Below are positions 1 through 64,000 of a stretch of DNA of 64,000 bases, piece by piece (positions within the stretch are counted from its first letter, which is position 1; the number at the start of each line of letters is the position of its first letter). The DNA comes from an uncultured virus (IMG/VR IMGVR_UViG_3300042556_003278). Its lineage: Duplodnaviria; Heunggongvirae; Uroviricota; Caudoviricetes. The position numbers and the translations under genes were made by a program. The DNA lies in IMG/VR virus record IMGVR_UViG_3300042556_003278. One strand, 5' to 3'. The notes under the pieces are model-generated. The model was not told where the DNA came from, ran no database searches, and saw nothing but the letters and a program-made list of their open reading frames with translations.

Positions 1-303
1 ACAAAGTTTCAGCCGCTTTATCAGGAAATGTCGGCACTGCCGATACAACGAACTCTCACAGCGACTTGGACGATTAGATCGTTGAACGGGTATTCTTACA
101 CTATGGGTGCCGCTTTCTACGAGGGTTCGTATAATTCGCTTAACAATTTCGTCGCTGTTTACACATCTCCTTTTGATGCCAATACTCGCACCGTCACGTT
201 AGTTGCCAGCAATTTTCCCGCAAACACTTTGATCACGTTTGCGATGTGGCAGGTTGGCAATACTGCACCTGGCGTGACTGATTTGACGATATACGCAGAC
301 TAA
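1..303 (+). CDS. 3' part of a tail-associated beta-rich (carbohydrate-binding-like) protein; 5' end outside window
   Basis: Near-identical to the C-terminal part of ORF 51689..52228. Confidence 0.7.
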   Translation, partial: TKFQPLYQEMSALPIQRTLTATWTIRSLNGYSYTMGAAFYEGSYNSLNNFVAVYTSPFDANTRTVTLVASNFPANTLITFAMWQVGNTAPGVTDLTIYAD

Positions 304-357
304 CATTATGAAACTCCTCTACGACACTATTAACGAAACTGTCCTGCCTTGGCCCCG
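1..357 (+). repeat. Direct repeat copy 1 (copy 2 at 51926..52282)
   Basis: Manual alignment: 4 mismatches in 357 bp (127, 136, 176, 254), then progressive divergence. Confidence 0.95.
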
Positions 358-781
358 TATTGACGACGAGCCAATCGTTGGGCTCGCTCCAGAGCTTCTA
401 GAGATGACCGTGATCGAAGGCGAAATTCCTACATACGATCCCGAAACCCAAGTCTTGAATCAATCAGATGTCGTAGATGTCGAAGCGCAAACCGTGACGC
501 GCACTTGGGCGGTCACCGATCTTACCTATACCGCAGAGCAAATCGTCTCGCAGTATTTCAGCGCCTACCAAATCGCCGCACTGCAAGAGCTTCGCATGGC
601 CCTTGCTCAAGCAGGCAAGCCCCTCGGCCCGAAGATGACCGCCGCGAAGCAGTGGCTTGAAGGCGTGATGCTTGGCTGGGCGATGAATCCCACACCCGCG
701 CCACAGGAGTCTTTCGGCCAGCCGCAGGCGAGCTTTGCGGAGGCGAGTGGGGAGGCCGTGGGGGATTTGCAGCAACCCTAA
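308..781 (+). CDS. Tail-fibre assembly/chaperone-like protein
   Basis: Follows tail protein; paralogue of 52233..52697 with identical N-terminus. Confidence 0.55.
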   Translation: MKLLYDTINETVLPWPRIDDEPIVGLAPELLEMTVIEGEIPTYDPETQVLNQSDVVDVEAQTVTRTWAVTDLTYTAEQIVSQYFSAYQIAALQELRMALAQAGKPLGPKMTAAKQWLEGVMLGWAMNPTPAPQESFGQPQASFAEASGEAVGDLQQP

Positions 782-786
782 ACACT

Positions 787-1059
787 ATGAAATCAGCCTA
801 CCTCCAAGCTGTCCTCTTTGCCCTGGCGCCGGTGATCGGGTTGGCCAACTGGAGGACGCTGCGCGCGGCCCTGAAGCTGGCTCCTGATCTTTGCGCCTTG
901 GAGTCCGATACAGACCATATCGGGCCGGCAAAGCACCTGATCACCTACAACCGGATACGGACCGCGCTACGGCGCGCGGGAGAGCAAAACGAGGCCATTA
1001 CCGGCGCCATCGTGCATATCGCGGTCGCGCTGGCCTATTTGCGTGGTCGAAAGAATTGA
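787..1059 (+). CDS. Small hydrophobic protein, possible holin-like
   Basis: Hydrophobic ends; lysis/tail context. Confidence 0.4.
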   Translation: MKSAYLQAVLFALAPVIGLANWRTLRAALKLAPDLCALESDTDHIGPAKHLITYNRIRTALRRAGEQNEAITGAIVHIAVALAYLRGRKN

Positions 1060-1089
1060 CAATGTTGTCAGAATTGGGATTTTGATCCT

Positions 1090-1632
1090 ATGAAAACCAA
1101 ACACATTCTTTTTGTCCTTTTGTCCGCCCTCTGTCTTGTCACTGTTTGGGCGCAGCCCTTCGATGCCGACATCCGCCAGACGGCCGACTACAAGCAGGGG
1201 GCGACTTGGATGCCGGTGCTTTTGCGGGACACCGCCGCCGCCACCCGCACCAACCTCCGTATCGGCCTCCCAGCCCTCACGAACACCAACGTCATCAACT
1301 TCCGCAACGCGATTGGTGCGGGTGACGTTTCTGAAGGGGGGGAGCCGTGGTTTGAGAGCGTCACTGCGGGAACTGTAAATACTGACAATCTTTACGATCA
1401 AGGCAGTGGGCTTGTGCAGATCAACTTGAGCGATGGCTATTTGGCCATGTCTGGGCGTTCACTTTTGGAATGGGGCGCTTTCGACCATTTGCAGGTCAAT
1501 GTGCCGTTCAGGTTTTTAATTTCGACTAATAACTGGATCAAAACCAACGCTCCGGCAAATCCGACCAATGTGAACCGCTGGATTGAGGTCCAAGTCGGAA
1601 CCAATAGCTTCCGCATCCCGCTTTACGAATGA
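1090..1632 (+). CDS. Fibre-like protein with N-terminal signal-peptide-like segment and one TRTNL..GLPALTNTNV repeat
   Basis: Shares repeat unit with 54673..56520. Confidence 0.6.
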   Translation: MKTKHILFVLLSALCLVTVWAQPFDADIRQTADYKQGATWMPVLLRDTAAATRTNLRIGLPALTNTNVINFRNAIGAGDVSEGGEPWFESVTAGTVNTDNLYDQGSGLVQINLSDGYLAMSGRSLLEWGAFDHLQVNVPFRFLISTNNWIKTNAPANPTNVNRWIEVQVGTNSFRIPLYE

Positions 1633-1919
1633 GCATCGAGCACGACACCCACGGCCACGCCCGATTCAGTTTTTCGGTCCCTGAAACCATCGGGTTGGCG
1701 ACCGGAGGCATAGCCATCATGTCGGCTTTAAGCCTTTGGATGAGCCTTCCGCACAGAGTAGATGCCGCGGAGGAAGCGAACCGAAGCCAAGATGTCCATA
1801 TCGCCGCGCTGACAGAGGCATCCAATAGCCGGAACGAGAAGGTGGCGGCTCTCGTTGCAGTTGTCGAAAGTATTGACAAACGCACCCAACGCATAGAAAA
1901 CTCTCTTTCCAACAGATAA
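1629..1919 (+). CDS. TM plus coiled-coil membrane protein (lysis-associated)
   Basis: One TM then coiled coil; ATGA overlap with upstream gene. Confidence 0.5.
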   Translation: MSIEHDTHGHARFSFSVPETIGLATGGIAIMSALSLWMSLPHRVDAAEEANRSQDVHIAALTEASNSRNEKVAALVAVVESIDKRTQRIENSLSNR

Positions 1920-1939
1920 CCCACCATGGACCACTGACT

Positions 1940-2101
1940 ATGAAAACATCCGCCACAGGCATTATTGCCATTCTCATCAGCGCGCTTTCGATTGCCAAAG
2001 CGTTGCTGGACGGCCAACCGATCAATGATTTGTCGGTTCACATTTCGAGCATCATGGCCGGGGTCGGCTTGATCTTTGCTCGCGATGCGTCAAAAAACTA
2101 A
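1940..2101 (+). CDS. Putative holin (53 aa, two TM helices); not in ORF track
   Basis: MKTSATGIIAILISALSIAKALL...SIMAGVGLIFARDASKN just upstream of endolysin. Confidence 0.6.
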   Translation: MKTSATGIIAILISALSIAKALLDGQPINDLSVHISSIMAGVGLIFARDASKN

Positions 2102-2237
2102 ATACTTGGCCTTGGCTTTGGCTCTGGCGGCCGCGTTGGCCGTCATGTTTCTGGTCGGCTGCGCCACGTTGACACCGCAAATCAGTTACGATTTCGGCAA
2201 ACAGCGGCTCGATGTGAGCTTCATCGGGCAAAAATGA
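2085..2237 (+). CDS. Small lipoprotein (50 aa), possible spanin component; not in ORF track
   Basis: MRQKTKYLALALALAAALAVMFLVG|C lipobox; stop overlaps the amidase ATG. Confidence 0.55.
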   Translation: MRQKTKYLALALALAAALAVMFLVGCATLTPQISYDFGKQRLDVSFIGQK

Positions 2238-2842
2238 CCATCCGCGATGATCATTGGATCGAAGGTGTCCAGCACGACCGGATTTCCGGCGGGGCGGCCA
2301 TGCCTATCCGCCGGTGCGTGGTGATCCATTTCACGGCCGGCGCGACTGCGCGCAGCAGCGTCAACTTCTGGAAAACCAAGTCGGCCAAGGGGGCCAGCGC
2401 GCATGTGGTTATCGACAGGGATGGCACGATCATTCAGTGCCGGCCTTTCAACCGGACGGCGGGGCATGCCGGAGTAAGCCGGTGGCGCGATCCCAAGACC
2501 GGAACACTATACGATGGGTTGAACGACTGTTCTATCGGCATTGAGTTGGCCAATGCCGGCGATGACCCCAAGCTGGCGCGCCGGTGGAGCAAATTGCCTC
2601 TGGTCGCCGCGGCCCACCGCAATGGCGGACCGGTGAAAGATTGGGAGGATTACCCGCGGGCGCAGTTGGTTGCTGCAACCAAACTGGTGCAGGCATTGGT
2701 CAAACGCTACCGGCTCGATGACATTACCGGCCACGATTGCATTGCGCCGGAAAGGAAAAGTGACCCAGGGCCGGCCTTCCCTATGGAGAAATTGCGGCAA
2801 GCCTGCGGACTGTCGGGCCTGCCGATTGTTTACCGCGCGTAA
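2234..2842 (+). CDS. N-acetylmuramoyl-L-alanine amidase (Amidase_2-type endolysin)
   Basis: VIHFTA, SAHVVI, AGHAG, SIGIEL, GHDCIAPERKSDPG motifs. Confidence 0.92.
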   Translation: MTIRDDHWIEGVQHDRISGGAAMPIRRCVVIHFTAGATARSSVNFWKTKSAKGASAHVVIDRDGTIIQCRPFNRTAGHAGVSRWRDPKTGTLYDGLNDCSIGIELANAGDDPKLARRWSKLPLVAAAHRNGGPVKDWEDYPRAQLVAATKLVQALVKRYRLDDITGHDCIAPERKSDPGPAFPMEKLRQACGLSGLPIVYRA

Positions 2843-2997
2843 TTGTCCTCCAGCCACTGAACGGCAAACCCGCCGTTGCCCACCTCTGCAACGTGCTCGC
2901 AGTTATCTGAAATAACGCCGTGATCCTGCAAAGCGTTCATTACCTGTATTGAATCGTAGCCTTTGGACTCAATGTAGGCTTGCAGCGTTTGGCTCAT
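2830..2997 (-). CDS. Small hypothetical protein coupled to GT9 gene
   Basis: ATG at 2997 overlaps GT9 stop; MSQTLQAYIESKGYD... Confidence 0.5.
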   Translation of the reverse strand: MSQTLQAYIESKGYDSIQVMNALQDHGVISDNCEHVAEVGNGGFAVQWLEDNYAR

Positions 2998-4073
2998 AAG
3001 GGCCAAGGAGCCACGCGACAGACGGGGAAATTGCGCGGGTCGAGCAGGCCATCGAGCTTTGCCACTACTCTTTGCGGGGTAATGTCGGCCAAGGCTACGC
3101 AATAGCCTGTTTGCTCGCAGGGGCCGCCTTCCGGCCATTCGCGGCCGGCGCGCTTGTGGTGGTGGCAAGGAGCGCAACGAGCGCGGCCTTGCAGGGCTTG
3201 GACGCTTGGATAGTAGATGGTCCGCTCCTTCCATGAGAACGGCCCAAACAAGGCAACAGTTGGAACGCCCAAGGCTCCGGCAACGTGGAGAAGACCGGAG
3301 TCTGGCGCGATAAATCCGTCACAGGTGGACAAAAGCGCGGCCGATTGGCGGAAGGTCAGCGGCCGGTTACATAGGTTGACCAGCCCCAATTCCGCGGAAT
3401 CGTCGGCTTGGGCCTCGCCGTGCGCGCCGAATAGAATCACCTCGTATTTGCGCTTGGAGAGCAGTTCTTCGAGGAGCGGCACCTGATGCGGGTAGGTCCG
3501 GCATAGCGCGGTGGCCCGAACGTGCATGCCAATCCGCGGGCGGCCGGTCTTGGGTAGCTCTTTCTGGGCGAACTCGGCTTCTTCGAGGCTGATCTTGTAG
3601 CGGGGGCGCCTGTCTTGCAGTTCGAGGCCAAGGGCAACGGCGTAAAGGTCGGTGGGATGAACGCCGGGATTGCGCTGGATACGCATTTCCGCGGCAAACA
3701 CGTTTGAATCAAACGCATACACGGCATCTTTTGGCACAGGATACGGCACCAGTTCGTAGTTCAGTCCCAAGCCGTCGAAGATGTGGTGGTGCTCGGTGCC
3801 AACTGTCAGCCCCAAACGTGTATCGGGATTGTTGACGCGCCATCCGCGCAGGACCGGTTCGAGAAACATCATGTCGCCCCATCCTCCAGGGGCAACGACC
3901 AGCAAATCGCCGGCCGTAATTGGCTTGAACTCTGCAATAGAAGCCTCAAATCGCTCCTGCCGCATGGCCATGATTTCGCCCACGTTGACATCTTCCGTCA
4001 GGCAATCGACGCCGTGCGGGAAATTCAGGTGGGCAACCTGCACGTTTTGATCGAGGGCGGTAAGCCAATGCAC
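2994..4073 (-). CDS. Glycosyltransferase family 9 (heptosyltransferase-like)
   Basis: GGWGDMM, DSGLLHVAGALGVPTVALFGP and C-terminal CxPC..C..C motifs. Confidence 0.88.
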   Translation of the reverse strand: MHWLTALDQNVQVAHLNFPHGVDCLTEDVNVGEIMAMRQERFEASIAEFKPITAGDLLVVAPGGWGDMMFLEPVLRGWRVNNPDTRLGLTVGTEHHHIFDGLGLNYELVPYPVPKDAVYAFDSNVFAAEMRIQRNPGVHPTDLYAVALGLELQDRRPRYKISLEEAEFAQKELPKTGRPRIGMHVRATALCRTYPHQVPLLEELLSKRKYEVILFGAHGEAQADDSAELGLVNLCNRPLTFRQSAALLSTCDGFIAPDSGLLHVAGALGVPTVALFGPFSWKERTIYYPSVQALQGRARCAPCHHHKRAGREWPEGGPCEQTGYCVALADITPQRVVAKLDGLLDPRNFPVCRVAPWPL

Positions 4074-4100
4074 CCCGCCGTGATAGCCGGATATTTTGGG

Positions 4101-4119
4101 TTGTCAAAATATTTGACAA
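4101..4119. promoter_or_regulatory. Back-to-back -35 elements (TTGTCAA-aatat-TTGACAA): divergent promoter for GT9 and scaffold
   Basis: TTGACA on both strands, 34-35 nt from starts at 4073(-) and 4148(+). Confidence 0.6.
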
Positions 4120-4147
4120 GATTGCCGGTTGGGCAAAAGTCGCCGCA

Positions 4148-5191
4148 ATGAGCACAGCTATTGCTAATTTCGACAACGTAGATACCGCCACCCTCGAAGC
4201 TGCCCTTTTGGGGGCCAGCACTGAACCGCAGCCTGTGGCGGCCGCTGATCTGGAACCTGCTGCCGTGGAGAACACTACTCCCGAAGCTGGCGCGCAGGCC
4301 ACCCAACCGGCGGGCGGGGCACAAGCGCAAACCGAATCGGAGCAGGGTTCTTCTCCTTCCATTGCTCCCGATGACGCCCCGCCCGCCTCCGTGGAGGTCG
4401 AAAATCCGGCCGTGTCGGCTGAGTTTTCCAATTTGGCAGAGGACGAGGCTATTGCTTTGCAAATCCGCCAGCGCAATCCCGATCTGAGCTTGGATGAGTC
4501 GCTTGCCAGGGCGCGCTATCACCTTGGATGGAACGAGCAGCCGGCCGAACAAGGTGAACCGGAGCCGACTCTTGATGAGCGCATTGCCGCCATCGAATCC
4601 GCTCTGGACGAAGCCGGAGCCAATGACGGCCTGTTCACCAGTGAAATCGCCAACCTGACCAAAGAGCATGCCCGCCTTTTGGCCGATCAGGCGGTGGAGA
4701 AAGCCAATCACATCAGACATCAAGAAGTCCGCGTGGCCTCGATCAACGAGGAGCGCGAAGCCAGCTATCAGCGCGCAGCGTCCATGTGCCCTGAAGCCTT
4801 GGATGCCAATTCAGTTATCGGACAAACCCTTTCAGCGGTCATTGCAGAGGCAGAGGCGACCCAAAATCCCCTCCTCTACGATCCGCAGGCACCGGAGTTG
4901 TTTTTGGCTTTGGCCAATGCCCGGTTGCCGGAAGCGCAGCGCGTCGAGTTGAAACGACCGGCCGCTACGACCCAAACAACGCCAAGCGAAGCGCAACTCG
5001 TTCCAGCGCAGCCCGCCAAGCCTTCACCGGCTGGTGTGCTTCCGGTGGCCGCGAGCGCGCGAACCGCGCAACCAGCAACCCGAATGATCGACCCTGCCAG
5101 TCTGGACAGGGCCATCAAAGAAGCCCCGACCGATGTTCTGGAAGCGGCCCTGCTTGGCGATAGGACGAACAACGTCCTGTTGCGCTTGTAG
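4148..5191 (+). CDS. Capsid scaffolding protein
   Basis: Acidic, Ala/Pro-rich helical protein directly upstream of MCP. Confidence 0.75.
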   Translation: MSTAIANFDNVDTATLEAALLGASTEPQPVAAADLEPAAVENTTPEAGAQATQPAGGAQAQTESEQGSSPSIAPDDAPPASVEVENPAVSAEFSNLAEDEAIALQIRQRNPDLSLDESLARARYHLGWNEQPAEQGEPEPTLDERIAAIESALDEAGANDGLFTSEIANLTKEHARLLADQAVEKANHIRHQEVRVASINEEREASYQRAASMCPEALDANSVIGQTLSAVIAEAEATQNPLLYDPQAPELFLALANARLPEAQRVELKRPAATTQTTPSEAQLVPAQPAKPSPAGVLPVAASARTAQPATRMIDPASLDRAIKEAPTDVLEAALLGDRTNNVLLRL

Positions 5192-5287
5192 CGCGCGGCT
5201 TCCGTCCAGCGGACGGCAAAGCAAACAACCAAACAAACCTAATCGCTTCTGTTGCCGAAAGGATTGGCAACGAGGCAAACCGCCATT

Positions 5288-6775
5288 ATGGCCTCATACG
5301 ACAAACCTAATGTGCAAACTCTATCTGAGATTTTGTCGGCGTCCCCTGACGCTTCCAAAGTCGCTTGGGCAGAGCTTGCGATCCGCAAAAGCAACGATTA
5401 CTCGGTGCTTTACGACAACCTGACCGGCAAAATCGGTTCGGGAAAAGCCTTCATCGAGCACAGCGATCTGCGCGTCACCGCCGGTAACGAAGTGGTGATT
5501 CCGCTGGTCGGCGGTGCTCGCGGTCCCGGCGTCCAAGGCGCTGGAGATCGTGTCGGCAACGAAAAGAAACTCGTCCCCAAGGACTTCCGCTTCAAAGTGG
5601 GTCGCTGGTGGGATGGTTTCGCCATCAACAGCGTTGCCCGCAACGAAACCATCATCGGTGGTAAGTGGGACCGCGCGGCCATGGAGTTCCTCGCTCGCAA
5701 CCTTCGTATCAAGAAGGTTGACGATATGCTGATGGAGCTTCGCCGGCGCGCCAACGCCCGCAACACCATCCGTCCGAACAACAAAACTTCGCGCAATGCG
5801 CTTCGCACTGCGGACGTTTTCTCGACGGCCACCGTCCTTCACGGTGTTAACACCCTGACCTCGCTCGCGGCCAAGCCGGTGAGCCTCGGCAAATCTTCTG
5901 CCGGCGCCCCGATCCGCGAGTTTGTGTTCCTCGGTGACAACAACGCCTTGGAGAGCTTTCGCAACAGCGCGACCTACCTTCAGGCCGCCCAATACGCGGA
6001 TGTTCGTGGCTCGATGAACAGCCTGTTCACCGGCAACATCCTGCCTTGGAACGGAAACCTCATCTATTCGTGGGACATCGAAGACCCCGAAGATTTGGCT
6101 CCGGCGGGCTGCCCGCTTGTTCCGCGCGCCTTCTTGGGCAACGCGATTGCGGCCGGCACGACCGCGGTGGACATCACCGGCGGCGGCTCCGCGACTAACG
6201 CGGCCGACACGGACGTTCGGTTCTTCGGCTACTTCAGCAACGCGGCTTACACCGGTTGCGAAGGCGCCAAGATCACGGCTGACACCGCGACCGACCGCTA
6301 TGTGGCGATCCTGAACCTCTCCGGCGCAGACGCCGGCAAGGTCATGTTCGCTTCCTTCCGCGTGAACAACGGAAACAAACTGACGATGATCAATCGTCTC
6401 GGCGCAACCGCCACCGGCGCGCAGGTGACTACCTTGGGTAACATTACCTGGGGCACCGGCACCTACGGCGGCGTTGACCTCGCCACCAGCGCGGCCTCTG
6501 GCAGCCTTGTGGTTGAAGTCAACAGCTTCGGCGTTCCGTTTGGCTTCATGCTCGGCCTCGGTGAGATGGCCGGCGTGATGGGCCACGGCTCCATCGACGG
6601 CGCCAGCGCCATCGGCAAACGCACCGAAGAACACCTGAACCACGACATGGACCACGCCATCGGCATGGAAACTGTGTTCGGTTCGCGTGCCTTCGAGCGT
6701 ATCGACGGCCAAGTGGGGGGTTACACCCTCCTCGAAGTCGCCTTGCCGCTGCGCGGTTTCCCGACTGTCAGCTAA
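5288..6775 (+). CDS. Major capsid protein (DUF4043/N4-gp56-like HK97 fold)
   Basis: Size, position, GVQGAGDRVGNEKKL motif, strong codon bias. Confidence 0.8.
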   Translation: MASYDKPNVQTLSEILSASPDASKVAWAELAIRKSNDYSVLYDNLTGKIGSGKAFIEHSDLRVTAGNEVVIPLVGGARGPGVQGAGDRVGNEKKLVPKDFRFKVGRWWDGFAINSVARNETIIGGKWDRAAMEFLARNLRIKKVDDMLMELRRRANARNTIRPNNKTSRNALRTADVFSTATVLHGVNTLTSLAAKPVSLGKSSAGAPIREFVFLGDNNALESFRNSATYLQAAQYADVRGSMNSLFTGNILPWNGNLIYSWDIEDPEDLAPAGCPLVPRAFLGNAIAAGTTAVDITGGGSATNAADTDVRFFGYFSNAAYTGCEGAKITADTATDRYVAILNLSGADAGKVMFASFRVNNGNKLTMINRLGATATGAQVTTLGNITWGTGTYGGVDLATSAASGSLVVEVNSFGVPFGFMLGLGEMAGVMGHGSIDGASAIGKRTEEHLNHDMDHAIGMETVFGSRAFERIDGQVGGYTLLEVALPLRGFPTVS

Positions 6776-6791
6776 TTGGTATCTCGATCAC

Positions 6792-6818
6792 GGCGGGCCG
6801 GAGCAATCCGGCTCGCCC
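6792..6818 (+). terminator. Stem-loop after MCP
   Basis: GGCGGGCCGGA-gcaa-TCCGGCTCGCC hairpin; no clear U tract. Confidence 0.45.
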
Positions 6819-6843
6819 TATCGGGGTATCACCCGCAAGGAGC

Positions 6844-7191
6844 ATGAACAAAGTCACCATCGTAATCGAAGTGCAAGAAGCCACGGCATTTGCCGTGCAT
6901 CCCATCATCGGGGCCAGCGGCAAAACCTACGGCCACGCTATGTATGATCCCAAGCGCGGAGCCATGGCGTTTCGCATGAGCTTGGAGGAATGGCGAGCGG
7001 CCAAGGCTGATCTGTGTCTGGCCAACCGGCCATTCTATGGGTTGGTCTATGATGTGGAGGTCGAGCCGGAAGTTGTGTCGGCCACCATCGAAACACCTGC
7101 GGCCTCCGAACCGCTTCCGCCACAAGAGGCTTTGGCCGAAACCGGCACTTTGATTGGCAAAATCTCCAAACTTCGTCGCACAAAGAAATGA
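6844..7191 (+). CDS. Hypothetical virion-region protein
   Basis: SD (AAGGAG) upstream, ATGA coupling downstream. Confidence 0.6.
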   Translation: MNKVTIVIEVQEATAFAVHPIIGASGKTYGHAMYDPKRGAMAFRMSLEEWRAAKADLCLANRPFYGLVYDVEVEPEVVSATIETPAASEPLPPQEALAETGTLIGKISKLRRTKK

Positions 7192-8138
7192 CCGTAGCAG
7201 AAGCACAGTCTGATTTGTTGGGGTTGATCGGCATTGAGGATGCGCAATATGCGTCCACGCAGGTCAACACCCGCATCCTGTCGGACATCAATGCCACCCT
7301 GCAAAAGCTGTGGACGATGCTGCCGCCATGGTGGAGCACCAAGACCACCGGCGAACTGTTGCGCGCACCGGTTCAGGTGAGCGGCCTGACAGTAACGGCC
7401 GGCAGCAAAACAGTAGTGACGGCCGGCACCGGCACCCTGCCGGTCTGGAGTGAAGCCTGTGCCATCCGCATCTCCGGTGATCCGCGGGACAACGAGATTG
7501 TGACCAGAGACAGCGCGGCGGCCTCATTTACCCTGGCCCTGCCCTATGCTGGCCAAAGCGCGGCCGGTGTGACGGCCACGGTTTACAACGATTGCATTAC
7601 CCTTGGAACGTCCGTGAGCGGCGTCCAGCCGCCGGTGATCATCCTTGGAGAGCATGAACTTGTTCCCCTGCGGAGCCAGCGCGATGTGCATACCTTCGCC
7701 CCAAGTGTCGGGCACAACCGTGAGGCAGTCTATGGCCAGATGCACGATAGCTTTGTTGTGGCCGAACAGAGGGATGTGGACGTTCCCATCGGCTATTTGG
7801 TCGAACGCGGCGTGACCGCGACCGGTCGCGTGGTCAACCGGCTGCGCGTATCGCCCTTCCCTGACAAGCAGTATGTGGTGCAGTTCGAGGAGCGGGCAGA
7901 GGCGCCACGCATTACCAGCCTTTCGCCGGGATCGACCGACATTCCGATCCCGCAGGATTACGCAGAGTCCATTTTCATGCCTATCCTCCGCTATCAGTTT
8001 ACCACGCAGAAGCATTTTGACGCATCGGCTATTCGTGCCGCTCTCAAAGAACAGTATCAGGACGCTTTTCAGCTATTGGCCAAGCTGAAACCGCAAATTG
8101 CCCGCGCGGGCCATGTGCGGGTCAGCGATCACTGGTAA
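7188..8138 (+). CDS. Head-tail adaptor (podoviral, with inserted beta domain)
   Basis: Helical N/C termini, LRVSPFPDKQY motif, position after MCP. Confidence 0.65.
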   Translation: MTVAEAQSDLLGLIGIEDAQYASTQVNTRILSDINATLQKLWTMLPPWWSTKTTGELLRAPVQVSGLTVTAGSKTVVTAGTGTLPVWSEACAIRISGDPRDNEIVTRDSAAASFTLALPYAGQSAAGVTATVYNDCITLGTSVSGVQPPVIILGEHELVPLRSQRDVHTFAPSVGHNREAVYGQMHDSFVVAEQRDVDVPIGYLVERGVTATGRVVNRLRVSPFPDKQYVVQFEERAEAPRITSLSPGSTDIPIPQDYAESIFMPILRYQFTTQKHFDASAIRAALKEQYQDAFQLLAKLKPQIARAGHVRVSDHW

Positions 8139-10690
8139 TGCAATACGCGCGCATCAACACGTTTTCGGGGCTGAACGCCACCGACGATACGACCAACGCA
8201 CCGCAGAACAGTCTGGCGGTTGCGGAAAACATCTTTGTGCGCCCCGCGGGCGCGCTGCGCCGTGCTCCGGCTTTTTCCAAGCTGTGGAACATGAAAAACC
8301 TTCGTGCTTATGTGGAGGATGATTTGGGGTTTAATGGATCAGATGGAGTAGTCCTGCTGAAAATCGAATCGCCATCTGGCGACCCAGACCGCATGACGGT
8401 GCTGGTTGCTTACGATTGCTCTAATTGGAAAACGCTTGGGTGCTTTTTTGTCGGCCGTGCGGACGGCTCGATCCCGACCACGGAGGATTTGTCGGGCATC
8501 AGTGTTCCGGCATCAACACCCGGAGCCGGATCGGATCAAGTGCTGGAGAGGCAATACAATGTGACGGTTAATTCGCTAATTAGTGGTTTGACCGTGGGCA
8601 AGCGGGTCTATTTCTCACGCATCTATTCAGAAATCTGGATTGGCAACGGCGTGGACCCGAACTTGATCTACAACCCATCTACCGGACAACTGCGTGAAGC
8701 TGGCACAAACACAACTCCAACCAAGCCATTGGTTGGTTCAGTAGCCAGCCTGCCCGCCGCGGCGGCCGTGCAACCCAAAGTCAGCGTGGTAACAGCGGGA
8801 ACAACCGTTGTAACAGTTGGCACGACCACAACCACAACCGGAACTTCTACCCTGACGTTCACGGCCGACCCGATCAACTTTGGAGGAACGGCGGGCCACA
8901 ATATCAGCGTCCGCATTATTTCGGCGGGCACCAGCACGGCGATCTCCAGCACACGCACCGGAGCGGGGACAGCGCTCAGTCCGTTTATTTACACTTTAAC
9001 CACTGGCACAACGCAGGCTCTTTCCAGCGCGGACGCGATTGTGAGCTTTGTGGCCAGCGACTACAACGCGACCGGCGTTCTGAGCGCATCGGTAACAACC
9101 TTTGGTCCAGACGCCAACCCAAGCCTGACACTGGCCCAGACACCACTGGCCGGCGGCGCCGACGAAGTAACAGTGGGTGGGCATCCAACAACCATGCGCT
9201 GCACTTTTGCGACTACGCTGTTCGATCCAGGGCCGCCAGGGTCAAACCTTGGCTACGAAGGGCCGGCATCTGCGTTGAGCAATGAAGTGATCGGGACCGG
9301 CAGCAATGATTTCATCGTCACGGTGCAGCAAAAGACCGGCGTGGACGCGCGTTTCACAAAACAGAACATTTGGATGCTGCAATACGTTGGTCCGGCCTAC
9401 CCGATTGCGCCGGATGGTCCGTTTGTTTGGCGCAAGATTCTGACTGTCAACAACGCAAACGGTTCTTACCGGATCAAGAAGGATTTCCAATCGCTCGAAG
9501 TGCGAGATTCGGCACCGGATCAGGGGCGCATACCGCCTTGCACCATGTTCGAGTTTGCCGGCGACAAGATGTGGGCAAGCGGCAACGCCGCGGAGCCTTA
9601 CCGCATCTGGCTTTCTAAAATCAAAAGTGATGCAGAACAAGTGCCGGAGGGGTGCGACATCACCAACTACCTCGACATCGAGGGAAAAAAAGAGGAGCCA
9701 AGCCGGCCGCGGATCACGGCCATGCGAAAGCTGGAAAGCCGCGTTCAGGTGCATAGCGACCGGTCCATTACCATGATCGACGCGGATAGCCTCAACCGCA
9801 TTGTAAGCCGGTCGGACTACGGAGCGATCAACCCGGCCTGTTTGGCCGCTTGGAGCCGGCCGGAGATTGTCTATCTGGGAAGCGATGGCGTTTTCTACAT
9901 GATGGTTAACACGCAGTATTACCGCTCCCAACCTGTGGCCACAACCGGATGGCCGGTCATGCGGAAAAAAATCGACATCCCAAAACTGGTTAGCGCACCG
10001 CAAAAATGCAACATGCTGGCCGATGCGACCAACAACATTGTCATGGTGTGGGTGCCGGTTACAGGAGGAAGCTATGACTTTGCGGCATTTGCTATGGATT
10101 TGGAGAGCAACGCCCTGACCGGCCCGATTGAATGGCCGCGCCTGCTTTCGTGCTCTCCGGTTAGTTCGGGCGACAGCAAGTATGTGGGCTGCGACTACGA
10201 TGGCGATTTGTTCGTTTTCAATCTGGGCGCGCTGTTCAACGACCAATTCAGCAGCAATTCGGCTTTCACTTTGCAGACCAGTGGAACACAGCCCGGATAC
10301 ACCAGCCGCGCCAGCGGATTACCAACCTTAACCCTCGATGACGGAAGTGGGGACTGGATTTCCCGCGGGATGAAATGTGTGTTCGAGACGCAATATCTTG
10401 ATCTTCAAACGCCCAATGATCGCAAGGGTTTTTACACTTTGGAATGGACAACTGTGCGCTACAGCAGGGCCATTGTGAAAGTGATCCTGACCAGCGATGA
10501 CGGACACACCAAGACCTTTGAGTGTGGCGAAATGTATGGACGAGAGAGAAATAAGATTGCGTTCATGATTAGCGGTAACGCCATCAAGGTCCGGTTCGAG
10601 GCCATTGTTGGCGAAGACAAACCATTTATCGTTCGAGACTTAACCATCGGCTACGAGTTGCAAACAAACGCCGGCGGATTCTTTTTTTGA
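8138..10690 (+). CDS. Tail nozzle / tubular protein B (P22 gp10-like)
   Basis: FSGLN..AENI..G.LRR N-terminus, beta-propeller-like body, follows adaptor. Confidence 0.7.
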   Translation: MQYARINTFSGLNATDDTTNAPQNSLAVAENIFVRPAGALRRAPAFSKLWNMKNLRAYVEDDLGFNGSDGVVLLKIESPSGDPDRMTVLVAYDCSNWKTLGCFFVGRADGSIPTTEDLSGISVPASTPGAGSDQVLERQYNVTVNSLISGLTVGKRVYFSRIYSEIWIGNGVDPNLIYNPSTGQLREAGTNTTPTKPLVGSVASLPAAAAVQPKVSVVTAGTTVVTVGTTTTTTGTSTLTFTADPINFGGTAGHNISVRIISAGTSTAISSTRTGAGTALSPFIYTLTTGTTQALSSADAIVSFVASDYNATGVLSASVTTFGPDANPSLTLAQTPLAGGADEVTVGGHPTTMRCTFATTLFDPGPPGSNLGYEGPASALSNEVIGTGSNDFIVTVQQKTGVDARFTKQNIWMLQYVGPAYPIAPDGPFVWRKILTVNNANGSYRIKKDFQSLEVRDSAPDQGRIPPCTMFEFAGDKMWASGNAAEPYRIWLSKIKSDAEQVPEGCDITNYLDIEGKKEEPSRPRITAMRKLESRVQVHSDRSITMIDADSLNRIVSRSDYGAINPACLAAWSRPEIVYLGSDGVFYMMVNTQYYRSQPVATTGWPVMRKKIDIPKLVSAPQKCNMLADATNNIVMVWVPVTGGSYDFAAFAMDLESNALTGPIEWPRLLSCSPVSSGDSKYVGCDYDGDLFVFNLGALFNDQFSSNSAFTLQTSGTQPGYTSRASGLPTLTLDDGSGDWISRGMKCVFETQYLDLQTPNDRKGFYTLEWTTVRYSRAIVKVILTSDDGHTKTFECGEMYGRERNKIAFMISGNAIKVRFEAIVGEDKPFIVRDLTIGYELQTNAGGFFF

Positions 10691-10733
10691 AAAACAGGTT
10701 GACGGTGTGTAACACCATTTGTATGTGTAGGGC

Positions 10734-10958
10734 ATGCCAAACAAACGTGCCACGAACAAAGCGTGTGTGGCTTGGTGGATGGACAAGCGCTTGAAAAAGC
10801 AAATGGAGCGCGCCGCCCGTGCGTCTGGCAAAAATGTCAGTCAATTCCTCACTGATGTGCTGAGTCAGCACGTTGCCAACACACCCACACCACAACTCGC
10901 ACCCAAACCCACAACGAAAAGCAGTGCCCATGCAAAAGAAAGCAAAACCAAAGCGTAA
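10734..10958 (+). CDS. Ribbon-helix-helix regulator
   Basis: Beta strand plus two helices (LKKQMERAARASGKNVSQFL); TTGACG 35 nt upstream. Confidence 0.65.
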   Translation: MPNKRATNKACVAWWMDKRLKKQMERAARASGKNVSQFLTDVLSQHVANTPTPQLAPKPTTKSSAHAKESKTKA

Positions 10959-11094
10959 GAAGGCGTATGTGTCAGTCCATGTTCCCCTCGAAATCCACAG
11001 CGCCCTGAAGGCTCTGGCTGTGGCAGACGGACGTAGTTTGTCAAATTACGTTAATATCCTTTTAACAAGGGTGTTACACACCTCCGACCAATGA
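10930..11094 (+). CDS. Ribbon-helix-helix (Arc-like) regulator
   Basis: VSVHVPLEIHSALKALAVADGRSLSNYVNILL. Confidence 0.75.
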   Translation: MQKKAKPKRKKAYVSVHVPLEIHSALKALAVADGRSLSNYVNILLTRVLHTSDQ

Positions 11095-11309
11095 ACGATA
11101 CCATTCTGATGGCGAGTTACAGCGTCACGCTGGCAATAAGCGCGGGCTGTTTCGGCTACACGTTCGGCCGCTGGCTTGGCGAGCGGATCGGGCGCCACGA
11201 TGCCATGGTCGAGGAAGCATTTTGGCGCGCACTGGAGGAGCAACGCAAAGCCGAGGCGCGCGGCCGCATCTTTCTTTGGAGCACCCCGGATGGGGCCGGC
11301 CCCAATTAG
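11091..11309 (+). CDS. Small membrane protein
   Basis: N-terminal TM; ATGA coupling. Confidence 0.5.
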   Translation: MNDTILMASYSVTLAISAGCFGYTFGRWLGERIGRHDAMVEEAFWRALEEQRKAEARGRIFLWSTPDGAGPN

Positions 11310-11332
11310 CAGAAACAACAAAAGGAGAAATA

Positions 11333-12322
11333 ATGAGCATACTGAAAACCGTGCGGACCGGCAAAGTCGTTCGTCCGCAACGTGGCGTCATCTATGGCGT
11401 CGAATCAGTCGGAAAGACCACGCTGGCGGCACAAGCCCCCTCGCCCATCTTTCTGGACATCGAAGGCGGATCATCCCACTTGGACATTCCGCGGCTGGAA
11501 ATCAAAAACTGGAATGACATGCTAACCGCGCTGGATGAACTGGCGGCCGGCGGTCACGGCTACCAGACAGTGGTGGTGGATTCGGCCGATTGGGCTGAAC
11601 GCCTCGCCATCGAGAACCTGTTGGCCGAAACCAAGCAACCAAGCATTGAATCATTCGGATACGGCAAGGGTTGGGTTCAGGCCGCGGAGCGGTTTGCCCG
11701 CTTCCTTGCAAAGCTGGATGCCTGTGTCACAGCCGGGATGCACGTTCTGGTTATTGGCCACGCGCACATTCGCCGTGTCGAGCCGCCGGATCAGATGGCC
11801 GCTTACGACCGGTATGAGCCGAAATTGGGCAAGCAAACGTCCCCTCTCCTCAAAGAATGGGCGGACGAACTCTACTTTGCGCAATTCAAAACCAAGCTGA
11901 TCGAAGCCGACTCCGGCAAGATGAAGGCCCGCGGCGGCAAGGAGCGCGTTCTCCTGACCACGCATAGCGCAGCCTATGATGCCAAGACCCGCGCCGGTCT
12001 GGCCGAGGAGTTGCCGCTGGAGTGGGAATCCATTGCCTCCGTGTTCCCTGACATGGGCGCGGCGAAGCCAAAGGCCAAACCGGCCAAAGCCAAAGCTCAA
12101 CCGGCCGCGCCGGACATTGCCGACCAAGTGCTCGAAGCCATCGGGGAATCCTTGGCCATCGAGGACATGGAAGGGTTTTTGCGCGCCAAGGGCCAGATCG
12201 AGGCCGGTCAATCGTGGAAAGACACTGACGCTTCGTTCCTCGAACGGATTGTCGAGCACCCCGCCCGATTCGTCGGCGCCGTGCGCACCTACTACGTCGA
12301 ACTTCAGAAGGAGGCTGCCTAA
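11333..12322 (+). CDS. AAA_24 ATPase, Sak4-like single-strand annealing protein
   Basis: YGVESVGKTT, FLDIEGG, VVDSADW; SD AAGGAG. Confidence 0.88.
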   Translation: MSILKTVRTGKVVRPQRGVIYGVESVGKTTLAAQAPSPIFLDIEGGSSHLDIPRLEIKNWNDMLTALDELAAGGHGYQTVVVDSADWAERLAIENLLAETKQPSIESFGYGKGWVQAAERFARFLAKLDACVTAGMHVLVIGHAHIRRVEPPDQMAAYDRYEPKLGKQTSPLLKEWADELYFAQFKTKLIEADSGKMKARGGKERVLLTTHSAAYDAKTRAGLAEELPLEWESIASVFPDMGAAKPKAKPAKAKAQPAAPDIADQVLEAIGESLAIEDMEGFLRAKGQIEAGQSWKDTDASFLERIVEHPARFVGAVRTYYVELQKEAA

Positions 12323-12323
12323 A

Positions 12324-12593
12324 ATGGACCTGAAAAGATTGCGGAATGTTTACAGCCACTTGGACATTAAGGAGCGGCCGAAGATTAAAGATCAGTGGTC
12401 TTTCCTACGCTGGCAGGCCATTGCAAAGGGAACGGAGCACTTGGATTTGCCCGCCATTCCGCGTCTGCGCGCGGCCGTGTGTGAAACTGTCACCTTCCGC
12501 CGGTTGATCGCACACAGCGACACGCTCGAAGGCTTGGCCGATGCGCTGCGCACCTACTACAACCCCGAACCTGAAGTTAAGGAGGCGGCATGA
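12324..12593 (+). CDS. Hypothetical protein
   Basis: SD and coupling; ends VKEAA. Confidence 0.55.
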   Translation: MDLKRLRNVYSHLDIKERPKIKDQWSFLRWQAIAKGTEHLDLPAIPRLRAAVCETVTFRRLIAHSDTLEGLADALRTYYNPEPEVKEAA

Positions 12594-12747
12594 CCGCTGA
12601 ACTGGTTCGCCGGCTTGGAGCCATTGACTATCGCGGCGAGCGGCCATGCGTGGAGTCTTCAGTTATGGCCGCCCTGGCCGTAGCGATTGATCGTCCGCGC
12701 CGAAAGCTGATCGCCCGCGTCATCGAACTTATCCGCAAACGCTACAA

Positions 12748-13785
12748 ATGAGCAGAATCCGACACTCCGCACTTCCGAAGCTGGATCAGTGCCCTTGTTA
12801 TGAAAGCAATCCGGTGGCCGGTCCGGCCGCGCAACGCGGTTTGGCTTTGGACGCGGCATTGCGTTTGTTGCTTCAGGGTGATGCCCGCGGCATGGAGCCG
12901 TTGTCAGACGCCGACCGCGAATCAGTCCGGTGGGCGGCCGAGACAATCATGGACTTTGCCGGCGATGATGCCGTCGAAGTGCGTGAGGAGGAGTTGAAGA
13001 TGCGCACCCCCGGCATCGAACACGCCGGCACAGCCGATGTTGTTTGCTCCAGCAAGCTATGGGTGGGCGATCTCAAGACAGGCCAAATCCGCGATTACTA
13101 CGGACAGATGGCCGCCTATGCGTGGGCGTTGATGGAGCAGTATTTCGTCAACGAGTGGACGGCACACCTGATCTTCTGTGACCAGAAGCAAGTTGTGACG
13201 CACAAGTTCACTTACGTCGAGGCCAAGGATACCGTCGAAAGGATTGTCAACTATGCCCGCGACCCCTACCGCGAGCCGCGCGCCTGCGAGTATTGCGGGT
13301 GGTGCAAGTTGCAGGACCGGTGCCCCGCTGTTGTGGGTCCGGTGACTAACACCCTTGAACTGGTTGAACAGGAAAAAGGCTTGTCCGCGATCCGCGAGAG
13401 ATTGCTGTCGGACCCCACAAGATTGGGACAGTTCCTCGCGGACGCGGCTCTTTTTACCAGCGAGCTAATCACTCCGCTGCGTGACGAGGCCAAGAAGATG
13501 CTTGCGGCCAACCCCGAAGCCATTCCGGGCTGGCAAGTGTCGGCCGTGAAAGGCCGCGAGCACTTCGACCACATTGCTATCGTGCAAACGGCGGTGGCCT
13601 CGAAGTGCGGCATGGACAGCCTTGTGCTGGCCATGGGCGGAAAGATGACCGGCAAGGACTACCGCGCATGGTGCGCGAGCATGAACCAGCCGGTCGATGA
13701 ATCTCTCGCCCGCGTGGGCGAAGGAACAACCCAACTGCGGCAGGCTAAAGCCTCCGCGAAACCCAAAACACTGAAGGAGAAATAA
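12748..13785 (+). CDS. PD-(D/E)XK exonuclease (DUF2800/Cas4-like)
   Basis: GTADVV, DLKTG, QMAAYA, CEYCGWC..C cluster. Confidence 0.85.
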   Translation: MSRIRHSALPKLDQCPCYESNPVAGPAAQRGLALDAALRLLLQGDARGMEPLSDADRESVRWAAETIMDFAGDDAVEVREEELKMRTPGIEHAGTADVVCSSKLWVGDLKTGQIRDYYGQMAAYAWALMEQYFVNEWTAHLIFCDQKQVVTHKFTYVEAKDTVERIVNYARDPYREPRACEYCGWCKLQDRCPAVVGPVTNTLELVEQEKGLSAIRERLLSDPTRLGQFLADAALFTSELITPLRDEAKKMLAANPEAIPGWQVSAVKGREHFDHIAIVQTAVASKCGMDSLVLAMGGKMTGKDYRAWCASMNQPVDESLARVGEGTTQLRQAKASAKPKTLKEK

Positions 13786-14295
13786 ATGAAGTTCACCTAT
13801 TCGGAACCCAAGGCGGTCGGCGGTGCCCCGCTGCGCCCTGGGTTTTACAAAGCGGAAATCACCGATGCCATTGAGAAGACCTCGAAGGCCGGCAACGAAA
13901 TGATCGAATTGGACCTGTTGGTGCAGGAACCCAAGGCGTTCTACGGATCAACCCTGCGCGATTACATCGTCGCTGGTGAGAAGACCCGCTGGAAGATCAA
14001 CCAAGTAATCGCCGCTATCGGCATGCGCTTGGAGGAAGGCGAGTCGGGCGACCTCGAACCGAAGCACGTTGTTGGCAAAACCGTGATTATCCGCGTCGAG
14101 TTTGAACCGGACCGCAAAGACGCTTCCAAAGAGTGGCCGCGGGTCAAAACCTACCTCTGGGGCGACCGCGCCGACGAGGTGGATTTGGGACCGGACGCAC
14201 CGGAGCCAGCCGCCAAAAACGCGCCCGCGGTGACTAACACCGCACCGGCGAAAGACGCGCAACTGGATCTGGAAGACGAAGACATTCCGTTCTGA
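13786..14295 (+). CDS. DUF669-type single-stranded DNA-binding protein
   Basis: PGFYKAEI..SKAGNEMI; acidic DEDIPF tail. Confidence 0.8.
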   Translation: MKFTYSEPKAVGGAPLRPGFYKAEITDAIEKTSKAGNEMIELDLLVQEPKAFYGSTLRDYIVAGEKTRWKINQVIAAIGMRLEEGESGDLEPKHVVGKTVIIRVEFEPDRKDASKEWPRVKTYLWGDRADEVDLGPDAPEPAAKNAPAVTNTAPAKDAQLDLEDEDIPF

Positions 14296-14297
14296 CC

Positions 14298-14612
14298 ATG
14301 GAAGCTACTCAACTTCCTCTTTGGGCTGCGGTCGCCAGCTACCCGCTGGCGGCCGGCAGCAAAACCGGAGGCACATCGGCCGAGGCTGCCAAGAAAATCC
14401 ACGCGGCGAGGCTCCAGAAAGCCGTGCTGCGCGTTTTGCAGACTCATCCGGGCGGCATGACGGCTGACGAAGTGGCCGCGGAGCTTGCCGAATCCATCCT
14501 CTCGATCCGGCCGCGCGTTTCGGAACTGAAGCGCCAAGGCATGGTTGAGAAGACCCGCGAGCGCCGGCGCAACATCAGTGGGATGTCCGCGAGCGTTTGG
14601 AGGGCGCTATGA
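14298..14612 (+). CDS. Winged-HTH protein
   Basis: MTADEVA..SIRPRVSELK..G. Confidence 0.75.
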   Translation: MEATQLPLWAAVASYPLAAGSKTGGTSAEAAKKIHAARLQKAVLRVLQTHPGGMTADEVAAELAESILSIRPRVSELKRQGMVEKTRERRRNISGMSASVWRAL

Positions 14613-15082
14613 CGGTTGGTAGGATAAGTTTCGGGCCGGTTCTCCCTGACAACATCCTTACCAAGATGTCCGTCGAGGACCGCCGGCAGCTTGGCAAGGC
14701 CGGCAAGACGGCCGCGGAGTGCCGCGGCGAGGCCATTGTCAAAGACGAGAAGGAGATTCAGAAGCAGGTAGCCAACTACCTGCGCCTCCTCGATCTCTGG
14801 CACGATCAGGACGGCATGCACAAACGCCGCACCGGCACCTTGGGCGCCCCCGACTTCCAGTTCCCCTACCGCGGCCGGTATGTGGCATGGGAAGTGAAGT
14901 GCCCCTGGAGCCGCGCGCTGCGGCCGGACCAGCAAAAGGCCGCGGACGCCATCGAGAAGCAGGGCGGCCGGTGGAGGCTCATCACCGGACTGCATGAGGC
15001 GCAAGCCCACCTGCGAGACATTGACCAAGAAGATGAGCCGAAAATGCAACTGGAATCGGCTCAAATGAAAGGAGGCCAGTAA
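14609..15082 (+). CDS. VRR-NUC nuclease / resolvase
   Basis: EKEIQ, GAPD, EVK, LRPDQ motifs. Confidence 0.8.
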   Translation: MTVGRISFGPVLPDNILTKMSVEDRRQLGKAGKTAAECRGEAIVKDEKEIQKQVANYLRLLDLWHDQDGMHKRRTGTLGAPDFQFPYRGRYVAWEVKCPWSRALRPDQQKAADAIEKQGGRWRLITGLHEAQAHLRDIDQEDEPKMQLESAQMKGGQ

Positions 15083-15960
15083 TGGCAAACGATTGGATAA
15101 AGATGAGATGCATGCTCGACACGGACCCCGCCGTGTATGAGATGGCCGCCACGCTTGGAATAGGCGAATTGGATGTTGTCGGAAGGCTCTGGAAGGTCTG
15201 GAGTTGGGCCGATCAGCATAGCGTCGATGGTAACGCAGTGCGCGTTACAGGCGTAACGCTGGACCGTCTCACTGCCACACCGGGATTCACCAGTGCAATG
15301 CGTGAAGTGGGTTGGCTGGAGGGCGAAGACCATGCGCTTACCTTCCCGAACTTTGCCCGCCACAACGGACAAACCGCTAAAAACAGAGGACTTACAGCAA
15401 TGCGAGTCGCCAAACATCGTAACGGCGCTGTAACGGACGAATCGTTACCAGAGAAAAGAAGAATAGAGAAGAAAGAAGCACATACTCAACAAGGCGCGGT
15501 AAAGACTCCGGCTGTGGAAGAAGTCATCGAGGCCGGCAAGCTGATCGGGATCGAGGAGGAGATATGCCGCAAGTGGTTTGACGAGTGCGAAGCCAACCCC
15601 TTCACCTTCGATGGCGGGTGGACCCGCATCCGCGGTGGCGAGGCGGTTCCGATGAACATGGACCGGTGGCGTAATGCCCTGTCGGCTTATGCCGTTGGCT
15701 GGCGCAGTCGCAAGGCCATTGCGTCCAGCGGTGCGTCTGGCGGGACTTCGAGCGCGCCGAGTGTCTGGAGCCTGAAGCAGAAGATCGAGGCCGCACAGGC
15801 CGAACTCAACCGCATCCGCTCGAATCCAGAGAACAAGGAACAGGTGCCCGGGTCATGGGACCGCCGATTGAAACCAGAGCCAGCCGCACAGGCCAAGGAA
15901 CTCAAAGCCAAGATCGACGGATGGCGGGCGCAAATGACCGAAGGAAAGGAGGCGGCGTAA
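15082..15960 (+). CDS. Replication initiator-like protein
   Basis: MANDWIKMR..VVGRL..W.WAD N-terminal domain, EKRRIEK linker. Confidence 0.75.
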   Translation: MANDWIKMRCMLDTDPAVYEMAATLGIGELDVVGRLWKVWSWADQHSVDGNAVRVTGVTLDRLTATPGFTSAMREVGWLEGEDHALTFPNFARHNGQTAKNRGLTAMRVAKHRNGAVTDESLPEKRRIEKKEAHTQQGAVKTPAVEEVIEAGKLIGIEEEICRKWFDECEANPFTFDGGWTRIRGGEAVPMNMDRWRNALSAYAVGWRSRKAIASSGASGGTSSAPSVWSLKQKIEAAQAELNRIRSNPENKEQVPGSWDRRLKPEPAAQAKELKAKIDGWRAQMTEGKEAA

Positions 15961-16181
15961 TCCTTACGCTTGTCAAAAGAATTGACATGAGCCGATCACA
16001 GCAAACAAACAGGGCCGGTGACAAGACCGGCTACGATACCCTGGTTGCCGCGCTGGCGGCCCGACACGGCATTGCCAAAAGCCGCGGGAAACGCTTTGCC
16101 AAGCTGCGCCCCTACAAAGGACCGGACGGCCAATGGTATTTGACCAAGATGAGCAAGGGCCAACTCAAACCCCCCAAGACA

Positions 16182-16384
16182 TGATGGATCGTGAAGCTAT
16201 CGCCAGCGGGATCATCAACCACCCGGAGCAGTTTAAGATATGCGGTGGCTGTGGGGGTATCGCCAAAAAAGAAACTAACGTGTGTCCAATCTGCAAAGCC
16301 TACCGGTGGAATGACAACCCATGGACTGTCATGGAGCGGGCCGCGGAGCTTGGTAGCCGACCCCCTGAAACTGTCTTTGAATAA
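16182..16384 (+). CDS. Small zinc-ribbon protein
   Basis: CGGC..CPIC. Confidence 0.55.
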
Positions 16385-16386
16385 TT

Positions 16387-16734
16387 ATGGCAAAAACTGA
16401 ATGGGCTACGCAGCATCTTATCGAGGCGCCTGGATGGAGCCGGCATATCAACCGCAACCAGTGGAGGGAGCGCATATTGGCATTGCCACTGCCGCTGCGG
16501 GGCGCCGTGGCCGCCATAGTTTGGTGGGATGTCTTTTCGGTGCGCATGTGGCCGGACCGGTGGAATGACCTCGATGACCTCATTGGCACGGCCGAAGCCG
16601 TGACGCCGGAGGAGTTGGTCGCTGGCCTGATTGCAGTAGGCTACACCGAGAACCGCGCCCGCGGCCGAGTCTATCCGCGGCAAAACGCCATTGCCCGCGG
16701 CCGGCCCAAGTTGTCAAAAGAATTGACAGTGTGA
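16387..16734 (+). CDS. Hypothetical protein
   Basis: ORF in operon. Confidence 0.55.
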   Translation: MAKTEWATQHLIEAPGWSRHINRNQWRERILALPLPLRGAVAAIVWWDVFSVRMWPDRWNDLDDLIGTAEAVTPEELVAGLIAVGYTENRARGRVYPRQNAIARGRPKLSKELTV

Positions 16735-16761
16735 ATAAGTGGGTCACTTTGCGCGCACCTT

Positions 16762-17583
16762 ATGTCAAAGAAGAAATCTGAGGGAAAGACATCCCTCCTT
16801 GTCGTTTGTTCGGACCTGCATTGCGGTTCGAGTGTCGGCTTAATGCCGCCGGACAGTGAAAATCTGGCCGGCAATACCATCGGATTCGGCAAGAACAAGC
16901 ATCAGGAATGGCTATGGGAGTGCTGGCAACACGCTTTGGGAAAAGTGGCAGCTATCGCAGGATGCGATCCCTATGCGGTCGTGATAAACGGCGATGCAAC
17001 AGAAGGCATCCATCACCGGTCGCCGGAAGTCGTGGCCTCATTGATCGAAAACCACTGCACAATGGCCGCCGAGGCATTGAAGCCCCTGACCTCGAAGGCC
17101 GCCGCAACTTTTGTGACCAAAGGAACGGAGTGCCATACGCACAACATCGAGACGTATCTGGCCAAGCTGATCGGAGCCAAAGACGAGGTGGCCCGCGAAA
17201 AATGGCTGATTGAGGTTCATGGGTGCAAAGTGGACATCACACACCATATTGGCGCCACAAGCCGCGCTTACCTCGAAGCGTCCGCGCTTTCGATCACCTT
17301 GGGCAACGCCCGCCTGAACAGCGTCCGCGCCGGCCATCCGGTGGCACAGGTGTATTTGAGGGCACACCGGCATTGCGGAGGCGTTTACAGTGACGGCTCC
17401 GGCCTGATCGGCGTCACCGGTGGATGGCAATTTCTCACAAGACACGGCCACAAGGTTGTTCCTGACGCGATTCCGCGGCCGAGCATTTTGATCCTGGATT
17501 GGCGCGGGAAGCCGCAAGGCGAACTGCCTACCCCGCATCATCTGTATTACAACCCACCGGCCCCAAAAGTGACGCGAATATGA
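16762..17583 (+). CDS. Calcineurin-like metallophosphoesterase
   Basis: SDLHCG, NGD, GTECH, HH, AHRH motifs. Confidence 0.85.
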   Translation: MSKKKSEGKTSLLVVCSDLHCGSSVGLMPPDSENLAGNTIGFGKNKHQEWLWECWQHALGKVAAIAGCDPYAVVINGDATEGIHHRSPEVVASLIENHCTMAAEALKPLTSKAAATFVTKGTECHTHNIETYLAKLIGAKDEVAREKWLIEVHGCKVDITHHIGATSRAYLEASALSITLGNARLNSVRAGHPVAQVYLRAHRHCGGVYSDGSGLIGVTGGWQFLTRHGHKVVPDAIPRPSILILDWRGKPQGELPTPHHLYYNPPAPKVTRI

Positions 17584-17855
17584 AGAAAAAATCCAAGATC
17601 ACATCCGAGCAAATCGAATCCTCGTTAACCGAGATTTGCAAAGAACTGAAGAAAAGCCCTGTGCAGGTCGATCATGTGCCGGCCGGCTGGTTCACGGTGT
17701 CTGAATTGGCTGAAGAAATGGGCAAATCAATTTGCATAACGAGTGAGCGAGTTCGCAAGCTGGTCAAAAGGGATGTGCTGGAACGCAAAGACTACATCAT
17801 TCAACTTGAACAGCGGGCGCGAGCGGTTCCGCACTACCGGCTAAAAGCAAAATGA
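17580..17855 (+). CDS. HTH DNA-binding protein
   Basis: WFTVSELAEEMGKS; ATGA coupling. Confidence 0.6.
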   Translation: MKKKSKITSEQIESSLTEICKELKKSPVQVDHVPAGWFTVSELAEEMGKSICITSERVRKLVKRDVLERKDYIIQLEQRARAVPHYRLKAK

Positions 17856-18277
17856 GCCGATACCGCACCGCCCTGGCTGATGTTCCGGTGGCCGTGCTTG
17901 CACTGGACGAAATCTGCTTCCCTACCGACACGCGGGTAAATACCGACGATTCTCTTTGGTGGATCATTTGGCACGGCAAAAAGCCGGTGGCCTACGCTGG
18001 CCTTCGCCCATGCAAGAACCCGCAAAACAAGGGGATCGGCTTCTTCTGCCGCGCCGGAGTCTTGCCCAATCACCGCGGCCGCGGCCTGCAAAAACGCCTG
18101 ATCCGGGTTCGTGAGCGCGCTGCGCGCCGGCTTGGGCTGAAAGAAGTGGTCACTTACTGCGCCCTTTGGAACTGCGCCTCGATCAACTCCCTGATCCGGT
18201 GCGGATACAAATTGTATTGGCCGGCCTCGAAGTGGGCTGGCTCCGGCTCCGTTTACCTCTGCAAAAAACTCAAATAA
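17852..18277 (+). CDS. GNAT acetyltransferase
   Basis: V.P.HRGRGLQ acetyl-CoA motif; N..S.N.L..CGY. Confidence 0.85.
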   Translation: MSRYRTALADVPVAVLALDEICFPTDTRVNTDDSLWWIIWHGKKPVAYAGLRPCKNPQNKGIGFFCRAGVLPNHRGRGLQKRLIRVRERAARRLGLKEVVTYCALWNCASINSLIRCGYKLYWPASKWAGSGSVYLCKKLK

Positions 18278-18326
18278 CCGGTTGACGGAAACCAAACAGT
18301 TGGGTATATATGGTTGTATGAGAAAC
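18278..18326 (+). promoter_or_regulatory. Repeated early promoter, copy 1 (copies at 20884..20932 and 21845..21894)
   Basis: CCGGTTGAC..AAACC..TGGGTAT..GTATGAGAAAC shared by three loci. Confidence 0.8.
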
Positions 18327-18638
18327 CCAACCAAAGCAGAAGTCGCGGAAGCGGGCAGCTTCGCGGGCCTTAAAGCCTACGAATCCGGCCAGTTTGACGC
18401 GGATAACGATGCCGCGGCGGAATACGAGCGGTCGGAACAACTCTTTGAGGAGTCCGACCCGAACGACCTCCGCATGCGGTTCAACCAGCAAATCAGCCGG
18501 CTCCAAAAAACCGAGTCCGATGCCTACATCGTGGGTCGCCTGTCAGCAATGATCGGGTTCGCCCTGCAAGCCTCGCACTACGCACCGCTGACCAAGCACA
18601 ACATGGAAATCTACTTCGCACTGAAGGAGGCAGCATGA
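18318..18638 (+). CDS. Hypothetical early protein (MRN start)
   Basis: Directly after repeated promoter. Confidence 0.6.
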   Translation: MRNPTKAEVAEAGSFAGLKAYESGQFDADNDAAAEYERSEQLFEESDPNDLRMRFNQQISRLQKTESDAYIVGRLSAMIGFALQASHYAPLTKHNMEIYFALKEAA

Positions 18639-18835
18639 AAAAAAACAACACGCAAGCGGCAGCCTACCGCGTGGCCAGCAAAGCCACCTGCGACAATCCG
18701 GTGAGCATCATGCTCCTTGGCAAAGTCAGCAAGTTCGCCGCGGACCGGCTGGCGGAAGGTTTGTCAGAGGATGACGCAGTGGCCTCGACGGCCGACTACA
18801 TCCGGCAACTCAACGGCGAAAAGGAGGCGGCATGA
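18635..18835 (+). CDS. Hypothetical early protein
   Basis: SD and ATGA coupling. Confidence 0.55.
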   Translation: MKKNNTQAAAYRVASKATCDNPVSIMLLGKVSKFAADRLAEGLSEDDAVASTADYIRQLNGEKEAA

Positions 18836-18988
18836 CCGGCAGCATCCACTTCAAAGACTTCACGGACCTGATAAACTTCCTCCAAGAGTATTCAGCGTGG
18901 GGCTTGAAAACAGAGTTCGAGATCACAGTGCGCAATCACCACGACATCATGCTGGTTTTTGTGCCCAAGGAGCAGTAAGAGACTAACC

Positions 18989-19144
18989 ATGAAGCTAACC
19001 TGTCACCAATGCGGGGCCACCATACCCCGCAATCGCGTTATGAAGGCTGCCATGTCCGCAGCCGGTTCCAAAACCAACCAAGCAAAAGCTGAAGCGGCTC
19101 GACGCAACGGCAAACTTGGGGGTCGCCCCAAAAAAGCGGTGTAA
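18989..19144 (+). CDS. Small basic protein with CxxC and NGKLGGRPK motif
   Basis: Motif common in small phage DNA-binding proteins. Confidence 0.5.
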   Translation: MKLTCHQCGATIPRNRVMKAAMSAAGSKTNQAKAEAARRNGKLGGRPKKAV

Positions 19145-19199
19145 AACAAAATAGTCAAAATGTTTGACACCTGACCGGTCCGGTCGCACGTTCCTCCCC

Positions 19200-19496
19200 A
19201 TGAAGGGGAAAAAGAAGGCGACCGACCGGTCCGCTTATTGGCAGCGTTACTACGCTGAAAACCTCGAACGTGAGCGCGCGCGCAAGCGCCAGTGGTATCT
19301 CGACAACCGGGATGACACCATCGAGCGCGTAAAAGCCAGCCAGCGCAAAGCTGACCCTATCGGGCCGGTCTATCGGGTTGGCATCAAACGCCGGTATCTC
19401 ATCGCCGGTGGCCGCGTTTACTTCAATTCCCGCTTGGGCTTCTCCGCATCGGAGCTTCGCCTAATCGCCCGCGAAATGGGGGCCGCTGCGAAATGA
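19200..19496 (+). CDS. Basic hypothetical protein upstream of attP
   Basis: TTGACA 36 nt upstream. Confidence 0.5.
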   Translation: MKGKKKATDRSAYWQRYYAENLERERARKRQWYLDNRDDTIERVKASQRKADPIGPVYRVGIKRRYLIAGGRVYFNSRLGFSASELRLIAREMGAAAK

Positions 19497-19498
19497 CC

Positions 19499-19648
19499 TT
19501 TTTCTCACTCCGCGGTTTCTTTTCTCACTTGATAGAGAGGCGAGGGTCGGAATCGAACCGACGCATAGGGCTTTTGCAGAGCCCGGCCTTACCCATCTCT
19601 GTAGAGCATGAAAAATCCTACACTGTCATTTCTCACCTTTTCTCACAT
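19499..19648. mobile_element. attP: tRNA-Cys core flanked by four TTTCTCAC arm-type repeats
   Basis: TTTCTCAC at ~19501, 19521, 19629, 19639 around a tRNA fragment, next to integrase. Confidence 0.8.
19538..19594 (-). tRNA. Partial (3') tRNA-Cys(GCA), attP core; 5' acceptor strand absent
   Basis: Reverse complement: GGGCT-CTGCAAA-AGCCC anticodon arm, GTCGG-TTCGATT-CCGAC T arm, CCTCGCC acceptor strand. Confidence 0.85.
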
Positions 19649-19653
19649 ACCTA

Positions 19654-20670
19654 ATGGCCTCGCTGCATCGTCGCCACAATTCGAGCTATTGGCATGTGAG
19701 CTACCTCGAAGCCGGCCGATGGAAAAAGAAATCCACCGGCTACCGGTGCGACGATCCCGACGAGACGCGAAAGGCCCAAGCCTTGGCCGCGAAGCTGACA
19801 TGCCAAGAGAATTTGGCGCCGGCCGCCGCGACAACGCCCGGATGGGATTGGGTGCCGGCTTTTATCAAAACAGTCGCCCGCGCGCCTCGAACGCTCGAAG
19901 CCTACCGGCTGCGATGGCGGCGAGTTCTGCAATTCCTGATCGAGCACGACCTGAAACACCCGCAATCACTTCGATACGAACACGCGGAAGCCTATTTGCG
20001 ATGGCGCGAGGCCCAAAAACGCCATGCCGGCAAGCCGATTTGCCACAACACAGCGGTCATGGAGGCCAAGTTCATGAAAACCGTGCTGGCCGAAGCCGCT
20101 CTGCGCGAAATGGTAGATCGCAACCCATGGGCCGCCTTCCGGCCTCGCAAAGACGATACGGACGAGAAACCGGAAATCACAGCAACCGAGCGCGCCACGA
20201 TCGAGCGCGCCCTGGAGTCGGCACCGCCCTGGATGCGCCGGTCATGGCAAATCGCCATGGCGACCGGATGCCGGTTGCGCGAGACGCGCATCGAGATACG
20301 CCGGCAGATAAACTTCGAGGAAGGCACAATCTTGTTCCCTTCGCCCAAAGGCGGGCGCCGGAAGGCTTACGCGATTCCGCTCCCCAAATCTCTCCGGCCG
20401 GCTTTCGAGGCGTGGCTGGCCGCTGGCGACCGGTGGACCCTGACCATGCCGCCCTGCCCCTCGAAGGATTGGCGGTTTTTCCTCGATGACTTGGCCATGC
20501 CTCACCTGTGCTTCCACTGCACTCGCGTCACTTTCATTACCAAGCTGGCGCGGGCCAACGTGCCGATGGCCGTGGCGATGCGGCTGGTGAACCACGCGAG
20601 CAAGACGATCCATCGGATATACCAGAGGATAAACCTCGATGACCTACGCCAATGGGCCGAAAAGATATGA
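19654..20670 (+). CDS. int: Tyrosine recombinase / integrase
   Basis: ATGCRLRE, K, HCTR, LVNH, Y catalytic set. Confidence 0.92.
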   Translation: MASLHRRHNSSYWHVSYLEAGRWKKKSTGYRCDDPDETRKAQALAAKLTCQENLAPAAATTPGWDWVPAFIKTVARAPRTLEAYRLRWRRVLQFLIEHDLKHPQSLRYEHAEAYLRWREAQKRHAGKPICHNTAVMEAKFMKTVLAEAALREMVDRNPWAAFRPRKDDTDEKPEITATERATIERALESAPPWMRRSWQIAMATGCRLRETRIEIRRQINFEEGTILFPSPKGGRRKAYAIPLPKSLRPAFEAWLAAGDRWTLTMPPCPSKDWRFFLDDLAMPHLCFHCTRVTFITKLARANVPMAVAMRLVNHASKTIHRIYQRINLDDLRQWAEKI

Positions 20671-20883
20671 GCCACGAAGAACACACCAGAGAACTTGCCT
20701 ACGCCCTGCGCGTGATGCTGGCCGTTTATTGCGGCGAAGACGGCAAAACGCGGGAGGATTGCTGGCGCGCTGCGGAACTGGCCGCGGAAACATTGAGCAA
20801 GTGGGGCCATGAGGTTCCGGTGAACTGTCGAAAGGATTGACAGTTTCAAGGGTGGGGGAAAATTGCCGCCCCCCTTGCAAATA

Positions 20884-20932
20884 CCGGTTGACCAAAACCC
20901 ATCTGTTGGGTATGTATAGGCGTATGAGAAAC
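20884..20932 (+). promoter_or_regulatory. Repeated early promoter, copy 2
   Basis: See copy 1; ACCCA-N5-TGGGT in spacer. Confidence 0.8.
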
Positions 20933-21115
20933 AAAGCAACACTGAAAGCCCTGATGGATCACCCGATGTTCGAGGACCATCCGCAGCATGCCGCCTACAC
21001 AGCGCGCATCGCATCACTGGAGGCCGATGGCCTGACAACCTCTGACGCCCAAGGCACCGCAGACGCCGAATACCGGTTCGGATTCTTCAACCTGATCGGA
21101 AAGGAGGCCGCATGA
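20924..21115 (+). CDS. Hypothetical early protein (MRN start)
   Basis: After repeated promoter. Confidence 0.55.
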   Translation: MRNKATLKALMDHPMFEDHPQHAAYTARIASLEADGLTTSDAQGTADAEYRFGFFNLIGKEAA

Positions 21116-21627
21116 AGCTGGAACTGAAGAACATCAAACACGCCGCCTTCGCCAGTGAGGAAACTCACTGCTTCGAGGCGGTTCTCTACTTGGACGGCCA
21201 GCCGGTCGCCCACATCAGCAACGAGGGCCGCGGCGGATCTGACCATGTGGTGCCGCACGAACGCGCGCCCAAGGGCTTCTGGCGCAACTGGCGCGAGACA
21301 ATGGAAGCGATCGACGCCCACTTCGCCAACCTGCCCAAGAGTAAGCTGGATCTGGGAGACGGCCGGATCGTGGACATCGACCAAAGCCTCGAAATCTGGA
21401 CCAGCGAGCAAATCAACGAATGGTTAGCCCGCAAAGACTTCAAACGGCGGATGAAAGCCAAAATCTTGGCCAAGTTCGCAGACGGAATCTACGGCTGGAA
21501 AAAAGCACCGGCCCTCGACAAGCAAATCGCCCTGATCAAGCAAAAGTATGCGGCCGACAACATCACCATCCTCAACGAACTGGATGATGAGGCCGCCTTC
21601 GCAATCTATCGGGAGGCAACGAAATGA
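21112..21627 (+). CDS. Hypothetical phage protein
   Basis: SD; SEET.CF..NEGRGG motif. Confidence 0.65.
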   Translation: MKLELKNIKHAAFASEETHCFEAVLYLDGQPVAHISNEGRGGSDHVVPHERAPKGFWRNWRETMEAIDAHFANLPKSKLDLGDGRIVDIDQSLEIWTSEQINEWLARKDFKRRMKAKILAKFADGIYGWKKAPALDKQIALIKQKYAADNITILNELDDEAAFAIYREATK

Positions 21628-21844
21628 CCGACCAAATGCGCGCCAAGTTCGACGATCTGGCCGACTACATTGTGACCAGCATCAAATACAACATGCCGGT
21701 CACGAAACAGGACATGCGCTTCCTCGAAGCCTACAACGCCATGAGAAAGGCGCAGGATGCAATCGCGGCCGGTAAGCCGGTGCCGCGCTGCGGCCGCGCC
21801 GGCAAACGCAAAATCGTCCCGACCGGGCGCGGAAAATGAAAACA

Positions 21845-21894
21845 CCGGTTGACGAAAACCCAACTGCTGGGTATTATAGAAGCGTATGAGAAAC
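21845..21894 (+). promoter_or_regulatory. Repeated early promoter, copy 3
   Basis: See copy 1. Confidence 0.8.
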
Positions 21895-22116
21895 GAAAAA
21901 ACCCTGAAAACCCTCGCGGACATCAAGGACGCGGTGCGCGCCGGACAATCGGTGCGCTGCGGGAACGACCTCTACCAAGTGGTCGAGACACGACAAGGCG
22001 ACGACTTCCAAATCGTCTGCCTCTTTAACGGATACGCCATCGGCCTCACCCACACTGACGGAGTGACGCTGAACGGCAGGATCGAGGAGTTCTACGTCAA
22101 GGAGGACGCCGCCTAA
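21886..22116 (+). CDS. Hypothetical early protein (MRN start)
   Basis: After repeated promoter. Confidence 0.6.
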   Translation: MRNEKTLKTLADIKDAVRAGQSVRCGNDLYQVVETRQGDDFQIVCLFNGYAIGLTHTDGVTLNGRIEEFYVKEDAA

Positions 22117-22274
22117 TGAAAATCGTCCACAACCGACTCTTGGGCGGCTGGTTCATCGTCCGCGGGGCACACCAAACGCCCATCAGCGGCCGCTTCGACA
22201 GCAAACAACAGGCACAAGCCCACCTTAACCGGAGGCACCTGCCAGAACCCGACGAAACCTACCCAACACCAACG

Positions 22275-22303
22275 AGGGGAACCCGCATGACCGGTTCCCC
22301 TTT
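22275..22303 (+). terminator. Possible intrinsic terminator
   Basis: GGGGAACC-N9-GGTTCCCC followed by TTT. Confidence 0.4.
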
Positions 22304-22321
22304 CGCCAGAGGATACTGACC

Positions 22322-22597
22322 ATGAACAACACCCTATACCAACACCCGCACACGGCCGATCTGCGCCGAATGGGCTACGGCGACATTGCCGATGCCTTCG
22401 AGGCCAGCGGCTCCAGCAGCGAATCCCTGCCGCTGACCGATGACTACCGCGCCGACCAAGCCCTCGAACGCCGCATCCGCGCGGCCGCCAAATCCTTGGT
22501 CGAAGCCTACCCGCTCGGCTCCACCCTGCGCCCCTTAATCGAGCACATGGAACGGAGCTACCACCGCCGCATCTGGACACACCACTACGCTCCCTAA
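22322..22597 (+). CDS. Hypothetical protein
   Basis: ORF in early cluster. Confidence 0.5.
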   Translation: MNNTLYQHPHTADLRRMGYGDIADAFEASGSSSESLPLTDDYRADQALERRIRAAAKSLVEAYPLGSTLRPLIEHMERSYHRRIWTHHYAP

Positions 22598-22637
22598 CGA
22601 GTTGTCGAAAGGATTGACCACAGCGCCACAATCACCC

Positions 22638-23294
22638 ATGCGAGTGCTTGTGGCCTGTGAGTTCTCCGGCGCCGTCCGCGATGCCTTCACCGCCGCGGGA
22701 CACGAAGCATGGTCCTGCGACCTCCTGCCAACCACCACCGCGGGCAATCACTACCAAGGCGATGTCCGCGACATCCTTTACGACTCTTGGGATCTGCTCA
22801 TCGCCCACCCGCCTTGCACCTACCTCTGCTCCTCCGGCCTCCACTGGAACAATCGGCGCCCGGGGCGCGCGGCCCAAACTGAAGAAGCCCTCGCTTTCGT
22901 CCAACTCCTCCTCGATGCCCCGATCCACCGGATCGCGCTGGAAAACCCGACCGGCTGTATCGGCACCCGCATCCGCAAAGCCGACCAAGTAATCCAGCCG
23001 TATCAATTCGGCCACGATGCCAGCAAGGCCACTTGCCTCTGGCTCAAGAATCTTCCGCCCCTCGAACCCACCCAATACATCCATCCACGCCTCGTCAACG
23101 GACGCCCGCGCTGGAGCAATCAGACCGACAGCGGCCAAAACCGACTCGCACCCTCCGCAAACCGATGGGCCGAACGCTCCAAAACATACGAGGGAATCGC
23201 CGCCGCTATGGCAACACAATGGAATCAACCGGCAGAACCGCAGGGAATACAGGGGTTGTTAAGGGGTTTTTCCGCGGACCTGTCAAGCCTGTAG
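22638..23294 (+). CDS. Phage DNA cytosine methyltransferase-like protein
   Basis: MRVLVACEFSG, SCDL, HPPCTYL, ENP, K.TCLWL, RSKT motifs. Confidence 0.8.
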   Translation: MRVLVACEFSGAVRDAFTAAGHEAWSCDLLPTTTAGNHYQGDVRDILYDSWDLLIAHPPCTYLCSSGLHWNNRRPGRAAQTEEALAFVQLLLDAPIHRIALENPTGCIGTRIRKADQVIQPYQFGHDASKATCLWLKNLPPLEPTQYIHPRLVNGRPRWSNQTDSGQNRLAPSANRWAERSKTYEGIAAAMATQWNQPAEPQGIQGLLRGFSADLSSL

Positions 23295-23344
23295 TTGTCA
23301 AAAGGATTGCCAACAGAGGGATTTTCCGTTCACATCGCGCGCGC

Positions 23345-23842
23345 ATGGAGAACATCGAAGCCCCAAAAGCAAAACGAGGCCGGCCGGCTTTTCAATGGTC
23401 GGAGGAACTGGAAAAGGACATCTGCCGGGAAATCGCCATGGGCAGAACTATCCGCGAAATCTGCCAGACAGACGGCATGCCGAGTTGGCCGACCCTGCTC
23501 AATCACCTGCTGGAAAACCCTGAATTTGCTACACATTACACGCGCGCGCGCGAATTTTACGCTGAATACAGAAACGACGATTTCCGCTACGAGGGGAAAA
23601 TCAATCCCCCCACAACCCCAGAAGGAGTAGCCAATCGCCGGATCGACCTGGATCACATGAAATGGGAGCTATCCAAGCATGCTCCCAAGAAATTCGGGGA
23701 CAAGATCGCCATGGAGCATGAGCACCAGCACAAGTTTATCCCGCTCGATGAACTGGAGGCCAAGCTGAACAAAATCGAACTGGAAGAAAACCGGCTGGTG
23801 AAGCTCGAAGGGCCGGCCGCCCCAGAAAACCCCGCGGAATGA
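23345..23842 (+). CDS. terS: Terminase small subunit (Sf6-like)
   Basis: GRP..ICREIAMGRTIREIC..MPS..Y.RAR..KWELSK.APKKFGDK. Confidence 0.85.
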   Translation: MENIEAPKAKRGRPAFQWSEELEKDICREIAMGRTIREICQTDGMPSWPTLLNHLLENPEFATHYTRAREFYAEYRNDDFRYEGKINPPTTPEGVANRRIDLDHMKWELSKHAPKKFGDKIAMEHEHQHKFIPLDELEAKLNKIELEENRLVKLEGPAAPENPAE

Positions 23843-24474
23843 GCCACCACTGCCTGAATGCCAGCGTTCCGCAGCACCTATACGGCTATGTGGACAAGCG
23901 ATTCCTGCACGGAATGGATGAGAAATACGCCGGCCAATACGAACCCTGCGTGATATTCGGGGTGACAAGCATCCCAAGCCGCGCTCTGCATTTTTCCATC
24001 CTCTGCGAGAGTGGCGCGCAATGGGCCAGGATGCCCCTCCACGCCCTTTTCCACCACAAACCCGCCGGACATACCCACCCCCTGACCGACCTGCAAATGT
24101 GGGACTGCCATGGATGGGATTTCAGCGTGACCCGCTACGAATACCTGCGGGAAATGGGCTGCGAATACCGGCGCCGAGACGGAAACCTGACCCCCGGTGC
24201 CTATTGGTTCACCCTCGATCACACCGACAACGGCTATTCACAGTATCCGCCGGAGCATAAGTGCTACCATTTGCTGCTCCTCGAAGATGGAACCGGCCAG
24301 ATAACGGCCCAACCGAACAACCGCATCCTTTGGCGCGACGATTCGTTCTGCAAGGCCGGCCATCCGCTCGACTATGCGGTGGTAGCCGAGGACACATGGC
24401 ATGCGGAAATGGGCAGGAACGCGCAGGAAACCGCTTTTACCAAGGATTCCGCGGGAAACGTGTCGAAAGCCTGA
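23839..24474 (+). CDS. Hypothetical His-rich phage protein between terS and terL
   Basis: ATGA coupling; WDC, EHK, QPNNR motifs. Confidence 0.65.
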   Translation: MSHHCLNASVPQHLYGYVDKRFLHGMDEKYAGQYEPCVIFGVTSIPSRALHFSILCESGAQWARMPLHALFHHKPAGHTHPLTDLQMWDCHGWDFSVTRYEYLREMGCEYRRRDGNLTPGAYWFTLDHTDNGYSQYPPEHKCYHLLLLEDGTGQITAQPNNRILWRDDSFCKAGHPLDYAVVAEDTWHAEMGRNAQETAFTKDSAGNVSKA

Positions 24475-24490
24475 ACATATCAGCCACTAT

Positions 24491-26320
24491 ATGTCTAAAA
24501 AACCCCAAAAAGTAAGCATATCGGCCGGCAATTCCGTGGAATCTGACGGCATTGGCAGCAATCTCCAGGGAGAAACCACCGCCATGAGGGTCCGCCGGAA
24601 CCCAAAAGCATGGATGGAAACCTGCGCGACCATCCTCGACCGGTCCGGCCGGCTGATTACCCCCAAAGTAAACACTTTCCAGAAGCGGGTCATCGACATT
24701 TACCTCTGGTGCAGAAATGCCGGCGTTCCCTGCCGCATCATCATCCTAAAACCCCGCCGCAAAGGCTCCAGCACGGTATCGCTGGCCATTGGATACACCC
24801 ATTTGCGCAACTTCATGGCCTACGGCGCCATTCTGGGCGACGATCTGGGCACCACGGCCAAGCTGATGGAGTGCTGGAACCGGTATGTCGAAGCCGACCG
24901 GTTCAATCAGTGGGGAAATACCGCCAAGCAGAACCGGCGGGAGTTCAGCCACGGCAGCAAAGTCAGGGAAGAAACGGCCAACGATCCGCGGGCCGGCATG
25001 GGCGGCGACATCCATTTCCTGCTGGCATCAGAAGCCGCGCACTACCGCTCGAAGGGGAAAACCTCCGGCGAGTATGTGATGCAATCCATCATGAACTCCG
25101 TGCCCAACCTGCCGCAAAGCGTGGTCATCATGGAATCCACCCCGAACGGCGCCCAGGGCGTGTTCTACCAGACATGGCAGGCGGCCGCGGACTTCGAGGA
25201 CTTCAAAGCCGGCAAAACCGGCAACGGATATATCCGCGTATTTGCCCCATGGTTCGAGTTTGCCGACTCCGCATCCGACATTTCTCCAGGGGAAGCGCAC
25301 AACCTGATGGCCGATCTGGACTCTGCCAGCCAATACGCCGGCGAAAGGGAACTGGTCGATCGCTACCAAGTCCCGCCGGCCAAGCTGAAATGGCGCCGGC
25401 AGGTCATTGATTCCCCTGCCTGTAACGGCGACCCGCGCAAATTCCTCCAAGAGTATCCGACCGATGCCATCACCTGCTTCCTACAATCCGGCCAGAACCG
25501 CTTTGATTTCGATGGGATGGTCAGCATAGCCAGCGCCATATCCCTCGCCCCAGAACCCCGCTACGGCATCCTCGAACAACCCGACAAGGCCGCCGCTCCT
25601 ACCTTTATCGAAACCTCCAAGGCCGAGGCATGGCTGCGCGTCTGGGAAACCCCGCATGAAGGCCGCCGATACATTGGCGCGGCCGACTTCATGACCGGGG
25701 AACAATCCATTGCCAGCCGCAGGGAAACCGACTGCCATGCTTGGGGCATTGCTCGCGCCCGATACACCGACAAGGAAAATGCCGACCATACTGCCATGCT
25801 TGCCGCGGCCGGCATGCCTGATGACCGCACCAAGGATCTCGACATCGTAGCCGAGCGCATCGCCATGACCTCCCACTGGTATGGAAGCTGCCTTGTCGCC
25901 CCAGAAATCAACAACCTGCACGGCATGATCGAGCTACTACGCCGGCACAAATGCAACGTCTGGAACCGAAAGAAAGCAGGCACAGGGAAAACCGTGCTGG
26001 TCCCAGGATTTCAGACCACAACCTCCAGCAAAAGGCAGGTGGTGGGAGAACTTGCCACCCTGATCCGCGAACAAGAACTCGACTTGCGATGCTCCCGCGC
26101 ACTGGCCGAACTGCGCAACTTCGTCACCCATCCCGATGGGACAGAAGCCGCCGGAGATGGTTGGCATGACGATTGGGTGATGATGCTGGCCATCCTCGCC
26201 CACGTTCTGCCGGCCGCCGCTCCCATGGAATCCCTCGAAGCCAAGCTGACCCGCGAGCAGCGCCGGATCAACCACTACGCTTCCCGCCGCACCGGATCAC
26301 TGCCGGCCGAATGTTCGTAG
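24491..26320 (+). CDS. terL: Terminase large subunit
   Basis: KPRRKGSST, SEAAH, ESTPNG ATPase motifs; nuclease D and HDD. Confidence 0.92.
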   Translation: MSKKPQKVSISAGNSVESDGIGSNLQGETTAMRVRRNPKAWMETCATILDRSGRLITPKVNTFQKRVIDIYLWCRNAGVPCRIIILKPRRKGSSTVSLAIGYTHLRNFMAYGAILGDDLGTTAKLMECWNRYVEADRFNQWGNTAKQNRREFSHGSKVREETANDPRAGMGGDIHFLLASEAAHYRSKGKTSGEYVMQSIMNSVPNLPQSVVIMESTPNGAQGVFYQTWQAAADFEDFKAGKTGNGYIRVFAPWFEFADSASDISPGEAHNLMADLDSASQYAGERELVDRYQVPPAKLKWRRQVIDSPACNGDPRKFLQEYPTDAITCFLQSGQNRFDFDGMVSIASAISLAPEPRYGILEQPDKAAAPTFIETSKAEAWLRVWETPHEGRRYIGAADFMTGEQSIASRRETDCHAWGIARARYTDKENADHTAMLAAAGMPDDRTKDLDIVAERIAMTSHWYGSCLVAPEINNLHGMIELLRRHKCNVWNRKKAGTGKTVLVPGFQTTTSSKRQVVGELATLIREQELDLRCSRALAELRNFVTHPDGTEAAGDGWHDDWVMMLAILAHVLPAAAPMESLEAKLTREQRRINHYASRRTGSLPAECS

Positions 26321-26367
26321 GTTGCTGAAATAATTGACAGCGATTTGCATGGTCATAGCGTGAGGCA

Positions 26368-26826
26368 ATGCAACAGAGTCTTGGAGATTATGTCCGCGGG
26401 ACAATGACACTCGACGAACGCGCGGAGTTGGCAAGACTCAAGCGCGAACGTCCAGATTTGGCTACTCCGATTGGAGGCAAGGGGCCAACGACCGAAGAAT
26501 CGCGCGCAAGCATGGGCCTTACTAATCGTTACAAAAATTCAGAAGTTGGCAAAAGTCATTTTGGATTCTCCACTTCAAGAAGCAATATTCCGTTGCAGTT
26601 GCGTGACCCATACGAATGGGAAATTTTGAGGCAACGCAAAAAGCGCGAGCTTGAAGCCTTCGACGCAAAAGATATTGCATTACAGCAGGCGGATAAAGGG
26701 GCTGCTTATGTGCTCAAAGAGCAAAACAAGCCAGCACAATCAAACCCATCTTTACAGACAGGTCGCCCCGATTACGACCGCGCCCGCAAGCCCAAGCGCG
26801 GATTGGCCGCACTTCGCAGCGTGTAG
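26368..26826 (+). CDS. Cassette protein 1, ends KRGLAALRSV
   Basis: Own TTGACA 34 nt upstream; shared C-terminal tag. Confidence 0.75.
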   Translation: MQQSLGDYVRGTMTLDERAELARLKRERPDLATPIGGKGPTTEESRASMGLTNRYKNSEVGKSHFGFSTSRSNIPLQLRDPYEWEILRQRKKRELEAFDAKDIALQQADKGAAYVLKEQNKPAQSNPSLQTGRPDYDRARKPKRGLAALRSV

Positions 26827-26886
26827 CCAAAAGAATTGACATGACTGCGCGCTGCGAGACAACTTCACCTTACTCTTATTACTCTT

Positions 26887-27330
26887 ATGATCTCAAATTC
26901 CATTCTCAATCAGCAGAATTTTGATTACACGCGGCCCAATACCAGCGACCGCACTTGGCTGATTGACCAGACAGTGAAAGCCAATCAATCAGCGAGCCGC
27001 AGTTTACGCACGCGTCCGAGCGCAGGATCTTTCAACATTAACACAGGGATTGGTCCAACGCCTGCGCCATATAATCCTTCTCAACAGATACCTAAAACGC
27101 CATATAATCCTTCTCAACAGATACCTAAAGGCATTGTTTCTAACCAGCGACCTTACTGGAGCTGGCAAATGCCGGCAAAACAACAAAGCAATAGGCCTGC
27201 ATCACCCAGCGTGACTCCAACCACCAGCTACCAAGGTTTTACCAGCAAGGCTGCTTACGACAAAGCCATGTCCATGGCTCGCAGGGACAATCGCAAAGAA
27301 CGCAAGCTGTCATCGCTCCGCACAATGTAG
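26887..27330 (+). CDS. Cassette protein 2, ends ERKLSSLRTM
   Basis: Internal 33-bp duplication; shared tag. Confidence 0.7.
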   Translation: MISNSILNQQNFDYTRPNTSDRTWLIDQTVKANQSASRSLRTRPSAGSFNINTGIGPTPAPYNPSQQIPKTPYNPSQQIPKGIVSNQRPYWSWQMPAKQQSNRPASPSVTPTTSYQGFTSKAAYDKAMSMARRDNRKERKLSSLRTM

Positions 27331-27397
27331 TATCGCTCCGCACAATGTAGTCCAAAGAATTGACAGCTTTTCAGTCAACATCATCGAAACTGTTCTT

Positions 27398-27889
27398 ATG
27401 GCCGGCACAACACTCAGCGCACTTATGCGAGAGCAGCATATGCTTGACAATCAGAGGCAAAACGAACTTTTGGACGCTCGCAGGCTCCGCGCTTCTGACC
27501 CGCGCCGTGAACAAGTAAACGCAAAATACGAAACTACTGATTACCACAGAGACGCTATGCGGCGCCAACTGCTATTAGGCGCCGAACAACAGCAAAGCAT
27601 AGGCAACTGGACAAAAGGAACAGGAGAAGCAACAGAAGCAGCTAATTGGTATCGCGATAACTATCAAAGGCTCCGCGCTTCAAGCGCTGGTGGAGGTTCT
27701 TCTGCCGTTCGAGCCGCCGAACGGAATTTACAGATCCTTGCTCCATCTGTTCCAAAGCCATCACCTGTTCCGCCACTCCCATCTGTTCCAAACCCTTCAT
27801 CCACCCAACAACATGACTATTCTGGCTTGGCTCCAAACTATAAGCGAAATCGCAGCAAACGCGGTTTAGGCGCGCTGCGCGCTTTGTAG
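27398..27889 (+). CDS. Cassette protein 3, ends KRGLGALRAL
   Basis: Shared tag and boundary motif. Confidence 0.75.
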   Translation: MAGTTLSALMREQHMLDNQRQNELLDARRLRASDPRREQVNAKYETTDYHRDAMRRQLLLGAEQQQSIGNWTKGTGEATEAANWYRDNYQRLRASSAGGGSSAVRAAERNLQILAPSVPKPSPVPPLPSVPNPSSTQQHDYSGLAPNYKRNRSKRGLGALRAL

Positions 27890-27932
27890 TCAAAAGAATT
27901 GACAGCTTTTCAGGCTGCGAGAAAGTGCCGCC

Positions 27933-28586
27933 ATGTCATTTCCACAAAGAGTCAGTCCCGCGTTCAAACCCGGCCCCGATGGGAAACCTATCGACGGCAA
28001 ATATCACATGACTCCAGCCACGATAGCTCAGAACACCAGAGACTACGCCTCCGCTCGCCGCGTCTATGGCCAAAATCAGGTAACTCCAGCCACGATAGCC
28101 CAGAACACCAGAGACTACGCCTCTGCTCGCGGTTACGGCAAAAATCAGGTAACTCCAGCCACGATAGCCCAGAACACCAGAGACTACGCCTCTGCTCGCG
28201 GTTACGGCAAAAATCAGGTAACTCCAGCCACGATAGCCCAGAACACCAGAGACTACGCCTCTGCTCGCGGTTACGGCAAAAATCAGGTAACTCCAGCCAC
28301 CATAGCCCAGAACACCAGAATCTACGCCTCTGCTCGCGGTTACGGCAAAAATCAGGTAACTCCAGCCACCATAGCCCAGAACACCAGAGACTACGCCTCT
28401 GCTCGCGGTTACGGCAAAAATCAGGTAACTCCAGCCACGATAGCTCAGAACACCAGAGACTACGCCTCTGCTCGCGGTTACGGGATTTCGCCAATCAGCC
28501 AAGCCACAATACAGAGAAACGTCCAAGACTACGTTTCGCGCACACAGCCCGCTCGCGCAATAGTAATGCCCAGACGAGGAAAATAA
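27933..28586 (+). CDS. Cassette protein 4 with 23-aa repeats; tag interrupted by TAA
   Basis: RRGK*LAALRQL in frame. Confidence 0.7.
   Translation: MSFPQRVSPAFKPGPDGKPIDGKYHMTPATIAQNTRDYASARRVYGQNQVTPATIAQNTRDYASARGYGKNQVTPATIAQNTRDYASARGYGKNQVTPATIAQNTRDYASARGYGKNQVTPATIAQNTRIYASARGYGKNQVTPATIAQNTRDYASARGYGKNQVTPATIAQNTRDYASARGYGISPISQATIQRNVQDYVSRTQPARAIVMPRRGK
28011..28482 (+). repeat. 69-bp coding tandem repeat, ~7 copies (TPATIAQNTRDYASARGYGKNQV)
   Basis: Seen directly; no spacers. Confidence 0.95.
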
Positions 28587-28627
28587 CTGGCCGCGTTGCG
28601 CCAACTCTTATCAATCCAACTGACCGC

Positions 28628-29257
28628 ATGAACGCGACTAACCAATCTGGCTACGGCGACTTTCTGAATTTGCCTCCCGGCTCCAAAACAGACCTCCGGT
28701 TTGTGGACAAAGATGGCGATGGAACCGATGACCGCTATCAGTCTGGACCAGGCAAACCGCGAGGCGGCGATGGAGCGGTCAAACCGATTAAACCGATCAA
28801 ACCGATCAAACCGATTAAACCATCTCCTGTAAGGCCCATTCCAACTAAACCGAACGATAGCAATAGCAACTACAACTATGTTCCATCTTACGGTTCTGAT
28901 GGCAGGTTCACTCACTATAACAGTGTGTCAAAAGGACAGGTTTTTGGTTGGGGCCCCAATCAGACTACCGTTTACGTTCAAGGCATGCCAATGACGATTG
29001 GCATGGGGCCACGCCCTACTGCTAACATTCAGCCGACGAAACCATCGGAACCTCCTTGGTCTATACGTATTCCGGGGACCGGCGGCATTAAGCCAACGAG
29101 AGAAGCAGTTGCCGCATGGGAAAACTCCCAAGCCGCATCGCAGCCTTCACCTGTTCAGCAAACTGCGCCCGCACAGCAGCCCAACTATTCGGGATCGCGG
29201 CCAGACTACCAACGTGGCCGGCGCAAACGCGGGTTAGGCGCGCTGCGTTACCTGTAG
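28628..29257 (+). CDS. Cassette protein 5, ends KRGLGALRYL
   Basis: KPI repeats, DKDGDG motif, shared tag. Confidence 0.75.
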   Translation: MNATNQSGYGDFLNLPPGSKTDLRFVDKDGDGTDDRYQSGPGKPRGGDGAVKPIKPIKPIKPIKPSPVRPIPTKPNDSNSNYNYVPSYGSDGRFTHYNSVSKGQVFGWGPNQTTVYVQGMPMTIGMGPRPTANIQPTKPSEPPWSIRIPGTGGIKPTREAVAAWENSQAASQPSPVQQTAPAQQPNYSGSRPDYQRGRRKRGLGALRYL

Positions 29258-29322
29258 TCAAAAGAATTGACATTGCTTTGCTTCGTTAGAAGCAAGGCAG
29301 AAAACTCTAAACTACTAAAACA

Positions 29323-30474
29323 ATGACAAATGCTTACTTAAAGCAGCTTTACACGCAAGCCGGCGCGGGAAACGAGCAGGCCATTCGAGAACTCCAATCG
29401 TTAGCGCCAAGAGGAAGAAATACTTCCCCTTACATTCCACTTACCGCACCGGCTAACACTGCTCTGGGCGCGCAGCCAAGTTACGTTAATAGAGCTAACT
29501 ACACACAGCCAACCGTTTCTACAAAAAATTCGGTATCCGCTGATCAGTATGGGCTTCCTGTCACCAAGCAGGTAGAAGTCGCCCACGAAGGTTATTACGT
29601 TGGCCCTGGTGCAGAACGTCCGACCTCAAATGCGCGCGCAACCGGATTGGATCGAGCGCGCACACCGCTCCCCGCGCCATCAGGAACCATAGACTACAAT
29701 GCGGGACGCAATCCTGCTCCCGATGATTCTACGCGCGCGCAACAGCCGTTTGTTGATCCCAAGCTACAGCTACAAAAAGATCGTCTTGAGTTAAACCGCC
29801 AGCAGTTCGAGCAGCAAAAGCAGCGTTATGCAGATCAGCAAGCGGCGGCAGCAGCCCGCATGCAGGCACAGCAAAATCAAAGCGGCCGCGGCAGACCTGC
29901 TGCGCCACCTTTGAGTTCACAACGCGGCGATGGGGGTGGTGGGGGCGGTAATCCCGCGATGAACTCCAACATGAAAGACGGAATCAAAACGCCTCCGCAA
30001 CAAAAGCCTGCTGCTGGTCGTGGCGGCGGTGGTGGTGGCCGCGGTGGTGGCGGCGGCGGGTTAAGTCCTGAACAGAAGGCGCGCAACAAGGCCAGAGAGG
30101 GCCGGCAGATGGAGCGCGAAAAAGACCGCGATCGAGCCATGGCAGACTACAACAACACTACGGAGCAGCGCGCAAGGAAGGCCAAAACTGCGTCTGATTA
30201 CTACAGCATCCGTGATAGCGACAAGCCTGCACCAAGGAACAACACTGCTGCTACCGGCGCCAAAGGCAAAACAGGTGGCAAAAACAACAGCCCCGGCGGC
30301 GACCCAAGCTACGGCCCCGGCACCGGCGGAAGCAACGACACCGCTGGAGATGCCGCCGCAGCCGCTGCAATGTATAATCATTTGAACAGCGCCGGCGGCG
30401 GGCGCAAAATGGTTCAGGCTTACGGAAACAAACACTCCAAAGTTTGGGTCAAGGCCCGCGGCGATTTTGCTTAA
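29323..30474 (+). CDS. Gly/Gln-rich probable internal virion (ejection) protein
   Basis: Composition; position upstream of giant protein. Confidence 0.55.
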   Translation: MTNAYLKQLYTQAGAGNEQAIRELQSLAPRGRNTSPYIPLTAPANTALGAQPSYVNRANYTQPTVSTKNSVSADQYGLPVTKQVEVAHEGYYVGPGAERPTSNARATGLDRARTPLPAPSGTIDYNAGRNPAPDDSTRAQQPFVDPKLQLQKDRLELNRQQFEQQKQRYADQQAAAAARMQAQQNQSGRGRPAAPPLSSQRGDGGGGGGNPAMNSNMKDGIKTPPQQKPAAGRGGGGGGRGGGGGGLSPEQKARNKAREGRQMEREKDRDRAMADYNNTTEQRARKAKTASDYYSIRDSDKPAPRNNTAATGAKGKTGGKNNSPGGDPSYGPGTGGSNDTAGDAAAAAAMYNHLNSAGGGRKMVQAYGNKHSKVWVKARGDFA

Positions 30475-30486
30475 TTCTTCGCAATC

Positions 30487-33400
30487 ATGGCAACGCTGAA
30501 CGACTTACTGAGCGCGGCCAGAGCCGGTGATCGAGGTGCATTGTCTGGACTGCAAGAACGCAGGCAGCGGGGAAACATCCCAGAGTTTGACCTGAAAGAG
30601 CTTTCTTCAATGGAGAAAGCCGCGGCCAAAGCTGACCGCGAGCAGCAGCGGGCCATGGCTTCGGCCGAACGTGAGCAGCGGGCGGCAAGTAAAGAACAGG
30701 GCCGCCAATACGAACGCGATGCGATTGCGTTTTTCACCAGAAACGGCCGAGTCATCCCGATTACTGCACCTTCCGGCGCGCCGATGCGCAAGTGGGGCAA
30801 GTCGGGCACCATGTTTGATCCGGTTACTGGCAAAGCCTACATCCGCGATGACAAGGGCAAGCTGATCGAACAAATCCCAGAGCAGGACGGTAAAACGGTT
30901 AAGAAAGACGGCCACGTTTACAAAGTTGTGGACGGCATGAAGTGGAAGTGGGTTGGCTACGACAAGGACCGCAAAACTGCTGAGGACCGCCGCTTTGACC
31001 GCGATTTGGCTGACAAGACACGCGCACTGAAGCAGGAAATGCAGGACGCGACCGGCGAGTTGACGATGTTGAATAAAGACATCGCCAGCGACCGCGCCCG
31101 CATCCGCGACCTTGATAAGCGAATCAACGATGCCGAAAAATTGTCTGGCGATCAGAGCTTGGTTGCCAGACTGCAAGGCGAGAAAGAGCAGATTCAGGGC
31201 GTGTTGGACGCCAAAGTTGAGCGGCAGGCAAAGGCTGAAATTGATGCTTACCGCGCACGGGCTGAATACAAGGCCGGCCGCGAAGCCGTGGATGCGCAGC
31301 GCAAGGACTACTACGACAACAAGAGCCGCCTTTACTACGACGATGGCAAGCTGCCCAACACGGACCGCAGAGCCGAAGCCACGGCGGGCATGTCCAACTA
31401 CTTGAGCGAGAATGGCAGGGACAACAAAAGCAGTCAGCCTATCAGCCTGTTTGATTCGATTTGGGCCAGCATCGAGGCGGGCAACAAACGATTGGGAGAC
31501 GCTTCCGTGGCCAACGCTAATGCTTTTGCTGATTGGTCCACCAAGCAAACTGTCAGCCCAGAGGCCAACCAGTGGAACATGGGCAAGATGCAGGCCCGCT
31601 CGCAGGATGCCACGGCGCGTCTGTCGGCCGAGGCGGAGATCATGCTGCCCAAGGCTGTTCGAGATGCGACCGGCGTAACTCATGCTCCTCCGAGTTGGTT
31701 CACGCCCGAAGCCATGGAGCGCCAGTTGTCGGCCAAACTGGCCGGTCAGGATGTGATTCACGCTCCTCCGGGCTACAAGCTGGAGGGTGGAACACTTTAC
31801 GCGACGAAAGAGACGAGCAACACGTTCTGGGGTGTGCCGCTTCCGTGGAGCAAGAAGACAACGGCCGAGCCGATTGGTAAGTTCAAGTTTGACCAGTATG
31901 GCGTTGGCTCTGTTGAGCTTGATCCTTTGGCGATGTCTTCGCCCTCGTTTGCTTCCGGTAACTACTACCGCGGGATGCCCGAATACCTGGGTATGCCCAA
32001 GTGGTTCGAGGATTCGGCCAAGCCCAAGATGGGTTCGCAGGTTGTTCCTGAAGTGCGCAAGGAAGTTGAGGCCATGGATTGGCAGAAGGCGGCGGCCGAG
32101 ATGTGGGAGTCGCGCCGGTGGTCGCCGGAGCGGTTGCGCGACACGCTTGACCAGTGGCAAACGGCCAACGACCGGCAGCGCGCCGACCTGATTGCTGAAA
32201 TGGACCCGCGCCAAGCCTCGTTGCGGCCGGAAGACCGCAGGCTGGACACTGGTTGGCTCTATCAACAAGGCCAGTTAAGCGCGCAGGACGCGCGCCTGTT
32301 AAGCAAGACAGCTTACGGCACCAACCCCGACTTTTCGTCATTGCCCGACTCGTTTGACCAGTGGGCCAAGAACAGCCCGACCGCGGCAGCCAAACAGTTT
32401 AGGGAGCAACAGGCCGCGCTACCCAAGATGAATTGGTGGCAGGCGGCGTTGACCAATGTTGCCAGCACCATACCTGGAGCCGGAGTGATTGCGGCGGCGG
32501 TGGGCGCAGTGGCCAACACGGAGCGCGGACGCATTAGTTCGGCCAACACTTACGCGGCCCGCGATGCGTTCATGTCGCAGTATTACCAAGAGACGGCGCG
32601 CAAGACCGATTTCAACCTTCCGGCGTTTGTTCAGGCGCGGGACAAGATGCTTGGTGATGAGTCTTTGGTTGGTTGGGCGAACAACGCTCTGAACAGCACG
32701 TTGCAAAATGCTTTTGGCTCAAGCATTGGAATTATGTTTTCGCAAGCCCCCAAACTTGCGGCTGATTACTTGACCGGCAGCAAATGGCTTTCAAACGAGG
32801 AGCGCACACTGATCAAGGCGCAGACCCAGATTGCGACATCCAATCTTATCAGAGGCGTGACCGACAGACTCCCCTCCTCCTTGCTTGAGGCCGACACGAT
32901 GGGCCGGTTGTTTGCCGGCCTAAATCCGGCGGCGGTGGCGCCCATTTTGTTTAAGTCAGGAGGGTTGGCGCGCGCGGCCGAGGCCGGCAGCAAACTGTAT
33001 TACGGCGAGAAGGGCGGCAAGCTGAACAGCGCAATCAACGATTTGCATGCCTACTTAAACACTGGCCGCGGCGATGAGCGTGAGTTGAAACGACTTTCGG
33101 AAAACGTGCGCGTGGCCTCCGAGGCGTTTCACCAGATGCCACAAGGCCGCGTGGCCGATGTTTTGCGTGGTGCGGCCGGTTATGCTGAAGGCTTTTTGGG
33201 CGGTGATGGAACTGTGGGTGTGCCGACACGTTTGGCTTACGAGAACGACCCGATGGACCCGCGCAGCACGATGAACCGTGCGATGGCCGGTTACATGCAA
33301 ACCATGAGTCCGGCTTATTGGTCCACGTTCAAATCAGGCGCGTTCAACAGCCAGCACGACTTGGCCATTCAGAATTGGGCGGCTAATTATGCCTCACAGA

Positions 33401-36400
33401 ACAACCAGATCAGCGAAAGTTCGCTGTTCGGTCCGTTTCAGATGGCCTTGCGTGGCGGCACGGTGGCTCCGTTGACCGAGACGGCGATTGAGATTGCGAG
33501 CAACTTGGTTGGTGTGGGCGCGGGCAAGATGTTGGTGGCGGGCAAGTGGTTAGCCACGGCCGAGCGCGCGGGCCTGACGCTGAATCGTGCCGGCCGTGCT
33601 GTGGGCAAGCTGGAGGGCATGCAGGAGGCTTTCTTCAACATGGGCAAGGTGACGCGGACGCCCGGAACAGTGCTAACGGCTGGCCAGCAGTTGCGGAACA
33701 CGGCGGTTGATATGTCCAAAATGGCGTGGGCGAGCGGCAGCGGCGAGATGTTCGAGGAAATGGTTGCCTCCTTTGGCGAGGCGGGCGCGACTTTGGGCGA
33801 TGCGGCCGCGCAGGGGTTGTCGGGATTCATTGGCGGCATGGGGTTGAGTTCGATCCATGCGCCGATTGGCGCGGCTTTGGGTAGCTTGCAAGCCGGCCGG
33901 TATGCGGCGGCACAGGACAAGGCTTTGAAGCAGTATGTGGCTGACTACAACACGCGATATGCCGAGACGCCGATCACGCTGGATCAGGCCAAGCAATCGC
34001 AGGGTTATCAGAATCGTGGGCTGGTCGGGACGCTTAACTCGCAGTTGCAGGCTTTAGTGACCGAGGATTTGCGTCTGGCCAATGAGTTCAAGTCTTTGCC
34101 GCCGACGATAGGTGTGCCTGGAGCGGGCGGGACGCCGGTGCTTGGCGTCAACCCGCGGATTGTTGAAATTTTGGCCGAGCGCGAGACGATTCGCGGCCAG
34201 ATTGGGGCGACGATGCTCGATGTGGTCGGGGTGAGCGAGAGTTCGATTGCCGCGGTGCGCGAGGTCAATGGGTTGCCGGAAGGTGAAAAGATTGTGGTGG
34301 ATGCGGCGGTTCGGTTGGTCAGCGGGACGCCGACCACGCCGGCACAGGAGCAAGTTTTGTTGGAGAACGGCGCGTATGTGCGCGGCGAGCGGGTGATTTT
34401 GAGTGATTCGCTGTTGTTGCAGTTGGAGGAGTTGGCTCCGACTACGGCCAAGTTGTTCTTTAAGAAGCAAGAGGCCGAGCAGTTGGCCGAGGCGGACGCG
34501 GTGAGTGGTGGGGAGAGCGCGGTTCCGGTGCAGCAGACGCAGCAACAGACTCAGGCGCCGGTGCAGCCTCCTCCGTTGCCGCAGCAACCGGTAGCACAGG
34601 CACCAGCGCAGCCACAGGTTCAGACGCCGGTTAGGCCACAAGTGCCTGCGCTCACGCCTGCGCAGCGCAAGGCTGCGGCAGATGCGCGGTCCAAGCAGCG
34701 TTACGGTGGGGTGTGGCGGTTTGTCAATGGCCGTGCAGTATTGATTAAGGACAAGGCGCAAGCGGACCAGTTGCCATTGGCTCTTGATCCCAATGAAGCG
34801 GCGGATGCTCAAAATGATGTGGCTGACGACTACACCTTTGAGGCGACTTACACGCCGAAGGGCAGCTTGCGGCCGGTGACGGTGGCGCAAACGGTGAAGG
34901 CAGCCAGCCCAGAGGAGGCGCAGGGCAAGCAGCAGAGTTGGGCTACGGCGATTGAGCGGCGGTTGTCGGATGGACCGGTGCAAGTTGGTCCGGTGCAGGC
35001 GGCGGGCGGTCAGGCAGTGCAACCGGAGTTGACATCTCCCGCGGCGGCTGTCGATTCGGCTATTTTCGAGGCCAAGCCTACGGCCAAGACAGTGACGGCG
35101 ATGGTTGAGGCGGCAGCACCGGTGCTGTTCAACAACCCTGCTTTGCCCAATGTGGTAGTTACGCCGCGGTTGTATGTGACGCGGCGGATGACCAACCCGA
35201 TTACGGATGAACAATACCGGGCTTTGCCGCCGGAGGAGAAGAAACAGTATATTTCGATGCCCAACGGCGGGATGGCGGCGATTGGTGTGCAGGTGGGGCG
35301 CGGGCCGACGATCTTTATTGACCAAGGCCAGTTGGCCAAGACGTTGGCTAATGTTCCGGCGGCGGACCGGCCGGCGCGGATTGCGGCCATGGCGCGCGAG
35401 GAAGTGTTGCATTTGGCGACTACGGAGGTGCGCGGACCGATGGAGCTTGTGGACGATTGGAACAGGTTGCCCGATGTGGTTAAGCGGCGGGTGGTCGAGG
35501 CTTATTATCCGTCCGAAGTGTTGACGGACGCCAATCAGGATTGGCGCAACGTGCAGACCGATCCGCAGCAGATGGCCTTGGAGTTTTGGCGCATGTATCT
35601 GTCGGCAAAGCTGGATGGTGTGACTACGGAGCAGGTGGCCTTTGCGCAGGATGTGGACAGGATGGCCGAGATTGATCCGGCGTTTGCCTCGAACCTTCGT
35701 CAGTTGTTGGAAAACCTTGCCGAATGGCTGCGTGACAAGCTGATGGGCACGCTCGATGACCAAACGCGGGCCGAGTTTGAGGATGTGGCGGCCAAGATCG
35801 AGGCCGAGGCGGCCCGCTTGGAGGGTCGCGGGGTGGCGCCGGCGGCCGTGGCTACGGAAACGGCGGAAACCGTGGCGGAAGATGCGGCTTTGCCGGCCAA
35901 TGAGGCATTTGTTCCGGCCGAGGACACCGGAAACTGGACAAGTGAGGCATTGCGGGCAGCGGTGAAGAACGCGGCGGCGGCCTTTGGCTACAAGATTGTG
36001 GACACCGGCATAGACTTCGGTGTGGTGGACCGGTATGGCAACACGGTCAATGTCGGGACGCAGATGTATGATAAGCTGGTTCCCGGCAGTGAGGTTGGGC
36101 AGTGGATCGACAAGGTGGGCAACAGTGAGTTTGCCGCGGAGATTGCCGACAAGATGGCGACACCGGGATTGCACCGCGTTTGGTTCGGGCATGATTTCCT
36201 GACCAATCTGGACAATGTGGTGGGGCAGTTTGGGTGGAGCGCGGTGCCGGATTTCATTTTGCAGTTGCTCAAGGACAGTCTGACCAAGAGCGGCATCCCC
36301 TTCCCTGGAGTTGAACTATTGGTCCGCGATGGCGCGGTGAGCGACCGAGTTGCTACCGATTGGCTATCCACCAACATCGGGGAAGTTTTTGGCGGTGGCG

Positions 36401-39400
36401 TGGCGTTCTTTGGGACGTATCGGCTGGCGCAAGCGGCACGGCAGGGCAATTTGAACCGGCCGAGAGTGGTTTTTGCTACAGTTGGCGTGGGCATCAAGTT
36501 GGTGGCCGGTGTGGCCACGGCGCAGCCGTTCTTGATCATTTCTGGTCTGGCGGATGCGGCGATTCTGGTGACGAACTTGGATCAGGTGCGCGAAGCCTTT
36601 AAGAAAAGTGCAGACATGGCCAAGGAGCGGCCGGCGCGGCCGGTGGTGCGTCCTCCGCAGATGGTTGAGCCGAGGGTGATGCCTCCGCAGAATCCTCCGG
36701 CCATGGCCCCGCCTGTAGAAGCGGTCGAGGAGGCGCCGAGTGTGGTGGCACCGGAGCCGGTGGCGCAAGCGCCCGCAGAGGCCGTGGAGACTCCGCAACC
36801 GGCCGTTGCCGAAAGGATTGACACAGCGCCCAAGCGTCCGCGCAAGCGCGCGACCAAACCGAAGGCGGTCAAAGTGGCCGATGATGGATTTACTGCCGAC
36901 GATCCGTTCATGCCGGACCCGACCTATGTGCGGGCTGTTCAAGATTTGGGATTCCTGAAGGCTATGCAGCAGGCGGCCAATTCCAACGAGGGCTCAATTT
37001 TGATGTTTGCCTTGGATCAGGAATTGGCGCGGTTGGCCAAAGCGGCCGGCGTAAAGCCGATTACCGGCCGGATGGGTTCTTACAACTACACCGGTTACAG
37101 TGGCACAAGCTCCAAGCAGCGTTTGGCCTTCATCAAAGAAGTGACCAAAAAAGGCGGGGAGGAATTGGGCCGGCAAGTGCGCAAACTGATTGCGGACGCG
37201 GATCGCGCCAAGCCGGTCTTGCAGAAATTGCGAGATGCCGAAGAAGTTGCGCCTCCCCCGATTAAAAAGTTTGCGGCGAAGCCCGAAAAACTGGCGGCCA
37301 ACGTGATTTTGGACGTAAACGGCCGCAAGCCTAACGATTCGGGCGTCTATTCTGAAGCGGACGCAGAGGTTATTGCTTTCCCGGCCAAGAAGTCGCAGCC
37401 GGTGAGCGCGGAGGTTCGTGTCTTGGAGTTGGCTGACGGCCGGTGGCTGGCCAATTTACGCACCGATCACAGGACCGGCGATTATTCAGGCCATTCGTTT
37501 GGCTTGAGCCTGAAATTCAGCAACGATGGCCAAGGTTATGCCAGCCGCGATGAGGCGGTGCGGACCATGCTCGAATACATTATTGCGGAGGAGTCGCGCA
37601 CCATAAGGGCTACGGACAGCATGACCTCCAAGAAGCAGCGCGAGAGCGCGGAGGCCGTTATTGCGTGGGCCGAGGCTGAACTGGACAAGGTGCAGCCGCG
37701 GGAAGTTGTCGCCCCGCAACCGGCGACCGAGTTGGATGCGGCATTTGCTGATCTGGAGCGGTTTTTGAAGCCGGCGGAAGTCCGCGGGCCAGATGGCCTG
37801 ACCGATACAGAGCGCGAAGCCCTCGAAGCGGAACTTCTGGCCGATCAGGAAGCGGAAGCGGTCGATGCGGTGCGTGAAGGCGGTATCGACATTCTCGATG
37901 CGGTGCGCGAGGCGGGCGGATTGCCGGCCAAGACCAGTTCCAAGGTTTACCAATATGCCGGTGAGTTGCAGCGGATCAGAGAAGCGCAACGCCCTGGCAA
38001 TGCGGTCGGGTTGAAGGGCACGTTTAACTTGTTCCGCAACAACGCGCCGGATCTGGATGCTCTTATCAAGGATTTGCAGATTATGGGCTTCCGCGATTTG
38101 GCCACGCCATCTGATTTGTTTGATCTGGTCGAGCGCCGGTTGTCCACCGGACGCCCGATTTACGGCTACGAGGGAATGGTGTTGGCGGCCGCGGCACAAC
38201 CGGCCGGAGCAGATTTCATTGCGGCTCTGACGCGGGTGGCGGATGCGCTGTATGCCGAGGGATTCAACACGCCGGAAACAATGTCGGCGCGCCTTGTCGA
38301 AAGGTTTCCCAATGACATGACGCCCAAGCTGTTGTCGCAGGTGTGGGCAAATGGAACAGAAACAGACCCCGATGTGCAGGTTTCTTGGAAGCAAATTTAC
38401 CAAAAAGCGGTTGACGAAAGTGGGGCTGCCGGTAACAATCAAGTTGGTGAAAGTGACGACAGACAACCAAGCGAAGAAACCGGCGGTGAATCTCCCGCCC
38501 TTCAAGCTGACGCCGCCGAAACCGGGGGACAAACCGGGGGTCTATACGAACGAGCGGGCGGGCGCCGACTGGAAGATGATGGAGGCGTATATGGAGGCTC
38601 GCGGGATCAAGAGCGGGTTCTAAACAAGCTACGGCTTGACGATCAGGGGCGCGAGGAGCGCATAGCAAAAGCCTTTGGCGATTGGCCCGATGGATATTCG
38701 GACCTTGGCATGCCCAACCTGCCGGAAGGTATTTCCGATCCGAACGATTCACGTTTACAGGTCACGCTGGAGAAAGACACGGCGACCATTGTAGCAGGAT
38801 CACTGGCCAATCGACTTTTGGGTATTCCGGCCGGCGAAGTGTCACGGCAAGTGCTCCGCGAAACCATCATCGAATACTTCATGCGCGGCGGGAACGACCG
38901 CCAAGCGTTGTCGGACGTTAAGGAGCCGCAATCGCAGGACAATCCGCTGGTTGTGTTCATGGGCGGCGGTGGTGCGGCAGGAAAGACAAGCCTCCTCCGG
39001 CGCGAGGTGGCCAAGGGCAACATACCTGACGAGGGCCGCGTCTTGAGCAACCCTGACGAGATTCGGGAGTTTCTGCCGGAATACGATTTGCTCAATGAAC
39101 TGAACGATTCGCGCAGTTCAGTCATTACGCACCCTGAAGCCTCTGCCATTTCCGAGGAAATCGAACGCAGGGCGCGGCAGAACAGTTTCCCATTGGTCAT
39201 CGACGGCACCATGAAGAACTCCGAGAAGTCGCTGACCCAAGCCCGAAACCTTCGCGCCGAGGGCTACCGCACCAAAATGATTGCGGTCACGATTGACCCA
39301 TACGAGGCATTGGTCCGTTCTTTCCTCCGAGCCATTGGCAGCAAGCGGTATGTGCCGCCTCCGGTGCTCTTGGGCGCGCACAAGGGATTCAACGCGGCCC

Positions 39401-42400
39401 TGCCGGCTTACATCGAGTTTTTTGGCGATGATCTGGTGATCTACGACAACTCGCCGCAGAACCCGATCCTGTTGTCAGCCGATGACATCTTGAGCGGGCG
39501 GTTCTCTGAAGTGGGCGCGCGCGCTGGCTTGAACGAGAACGCGACCACGCCAGAGGAGTTGTTGGGCAGCTACGGCGAGGCCGACCGGATCGAGCGGCCG
39601 GAGGCCAATCCGCAGCGGGTGGCGGCCGAGGGGATTCTTCCGCTGTTGGAGGAAGGCCGGAAACTGAATTTCGAGAAAGACATTCAACCGATCACTGATG
39701 CGGCTTGGGGCGGCACCCTGGCGGCTGGCACTTACGAAGTTAAAGATGCCTATGATGCGATGGAACTGGCGGTCAACCTGTTCTTGGCGCGCGGCGGGGT
39801 GTTCGATGCCGACCAAGGCTGGAAGTCTTTCGGTCCGGTGGGCGCGATCCGGGCACTGGAGGATTTGCAACAGCGGTTGCCGACCCAGACCAAGCGCAGC
39901 GGCCGCACCGACCGCTATCAGCAATTCTCTACCCCGCCGGTGTTTAGCTTTGTCTCGCATTGGGTAAGCGGAGCCACGGCGGCCGATGTGGTGCTCGAAC
40001 CGAGCGCGGGCATTGGCGGGCTGGCGGTCTATCCGAAGCTGGATGGCGCGACGATCATTGCCAACGAGCTTGAGTCCAAGCGCATCGACTTCCTGCGTGA
40101 GATGGGCTTTGACCATCTGACTACCGAGAACGCCGAGCAGATTGACGCCATTCTGGAACCGCGCTTTGCCTCCGGTTCCCTCCCCCGCCCCACTGTGGTC
40201 AACATGAACCCGCCGTTCTCCAACGCGGCCAAGAGTGGCAAGACCGGCCAGACCATGGTGGGCGCCAAGCATGTCGAATCCGCGTTGAAGGCGTTGCGCC
40301 CTGGCGGGCGTCTGGTGGCCATTGTGGGCGAAGGTATGGGCTTGGATACACCTACCTTCCGCCAATGGTGGCAGAACATGGCCAAGCAATACCATGTGCG
40401 GGCCAACATCTGGGTGGATGGCCGCAATTACACCAAATACGGCACAAGTTTCAGCAATCGGCTCCTTGTCATCGACAAAGTGGCACCGCCGGCCGGTTCA
40501 ACCAACAAGAACATCATTCAGGGCCAAATTGACGATTTGGCCGATCTGATTACATTACTACAAGGAGTCCGCAATGACCGACCAACTATCCAACCATCCG
40601 CTGAACAAGCTGGCACTGGCGATGCTCAATCGCTGGAGTCGGCGGGAACTGCCCGAACTGATGCCGGTGCTCGAACTGGCACTGGAAGCCGTGCCGGAAG
40701 GTCTGGAGGACGGACCGGAAGGACAGGCGTTCGACAGAGCGAAACGGCGCGACCCGCAGACAGTGTTGGACGAGTTGAGCGAGGCGTTTCAGATGGAGGA
40801 CTTGCTGGACGCGGACAATCTGAAGGACGCGGGACAGATGATCCTCAACGAACTGATGGGCAACGGACAGGTGACGGACAGCCAGTTATACCGGGAAGCG
40901 GCCGAGAATCCGTAGAACAGACCGGAATCACGGTCGAAGGCGCGCAGACCAGCGCGCGCAGCATTCAAAACGAGGACGATGTGTTCGCCCTCTATACTCC
41001 GGCCAAGGTCAGGATTCCGGGTGCGCAGAAACATTTGGCTCCGCTGGTCGAGAGCGCGGCCATGGCCAGCGTTCCCCCACCCGATCCGACCTACACGCCG
41101 AACTTGGCCAAGGAAGTCATTACCGAGGGACGGATTTCCGAGACGAGTCTGGAAAACATTGTCTATGCAGGTCAGGCGCATAGCCAAGTGCTGCCGAGCG
41201 GAGAACGCCGCGGGTATTTCATTGGTGACGGCACCGGAGTCGGCAAGGGCCGCCAGATTGCCGGCATCATCATGGACAATCTGCGCCAAGGCAGGAAGAA
41301 AGCGGTCTGGATTTCCAAGTCGGGCGGGCTGATCGAGGACGCCAAGCGCGATGTCGAGGATGTTGGTTTGGACCCGAAGAAGGTGCTCATGCTGAACAAG
41401 GTCAAGAAGGGCAAGAAGGTCGAGGCGGCCGATGGCATTTTGTTCACCACTTACGACACGCTCAAGGGTGGGCACCAGACATTGACCGAAGGCGCGCAGG
41501 GTTGGTGGGACAAGATCAAAGAGCACAACTCGCGCATGAAGCAGATTGCCGAGTGGCTTGGCAAAGATTTTGACGGCGTGATTGCCTTGGACGAAGCGCA
41601 CAAGGCAGGCAACGCGATTGCGGTCAAAGGCAACCGCGGGTTGAAGCAACCGAGTCAGGCCGGCGTGGCTGTGGTTGACCTGCAAAAACTTCTGCCCAAT
41701 GCGCGTGTGGTTTATGTGTCGGCCACCGGCGCGACTGAAGTGGAGAATCTTTCCTATGCGGACCGGCTTGGCATCTGGGGCGAAGGAACGCCGTTCCCGA
41801 ACAAGCAGAATTTCTTTGATAAAATCCGCGCCGGTGGTGTTTCGGCCATGGAAGTGGTCGCGCGCGACCTGAAGGCGCAGGGTTTGTATCTGGCTCGCAG
41901 CATTTCCTACAAGGGCGTCGAGTTTGCCCGCCTGACGCACAACCTGACGCCGGATCAGGAACGACTTTACAATCGGATTGCTACGGCATGGCAAGCGGTG
42001 TTGTCCAACATGGACCGCATCATGGACGAAACCGGCGCGGTCAATAGCCGCCGAGCCAGGTCAAACGCGGCCAGTGCCTTCTGGGGCGCGCAGCAACGGT
42101 TCTTTAACCAACTCCTAACCGGCTTGCAGCTACCGGCTTTGCTGGAGGACATGGATCAGCAGCTTGCGGCCGGCAATAGCGCGGTCCTGCAACTGGTCAA
42201 TACCGGCGAGGCGGTCGAGAAGCGTGCTCTGGCCAAGGCCCGCACCGAGGCCGAAGGCGACGAAATCCCGATGGAGGATTTGGATTTGTCGCCGCGGCAA
42301 ATCCTTTTGGACTTCTTGGACAAGAGCTTCCCCACGGATCTTTACGAAGAAGTGCAAGACCCTGACAACCCGGAGCGCACTGTTTGGAATAAAGTTCTCA

Positions 42401-45400
42401 ACAGCGAAGGCCAGCCTGTGCAGTCCCCCGCGGCCGTGGCCGAGAAAGAGCGTTTGATGGATGAGGTCGCCCTGATCGACATGCCGGAAAGCCCGCTTAA
42501 CCAGATAATCAACCGGTTTGGACCGGATAGCGTGGCAGAAGTGACCGGACGGACGCAGCGCGTGGTTACAGTCCGCAAAGGTGGCAAGACTGAAACCAAG
42601 ATCGAGAAGCGGAGCAAGGCGCAAGCGCGGGCCGATGCGCAAGATTTCCAAGATGGCAAACGCCGAATTTTGATTTTCTCCGATGCCGGCGGCACCGGGT
42701 TCAGTTTCCACGCCAGCAATCGGGCCAAGAACAAGCAACGCCGCGTTCACTATCTGGTTCAGGCCGGATGGCGGGCCGACAACGCGCTTCAGGGATTTGG
42801 GCGGACACACCGCACCGATCAAGCCAGCGCGCCGATTTATCGCCTCCTCGAAACAAACATCAAGGGTCACAAGCGGTTTATCGCCTCGATTGCCCGCCGG
42901 TTGGCGCAGTTGGGCGCCTTGACCACCGGTGAACGCCGGACGGCCGGCCAAGGCATGTTCAGCGACAGTGACAATCTGGAAAGTCCGTATTCGGCTGATG
43001 CTCTGTGGCGGTTGATGAACGACCTGTATAACGAGCGGGTCGAGGGATTCACTTTTGATGAGTTCAGCGAATCTTTGGGCTACGTCACCACGCGCGAAGG
43101 CCGGAAGGTCAACAAGCTGGTATCGCAGCAAGGCGGGCTGGCCGATGACCAGCGGCCGCCGATAACGCAATTTTTGAACCGCATCCTTGCGCTTCCGCTG
43201 GACCGGCAGAACACGCTTTTCGACTTGTTCATGGAGCGGTTAGAACGGCGGATCGAGACGGCCAAGGATGACGGCAGCTTTGATCCAGGGACGCAAAACT
43301 ACCGCGCCGAGCGTGTCGAGGTGGTTTCCGATGATGTGGTCTATACGCAACCGGACACTGGAGCGACCACGCGGCTGGTAGAAATTGAAGCCTTTGAGGA
43401 TCAGATTTTCACCACCTTCGAGGAGGCCGAGCGCGGCGGGGCCATTATGTGGGTCAAGAACCGCCGGAGCGGCAACGTCTTTGCCCTGCGCGAAGGGCCG
43501 CCGCGGACGCTGGACAATGGTTCAGTGGTGCCGCAATGGCGGCGGGTGGGCATTGTTGGCAATTCGATGGTGCAAAAGGCCGATGTCACCTTGCAGCCCG
43601 GACGCATGGAAGGCGGGAAGCTGGTGGACGCCGGCAACTACCAAGAAGTTACCCGCGACGAGGCGGCGACTCTTTGGGATTCGCAAATAGCGAACGCGCC
43701 CAAGGAAACCAAACGCAAAGACCATTTCCTGATTGGCGTGATGCTTCCGGTCTGGGACCGGCTTGGCTTGGAGCGGACGCGCATCTTCCGGTTCACTCCG
43801 ACCACCGGCGAGCCAATGCTTGGGGTGCAGGTGCCATCCAAGGATGTTCCGGGGCTGCGCATGCGTATGGGCGCGCGCAATACCATGACCGCCGAGCAGG
43901 CGTTCGACATGGTGATGACCGATGGGGCCAATCTGAATCTGGCCAATGGCTGGCGCATTGAGCGGCGGCGGGTGTCGGGCGAACTGCGCGTTGAGGTAAG
44001 TGGGTTAAATTACGACCAAGGCCGCGCTTTTGCCGACCAATTTGGCGGCATCATGGAGCGGATTCAATACACGCCCAGGTTTTTTATCACGGATTCCGAA
44101 GTGATGCAGCGGGTCATGGACCGCAGTCCGGTGACGCAAATCAACGGCGAAGATGTCAATTTTTCCGACAATTCGCCGGTGGTGGCCGGCGCCCGCCGTC
44201 TGGTCACGCCGGAGGATATGGACGCCGACATGGACGATCAGGCGCAATGGATATTTGAACAAGCACAACTAAGAGATTATGAATCAACAGATGAACTCCT
44301 CGCAGAAGAACCCGAAACTTTCGTTGGACTTGCTGCCCAATGGCGTGAAACTCACCCAAGAGCAGTTGGAAGTCCTGCGCAGAGCGCGGGTTCTGGCGGA
44401 CAAACCGAAGATGGGCGCATCGAAGCCCTTGTAACTGACAACCTTGGGCTGGCGACCGCGCTGGCCGGCAGGTTCAACATCCCGCGGATCGACTTCGAGG
44501 ACAAGGTTCAGGAGGCCCGGATCGGGCTTCTCACAGCCGCACAATCTTTCGACGCGGGCCGCGGGGTTCCTTTTGGAGCCTATGCCACGCGGGTAATCCG
44601 CAACCGGCTGAACAATCTCTACCGCGAACAGCGGCGGATTGCTGGCGCCGAAGTGCGGGAACTGGACGCGCCGGTGGGCGAAATGGACGGAGAAACCGGC
44701 CAAAGCATGCTGGCTGACCAGTTTGAGGACGCGCCCAACAATGACGATCTGGCCATTATCCGCGAGATCATGGATGACTTGCCCGCGCGCCCCCGGCGCA
44801 TTTGGCAGGGCGTTATGGCTGGCAAGACCTATGACGCCATCGGTGCGGAGGAAGGAATTTCCAAGCAGGCGGTGCAGCAAACCATGGTGGCCACGCAAAA
44901 CACGCTGCGCCGGCAGTTGGCAAAACGCGGAATCAACAGTGTTGACGATGTGTTTGCCCAAAAGGATCGGTTTGATACCGGCCGCGTCGAGGGTATGCGG
45001 CAGCAGTTGGATGACGAAGAAGCCAAAGTGGCGGCCGCGCGTCCATCCGTGGAGGCCGAACTGGCGCAAATTGCCGAGGAACGGCAGAAAGCACAGGATT
45101 TCCGCAAGGCGGCCGATCAGACGCCGAATAGCCCGCTTTTACCTGGAGCCAAGGAGTGGTATAGCACTTGGCTTCGCGGCCGGATGGACAAGCTGGAGTT
45201 TTACGCTCCGGGCGCCAAGGCGGCCATGTTGGACAACCGGCGCAACGAGGCTTTGGTCGCGGCGACGATCAACAGCATGATGCAGCAAATCCGCGACGAT
45301 ATTACGCGGGCCTTTGGCTATCCGGCCTTCTGGAGCAAAAACAAGAAGCGGTTGCAAAATTTCTTGGATGAATTGCTGCCGGTGGCCGCGCGCCTCGAAG

Positions 45401-48168
45401 TGGACCGCCTCGATGACAACGGCGACTTTGTGTTCAAGCCGTTCCTGATGCGCGCCGGAACGATCAACGCGGCCAAGGTGCGGGCCAACAAGTTCAAGGT
45501 GGGCGACATGATCACGACCGACCGCGGCCGCTTTGAGCTTGGGCCGGAAATCGACGGCGGCCGGTATTTGCTTCTGAAATCCATGCCGGTTGAGGTGCAG
45601 CAACAGATTTACCAAGACTTCCATGCCCGCTACCCCGAATCCGCGCACTATCTGGACCGGTGGATTATGCCGGGGATGCAAGAGGCGCGCTACATGGGGC
45701 CGCAGGGCACCATGACGGCCGAGTTTAACCGCTACGCGCTGCGCGACCTGTTCAACGAGTGGCCGCAGGAGTTGAAAGATATGTTTGGCGGGGTTCCCCT
45801 CCCCGATCTTCCGTATGTCGAGGGCTACACGCCGGACGTTGCCGAGGCCAAGACCTTGGGCGCCATGATCGGAAGCCTGTTGCGGTCCTTCCGGTCCGGC
45901 GCCCGCAAGATGAAGGCTGGCGAGGCCCGCGAAACCGGCAACATCAAGAATCTGTTTGAAGGCTTTTCGGTCCGCGCCATGGAGGCCCACCGCGAGAAAA
46001 TCCGCGTCTTGACCCGCCAGCGATTGATCGAGGCGGCCGCGGTGGATGGCAACCGGATTCCGAAGGATCAAGCCAGCAACTATGTCGAGCTTGACCAGAC
46101 CTACCGCAAACTCCTCGAAGCGGTGAAGATTGCCCGCCGGCTCAATCCCAAGGCGTTCCCCGCCCTGACCGGCGCGCTGTCTCCGCAGGATCAGAAGGCC
46201 ATGGCCAAGATTTTGGGTGATGCCTTCCGGCTGCGCGGCCGCGGGCTGATGATCCACAAGGAAGTGGAGCGCGAATTGATGTTGGGCATATCTCGTCAGG
46301 TTACAAACAACGCTCTGACACGCATCCTCTCTGGGCTTCTGGAGCGGTATAACGCGGGGCTTCTGGCCACGCCGTTTACCGTTATCACGAATTGGGCGAG
46401 CAACGAGATCATCAAGGTGGTGCGCATGGGCAACCGGCTCAATTACACGCTGGTCAATATAGCGGCCGGCGATGTCAACGCGGCCAAATTGGGCGGATAT
46501 GAACTGATGTATCTACTGCGCGGATTCATCACCGACCGGTTCCCGCAATGGCAGCAGGAACGGATCGGCAAGGTGGTTCCGCGGGAGATGTTCGATGACC
46601 AGACCGGCCTCGAAGCCATGGACATTGACCCGAATATCTCTGTCAAACAGCAGTTGGGACGGCTCAACTTGGGCGGTGCCTTCATGCAGGCGGTGGGCTA
46701 CGGCGAAATCGACATCCGCCAGAAGCAGCAAATGGCCTACGCGGCCTACCGCGCCCACGCGCAGGTAGCGTGGAACGAGGCCAAACGCCGTGGCGAGGTA
46801 TCAAATGATACCAACCGGCGGGAATGGCAGCAGAATTGGATCGCCAATGCGCCGGCCGAGATTCACCGGGACGTTTATCTCACAACGGTGATGTATTTGA
46901 TGGACTACCAGAACGTGCCGGCTTGGCTCGATCCGCAGCAATCCATGACCGCCACCGGTCAAATTGTGAAGCGCGGCCTATTTCCGTTTGTCAAATGGCC
47001 TTACAACATGGCCCGCCAATTCAAGCGGCTGACCTTCGATGCCGCCCTGAACACAATCATGGCCGGTCGCACCAAGCAGCAGCGCATCGAGGGCATGGCA
47101 AACCTGATGACCATGGGCGCGCTGGCGGCTATAGGCACGGCGATTGCCATGGCTGACGATGACGAGGACGATCCGCTTCTGGGGGCCAGCGTCGATGAGG
47201 AAGGCAACCTGTTGGACGCCGCTTTCCGCACCAAGAACCGCCTCAACCTGTCGAGGTTGGCCCGCATTATCTTTGCCCATGGCCTGATGCGGGAAACCGA
47301 GTTCACCCTGGATGACGGCTCCGGTGAAGACAAAGACCTTTGGTGGAGGTATCGCAACTACCCTTACTTGAAAGAGGGTATTGCCATGGGTCTTCTGTTG
47401 TCCGGCAAAACAGACAAAGCCTTGGAGCAATTCTCCGACATTTCTGGGGAATACGTCAGCTTGGGCATGCTGGCCAAGATTGTCGGAATGTCCTCCTTTG
47501 ACCAAGACAAGCCGGTGGGCTTCCGCTTGGGCGAGGTTGCCTACGATGTGGGCACGGCCGGCGTCCTCCCTACCCCTTGGCGGCAGTTTGCTACCCGCAT
47601 GGTTGATCCGGTCATGCGCCGGTCCCGCGAGGCCGAGCCTTTGGGATACTCTGCCGGTCCTCTGGACGCCATTCGCGCCAATACTCCGTTTTTATCGCGC
47701 ACTGTTCCGACCACCGGTGAATTGGGCCGTTCAGCTTATGCGCCATTCAGCGCGGAAAGCTGGTTCAGCAAAGAGAAGAAAGCCGTTCAAAAGTCCAATA
47801 TGCCCGCGGACGAAAAGCGCGCCACCATCGACGCCCTGCGCCAGCAAGCGACCAAACTCAACATGACACCGGCCCAACAAGCCGATTTTATGAAGCTGGC
47901 TGGTCTGCCGGTGGAGCAATTCAATATGCGTGGAACATCAAGCGTTCCTGCCGTGGCCAACTTGGAGCGGCTTCGCAGCATGGGCGTGGGGCCGGAAGCC
48001 TACGCGGTCATCGAGACAACGGACAAACGCGGGCAGACATCAACCCAACTGGTCGCGCCGAAGGCTTCGGCCATTGGCTACCAGCCCCGCGGACTTCAGG
48101 CTTTGCGCTTTTTCGGAGGGGTCAACCTGATGGCCGTGCCCCGCGGCCGGCGAGAACTTGCCAAGTAG
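30487..48168 (+). CDS. 5,893-aa polyvalent/DarB-like internal virion protein: helical N-terminus, zincin-like EEVLH, zeta-toxin-like P-loop kinase, adenine MTase, Strawberry-notch helicase, sigma-70 r2+r4, helical C-terminus
   Basis: GGGGAAGKTS..NPDEIR..DGT (~38950-39470); EPSAGIGG..NPPFS (~39860-40500); GDGTGVGKGR, DEAH, SATG, QGFGRTHR (~40980-43300); sigma motifs (~44410-44935). Confidence 0.9.
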   Translation: MATLNDLLSAARAGDRGALSGLQERRQRGNIPEFDLKELSSMEKAAAKADREQQRAMASAEREQRAASKEQGRQYERDAIAFFTRNGRVIPITAPSGAPMRKWGKSGTMFDPVTGKAYIRDDKGKLIEQIPEQDGKTVKKDGHVYKVVDGMKWKWVGYDKDRKTAEDRRFDRDLADKTRALKQEMQDATGELTMLNKDIASDRARIRDLDKRINDAEKLSGDQSLVARLQGEKEQIQGVLDAKVERQAKAEIDAYRARAEYKAGREAVDAQRKDYYDNKSRLYYDDGKLPNTDRRAEATAGMSNYLSENGRDNKSSQPISLFDSIWASIEAGNKRLGDASVANANAFADWSTKQTVSPEANQWNMGKMQARSQDATARLSAEAEIMLPKAVRDATGVTHAPPSWFTPEAMERQLSAKLAGQDVIHAPPGYKLEGGTLYATKETSNTFWGVPLPWSKKTTAEPIGKFKFDQYGVGSVELDPLAMSSPSFASGNYYRGMPEYLGMPKWFEDSAKPKMGSQVVPEVRKEVEAMDWQKAAAEMWESRRWSPERLRDTLDQWQTANDRQRADLIAEMDPRQASLRPEDRRLDTGWLYQQGQLSAQDARLLSKTAYGTNPDFSSLPDSFDQWAKNSPTAAAKQFREQQAALPKMNWWQAALTNVASTIPGAGVIAAAVGAVANTERGRISSANTYAARDAFMSQYYQETARKTDFNLPAFVQARDKMLGDESLVGWANNALNSTLQNAFGSSIGIMFSQAPKLAADYLTGSKWLSNEERTLIKAQTQIATSNLIRGVTDRLPSSLLEADTMGRLFAGLNPAAVAPILFKSGGLARAAEAGSKLYYGEKGGKLNSAINDLHAYLNTGRGDERELKRLSENVRVASEAFHQMPQGRVADVLRGAAGYAEGFLGGDGTVGVPTRLAYENDPMDPRSTMNRAMAGYMQTMSPAYWSTFKSGAFNSQHDLAIQNWAANYASQNNQISESSLFGPFQMALRGGTVAPLTETAIEIASNLVGVGAGKMLVAGKWLATAERAGLTLNRAGRAVGKLEGMQEAFFNMGKVTRTPGTVLTAGQQLRNTAVDMSKMAWASGSGEMFEEMVASFGEAGATLGDAAAQGLSGFIGGMGLSSIHAPIGAALGSLQAGRYAAAQDKALKQYVADYNTRYAETPITLDQAKQSQGYQNRGLVGTLNSQLQALVTEDLRLANEFKSLPPTIGVPGAGGTPVLGVNPRIVEILAERETIRGQIGATMLDVVGVSESSIAAVREVNGLPEGEKIVVDAAVRLVSGTPTTPAQEQVLLENGAYVRGERVILSDSLLLQLEELAPTTAKLFFKKQEAEQLAEADAVSGGESAVPVQQTQQQTQAPVQPPPLPQQPVAQAPAQPQVQTPVRPQVPALTPAQRKAAADARSKQRYGGVWRFVNGRAVLIKDKAQADQLPLALDPNEAADAQNDVADDYTFEATYTPKGSLRPVTVAQTVKAASPEEAQGKQQSWATAIERRLSDGPVQVGPVQAAGGQAVQPELTSPAAAVDSAIFEAKPTAKTVTAMVEAAAPVLFNNPALPNVVVTPRLYVTRRMTNPITDEQYRALPPEEKKQYISMPNGGMAAIGVQVGRGPTIFIDQGQLAKTLANVPAADRPARIAAMAREEVLHLATTEVRGPMELVDDWNRLPDVVKRRVVEAYYPSEVLTDANQDWRNVQTDPQQMALEFWRMYLSAKLDGVTTEQVAFAQDVDRMAEIDPAFASNLRQLLENLAEWLRDKLMGTLDDQTRAEFEDVAAKIEAEAARLEGRGVAPAAVATETAETVAEDAALPANEAFVPAEDTGNWTSEALRAAVKNAAAAFGYKIVDTGIDFGVVDRYGNTVNVGTQMYDKLVPGSEVGQWIDKVGNSEFAAEIADKMATPGLHRVWFGHDFLTNLDNVVGQFGWSAVPDFILQLLKDSLTKSGIPFPGVELLVRDGAVSDRVATDWLSTNIGEVFGGGVAFFGTYRLAQAARQGNLNRPRVVFATVGVGIKLVAGVATAQPFLIISGLADAAILVTNLDQVREAFKKSADMAKERPARPVVRPPQMVEPRVMPPQNPPAMAPPVEAVEEAPSVVAPEPVAQAPAEAVETPQPAVAERIDTAPKRPRKRATKPKAVKVADDGFTADDPFMPDPTYVRAVQDLGFLKAMQQAANSNEGSILMFALDQELARLAKAAGVKPITGRMGSYNYTGYSGTSSKQRLAFIKEVTKKGGEELGRQVRKLIADADRAKPVLQKLRDAEEVAPPPIKKFAAKPEKLAANVILDVNGRKPNDSGVYSEADAEVIAFPAKKSQPVSAEVRVLELADGRWLANLRTDHRTGDYSGHSFGLSLKFSNDGQGYASRDEAVRTMLEYIIAEESRTIRATDSMTSKKQRESAEAVIAWAEAELDKVQPREVVAPQPATELDAAFADLERFLKPAEVRGPDGLTDTEREALEAELLADQEAEAVDAVREGGIDILDAVREAGGLPAKTSSKVYQYAGELQRIREAQRPGNAVGLKGTFNLFRNNAPDLDALIKDLQIMGFRDLATPSDLFDLVERRLSTGRPIYGYEGMVLAAAAQPAGADFIAALTRVADALYAEGFNTPETMSARLVERFPNDMTPKLLSQVWANGTETDPDVQVSWKQIYQKAVDESGAAGNNQVGESDDRQPSEETGGESPALQADAAETGGQTGGLYERAGGRRLEDDGGVYGGSRDQERVLNKLRLDDQGREERIAKAFGDWPDGYSDLGMPNLPEGISDPNDSRLQVTLEKDTATIVAGSLANRLLGIPAGEVSRQVLRETIIEYFMRGGNDRQALSDVKEPQSQDNPLVVFMGGGGAAGKTSLLRREVAKGNIPDEGRVLSNPDEIREFLPEYDLLNELNDSRSSVITHPEASAISEEIERRARQNSFPLVIDGTMKNSEKSLTQARNLRAEGYRTKMIAVTIDPYEALVRSFLRAIGSKRYVPPPVLLGAHKGFNAALPAYIEFFGDDLVIYDNSPQNPILLSADDILSGRFSEVGARAGLNENATTPEELLGSYGEADRIERPEANPQRVAAEGILPLLEEGRKLNFEKDIQPITDAAWGGTLAAGTYEVKDAYDAMELAVNLFLARGGVFDADQGWKSFGPVGAIRALEDLQQRLPTQTKRSGRTDRYQQFSTPPVFSFVSHWVSGATAADVVLEPSAGIGGLAVYPKLDGATIIANELESKRIDFLREMGFDHLTTENAEQIDAILEPRFASGSLPRPTVVNMNPPFSNAAKSGKTGQTMVGAKHVESALKALRPGGRLVAIVGEGMGLDTPTFRQWWQNMAKQYHVRANIWVDGRNYTKYGTSFSNRLLVIDKVAPPAGSTNKNIIQGQIDDLADLITLLQGVRNDRPTIQPSAEQAGTGDAQSLESAGTARTDAGARTGTGSRAGRSGGRTGRTGVRQSETARPADSVGRVERGVSDGGLAGRGQSEGRGTDDPQRTDGQRTGDGQPVIPGSGRESVEQTGITVEGAQTSARSIQNEDDVFALYTPAKVRIPGAQKHLAPLVESAAMASVPPPDPTYTPNLAKEVITEGRISETSLENIVYAGQAHSQVLPSGERRGYFIGDGTGVGKGRQIAGIIMDNLRQGRKKAVWISKSGGLIEDAKRDVEDVGLDPKKVLMLNKVKKGKKVEAADGILFTTYDTLKGGHQTLTEGAQGWWDKIKEHNSRMKQIAEWLGKDFDGVIALDEAHKAGNAIAVKGNRGLKQPSQAGVAVVDLQKLLPNARVVYVSATGATEVENLSYADRLGIWGEGTPFPNKQNFFDKIRAGGVSAMEVVARDLKAQGLYLARSISYKGVEFARLTHNLTPDQERLYNRIATAWQAVLSNMDRIMDETGAVNSRRARSNAASAFWGAQQRFFNQLLTGLQLPALLEDMDQQLAAGNSAVLQLVNTGEAVEKRALAKARTEAEGDEIPMEDLDLSPRQILLDFLDKSFPTDLYEEVQDPDNPERTVWNKVLNSEGQPVQSPAAVAEKERLMDEVALIDMPESPLNQIINRFGPDSVAEVTGRTQRVVTVRKGGKTETKIEKRSKAQARADAQDFQDGKRRILIFSDAGGTGFSFHASNRAKNKQRRVHYLVQAGWRADNALQGFGRTHRTDQASAPIYRLLETNIKGHKRFIASIARRLAQLGALTTGERRTAGQGMFSDSDNLESPYSADALWRLMNDLYNERVEGFTFDEFSESLGYVTTREGRKVNKLVSQQGGLADDQRPPITQFLNRILALPLDRQNTLFDLFMERLERRIETAKDDGSFDPGTQNYRAERVEVVSDDVVYTQPDTGATTRLVEIEAFEDQIFTTFEEAERGGAIMWVKNRRSGNVFALREGPPRTLDNGSVVPQWRRVGIVGNSMVQKADVTLQPGRMEGGKLVDAGNYQEVTRDEAATLWDSQIANAPKETKRKDHFLIGVMLPVWDRLGLERTRIFRFTPTTGEPMLGVQVPSKDVPGLRMRMGARNTMTAEQAFDMVMTDGANLNLANGWRIERRRVSGELRVEVSGLNYDQGRAFADQFGGIMERIQYTPRFFITDSEVMQRVMDRSPVTQINGEDVNFSDNSPVVAGARRLVTPEDMDADMDDQAQWIFEQAQLRDYESTDELLAEEPETFVGLAAQWRETHPRAVGSPAQSAGSGGQTEDGRIEALVTDNLGLATALAGRFNIPRIDFEDKVQEARIGLLTAAQSFDAGRGVPFGAYATRVIRNRLNNLYREQRRIAGAEVRELDAPVGEMDGETGQSMLADQFEDAPNNDDLAIIREIMDDLPARPRRIWQGVMAGKTYDAIGAEEGISKQAVQQTMVATQNTLRRQLAKRGINSVDDVFAQKDRFDTGRVEGMRQQLDDEEAKVAAARPSVEAELAQIAEERQKAQDFRKAADQTPNSPLLPGAKEWYSTWLRGRMDKLEFYAPGAKAAMLDNRRNEALVAATINSMMQQIRDDITRAFGYPAFWSKNKKRLQNFLDELLPVAARLEVDRLDDNGDFVFKPFLMRAGTINAAKVRANKFKVGDMITTDRGRFELGPEIDGGRYLLLKSMPVEVQQQIYQDFHARYPESAHYLDRWIMPGMQEARYMGPQGTMTAEFNRYALRDLFNEWPQELKDMFGGVPLPDLPYVEGYTPDVAEAKTLGAMIGSLLRSFRSGARKMKAGEARETGNIKNLFEGFSVRAMEAHREKIRVLTRQRLIEAAAVDGNRIPKDQASNYVELDQTYRKLLEAVKIARRLNPKAFPALTGALSPQDQKAMAKILGDAFRLRGRGLMIHKEVERELMLGISRQVTNNALTRILSGLLERYNAGLLATPFTVITNWASNEIIKVVRMGNRLNYTLVNIAAGDVNAAKLGGYELMYLLRGFITDRFPQWQQERIGKVVPREMFDDQTGLEAMDIDPNISVKQQLGRLNLGGAFMQAVGYGEIDIRQKQQMAYAAYRAHAQVAWNEAKRRGEVSNDTNRREWQQNWIANAPAEIHRDVYLTTVMYLMDYQNVPAWLDPQQSMTATGQIVKRGLFPFVKWPYNMARQFKRLTFDAALNTIMAGRTKQQRIEGMANLMTMGALAAIGTAIAMADDDEDDPLLGASVDEEGNLLDAAFRTKNRLNLSRLARIIFAHGLMRETEFTLDDGSGEDKDLWWRYRNYPYLKEGIAMGLLLSGKTDKALEQFSDISGEYVSLGMLAKIVGMSSFDQDKPVGFRLGEVAYDVGTAGVLPTPWRQFATRMVDPVMRRSREAEPLGYSAGPLDAIRANTPFLSRTVPTTGELGRSAYAPFSAESWFSKEKKAVQKSNMPADEKRATIDALRQQATKLNMTPAQQADFMKLAGLPVEQFNMRGTSSVPAVANLERLRSMGVGPEAYAVIETTDKRGQTSTQLVAPKASAIGYQPRGLQALRFFGGVNLMAVPRGRRELAK
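38447..38623 (+). CDS. Nested +1-frame ORF A (58 aa) just before the zeta-toxin domain
   Basis: TTGACG-N17-AACAAT at 38411-38439; GTG 36 nt after -35; host frame is linker-like here. Confidence 0.55.
   Translation: MKVTTDNQAKKPAVNLPPFKLTPPKPGDKPGVYTNERAGADWKMMEAYMEARGIKSGF
40574..40915 (+). CDS. Nested +1-frame ORF B (113 aa, acidic helical) between MTase and helicase
   Basis: AAGGAG SD at 40562; protein-like composition while host frame is a G/R/T-rich linker. Confidence 0.7.
   Translation: MTDQLSNHPLNKLALAMLNRWSRRELPELMPVLELALEAVPEGLEDGPEGQAFDRAKRRDPQTVLDELSEAFQMEDLLDADNLKDAGQMILNELMGNGQVTDSQLYREAAENP
44279..44434 (+). CDS. Nested +1-frame ORF C (51 aa) just before the sigma domain
   Basis: MNQQMNSSQKNPKLSLDLLPNGVKLTQEQLEVLRRARVLADKPKMGASKPL; host-frame codons turn A/T-ending here. 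Confidence 0.5.
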   Translation: MNQQMNSSQKNPKLSLDLLPNGVKLTQEQLEVLRRARVLADKPKMGASKPL

Positions 48169-48192
48169 TGTATTGTCAAAAGAATTGACGCC

Positions 48193-50229
48193 ATGAAATT
48201 CCTTCCTGATTTGCCGATCGAACTGGACCCTCCCAAGGCGCCTCTACGCGGCAACCTTGTTCTGACCGGCGGGCAGGAGCGCGCCTTGACCGAACATTTC
48301 TTGGAGCGGATGCGGTCTGTGCAGAACAGCTACGTTTCCGATGGTTGGATGGAGAAGCGCAACATGAGTATGAGGCACTTCGCCTCGAACATGGAGGACC
48401 GCCGCCGCCCTGGGACGATTTTCGAGAAGTCCAATATGTCCCTGAACCTGCCCAAGCGGTATGTGCGGATTACGGCCAGCCGTGTTTACGACGAGCTTTT
48501 GACCGCCAATCCCATGATGTCGGTGACTGTCGAGGGAAAGGATGACGATTACGAGGATGCGCGGGTCATCGAGCGGTATTGTGCCTTCAAACTGGATCAG
48601 GCCAAGATGCGCCTTGTTTTGCGTGAGGCAGAAACACTGGCGGCCATTCGCGGGGAAACGGTGGTCAAAACCACTTGGAAGCGCAAAACGCAGCGGTATT
48701 ACAGGACGGCGATGGTTCTGATCGGCGCTGACGGCGAGCCGGTGCGCGCGCGGGACGGTAATCCGGTGTTGCAGACGGACACCTTTAACGACACAGAGAA
48801 TGGAGATAAGGTGTTAATGCGCGACCCGCGGATTGTTTTGAGCGGGACGCCGACATGGGAAGAACGGCGCGTGGATATGCGGCGGGTTCTTTACAATAAC
48901 ATTGAAGCTGCCTGCATTGACCACCGGGATTTCTTTTGCAACACGACCGAAAGCGATGTCCACAAGTCTGACTTCTGCGCGATCAAGCTGGATTTTGGCT
49001 TGGATGAAGTGAAGGCCATGCTTGCCCCATTGGAAGGCCAAGAAGACGCGGACAAGTTTATTTCCAAGCTGGAAAACAGCCTTTTGGACGGCAAGACCAA
49101 GGCAGAAGCCAATCGGCCGGACCGCTGGCGCGGCGAAACCGAGCGCCACCGTGACGCCATTCCGCAGTGTCCTTTTGCCGAAGTCTATGCCCGCGTGATT
49201 CTGGAACCAGATGGTCAGGCCGACGAAATCGCGGCTTTGATTGATTTGGAGAACGAGCAGCTACTTACCTACGACTACTTGGACAACATCAGCCCGACCG
49301 GCCGCCGGCCGTTCCGCGTGGTGCGAATGGAGCCGGTGCCGCACCGCTGGTATGGCACAGGGTTTTACGAATTGTTCAGCGACCGCCACAAGTTCTGCGA
49401 CCTTTACATGAACCGCGTGAATTTGGCCTCCAGTTTGAGCGGAAACATCAAGATTGAGAATCCGATGGCCACGGAAGAAGGGTTGGCTGGCGAGCCAATC
49501 GAGTTTGGCACCACCAAAACATACCGGCTGCGGGATGGGTATTCCGCGGACGATGTGTTCAAGGTGATCCCGATTCCGAATGATAGCGGATCGAGCGAAA
49601 ACCTTCTCAATATGCTGATGCAAGTGACGCAGTTGGAAGCCGGTATCGTTTCGGCCGGCGACCATGGCATGGCCGGATTACCCGCGGCAGGGCTGGCCAC
49701 CGGCATCAAGAGTCTGGATCGCGTGGCCAACGTGCTTCTGAAGAACATTCTGGCCGATTTCATCAGTGCGTTTGAGGACGTTTTGGGCGATGCCGTGGCT
49801 CTGATCATGACCTATTACGATGACGCTGACGCCGAAATGCTCATGGGGCCAGAGCAAGCGGCCACGCTGTCCAAGTTCCGCGAAATCAGCCAACTTCCCT
49901 ATAAGGTTAAACTGGAAGTAAGCACCAGCCGAGATGCGGAAGTGATCGAAAATCACACCAAGGCGTTTGAGATGCTTATGCAGTTTGAACAAATCCCACC
50001 GGAAGCCCGCCTGCGGTTGCGCCCCGTGCTGATGAAGATTTTGACAGTTATGGGAATTGAAGATGTGGACAAAGCCCTATCGGACGATTTGGCCTTGCCA
50101 AGCATGGGCGCCGGCGATGTTCCGACAGAGGAAACAATGAACGCCATGTCCGATGCCGGACAGCCCCAAGTGCAACAGGGACCGGTAGGCGACCGCGATG
50201 TTCCAGACGTAAACGCAATACAGGTATGA
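48193..50229 (+). CDS. Portal protein
   Basis: 678 aa; PF...P.PHRWYGTG and ATG motifs typical of podoviral portals; Q/P-rich tail. Confidence 0.82.
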   Translation: MKFLPDLPIELDPPKAPLRGNLVLTGGQERALTEHFLERMRSVQNSYVSDGWMEKRNMSMRHFASNMEDRRRPGTIFEKSNMSLNLPKRYVRITASRVYDELLTANPMMSVTVEGKDDDYEDARVIERYCAFKLDQAKMRLVLREAETLAAIRGETVVKTTWKRKTQRYYRTAMVLIGADGEPVRARDGNPVLQTDTFNDTENGDKVLMRDPRIVLSGTPTWEERRVDMRRVLYNNIEAACIDHRDFFCNTTESDVHKSDFCAIKLDFGLDEVKAMLAPLEGQEDADKFISKLENSLLDGKTKAEANRPDRWRGETERHRDAIPQCPFAEVYARVILEPDGQADEIAALIDLENEQLLTYDYLDNISPTGRRPFRVVRMEPVPHRWYGTGFYELFSDRHKFCDLYMNRVNLASSLSGNIKIENPMATEEGLAGEPIEFGTTKTYRLRDGYSADDVFKVIPIPNDSGSSENLLNMLMQVTQLEAGIVSAGDHGMAGLPAAGLATGIKSLDRVANVLLKNILADFISAFEDVLGDAVALIMTYYDDADAEMLMGPEQAATLSKFREISQLPYKVKLEVSTSRDAEVIENHTKAFEMLMQFEQIPPEARLRLRPVLMKILTVMGIEDVDKALSDDLALPSMGAGDVPTEETMNAMSDAGQPQVQQGPVGDRDVPDVNAIQV

Positions 50230-50492
50230 TGTTACAGCAGCAAATCGAACAGTTGGACGCCGTGAAGCGTCTGCGCACCAACCGCGACTACCGCGAGTTG
50301 ATCCAAAGCATGCTCGATGAGCAGGTGCAGCAGGCCCATAGCGCGATGCTCAACCCCGAAACGGCCGGCCCGCGCCTCGAATACGCCAGGGCGCGGTATG
50401 TGGCTTCGCGGGAACTGGCCAACTATTTGGCCGACAAAGAGGCCGCGCTGACCGCCGTAATCGCCAAGAAGCAGTCGGACACCGGAAAATAA
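50226..50492 (+). CDS. Small helical protein after portal
   Basis: ATGA coupling; position. Confidence 0.6.
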   Translation: MMLQQQIEQLDAVKRLRTNRDYRELIQSMLDEQVQQAHSAMLNPETAGPRLEYARARYVASRELANYLADKEAALTAVIAKKQSDTGK

Positions 50493-50527
50493 TTGCGTGA
50501 CTTGTCGAAAGGATTGACTTTGCAGCC

Positions 50528-50950
50528 ATGGCCCTTCCCAATTCCAGTGTAGCGCATCCGGTCGCAGTCGCCCATCCAAGCGGGACGGCCGTGAACCTGC
50601 GCGACTTCGAGCAGCATCCGCTTCTGATCGACGCTTTGACCGGAAGGCTGCGCGTGGAGATTGGCACGACCCAGATTGATGCCGGCGTTCAGGACATCGA
50701 GGACAAGTTGGATGTGCTGTCGGCCCTGATGACCACAATCAGTGTTGATCTGGATTTGGTCAAAGATGACCGGCTTTCCATTCCCGGCATGGGCATACCG
50801 GTCTTTAACTACGCCGGCATGACCTACGATGGAAACAACAACCTGACGGCTGTGGTTTACAAGACCGGCGGCTCCGGCGGGACAACCGTGGCCAGTTTGG
50901 CGTTGACCTATGACGGCAACGGCAACCTGACCAGCATCCTGAAGTCCTGA
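50528..50950 (+). CDS. Virion structural protein
   Basis: Repeated TYDGNxNLT; YKTGG.SG.TVA.L.LTY motif. Confidence 0.6.
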   Translation: MALPNSSVAHPVAVAHPSGTAVNLRDFEQHPLLIDALTGRLRVEIGTTQIDAGVQDIEDKLDVLSALMTTISVDLDLVKDDRLSIPGMGIPVFNYAGMTYDGNNNLTAVVYKTGGSGGTTVASLALTYDGNGNLTSILKS

Positions 50951-50951
50951 T

Positions 50952-51692
50952 ATGGGCAAGTTTCTGTTCAATCCGATCACAGCGCAGTTGGACCAAGTGG
51001 GCGCTGCCCCCGCCGCCCACACGCACCCCGCTTCGGATATCTCCGACAGCACCGCCGCAGGCCGCGCTTTGCTTACTGCGGCCACAGTTCAAGCGCAAAG
51101 AACGGCATTGGAGACATTCGTCTCAGCCGCCAATCTGACAGCGATCCAAGCACTCACTGGTAATTTTCAGCGAGTGTATATCGCTCAAGACACACGGAAA
51201 ATCTATGCGTGGAGTGGCACTGGTTCTGTCTACACCGAGATAAGCCCCCACATTAAGTCCGATTGGAACGCCAACAGCGGGGACGCGCAAATCCTGAACA
51301 AACCACGGTCTCCCTATCAACTTATAGCAGCGTGTTCGGATGAAACTAGTCTTTTGACAACGGGCACGAAATTAGTGTTTCGCGTTTTTGAGATGATGTT
51401 TATCAACACGTTTCGCGCTTCTGTGACACAGGCACCAACTGGATCCTCCCTAGTCGTTCAATTGCGAGCACCCGCGCCTGGGAACCCCGCTAACCTACTA
51501 GTGTATGGAACTGTCACAATTCCAGCGGGTTCCACAGCGAGTAGCACTAGTCTTAACGATGCGGTAATTGAGTATATCTCGGACATGATAGGAGAAGCAT
51601 CCCCAGAGTTCCACATACACGTTCACCAAATAGGAAGCACCTCCGCTGGCAGGGGTCTCAAAATATATTTGGAAGGAAATCGCATTTTATGA
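50952..51692 (+). CDS. Tail fibre-like protein
   Basis: HTHPASDISD, SDWNA..ILNKP fibre motifs. Confidence 0.7.
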   Translation: MGKFLFNPITAQLDQVGAAPAAHTHPASDISDSTAAGRALLTAATVQAQRTALETFVSAANLTAIQALTGNFQRVYIAQDTRKIYAWSGTGSVYTEISPHIKSDWNANSGDAQILNKPRSPYQLIAACSDETSLLTTGTKLVFRVFEMMFINTFRASVTQAPTGSSLVVQLRAPAPGNPANLLVYGTVTIPAGSTASSTSLNDAVIEYISDMIGEASPEFHIHVHQIGSTSAGRGLKIYLEGNRIL

Positions 51693-52228
51693 GCTTTATC
51701 ATTGACCCGTATCGGTTTCAGAGAACCAACCTGATCCAGAACGGCGACTTCAGTAATGTCTCTGGAATGGGGGTTACTGGAGGTGGATGGTATAACGGTG
51801 TTCCGCCTATGTGGTCAACTGAATCTAATATTGCCAATGCAGGATATTCCGTGCTGCTGCTTGAAGGTAAATATTACGCCAACCTAAATACACTTTCTGT
51901 CACAGAAGGCACCGTAGATGTAACTACAAAGTTTCAGCCGCTTTATCAGGAAATGTCGGCACTGCCGATACAACGAACTCTCACAGCGACTTGGACGATT
52001 AGATCGTTGAACGGGTATTCTTACACTATGGGTGCCGCTTTCTACGAGGGTCCGTATAATCCGCTTAACAATTTCGTCGCTGTTTACACATCTCCTTTTG
52101 GTGCCAATACTCGCACCGTCACGTTAGTTGCCAGCAATTTTCCCGCAAACACTTTGATCACGTTTGCGATGTGGCAGGCTGGCAATACTGCACCTGGCGT
52201 GACTGATTTGACGATATACGCAGACTAA
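51689..52228 (+). CDS. Tail-associated carbohydrate-binding-like protein
   Basis: NLIQNGDFS start typical of CBM-like beta-sandwiches. Confidence 0.6.
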   Translation: MSFIIDPYRFQRTNLIQNGDFSNVSGMGVTGGGWYNGVPPMWSTESNIANAGYSVLLLEGKYYANLNTLSVTEGTVDVTTKFQPLYQEMSALPIQRTLTATWTIRSLNGYSYTMGAAFYEGPYNPLNNFVAVYTSPFGANTRTVTLVASNFPANTLITFAMWQAGNTAPGVTDLTIYAD

Positions 52229-52282
52229 CATTATGAAACTCCTCTACGACACTATTAACGAAACTGTCCTGCCTTGGCCCCG
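51926..52282 (+). repeat. Direct repeat copy 2 of window bases 1..357
   Basis: Offset 51,925; 4 mismatches. Confidence 0.95.
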
Positions 52283-52697
52283 CATTGATGACGAGCCAAT
52301 CGTTGGGCTCGCTCCAGATCTTCTGGAGATGAATGTGATTGCAGGCGAGATGCCTGCCTACAACTTTGAAACTCAAATCCTCACTCAATCGGAGTCCGTG
52401 GACGTAGAGGCGCAAACCGTGACGCGCACGTGGTCGGTGACAGACCGCGCCTATACTGCCGAACAATGGACTGCGCGTTTTCTGACGAGCCTCCAGATCA
52501 TAGGTCTTCAACGCCTTGAGATGGCCTTGATAACCAGCGGCCAGACTCTAGGCCCCGCGATGACTGGTATGAAGACATGGCTTGAGGGAATTCTTTTAAC
52601 TTCATCGGCTGATCCAACTCCCCGCAGCGATTGGCCCGAGCCGCCCGTGATTTACGAAGCGGCGACCCAAGAGGCGGCGGGGCAACTTTCTAATTGA
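52233..52697 (+). CDS. Paralogue of 308..781
   Basis: Identical N-terminus, diverged C-terminus. Confidence 0.6.
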   Translation: MKLLYDTINETVLPWPRIDDEPIVGLAPDLLEMNVIAGEMPAYNFETQILTQSESVDVEAQTVTRTWSVTDRAYTAEQWTARFLTSLQIIGLQRLEMALITSGQTLGPAMTGMKTWLEGILLTSSADPTPRSDWPEPPVIYEAATQEAAGQLSN

Positions 52698-52725
52698 TCT
52701 GGGTGACAGTCACCTATAACCTAGA

Positions 52726-52953
52726 ATGAAGACTACAATGGGAGAAGACGTTGAAAGATTGGTAAGGCTCGAAACGAAGCTGGATGTCGTCCTGGACAAC
52801 CAGGCCGCGTTCCGTTCGTCGTTCGAGAAACACGACGAGCGTCTCAAGCACCTTGAACAAACGCGCTCCCGTTTCATCGGTTTTTCGGCCGCCATCGGGG
52901 CTCTCGTCACCATGGCCCTCGGCTCCTTCAAGCACCTCATCAACCCCAATTAA
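52726..52953 (+). CDS. Coiled-coil plus TM protein (holin/XhlA-like)
   Basis: ERLVRLETKLD..C-terminal TM. Confidence 0.6.
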   Translation: MKTTMGEDVERLVRLETKLDVVLDNQAAFRSSFEKHDERLKHLEQTRSRFIGFSAAIGALVTMALGSFKHLINPN

Positions 52954-52958
52954 CCCTT

Positions 52959-53246
52959 ATGAAAGCCATCCTTGCCAAACTCACCGGCCTGACCACGGCC
53001 CTGCTTCAATTCTACCTACCGATCCTGCGGCAACTGGTGGCCACAGGCTTGGCGTCACTCCTCCCGATTGCGCTCGAAATCGTGCGCTCCCTGGCCGATG
53101 CCGACAAGACCGGGGCCCAGAAGCGCGAGCTGGCCGTCAAGCGGCTCTCGACCGCCGCCACCGAACTTGGCGTCTTCGCCTCCGAAAACTTGATCCGCCT
53201 GACCATCGAGTCGGCGGTCCAGAAACTCAAACTCGAAGAAGTATGA
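52959..53246 (+). CDS. Holin-like protein
   Basis: Hydrophobic N-terminus, TGAQKR..IESAV. Confidence 0.55.
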   Translation: MKAILAKLTGLTTALLQFYLPILRQLVATGLASLLPIALEIVRSLADADKTGAQKRELAVKRLSTAATELGVFASENLIRLTIESAVQKLKLEEV

Positions 53247-53563
53247 AAAACGTCCTTCTTAAATTCCTCGTCTCCCGCGCGGGCGGCATCATCACTCCTC
53301 TGGTAGCGACTGCCGTGGGTGCTGCTGTGGCCAAACTCGCCTCTTTCGACGCAGCTCTGGCCAGCGGCATCGACCAGGCCGCCATCACGGCTTTCGTGGT
53401 CGCGGCGATCCTGTCGGTCGTCAACTACCTGACCAATGCAGTTCAAACTGATGGGGTCAAAAAGATCCAGGCTCTGGTCAACACTGACCAGGACGGCATT
53501 CCCGGACCCGTGACTTATACCGAGGTGCGCAAAGCTCTGCCAGCGTCCAATGACCCAGCGTGA
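53243..53563 (+). CDS. Two-TM protein with DGIPGPVT peptidoglycan-binding-like tail
   Basis: ATGA coupling; motif. Confidence 0.55.
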   Translation: MKNVLLKFLVSRAGGIITPLVATAVGAAVAKLASFDAALASGIDQAAITAFVVAAILSVVNYLTNAVQTDGVKKIQALVNTDQDGIPGPVTYTEVRKALPASNDPA

Positions 53564-53795
53564 TATCTGCGATGTCGTCTTTGCTGCAAAACCTCCTGCC
53601 CTGGATCGCCGCCCTCTGTGGAAGCGCTTTTTGGCTTCTCTCAAGCTCGATCTGAAGCTCCAGCCGAAACTGAAACAGCCAATCAAGCACCTCATCATCA
53701 AAGGATCACTGGAATTTTGAAAATCGACCCCGACAAAGCCGAGGACCTGCCGCGTTGGGTGAAGATCAAGCGCAAGCCCAAGAAAAAACCATCTA

Positions 53796-54692
53796 ATGAA
53801 AAGCCTCGCCCTGGATCTCGATAGCGGAAAGCTCTCCCGCTGGGCGGACAACCCGCGCGGCTTGGACAAGTGGACCGACCGTTACGGCGACATGTATACA
53901 ATACGTATCCATGTTTACCGCAGCAGCGGCGGCAAAATCCCGACCACCTCGTTGCAGGTTTTGATCAAGCGTCTGCGCCGTCGCGACGCCAAGGCCATCT
54001 GGAGCTTGGACACTTTCACCCGTGTCCCAGGCACAATCACCCCCTCGTCGGTGACCTACGTTGGCCAGATGGATGTGACCGGGGCCGCCTACCGCGAGGC
54101 TTTGAAACTCGACGCCTCCCCTGGTAACGATCTACCCAAGGTCGACCTCCTTGGCGTTGTGCGCGCAGTGACTCCGACGGATGTCATCGAGGCTGAATTT
54201 CCGTACGAGTTACTCAACAGTGGCTATCGTATCGTCGATGCAGACTTCGGCGCGGTCTATGTCGGACTTTCCGACACGGGCGGCATTCTTGTTCGCAACG
54301 CGGACACTAATGAGTGGCGGGAGCTGAACATTCTCGGCGAGGGCAACGAGGCTTCTTTCTTTTTGGGCGAGGCGACTCTTGGACCGGTGGAAACTCTTAC
54401 TTTGTCCGACGACCATGTCCGTGTTCAGAACGGCATTCTCCAGATCAAAAACGACACCGACAGCACATGGGTCAACGTCATCCTACGAGGGACTGGCAAC
54501 TCGACCCTGGCTTTGGGCGAGACGCCCCCGGTCGGGTTCACGCTTTCCGACGATCGTTTCAAAGTCGCGGCCGATGGCCGACTCCTTCTCCGAAATCTAA
54601 CCACCGGCAACTGGCACGAAGCGCGAGTGCTGCTGTCGAGTGGCGCAAACACCCTCGCGCTTGGAACCGAATATGATGACACGCAAGTTTAA
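53796..54692 (+). CDS. Virion protein with three C-terminal beta repeats
   Basis: Repeats G.L..RN..T..W....L.G....L.LG. Confidence 0.6.
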   Translation: MKSLALDLDSGKLSRWADNPRGLDKWTDRYGDMYTIRIHVYRSSGGKIPTTSLQVLIKRLRRRDAKAIWSLDTFTRVPGTITPSSVTYVGQMDVTGAAYREALKLDASPGNDLPKVDLLGVVRAVTPTDVIEAEFPYELLNSGYRIVDADFGAVYVGLSDTGGILVRNADTNEWRELNILGEGNEASFFLGEATLGPVETLTLSDDHVRVQNGILQIKNDTDSTWVNVILRGTGNSTLALGETPPVGFTLSDDRFKVAADGRLLLRNLTTGNWHEARVLLSSGANTLALGTEYDDTQV

Positions 54693-56520
54693 CCTTCTAA
54701 TTTCGTTGATCGGGGTGATGGTCACCTCCTTCGCGTACCCCCAAGCCGCACGCACCGTCATGGTGCAAAGCAATTCGGGGGCCCTCCTCTTCCCGACCAA
54801 TCTCTGGAGCGCGAACGCCGTTTCAGCCCGGAGCGGTTTGGCCTTGGCGGCGCACGCAACCAACCCCGTGGTCCCGGTGGCATCCGGCGGCACGGGCGCG
54901 ACCAACGCGGCGGGGGCCAGGACGAATTTGGGGTTGGGGTTTGGCGCATTGACCAACACAAACGCCAGCAGCTTTCGAAGCGACATTGGTATTCCGCTGG
55001 CCGCGTTGACCAACACGAACCTTTCTGGATTTCTAAATAGCATAGGACTCGCAGACAGCAGTGAACCTACATTTCTGAGTCTTACTCTCACAGAGGACAC
55101 TAATACGCTAGTGATGACTGCGGACCCTGCGATTACGCGAACAAATTTGGGGCTCCCATGGTCCGGATTGACCAATACTAGTGCGTCAGGATTCCGCTCA
55201 GCTCTTAGTGTGAGTGCCACATGGCTTACCAACACCAACGTCACAAATTTCAGGACGGCGATTGGGTTGGGGGCAGATGACTCTCCGCAATTTGATGATA
55301 TAAGCTCATCTTCGGCAAATATTTCGCAAATTTCTGCCGATGCTATAGGCATGAATGGTGCAATTTCTTGGACTGGAACAAACGCAACAGCAAACGCGGC
55401 CACCACCCGCACAAATTTGTCGCTCGGCCTGCCCGCACTCACCAACACCAACGTCACGAATTTCCGCACGGCAATCCTGCCCACTTATAGTGGCAACACC
55501 AATCGCGTTCTTTCAGTCAATGCAAGCGGAACTGACGTGGAGTGGGTTGTGCAGACCGGCGGTGGAAACACCAGTTCGGTGACTTATCCACTTTCGATTA
55601 CTGATGGCGGAACTGGAGCAACAAATTCCGCTGCCGCCCGCACCAACCTCGGCCTTGGCGCAACTTGGCTCACCAACACCAACGTCACGAATGTCCGCAC
55701 GGCGATTGGGCTGGGGGCGACAAATGATGTTACCTTCAGATCTGTAAATTATGATGGCGAGTTAACTATAAATAACGCTGAAATACTTGGATGGGGGCAA
55801 GCTGTCAATTTTGAAGAACGAAGATTTGCTTATGCGTCAACTAATTTATTTGATTGGGGAGTTGAGGGAAAAATTACTATTGGCTGGCCTTTAGATTTTG
55901 TAAGTAATTCTGTAGCCTCCACCACCCGCGCCAATCTCGGCTTTTCAACCAACCTAAACACGCTATGGACGGCGACCAATGCTGCGGACGCAAGAACCGC
56001 ATTATCCATCGGAACCAACGGCGGCTCTGTTTACAACCAAGACCTCAACACGACCAACAATGTTAGCTTCAACGCAATACATATTGAGAGAGATGCAAAC
56101 TCGGGTAATTACACATTAACTATCGGGCAAACTAACACGGGATTCAAAGGCATTGGTGGAGGCCCAAGTGATTTTGTTTACGTAAGAGACGAAGCAAATA
56201 TTTTGGGATTGTATTCAGGTGAAATACACTCGTTGGTTACCCACAGATTTTCCGCGCCAATGGTATTAAACTATGGAGCAGGTAACACTGCCGTGTTGCA
56301 ATTTGGTGGAATTGATGCCGCTACTGGTGCTGCAATTTCACGCACCAACCTTGGTCTCCCGCTCCCAGCCCTCACCAACACCAGCAACGTCACGGCAATG
56401 CGGGCGTTGTCTGGCTCGACCAACACGAACCACCCGTTCAGTGGTTCAGTGTCGGTGGTCGGCACAAACAACACCAACACGCTCGTTTTTTCCAACGGCA
56501 TACTGCAATCCGTGCAATGA
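54673..56520 (+). CDS. Thr/Asn-rich tail fibre-like protein with signal-peptide-like N-terminus
   Basis: GGTGAT..AARTNLG and LTNTNVTNFRTAIG repeats. Confidence 0.75.
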   Translation: MMTRKFNLLISLIGVMVTSFAYPQAARTVMVQSNSGALLFPTNLWSANAVSARSGLALAAHATNPVVPVASGGTGATNAAGARTNLGLGFGALTNTNASSFRSDIGIPLAALTNTNLSGFLNSIGLADSSEPTFLSLTLTEDTNTLVMTADPAITRTNLGLPWSGLTNTSASGFRSALSVSATWLTNTNVTNFRTAIGLGADDSPQFDDISSSSANISQISADAIGMNGAISWTGTNATANAATTRTNLSLGLPALTNTNVTNFRTAILPTYSGNTNRVLSVNASGTDVEWVVQTGGGNTSSVTYPLSITDGGTGATNSAAARTNLGLGATWLTNTNVTNVRTAIGLGATNDVTFRSVNYDGELTINNAEILGWGQAVNFEERRFAYASTNLFDWGVEGKITIGWPLDFVSNSVASTTRANLGFSTNLNTLWTATNAADARTALSIGTNGGSVYNQDLNTTNNVSFNAIHIERDANSGNYTLTIGQTNTGFKGIGGGPSDFVYVRDEANILGLYSGEIHSLVTHRFSAPMVLNYGAGNTAVLQFGGIDAATGAAISRTNLGLPLPALTNTSNVTAMRALSGSTNTNHPFSGSVSVVGTNNTNTLVFSNGILQSVQ

Positions 56521-57065
56521 GCCGCCGAATGCTACCCAAAGCACGCCCGAAACAAACTCGGGCCGAGACCGAAGCTCTTATCAAGGATGTCGAGTCGCCG
56601 GTTATTATCCTCGGCATTCGTGGATACTATAAGACCATGGGCGACGACCCGCGTCGCAATGAAATCAACATTTACGACGATGCGTTGTTTGTCTGGAGCG
56701 GCAACGGCCACATGTCATTCAACGCCAACACCGACCCCTCGATCTCTCGCCCCCGTGTGGCGAAACTCAAAGCCGGTGTCTGGCAATACCGGCTGGGCAT
56801 CCACGGCCTGTCCAAACCTAAAAGACAGCAATACCCCGCTTTAGTCCAGGCAGCCCCTGTCACCGTGGTCCGTCAGGGCGCGGGCGAGGACACCGGGTGG
56901 TTCGGAATTAACCTGCACCGTGGATCACGCACCACGACCTCGTCTCTCGGCTGCGTGACCCTCCCGCCCGATGGGCAGTGGGATTCGTTTTACAATCTCG
57001 TGAAGAGCGAGATGGCCCGCGCCAAGGTCAGCCGCGTGCCATTTGTGTTGGTCGAAAACACTTGA
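56517..57065 (+). CDS. Putative second lysin, L,D-transpeptidase (YkuD)-like
   Basis: INLHRG..SLGC His/Cys motif. Confidence 0.55.
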   Translation: MSRRMLPKARPKQTRAETEALIKDVESPVIILGIRGYYKTMGDDPRRNEINIYDDALFVWSGNGHMSFNANTDPSISRPRVAKLKAGVWQYRLGIHGLSKPKRQQYPALVQAAPVTVVRQGAGEDTGWFGINLHRGSRTTTSSLGCVTLPPDGQWDSFYNLVKSEMARAKVSRVPFVLVENT

Positions 57066-57071
57066 AGCAAT

Positions 57072-57260
57072 ATGAACGAACGAGACGAGTATAAAATCAT
57101 GGAAGCCAAAAAGATGGCGAGGCTCAAGCAGCTAAATGACCAGTATGCCCGTTTGGTAAACGAACGGGTTCGCGGCGGGCTCAAAGCCGGGTTCCAAAAA
57201 CCCCGCAGCGCAAGCGCTGAGGAGACGCGCGTTGTCCGGACGTTGGCCAGCCTTTCGTAA
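57072..57260 (+). CDS. Small basic protein
   Basis: ORF in operon. Confidence 0.45.
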   Translation: MNERDEYKIMEAKKMARLKQLNDQYARLVNERVRGGLKAGFQKPRSASAEETRVVRTLASLS

Positions 57261-57264
57261 TCAA

Positions 57265-58605
57265 ATGGGCCAGAAACGCATAGTCGCACCCGACACGCCG
57301 ATAAGGAGTTTCCCGACTCCCAATATCGACGACCTTGTCGTCGTGGTCGATGTCGACTCGCGCCTGCCGGGCTATAAGCCTTTAGATTACGGGACCCTGC
57401 ACCCCGATCAAACGCGCTTTCCGGGGGCCAAACTTGTTTACCAGGAGCCTTTGGACGGCACTGATTCCTTCGTGCGTCGCATCTACGCGACCGACCGCTT
57501 TAACCAGGAAGCCTACAACTACGCGATCAAGTACAGCGGCGGCTCCGATCGGCACCCGATCTATATCCGCACTTACCTGGAACCGCGCGACAGTTATCAG
57601 GCGATGCCCGACCACTCGCCCGACCCGCTTTTTGCCGGAGCTATCCTGGTAGACGAGGAAGCCAACCCCGCTGAGGGCGAGCTGCGTAGCCTCTACCTGC
57701 AGGTCACGCGAGTTTTCGAGACACTGCCAGGCCCGGTCATTGAAAGCCGCGAGGTCAACGAATACGGGGTCATCGAGACCATTACCAACCAGGTCGTTCT
57801 GCCCGAGACCGACCCCGACCCGACCGGGCTTTTTGTCACTGACTCCGTGGTTTCCGAGGACGTTTCCAAGGCCGTGCGCCAGCGGCGCGTCATGGAGAAA
57901 CTGCCCGATCCGTACGTCACTTACGAAACCGATGGCCAGACAAACACCATCGTTCAGGTCAAACGTGAGTTATTGACCCGGCATCAACCGCTGCCGAGCC
58001 CTGTCTCCGTAACAGGATCATTGGGCGTGCAAGACTCACCGCTGCGTTTCCCGTATGTGTTGCGCACAACAAAGCTGCTGCCGCTCGATCCGGCGACTGG
58101 GCAGCCGATTCTACCCCCGACGCGTGTTGAGTACGACAACACGACGTTTACGTTTCCGGGAGTCATCTATAGTTGGCGGGTTTATCTAGGGACCGATTCA
58201 GACGGCGAGACCACAATCACGGCCGATTTATCTCACTACGAAAACAGGTTTCCGCTGACAATGGTCGTAGCGGCCAAGTATGTGACTACCTTTCACTTGG
58301 AAGGTGATCCCGCGTTGGATCTTTCGAATCAAAACTTTTGGAAGGTAACCACCCGCCCGTGGGCCCAGTTGGTCTTCGGGCTGCCCGACAACACAATTCA
58401 CCCGCCTGCGCCTGTGACTATGCGCAACGCGCCGATCGCGCGCAACAACATCAAAAATACGGTTAGCAGCGGGCTGGCGAGTGACCCAGGGTTTTATGAA
58501 CCAGGACAGGAACTTCTCATTAGCGGCGAGGCTAAACTGCTTTCAGGCAATGTTTGGTATCGTCGGCTTGTTTACGTCAAGGAGCCGCTGGAAGGCGGAA
58601 ATTAA
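57265..58605 (+). CDS. Putative tail structural protein (phage B)
   Basis: Beta-rich; structural context. Confidence 0.55.
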   Translation: MGQKRIVAPDTPIRSFPTPNIDDLVVVVDVDSRLPGYKPLDYGTLHPDQTRFPGAKLVYQEPLDGTDSFVRRIYATDRFNQEAYNYAIKYSGGSDRHPIYIRTYLEPRDSYQAMPDHSPDPLFAGAILVDEEANPAEGELRSLYLQVTRVFETLPGPVIESREVNEYGVIETITNQVVLPETDPDPTGLFVTDSVVSEDVSKAVRQRRVMEKLPDPYVTYETDGQTNTIVQVKRELLTRHQPLPSPVSVTGSLGVQDSPLRFPYVLRTTKLLPLDPATGQPILPPTRVEYDNTTFTFPGVIYSWRVYLGTDSDGETTITADLSHYENRFPLTMVVAAKYVTTFHLEGDPALDLSNQNFWKVTTRPWAQLVFGLPDNTIHPPAPVTMRNAPIARNNIKNTVSSGLASDPGFYEPGQELLISGEAKLLSGNVWYRRLVYVKEPLEGGN

Positions 58606-58608
58606 ACT

Positions 58609-59562
58609 ATGCTGCCGATCGAAATCACAGTCAAAATCCAACCAAACGCCGAGTGTATAACCCCTTTGCCGCTCGGCAATATCACCTACCAGTATCCGAC
58701 TACCCTCACGACCGACAAGATTAGTGAGATTGTGACGACCAATGCTCCAATAGGGTATTCAAGATTCGCCGCGATCTACGGTGGCGAGCCTTCAGTCTCG
58801 GTGTCGCGAAGTTCTATTATTACGAACGGGACAGCAACTGTAGGTTCAGCAAATCTTCAATCAGCACTTCCTCTATCCAGCATAGTCGGTGACGCCGACG
58901 ATCAGATATACACTGAAAATGGTCTTTTGAATCCGGGAATATATCAACCTGCAGGATTACTAGGCGGTGCATACCTAACTTATTTTAACGGCGTGGACAC
59001 CCCTCGTTGGAGCCGTCGGGATTCAAGCGTTTATTTTCCGCAGGTAGATTTTTTCCCGCGCTACAACCAGTGGTTTGCCTCGACCATTTGGAGTACACCC
59101 TACGATCCGTCTGAGCTGCAGTCTCCGGCAAGCTATGATATAATGTTTGTCTATGTAGACCGGAGTTCAAAAATAGTTTACTACCGGCCCGGTATTGTTA
59201 ACTTATCTAAAAATACTATTGGGCTTGACCCTTCACTGAATCTGACAACAGTTTCATGGGGCCCCTACAGCGGCGGGTTCTCCGGCACCCGGCCGTGGTA
59301 TTTGAATATCGCAGGTCTCTTACAAAATGTAAGTTCCGGAGCGGTGAAATTCCAACTTTTCTTTATTGACCCCTCTGGAGGAGATAATTTGGCAAAAGAA
59401 ATAACGTCCAACTCTCCTCGACTTCCAAGTAACTGGGGTTTGTTAACCCCCACGTCTGCACTCGGATCGGTTTTCAAAATAAAAGTTGTTGCAGTTTTGC
59501 AGGACGACTCCGGGGTATCCGTAACATCCAACGAACTCGCTGTGAGTAACCCCAACGCGTGA
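58609..59562 (+). CDS. Beta-rich, lower-GC putative tail/receptor-binding protein
   Basis: Composition and context. Confidence 0.5.
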   Translation: MLPIEITVKIQPNAECITPLPLGNITYQYPTTLTTDKISEIVTTNAPIGYSRFAAIYGGEPSVSVSRSSIITNGTATVGSANLQSALPLSSIVGDADDQIYTENGLLNPGIYQPAGLLGGAYLTYFNGVDTPRWSRRDSSVYFPQVDFFPRYNQWFASTIWSTPYDPSELQSPASYDIMFVYVDRSSKIVYYRPGIVNLSKNTIGLDPSLNLTTVSWGPYSGGFSGTRPWYLNIAGLLQNVSSGAVKFQLFFIDPSGGDNLAKEITSNSPRLPSNWGLLTPTSALGSVFKIKVVAVLQDDSGVSVTSNELAVSNPNA

Positions 59563-59767
59563 GTCCGCTATCTAACTTTCCCAAGATTTCGGTCCTCCCG
59601 GATATGACCGTGGTCAACGGGAGCATTCAGCGCACCCCGCAAAGGCAAAACTCTCCCGAGCGCGGCGGGCGCGGTCGGCAAGGACCGCGTGGTCGCTCGG
59701 GTCGGGTTTATACTTACGACGCTGTCAGTCCAACAGCGCAGTCGACTAATATTGAGTCTGTTGAACT

Positions 59768-60322
59768 ATGAACGAGAGAGCTTATATCCTTACAGGAAAG
59801 CAAGGATACCCTATAGTTCTGGTTAATTGCGTCCTTATCGCTGACATTGACTTGTCTGAAGCTGTGGCCGACCGCGAAGCCGAGGAGGTCGGGCAGATAC
59901 TTACTTTGGCTGACGACTATAGTCTTGTGTTTCGCGTCTACCGCACTCCGCAAGGGCTGCGGGCCATTTGCGTAAGTGACAAGGTGCGCCCCAAGGCTGC
60001 TGTCTCTAAACGTCTCTTAGAGGATATTAACACAGACTGGAGGTACGTTAAGAGCGCCCAAGATATTGAATCTTTCTCCGCTCGTATTGGCGGCAAACCG
60101 GCTCGCATGGGGATGGAGGTGCCTGACAAATTCAATTATTTTGCTCTCCTCCCAAAAGAGCAGCGAGAGTGGGATGCGCGCTACAACGCCGTCGCGCAAA
60201 AATACAAAGCCTGCGAGTTTATCCTTCAGACCACCGAGTGCAAGATGCCCTCGGAAATCGCCAATTTTATCGCTTTGCACGACGAGCGGACTAAATGTTT
60301 CGCCGATCTCCCAATGGCTTGA
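59768..60322 (+). CDS. Hypothetical protein (ADID..YRT.QGLR motif, primase-fold-like)
   Basis: DxD plus RVYRT..G motif; function uncertain. Confidence 0.45.
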   Translation: MNERAYILTGKQGYPIVLVNCVLIADIDLSEAVADREAEEVGQILTLADDYSLVFRVYRTPQGLRAICVSDKVRPKAAVSKRLLEDINTDWRYVKSAQDIESFSARIGGKPARMGMEVPDKFNYFALLPKEQREWDARYNAVAQKYKACEFILQTTECKMPSEIANFIALHDERTKCFADLPMA

Positions 60323-60360
60323 CCCTCGAAGTATAAAAGTGTAAAGTCACCTTTGTAAAA

Positions 60361-61320
60361 ATGACCCTGGCCCAGGCACGACAACTTTTGCACCAGCACA
60401 TCAGCCCCGAGGGGCCTGATAGCATTGCTGTGCCTGCCCGGATCAACGAGATCTGCGAGCGATTTTTTGTCAGCGGCCGGTGGAAAGGGATGATAGTCGA
60501 AGTTGATCTAGATGCCTCTCAAGGCTACGTCACCCTTCCCCGGCGCTGCGAAGCCGTCCTGGGCATCACCGTGGACAAGACTCCGCGCACGCCGTTCGGC
60601 CGCTGGTATTCCTTTGTGCCGGGCGGCCCCGGACAGTTGGACAGCTCCACGCACTGCGGGGCTGATCTTATTTTGGATGCGGGTGACAACCACCCAATCT
60701 ACCGCGATTCTCCCTACGAGACTTTCCGTCTGCGTGTCAAAGTCCCTAGCACATCCGACCGGGATACGGGCCATTATGTGGTGCTCAAGGGCAACGACGC
60801 CGACGGAAATCCCGTCTACGCCAGCGACGGCAGCGAGGGCCTTTCTTTATCCCTGACCGCCGCCGAGAACACGACCACGCAATACTTTTCCAGTGTTTCG
60901 GGGGTCCTTAAAACTTTGACCAATGGCTATCTGACGCTTTGGGCCGTGAACGCGGCAGGGGCCGAAACCCAGATCGGGGAATACGAGCCGGGGGAGACCA
61001 ATATCGGGTATCGCCGCTACCGTGTCGTTCGGGGCGACAATAGCCAGGCCGCCGTGGTGCGGGCTTTGTGCAAGCGCCGTTATGTGCCGGTTATGTCGGA
61101 GAACGACGAGATCATCCCCGACAACATGGGGGCCCTCAAACTCGGGCTTATCTCTTTGAAGTACGAGGACACCAACGACCTGGAACGGGCCACCGAGTAT
61201 TTCACCAAAGCCCTGTCGCTCCTGAACGCGGAGTTACGCGAACAGCGCGGCAGTCAATTCAACACTCTTCGTTTCAGTCCGCACGGCTTCGGGCTGGGGA
61301 AGATATCCAGGCAATACTAA
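60361..61320 (+). CDS. Second head-tail adaptor-like protein (phage B)
   Basis: MTLAQAR helical N-terminus, beta core, helical C-terminus like 7188..8138. Confidence 0.55.
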   Translation: MTLAQARQLLHQHISPEGPDSIAVPARINEICERFFVSGRWKGMIVEVDLDASQGYVTLPRRCEAVLGITVDKTPRTPFGRWYSFVPGGPGQLDSSTHCGADLILDAGDNHPIYRDSPYETFRLRVKVPSTSDRDTGHYVVLKGNDADGNPVYASDGSEGLSLSLTAAENTTTQYFSSVSGVLKTLTNGYLTLWAVNAAGAETQIGEYEPGETNIGYRRYRVVRGDNSQAAVVRALCKRRYVPVMSENDEIIPDNMGALKLGLISLKYEDTNDLERATEYFTKALSLLNAELREQRGSQFNTLRFSPHGFGLGKISRQY

Positions 61321-61376
61321 TCGATAGCTCTTCATTGATGGAGCAACTCTAACAGTCAAATAAGCACGAAAACACT

Positions 61377-61580
61377 ATGAATACCGGATTCTCAGATGAG
61401 GAACTCGAAAGCCGCTACGCTCGCGGTGAAATCAGTCGTGAACAGATGGAGGAGCTTAGAAACCGTCGCCAAAATTTGAAGTATACGCGACAGAATCGGA
61501 TGGACGAGGTTGCCAAACAGCGTCTCAGAGATGCTTACACTAGCATGACCACGTCGAGCCCGTCACTAAAAGCCAACTAA
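61377..61580 (+). CDS. Small SHOCT-like protein
   Basis: LESRYARGEISREQ. Confidence 0.5.
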   Translation: MNTGFSDEELESRYARGEISREQMEELRNRRQNLKYTRQNRMDEVAKQRLRDAYTSMTTSSPSLKAN

Positions 61581-61590
61581 CGCCGATACC

Positions 61591-62907
61591 ATGGCTACCA
61601 CCCGCAGCGACGGCAAAATGACCCGCGAAGAGCTGGAACGCGAAGAGGAATTAGAGCGAATCCGACGCCAGCGTAAAAACAGCGAACGCAACCAGGGGCG
61701 CGACCCTGATGAGCGGGCCATCAGTCAGGCTGAGATTCTCCTGACTTCGCAGGGTTTTTCGGCTGCCAAAGCCGGGAAGAATCGTGGTCGGGTTCGCGAT
61801 GTTGTTCAGCGTGCCGCCGAAGCCGAGCCTATGACCGAAGCCGGTCGCAAGCGGCAGGAGCGGGTGCTTGGGCAATACGACGACTTCATGCGCGACGCCG
61901 ACGAGTTCGCGGGCAAACCGGTCGGCAACTACGAGCCGGTCAAACCCCGGTGGAAGGAGCGCGAGGAGGCGGCGGAGAAGGCAGTGGCCGAGGTCAAAGC
62001 AAAAGGAGACAAGGCTTTTGAGAAAGCAAAGTCTGAGGGGTGGGAACTTTATGAAGAAGGAAGTTTCCCGACTGGCTACAAAGCAGGCGAACGTGCAGCC
62101 GACGGGCCGGACGACGAACAGCTAGTTACTATACAAACACCATCTGGAGGAAGTATAGTCGCTAAAGGAAAAAACATAAGTGATAATTTGTATGGCAGCA
62201 ACAGGCGGGATATAGATCGCGCGGAGGCCGCTGAGGAATTCCAGCAACGTCTGGCCGAGAGGCGAAGAGATCGTAAGTTTGCCGAGGCCGAGCAACTTTC
62301 CTCACGTCTTGCAGACAAAGGAATAGATCAGACGCCAACCAAGAAAGACGGCACCCCGGACGTCGACAGAATGCGGGGCATGCTGTCGGCGGCGACCTTC
62401 CAAGAATGGGACGAAGCGGACCGAATGTTGGCGCAAGGACGCGCCCAGCAAAAATCTGACCGGCAGCGGTTGCGCCAAGTGAACATCGCACTCCGTGAGG
62501 GCGGCGGCCGTGGGGGCCTGATGAGCAACGCGGAGCGTGCGGCTCTTGAATCGGAAGCAGCTAACTTACGCAACGCCACACAGTATATGAACGACGAGGC
62601 TTTGCGCAGCTACGGCAGAGACTCCGAGCAAACCCGACTGGCGGAAATCCGCAAAGCCAACGAGATCGCCGAGGCGCAACGCAAACAGGCCAACGCTTTG
62701 GCGACCAAAGCCGAGTCGGCGGGTTTTGTGATGTCCGACCAAGAACTGAGCGGCATGGGGCTTCCTTCACTGAGCGACGACAAGGCGTGGGAAGAAGCGC
62801 TTAAAAATAATCCGATGTTGGAGCCGCTCTATAAAGCTCTCAAATCCTCCAAGAAAATTTCCCGCACCGGCAGAACTATGGCCGACGCGTTGACTGCACT
62901 GACTTGA
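61591..62907 (+). CDS. Charged helical protein, probable internal virion protein (phage B)
   Basis: E/R/A-rich coiled coil after adaptor. Confidence 0.5.
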   Translation: MATTRSDGKMTREELEREEELERIRRQRKNSERNQGRDPDERAISQAEILLTSQGFSAAKAGKNRGRVRDVVQRAAEAEPMTEAGRKRQERVLGQYDDFMRDADEFAGKPVGNYEPVKPRWKEREEAAEKAVAEVKAKGDKAFEKAKSEGWELYEEGSFPTGYKAGERAADGPDDEQLVTIQTPSGGSIVAKGKNISDNLYGSNRRDIDRAEAAEEFQQRLAERRRDRKFAEAEQLSSRLADKGIDQTPTKKDGTPDVDRMRGMLSAATFQEWDEADRMLAQGRAQQKSDRQRLRQVNIALREGGGRGGLMSNAERAALESEAANLRNATQYMNDEALRSYGRDSEQTRLAEIRKANEIAEAQRKQANALATKAESAGFVMSDQELSGMGLPSLSDDKAWEEALKNNPMLEPLYKALKSSKKISRTGRTMADALTALT

Positions 62908-62908
62908 T

Positions 62909-64000
62909 ATGAAATACCGCCCTTACCGTTCGGTCTACAACGAAGAAGAAGATGAAGACAAATCTGTGTTTTCGTTCGAAGACGAATTTGGTTCGGACCC
63001 TTTGCTGCGCCGGTATGGGGTGACGCCGACTGCCGTCCGCGCGGCCACCGCCAATGCCGAGCTGGCCACGGCCAAGCGCTTGAACGCCGAGGCCGATCTT
63101 GAAGTAGCCCAAGCCGAACAAGAGGCCCGGATTGCCCCCCTGCGTGCGGTGGCGGACCGCTTCAAAATGATCAACGAGTTGTCTTCGCAGAAATACCAGT
63201 TGGAACAAGACGCTCGGACTAGAACGGCCGCTACCAGCATCAATGACTTGTTGCCGAAGATTGGCAGCGCCACGGAATTGGAGGAACTTATAGCCAATAA
63301 CTCCGACGGTCTTTTGGATAAAGAAACGAGCTTGCGGGTTGACGCCAGGCGTCTGCAACTGCGGACAAGGGACAAAGCCGAGCTGCGTTCCAAGTTGCCC
63401 AAGGCGATGTCCACCGCAGAGATCAATGATTTCAAAATGTGGGCTGGAGAGCGGCAGCTATTGGGCGATCCCGAAGTCACCAGTTTGTTTGACACTTGGA
63501 GTCAAGTTGCCGGGGAGAAGGAATCCTTGATGGAAGGTTTGCGCAATAAGGGCGTGCAGCAAATGCCAGTGACTCCAAGCTTGGAGTTCGATGTCGCTAC
63601 GGCAAGGGACGCACTGCGTGGGGAATACACCCGCCAGGATGTCTCTACAGATCGCACCATTCTGGAGAATCTTAATAGACAGCGCACGAGTATTCTGGAC
63701 CCGGATGCGCCTGAAGCTCAGGAACTGGACGAACAGATCAAGATGGTCACGGACCGTCTGTTGGCTGCGGGCAACCAGGGCTCGACCGAGCGGGCCCGTT
63801 CGCAGGAGATATTAAGCGGTCTAGGGGGAGCCGGTGAACAATTCGAGTCGGAGTCCGATAGTTTCATCTATGGTCCATCAAAACCCAAAGCCCCGGCCGC
63901 CGACCAGCCAACCGCGCCGCCTGCCCCCACGGAACCAACGCCAACACCCGCGCCGCCTGAACCTGAGTCGGAAGCTGAAGTCGCCCGAAAAGCCGAAGAG
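62909..64000 (+). CDS. Helical protein running off the window end; not in ORF track
   Basis: MKYRPYRSVYNEEEDED... open to 64000. Confidence 0.65.
   Translation, partial: MKYRPYRSVYNEEEDEDKSVFSFEDEFGSDPLLRRYGVTPTAVRAATANAELATAKRLNAEADLEVAQAEQEARIAPLRAVADRFKMINELSSQKYQLEQDARTRTAATSINDLLPKIGSATELEELIANNSDGLLDKETSLRVDARRLQLRTRDKAELRSKLPKAMSTAEINDFKMWAGERQLLGDPEVTSLFDTWSQVAGEKESLMEGLRNKGVQQMPVTPSLEFDVATARDALRGEYTRQDVSTDRTILENLNRQRTSILDPDAPEAQELDEQIKMVTDRLLAAGNQGSTERARSQEILSGLGGAGEQFESESDSFIYGPSKPKAPAADQPTAPPAPTEPTPTPAPPEPESEAEVARKAEE

Follow-up and report, generated by a model that had tools for sequence, protein, structure and literature searches.

Three small open reading frames lie in the +1 frame of one giant phage gene, each ahead of a module of the encoded protein, and they raise the question of whether the same DNA is read there in two frames. 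The window analysed here, a stretch of 64,000 nucleotides from an uncultured virus, carries a 5,893-aa polyvalent-protein gene (30487..48168, + strand; ORF list and Pfam domains), flanked by a terminase (24401-26320) and a portal (48193-50229) identified with PHROGs. Pfam matches to Zeta_toxin, methylase, AAA_34 with Helicase_C_4, and Sigma70_r2 occur together in the giant ORF, as in polyvalent proteins. Full-length homologues of the protein are 3,782-5,988 aa long; for one of them, P0072, the source's own name includes 'PLxRFG domain-containing'.

Four modules of the giant frame are relevant, all on the + strand. These are a Zeta-toxin-like P-loop kinase (38911..39453; PF06414, E 1.7e-27), an adenine methylase (39604..40572, the NPPF motif region, identified by an invariant N-P-P-F in alignment A3 and a weak Rossmann-type Pfam match), a Strawberry-notch-type helicase (40915..43293; Pfam and alignment A4, with AAA_34 at 41029-41976 and Helicase_C_4 at 42493-43293), and a sigma-70 region 2 module (44428..44637; PF04542, E 2.1e-14). 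The +1 ORFs are ORF A (38447..38623, from a GTG; the open frame also has an ATG at 38351), the 113-aa ORF B (40574..40915) in the linker between methylase and helicase, and the 51-aa ORF C (44279..44434, from an ATG that a weak AAGAG precedes by 3 nt). A preliminary description had given these positions and frames correctly (ORF A as 38351/38447..38623). Measured to the Pfam matches, ORF A ends 288 nt before the zeta module and ORF B 114 nt before the helicase, and the end of ORF C coincides with the start of the sigma match. We put at roughly 80% the probability of the following overall reading: ORF B is dual-coding in a methylase-helicase clade and its product is likely a partner of the host protein, ORF C is probably a younger embedded ORF, and ORF A is most likely a by-product or fossil.

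The composition of the three intervals differs from that of the rest of the giant gene. Giant-frame GC3 fell from an overall level of 0.70 to 0.42-0.44 in A, 0.34 in B and 0.33 in C, while the +1 frame had a GC3 of 0.75-0.81 across the same intervals. With 60-codon windows, giant-frame values at or below 0.50 were confined to positions in or beside the three intervals, and four further places in the gene lay between 0.50 and 0.58. When 585 windows were scored by codon-usage likelihood, the +1 frame outscored the main frame only in the A, B and C intervals. Both scans confirmed that codons ending in G or C are no longer favoured by the giant frame there and that the +1 frame looks like coding sequence.

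Could all three ORFs nonetheless be by-products of linker composition? By sequence logic, a stop in the +1 frame requires an F/L/I/M/V codon in the main frame, so that a hydrophilic linker lacking T at codon position 2 cannot hold one, and linkers rich in G/A/E/D/R/P have G/C-rich first positions that mimic a high +1 GC3. The lengths of the ORFs were likewise not above chance, as the gene holds 25 +1 ORFs of at least 51 aa compared with 22-23 (sd 3) in codon shuffles. In the relative L003, a 254-codon +1 open stretch lies over a ParB-like domain; there the main-frame GC3 is normal and the +1 peptide is junk. However, A/T-rich third positions of the main frame in genomes with a GC3 of 0.7-0.9 are left unexplained, and as an account of all three ORFs we regard this reading as unlikely. 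None of the three products had a significant match in Pfam or PHROGs. In a weak test on relatives available as protein only, the compatibility of main-frame residue changes with the +1 frame was 0.73-0.90 for B, 0.59-0.76 for A and 0.59-0.83 for C, against a background of 0.57-0.62.

ORF B could be followed across many relatives. Family loci were retrieved with main-frame peptides only, leaving the +1 frame unused, and methylase and helicase shared a frame at 72 of the 73 loci that hold both modules. A +1 ORF of at least 80 aa, always with an ATG, was present at 69 distant loci in addition to L001 (the 95% relative) and the window. A profile of the +1 peptides (alignment A2), built from 39 of the loci that it then detects, recovered ORF B in 82 of 91 sources, including 75 of 80 metagenome loci; three of the five metagenome loci missed stop short of the linker. 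The +1 peptides share the motifs N..PLNQ.A..LL, LYL.QLA and P.EAAE.L..L, and the main-frame translation of the same bases is unconserved and made up of G/R/S/T/E/D/P. Eight ORFs called in close relatives encode 112-113 aa, start with MTDQ and share 77-99% identity with ORF B. The family spans main-frame GC3 values from 0.25 to 0.91 and includes both plasmids and phages.

The scope of this comparison is set by the collections covered. The decisive set consists of relatives at about 40% from one metagenome scan. IMG/VR relatives comprised one at 95% and one 99% record only; DNA of the 81-88% protein relatives was not found in the IMG/VR, genome contigs or metagenomes searched, and the INPHARED phage collection gave neither a DNA match nor a Strawberry-notch protein match to this helicase. 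All 24 sequencing runs found were metagenomes of DNA, with no RNA runs among them, and diverged contigs from four lake and freshwater runs cover the region. Four plasmid records had an ORF B match by single-peptide tblastn, compared with 565 that had the helicase, and the methylase-Strawberry-notch proteins of Mesorhizobium pMLb and Nostoc pCC7120alpha have no ORF B counterpart. ORF B goes with methylase and helicase as a unit, and not with the helicase alone. At both annotated plasmid loci carrying ORF B, RefSeq annotates the large ORF alone, and the literature listings covered on polyvalent proteins, Strawberry notch, overprinting and nested genes, drawn from outside the subscription journals, showed no report of the embedded ORF.

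The pattern of substitutions shows which frame is under selection. In 16 non-overlapping pairs, substitutions within ORF B fell at main-frame positions 1:2:3 in the numbers 281:204:149, compared with 519:322:1921 in the flanks (chi-square p 4e-101). Pooled over the 16 pairs, pN/pS came to 0.35 for the +1 frame; the main frame gave 1.33 across these bases and 0.13 in its flanks. The pairs have no locus in common, but since several belong to a single clade with identities near 80%, they are not strictly independent. Between the window and L001, the substitutions in ORF B were 4 synonymous and 1 nonsynonymous in the +1 frame, and 0 and 5 in the main frame. No main-frame stop occurred across the overlap in any of 66 distinct ORFs (synonymous shuffles gave a mean of 2.2), and the third frame over ORF B held 3-25 stops. 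The +1 frame is therefore under purifying selection, with the main frame kept open and its residues free to vary. As judged by these sequence comparisons, ORF B is a genuine and widely conserved nested gene whose DNA is read in two frames. A by-product of composition leaves unexplained the pN/pS of 0.35 in the +1 frame against 1.33 in the main frame, as well as the conserved ATG and the confidently predicted fold described below, and this reading is excluded for ORF B.

Another explanation treats the +1 frames as fossils: small genes, or tails of formerly separate genes, would have been swallowed as neighbouring genes fused into the giant ORF, and would keep the look of coding sequence although translation and selection have ceased. 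An ordered +1 product beside a disordered host-frame product would be expected if the +1 gene were the older of the two, and three proteins of 216-223 aa (P0136, P0138 and P0141) carry the ORF-B domain behind a different N-terminal part. The occurrence in L004 of a different embedded ORF at the junction matching that of ORF A also fits this explanation. Purifying selection on ORF B is nevertheless ongoing between relatives that are 1-20% diverged, in a fossil, rates at the three codon positions would become equal by drift, and the start codon, SD-like motif and stop of ORF B are kept at nearly all loci. We consider a fossil origin of the three frames very unlikely. An origin of ORF B by compensated frameshift was rejected separately, as the domain was in frame in none of 120 large main-frame proteins.

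Signals for an independent start precede ORF B. The AAGGAG motif reported earlier is present (40562..40567, +), lies 6 bases before the ATG at 40574 and resembles a Shine-Dalgarno site, and a promoter-like TTGACG-N16-TACATT (40529..40556, +; a consensus match only) ends 17 nt before the same ATG. The promoter-like site is in the same place in L001 and L003, and occurred at 7 of 55 family loci, with 3.8% expected. An SD-like GGAG, GAGG or AGGA 4-13 nt upstream was found in 48 of 52 distinct family start regions (L001 included), compared with 10% of random positions, although it coincides in part with a main-frame motif that is itself conserved, L-[EG]-G-[IV]-R, and the main frame may account for some of its conservation. 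The ATG itself is retained through changes of the main-frame residue, which may be N, D or H and is in every case encoded by xAT with a G next to it on the 3' side.

SD-like sequences are known to stimulate ribosomal frameshifting, as in prfB and dnaX. Programmed frameshifting into the +1 stretches, yielding truncated isoforms that end before the zeta, helicase or sigma module, would suit the position of every +1 ORF end at a module boundary and the lack of a conserved start or SD at ORF A, but is hardly credible given that at many B-family loci the open frame starts one codon before the ATG, where a +1 stop directly upstream leaves almost no room for a shift site, that the ATG of ORF B is conserved despite changes in the main-frame residue, and that no slippery motif was noticed by eye.

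The predicted product of ORF B is acidic (pI 4.25) and all-alpha. AlphaFold2 with the +1 alignment modelled the family peptides with a pLDDT of 85.2 and a pTM of 0.75, and the fused 223-aa form P0141, modelled from three sequences, folded poorly (pLDDT 41). Foldseek searches with the ORF B fold returned no match at E 0.001 or better, the best VIA-align Z was 3.2, a weak match, and a search of the ESM Atlas gave nothing usable. These weak matches to solved structures are not evidence of a new fold.

ORF C presents a smaller case of the same kind. The frame is intact in L001, and the distant L004 has no coding-like +1 frame at this position. In the centre of the ORF (44288-44407), comparison of the window with L001 gave synonymous and nonsynonymous changes of 5/29 and 2/91 in the +1 frame, and of 1/29 and 6/88 in the main frame. 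Six of six substitutions in 44287-44405 fell at main-frame position 1, and about 26% of neighbouring third positions differ. The case comprises 14 substitutions from a single pair, the main frame here is itself conserved among distant relatives, and no homologue of ORF C was called in the protein collection. Neither Pfam nor PHROGs matched it to known anti-sigma families. ORF C shows the same substitution signature as ORF B and may be real; it is likely to be a younger embedded ORF of that kind, found in close relatives of this phage only.

ORF A did not share this signature. The TTGACG-N17-AACAAT previously noted ahead of it is present (38411..38439, +; a consensus match only), 8 nt before the GTG at 38447, but such promoter-like sites number 3 in 8 kb compared with 2.4 expected, and the GTG has no SD upstream. 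The frame is open in L001 and has two called relatives, P0142 and P0144. Between the window and L001, changes were 3/60 synonymous and 16/204 nonsynonymous in the +1 frame, and 8.5/64 and 10.5/197 in the main frame. In this sole DNA pair, the +1 pN/pS thus exceeds 1 and substitutions track the giant frame, not the +1 frame, as a by-product of composition would predict. ORF A is a doubtful gene. It most likely arose as a by-product of a hydrophilic linker, or is a fossil of one, and the by-product reading is the best. The different embedded ORF of L004 at the matching junction lies at 1808-2191. The preliminary description had all three ORFs as small genes kept by reading through them as linkers. 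That proposal holds for ORF B, which is conserved with its start signals well outside this phage, extends tentatively to ORF C in close relatives only, and is not supported for ORF A.

The favoured reading of ORF B as a dual-coding gene suggests how the locus might work. The 342 bases at 40574-40915 would encode, in the giant frame, a hydrophilic, disordered tether from the adenine methylase to the Strawberry-notch helicase. An internal Shine-Dalgarno site and ATG would launch a second translation in the +1 frame, giving a 113-aa acidic protein of seven predicted helices whose stop codon lies just ahead of the helicase module. The arrangement extends beyond this phage and is a conserved trait of one clade of methylase-helicase proteins in phages and conjugative plasmids. 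We infer that the small protein is produced and acts together with the host protein. As recombination cannot split ORF B from the methylase-helicase, the most likely role is that of a dedicated partner. It might serve the transferred protein as a small acidic chaperone or escort, keeping it competent, or act as a regulator that restrains the host protein in the producing cell.

A broader and tentative idea, to which we give rather less than even odds, is that polyvalent proteins hide a second layer of genes. Interdomain tethers would then be the read-through of small, folded, SD-driven genes in another frame, each junction delivering an inseparable partner; ORF B would be ancient, and ORF C and the embedded ORF of L004 younger. 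If so, the partner at each module junction could be a chaperone, an inhibitor or a co-effector.

To our knowledge, it is very rare for long same-strand overlapping genes to be conserved among distant bacteria-associated elements, and such genes are difficult to prove unless expression data are at hand. The proof for ORF B is comparative, and covers about 340-480 bases in two frames among relatives with a GC3 of 0.25 to 0.91. From the same bases, one product appears folded and the other a disordered tether. By lying in a linker, the overlap offers a natural model of tolerated dual coding, and nested genes can be detected by a dip in third-position composition within a long gene. An unannotated protein family is added to a widespread class of proteins that serve anti-restriction or establishment in conjugative plasmids and phages.

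Several known systems bear comparison. In the Rz/Rz1 spanins of phage lambda, Rz1 is wholly embedded in the +1 frame of the larger gene, and both products are made and act together. ORF B is likewise a small gene nested in the +1 frame of a larger phage gene, but Rz1 lies within the gene for a small protein, whereas ORF B occupies a linker between domains of a multi-domain protein, and the host frame gives only a disordered tether there; sequence and fold are unrelated. The small regulatory comS of Bacillus subtilis is out of frame inside the giant multi-modular gene srfA and occurs in a narrow group, unlike the ORF-B family with its range of GC3 and of plasmids and phages. VirE1-type secretion chaperones are small, acidic and helical and are encoded with the transferred protein they serve; with no homology or structural match found, the likeness to ORF B is a functional analogy and a hypothesis only. 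The epsilon antitoxin is encoded upstream of zeta, and ORF A has the corresponding position ahead of a zeta-toxin-like module, but it has no epsilon-antitoxin similarity in Pfam or PHROGs (E up to 0.1 or 0.001) and shows no +1 selection in the close relative.

The host protein itself resembles the methylase-helicase dyad of polyvalent proteins, whose archetype is DarB of phage P1 (Iyer et al. 2017, PMC5512222). As in the dyad described there, an adenine methylase is fused to a SWI2/SNF2-type helicase, here Strawberry-notch-like, within a giant phage protein whose gene lies in the region of the head genes. The likeness to DarB is by description, and the main text of that paper describes no second reading frame; the words overlapping, frameshift and linker are absent from it. 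Embedded overlapping genes are known as a kind, and ORF B is a variant, situated in an interdomain linker and newly recognised here.

The giant ORF occupies 30487..48168 on the (+) strand (5,893 aa), with a terminase-like gene (24401-26320) on one side and a portal-like gene (48193-50229) on the other. Its product is a polyvalent protein as Iyer et al. 2017 (PMC5512222) use the term, and the closest records to the window are viral contigs. Pfam placed within it a Zeta_toxin module (nt 38911-39453), followed by a Rossmann/methylase region, a Strawberry-notch helicase (AAA_34 plus Helicase_C_4, 41029-43293) and a Sigma70_r2 module (44428-44637). As the preliminary description had it, three ORFs lie in the +1 frame relative to the giant ORF: ORF A (38447-38623) ahead of the zeta module, ORF B (40574-40915) ahead of the helicase and ORF C (44279-44434) ahead of the sigma module. 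The two motifs quoted there were also located, namely a promoter-like TTGACG-N17-AACAAT upstream of ORF A (38411-38439, a consensus match only) and AAGGAG six bases ahead of the ORF B ATG at 40574. Counted by consensus match only, promoter-like sites numbered three in 37500-45500 against 2.4 expected, two of them just upstream of A and B, and were present in 7/55 loci of the ORF B family against 3.8% expected.

The length of the three ORFs alone carries no meaning, with 25 +1 ORFs of at least 51 aa in the giant gene compared to 22-23 (sd about 3) in codon-order or synonymous shuffles. These counts have a mechanical reason: a stop can arise in the +1 frame only where a main-frame codon has T as its middle base (F, L, I, M or V), which leaves hydrophilic linkers automatically open in +1. 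The compositional signal of the three intervals is striking and specific. Giant-frame GC3 was 0.70 overall, 0.42-0.44 in A, 0.34 in B and 0.33 in C, and +1 GC3 across these intervals was 0.75-0.81. All 60-codon windows with a giant-frame GC3 of 0.50 or less lay in or beside the A, B and C intervals; milder dips (0.50-0.58) occurred at four other places. A scan of 585 windows by codon-usage likelihood, with 20 other genes of the window as the training set, favored the +1 frame over the main frame only in the same three intervals, most strongly in B (about -6 against +13). Both analyses bear out the suggestion that the giant frame loses its G/C-ending codon bias here and that the +1 frame resembles coding sequence. 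The sole other site at which a non-main frame (+2) slightly beat the giant frame was a P/Q/A-rich linker at 34477-34716.

Protein searches returned full-length homologues (P0001-P0008) with 81-100% identity, and two close relatives were represented by DNA: L085, a 99% record, and L001, a 95% relative. L001 diverges from the window in a mosaic manner. Each 114 nt holds about 2-3 changes over the stretch between about 38557 and about 44000, but 14-35 in the regions flanking it, a pattern suggestive of a recent exchange, between phages, of the block comprising zeta, methylase and helicase. A metagenome scan with main-frame methylase peptides yielded 80 methylase-helicase loci of about 40% identity, picked independently of the +1 frame, and these decided the case for ORF B.

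Methylase and helicase were in one frame in 72 of the 73 loci holding both modules, joined by a linker of about 230-400 nt that had no main-frame stop and was likewise stop-free in +1 in most of them. Main-frame GC3 of the linker was 0.22-0.50 regardless of whether that of the locus was 0.25 or 0.91; its third positions act like second codon positions. The main-frame translation is unconserved low complexity (G/R/S/T/E/D/P), and the +1 peptides are visibly homologous (M[TSA]DQ ... N..PLNQ.A..LL ... LYL.QLA ... P.EAAE.L..L), every one stopping just ahead of the helicase. A +1 ORF of at least 80 aa with an ATG was found in 69 distant loci, L001 and the window. A profile of the +1 peptides matched the +1 ORF in 82/91 sources, a count that is circular for the 39 loci from which it was built; 75 of the 80 metagenome loci were matched, and three of the five missed terminate before the linker. 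Metagenome locus L030 (1608-3218) has its methylase in one frame and its helicase in another, with an ORF-B-like peptide joined without interruption to the helicase frame; this is a natural variant or else the result of a frameshift in the assembly.

Start signals were also conserved. GGAG, GAGG or AGGA stood 4-13 nt upstream in 48 of 52 distinct start regions, compared to 10% at random positions, although part of this signal falls on the conserved L-[EG]-G-[IV]-R motif of the main frame. The ATG was retained while the overlapping main-frame residue could be N, D or H, in every case encoded by xAT with a G-initial codon after it, even at GC3 near 0.9.

Selection was assessed in 16 pairs sharing no locus (78-99% nucleotide identity), which are not strictly independent because several come from one clade. 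Substitutions at main-frame positions 1:2:3 were 281:204:149 inside the ORF (shares 0.44, 0.32 and 0.24) and 519:322:1921 in the flanks (0.19, 0.12 and 0.70), and the distributions differed (chi-square, p 4e-101). Pooling Nei-Gojobori counts across these pairs gave a pN/pS of 0.35 for the +1 frame inside the ORF (pS 0.245, pN 0.087), 1.33 for the main frame over the same bases (pS 0.098, pN 0.130) and 0.13 for the main frame in the flanks (pS 0.300, pN 0.039). Between the window and L001, the five changes in ORF B were four synonymous and one nonsynonymous in +1, and all nonsynonymous in the main frame. The host frame is selected too, only for staying open: 66/66 distinct ORFs had no main-frame stop, compared to a mean of 2.2 in synonymous shuffles of the +1 ORF, and the third frame held 3-25 stops. 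ORF B is an embedded gene that has been conserved, and the proposal that it is a real small gene read through by the giant frame as a linker is upheld by family-wide conservation, +1 selection and start signals.

The nested proteins have a median of 126 aa and are acidic (median pI 4.63; below 5.5 in 59/66), with a hydrophobic share of 36% compared to 13% for the basic main-frame tether. AlphaFold2 on the +1 alignment gave a confident seven-helix model (pLDDT 85.2, pTM 0.75); from a three-sequence alignment the same domain, in the 223-aa fused form P0141, folded poorly (pLDDT 41). ORF B matched no family in Pfam or PHROGs and no solved structure by Foldseek at E ≤0.001 (best VIA-align Z = 3.2). 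Eight called ORFs of 112-113 aa from close relatives, starting MTDQ, are 77-99% identical to it, and the domain was in the main frame of none of 120 large main-frame proteins. Three proteins without a Pfam match (P0136, P0138 and P0141), 216-223 aa long and encoded on contigs of 1.2-5 kb, carry it as their C-terminal half (72-83% identity) behind an unrelated strand-rich N-terminal part, and may represent a free-standing or differently embedded form.

The helicase type was found in 565 plasmid-collection records. Plasmid NC_016108 of Methylotuvimicrobium alcaliphilum 20Z carries the nested ORF (L090:2624-2968; profile E 8e-20), and single-peptide tblastn added one plasmid of Thioflavicoccus and two of Methylomonas. 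Mesorhizobium pMLb and Nostoc pCC7120alpha lack the nested ORF, which therefore marks one clade, not the whole family. The large ORF is the sole annotation under the match in NC_016108 and NZ_CP064652.1, the two of four records with a feature there in the incomplete PLSDB gene table.

ORF C is intact in L001 with its ATG retained. Over the whole ORF, changes at main positions 1:2:3 were balanced (7:2:5). Within 44287-44405, all six were at main position 1, leaving the +1 peptide the same and altering main-frame residues, and third positions in neighboring windows differed at about 26%. Counts for the center (44288-44407) were 5/29 synonymous and 2/91 nonsynonymous in +1, and 1/29 and 6/88 in the main frame. 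An old gene is disfavored because the main frame is conserved in relatives at 43% identity, no called homologue was found, and L004, a distantly related polyvalent-protein contig from IMG/VR, shows normal GC3 together with a junk +1 translation at the corresponding place. The claim for a gene here is tentatively supported, in close relatives only; ORF C could be a young embedded ORF, with the chances evenly balanced.

For ORF A, the sole informative DNA pair (window and L001) gave 3/60 synonymous and 16/204 nonsynonymous changes in +1, and 8.5/64 and 10.5/197 in the main frame, which is the selected frame in this pair; the 3' part falls in a near-identical block and is therefore uninformative. 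Two called ORFs in relatives (P0142 and P0144; 63-67 aa; 72% and 57% identity) have the C-terminal motif in common with ORF A, and this motif partly overlaps conserved main-frame residues (L-E-D, R-D-Q-E-R-V-L-N). ORF A had no conserved start, Shine-Dalgarno sequence or family match. The claim for it was not supported, and we consider a real gene there doubtful. In L003 (1696-2124), a relative of 50% identity, the zeta module and linker A are swapped for a ParB-like domain (DGHH motif) between the same flanking domains, a case of module swapping at this junction.

L004 has its own 127-aa +1 ORF at 1808-2191 (main frame, frame 1), directly after the conserved SQVWANG domain, the junction that holds ORF A in the window. 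Its start region reads AAGGAGG-N9-ATG, and main-frame GC3 there is 0.30-0.44 compared to 0.78 overall. It had no Pfam match and was unmatched by the ORF-B profile. This case hints that embedded ORFs recur.

In the ORF B family, the same DNA encodes a tether, disordered in the host frame, and an acidic +1 protein predicted to fold by the AlphaFold2 model, with conserved start signals. We infer that translation from the internal start yields this protein, which would serve the methylase-helicase to which its ORF is locked, perhaps by escorting or chaperoning it or by holding it in check within the producing cell; the cognate inhibitor proposed in the preliminary description is one option among these partner roles. 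Literature search listings showed nothing relevant on an embedded ORF of this kind, and the words overlapping, frameshift and linker do not occur in the main text of the polyvalent-protein paper (PMC5512222).

Like Rz1 within Rz and comS within srfA, ORF B is a gene embedded in a larger gene. Embedded genes are a known kind; what is new with ORF B is its placement in an interdomain linker, its length and the breadth of its conservation.
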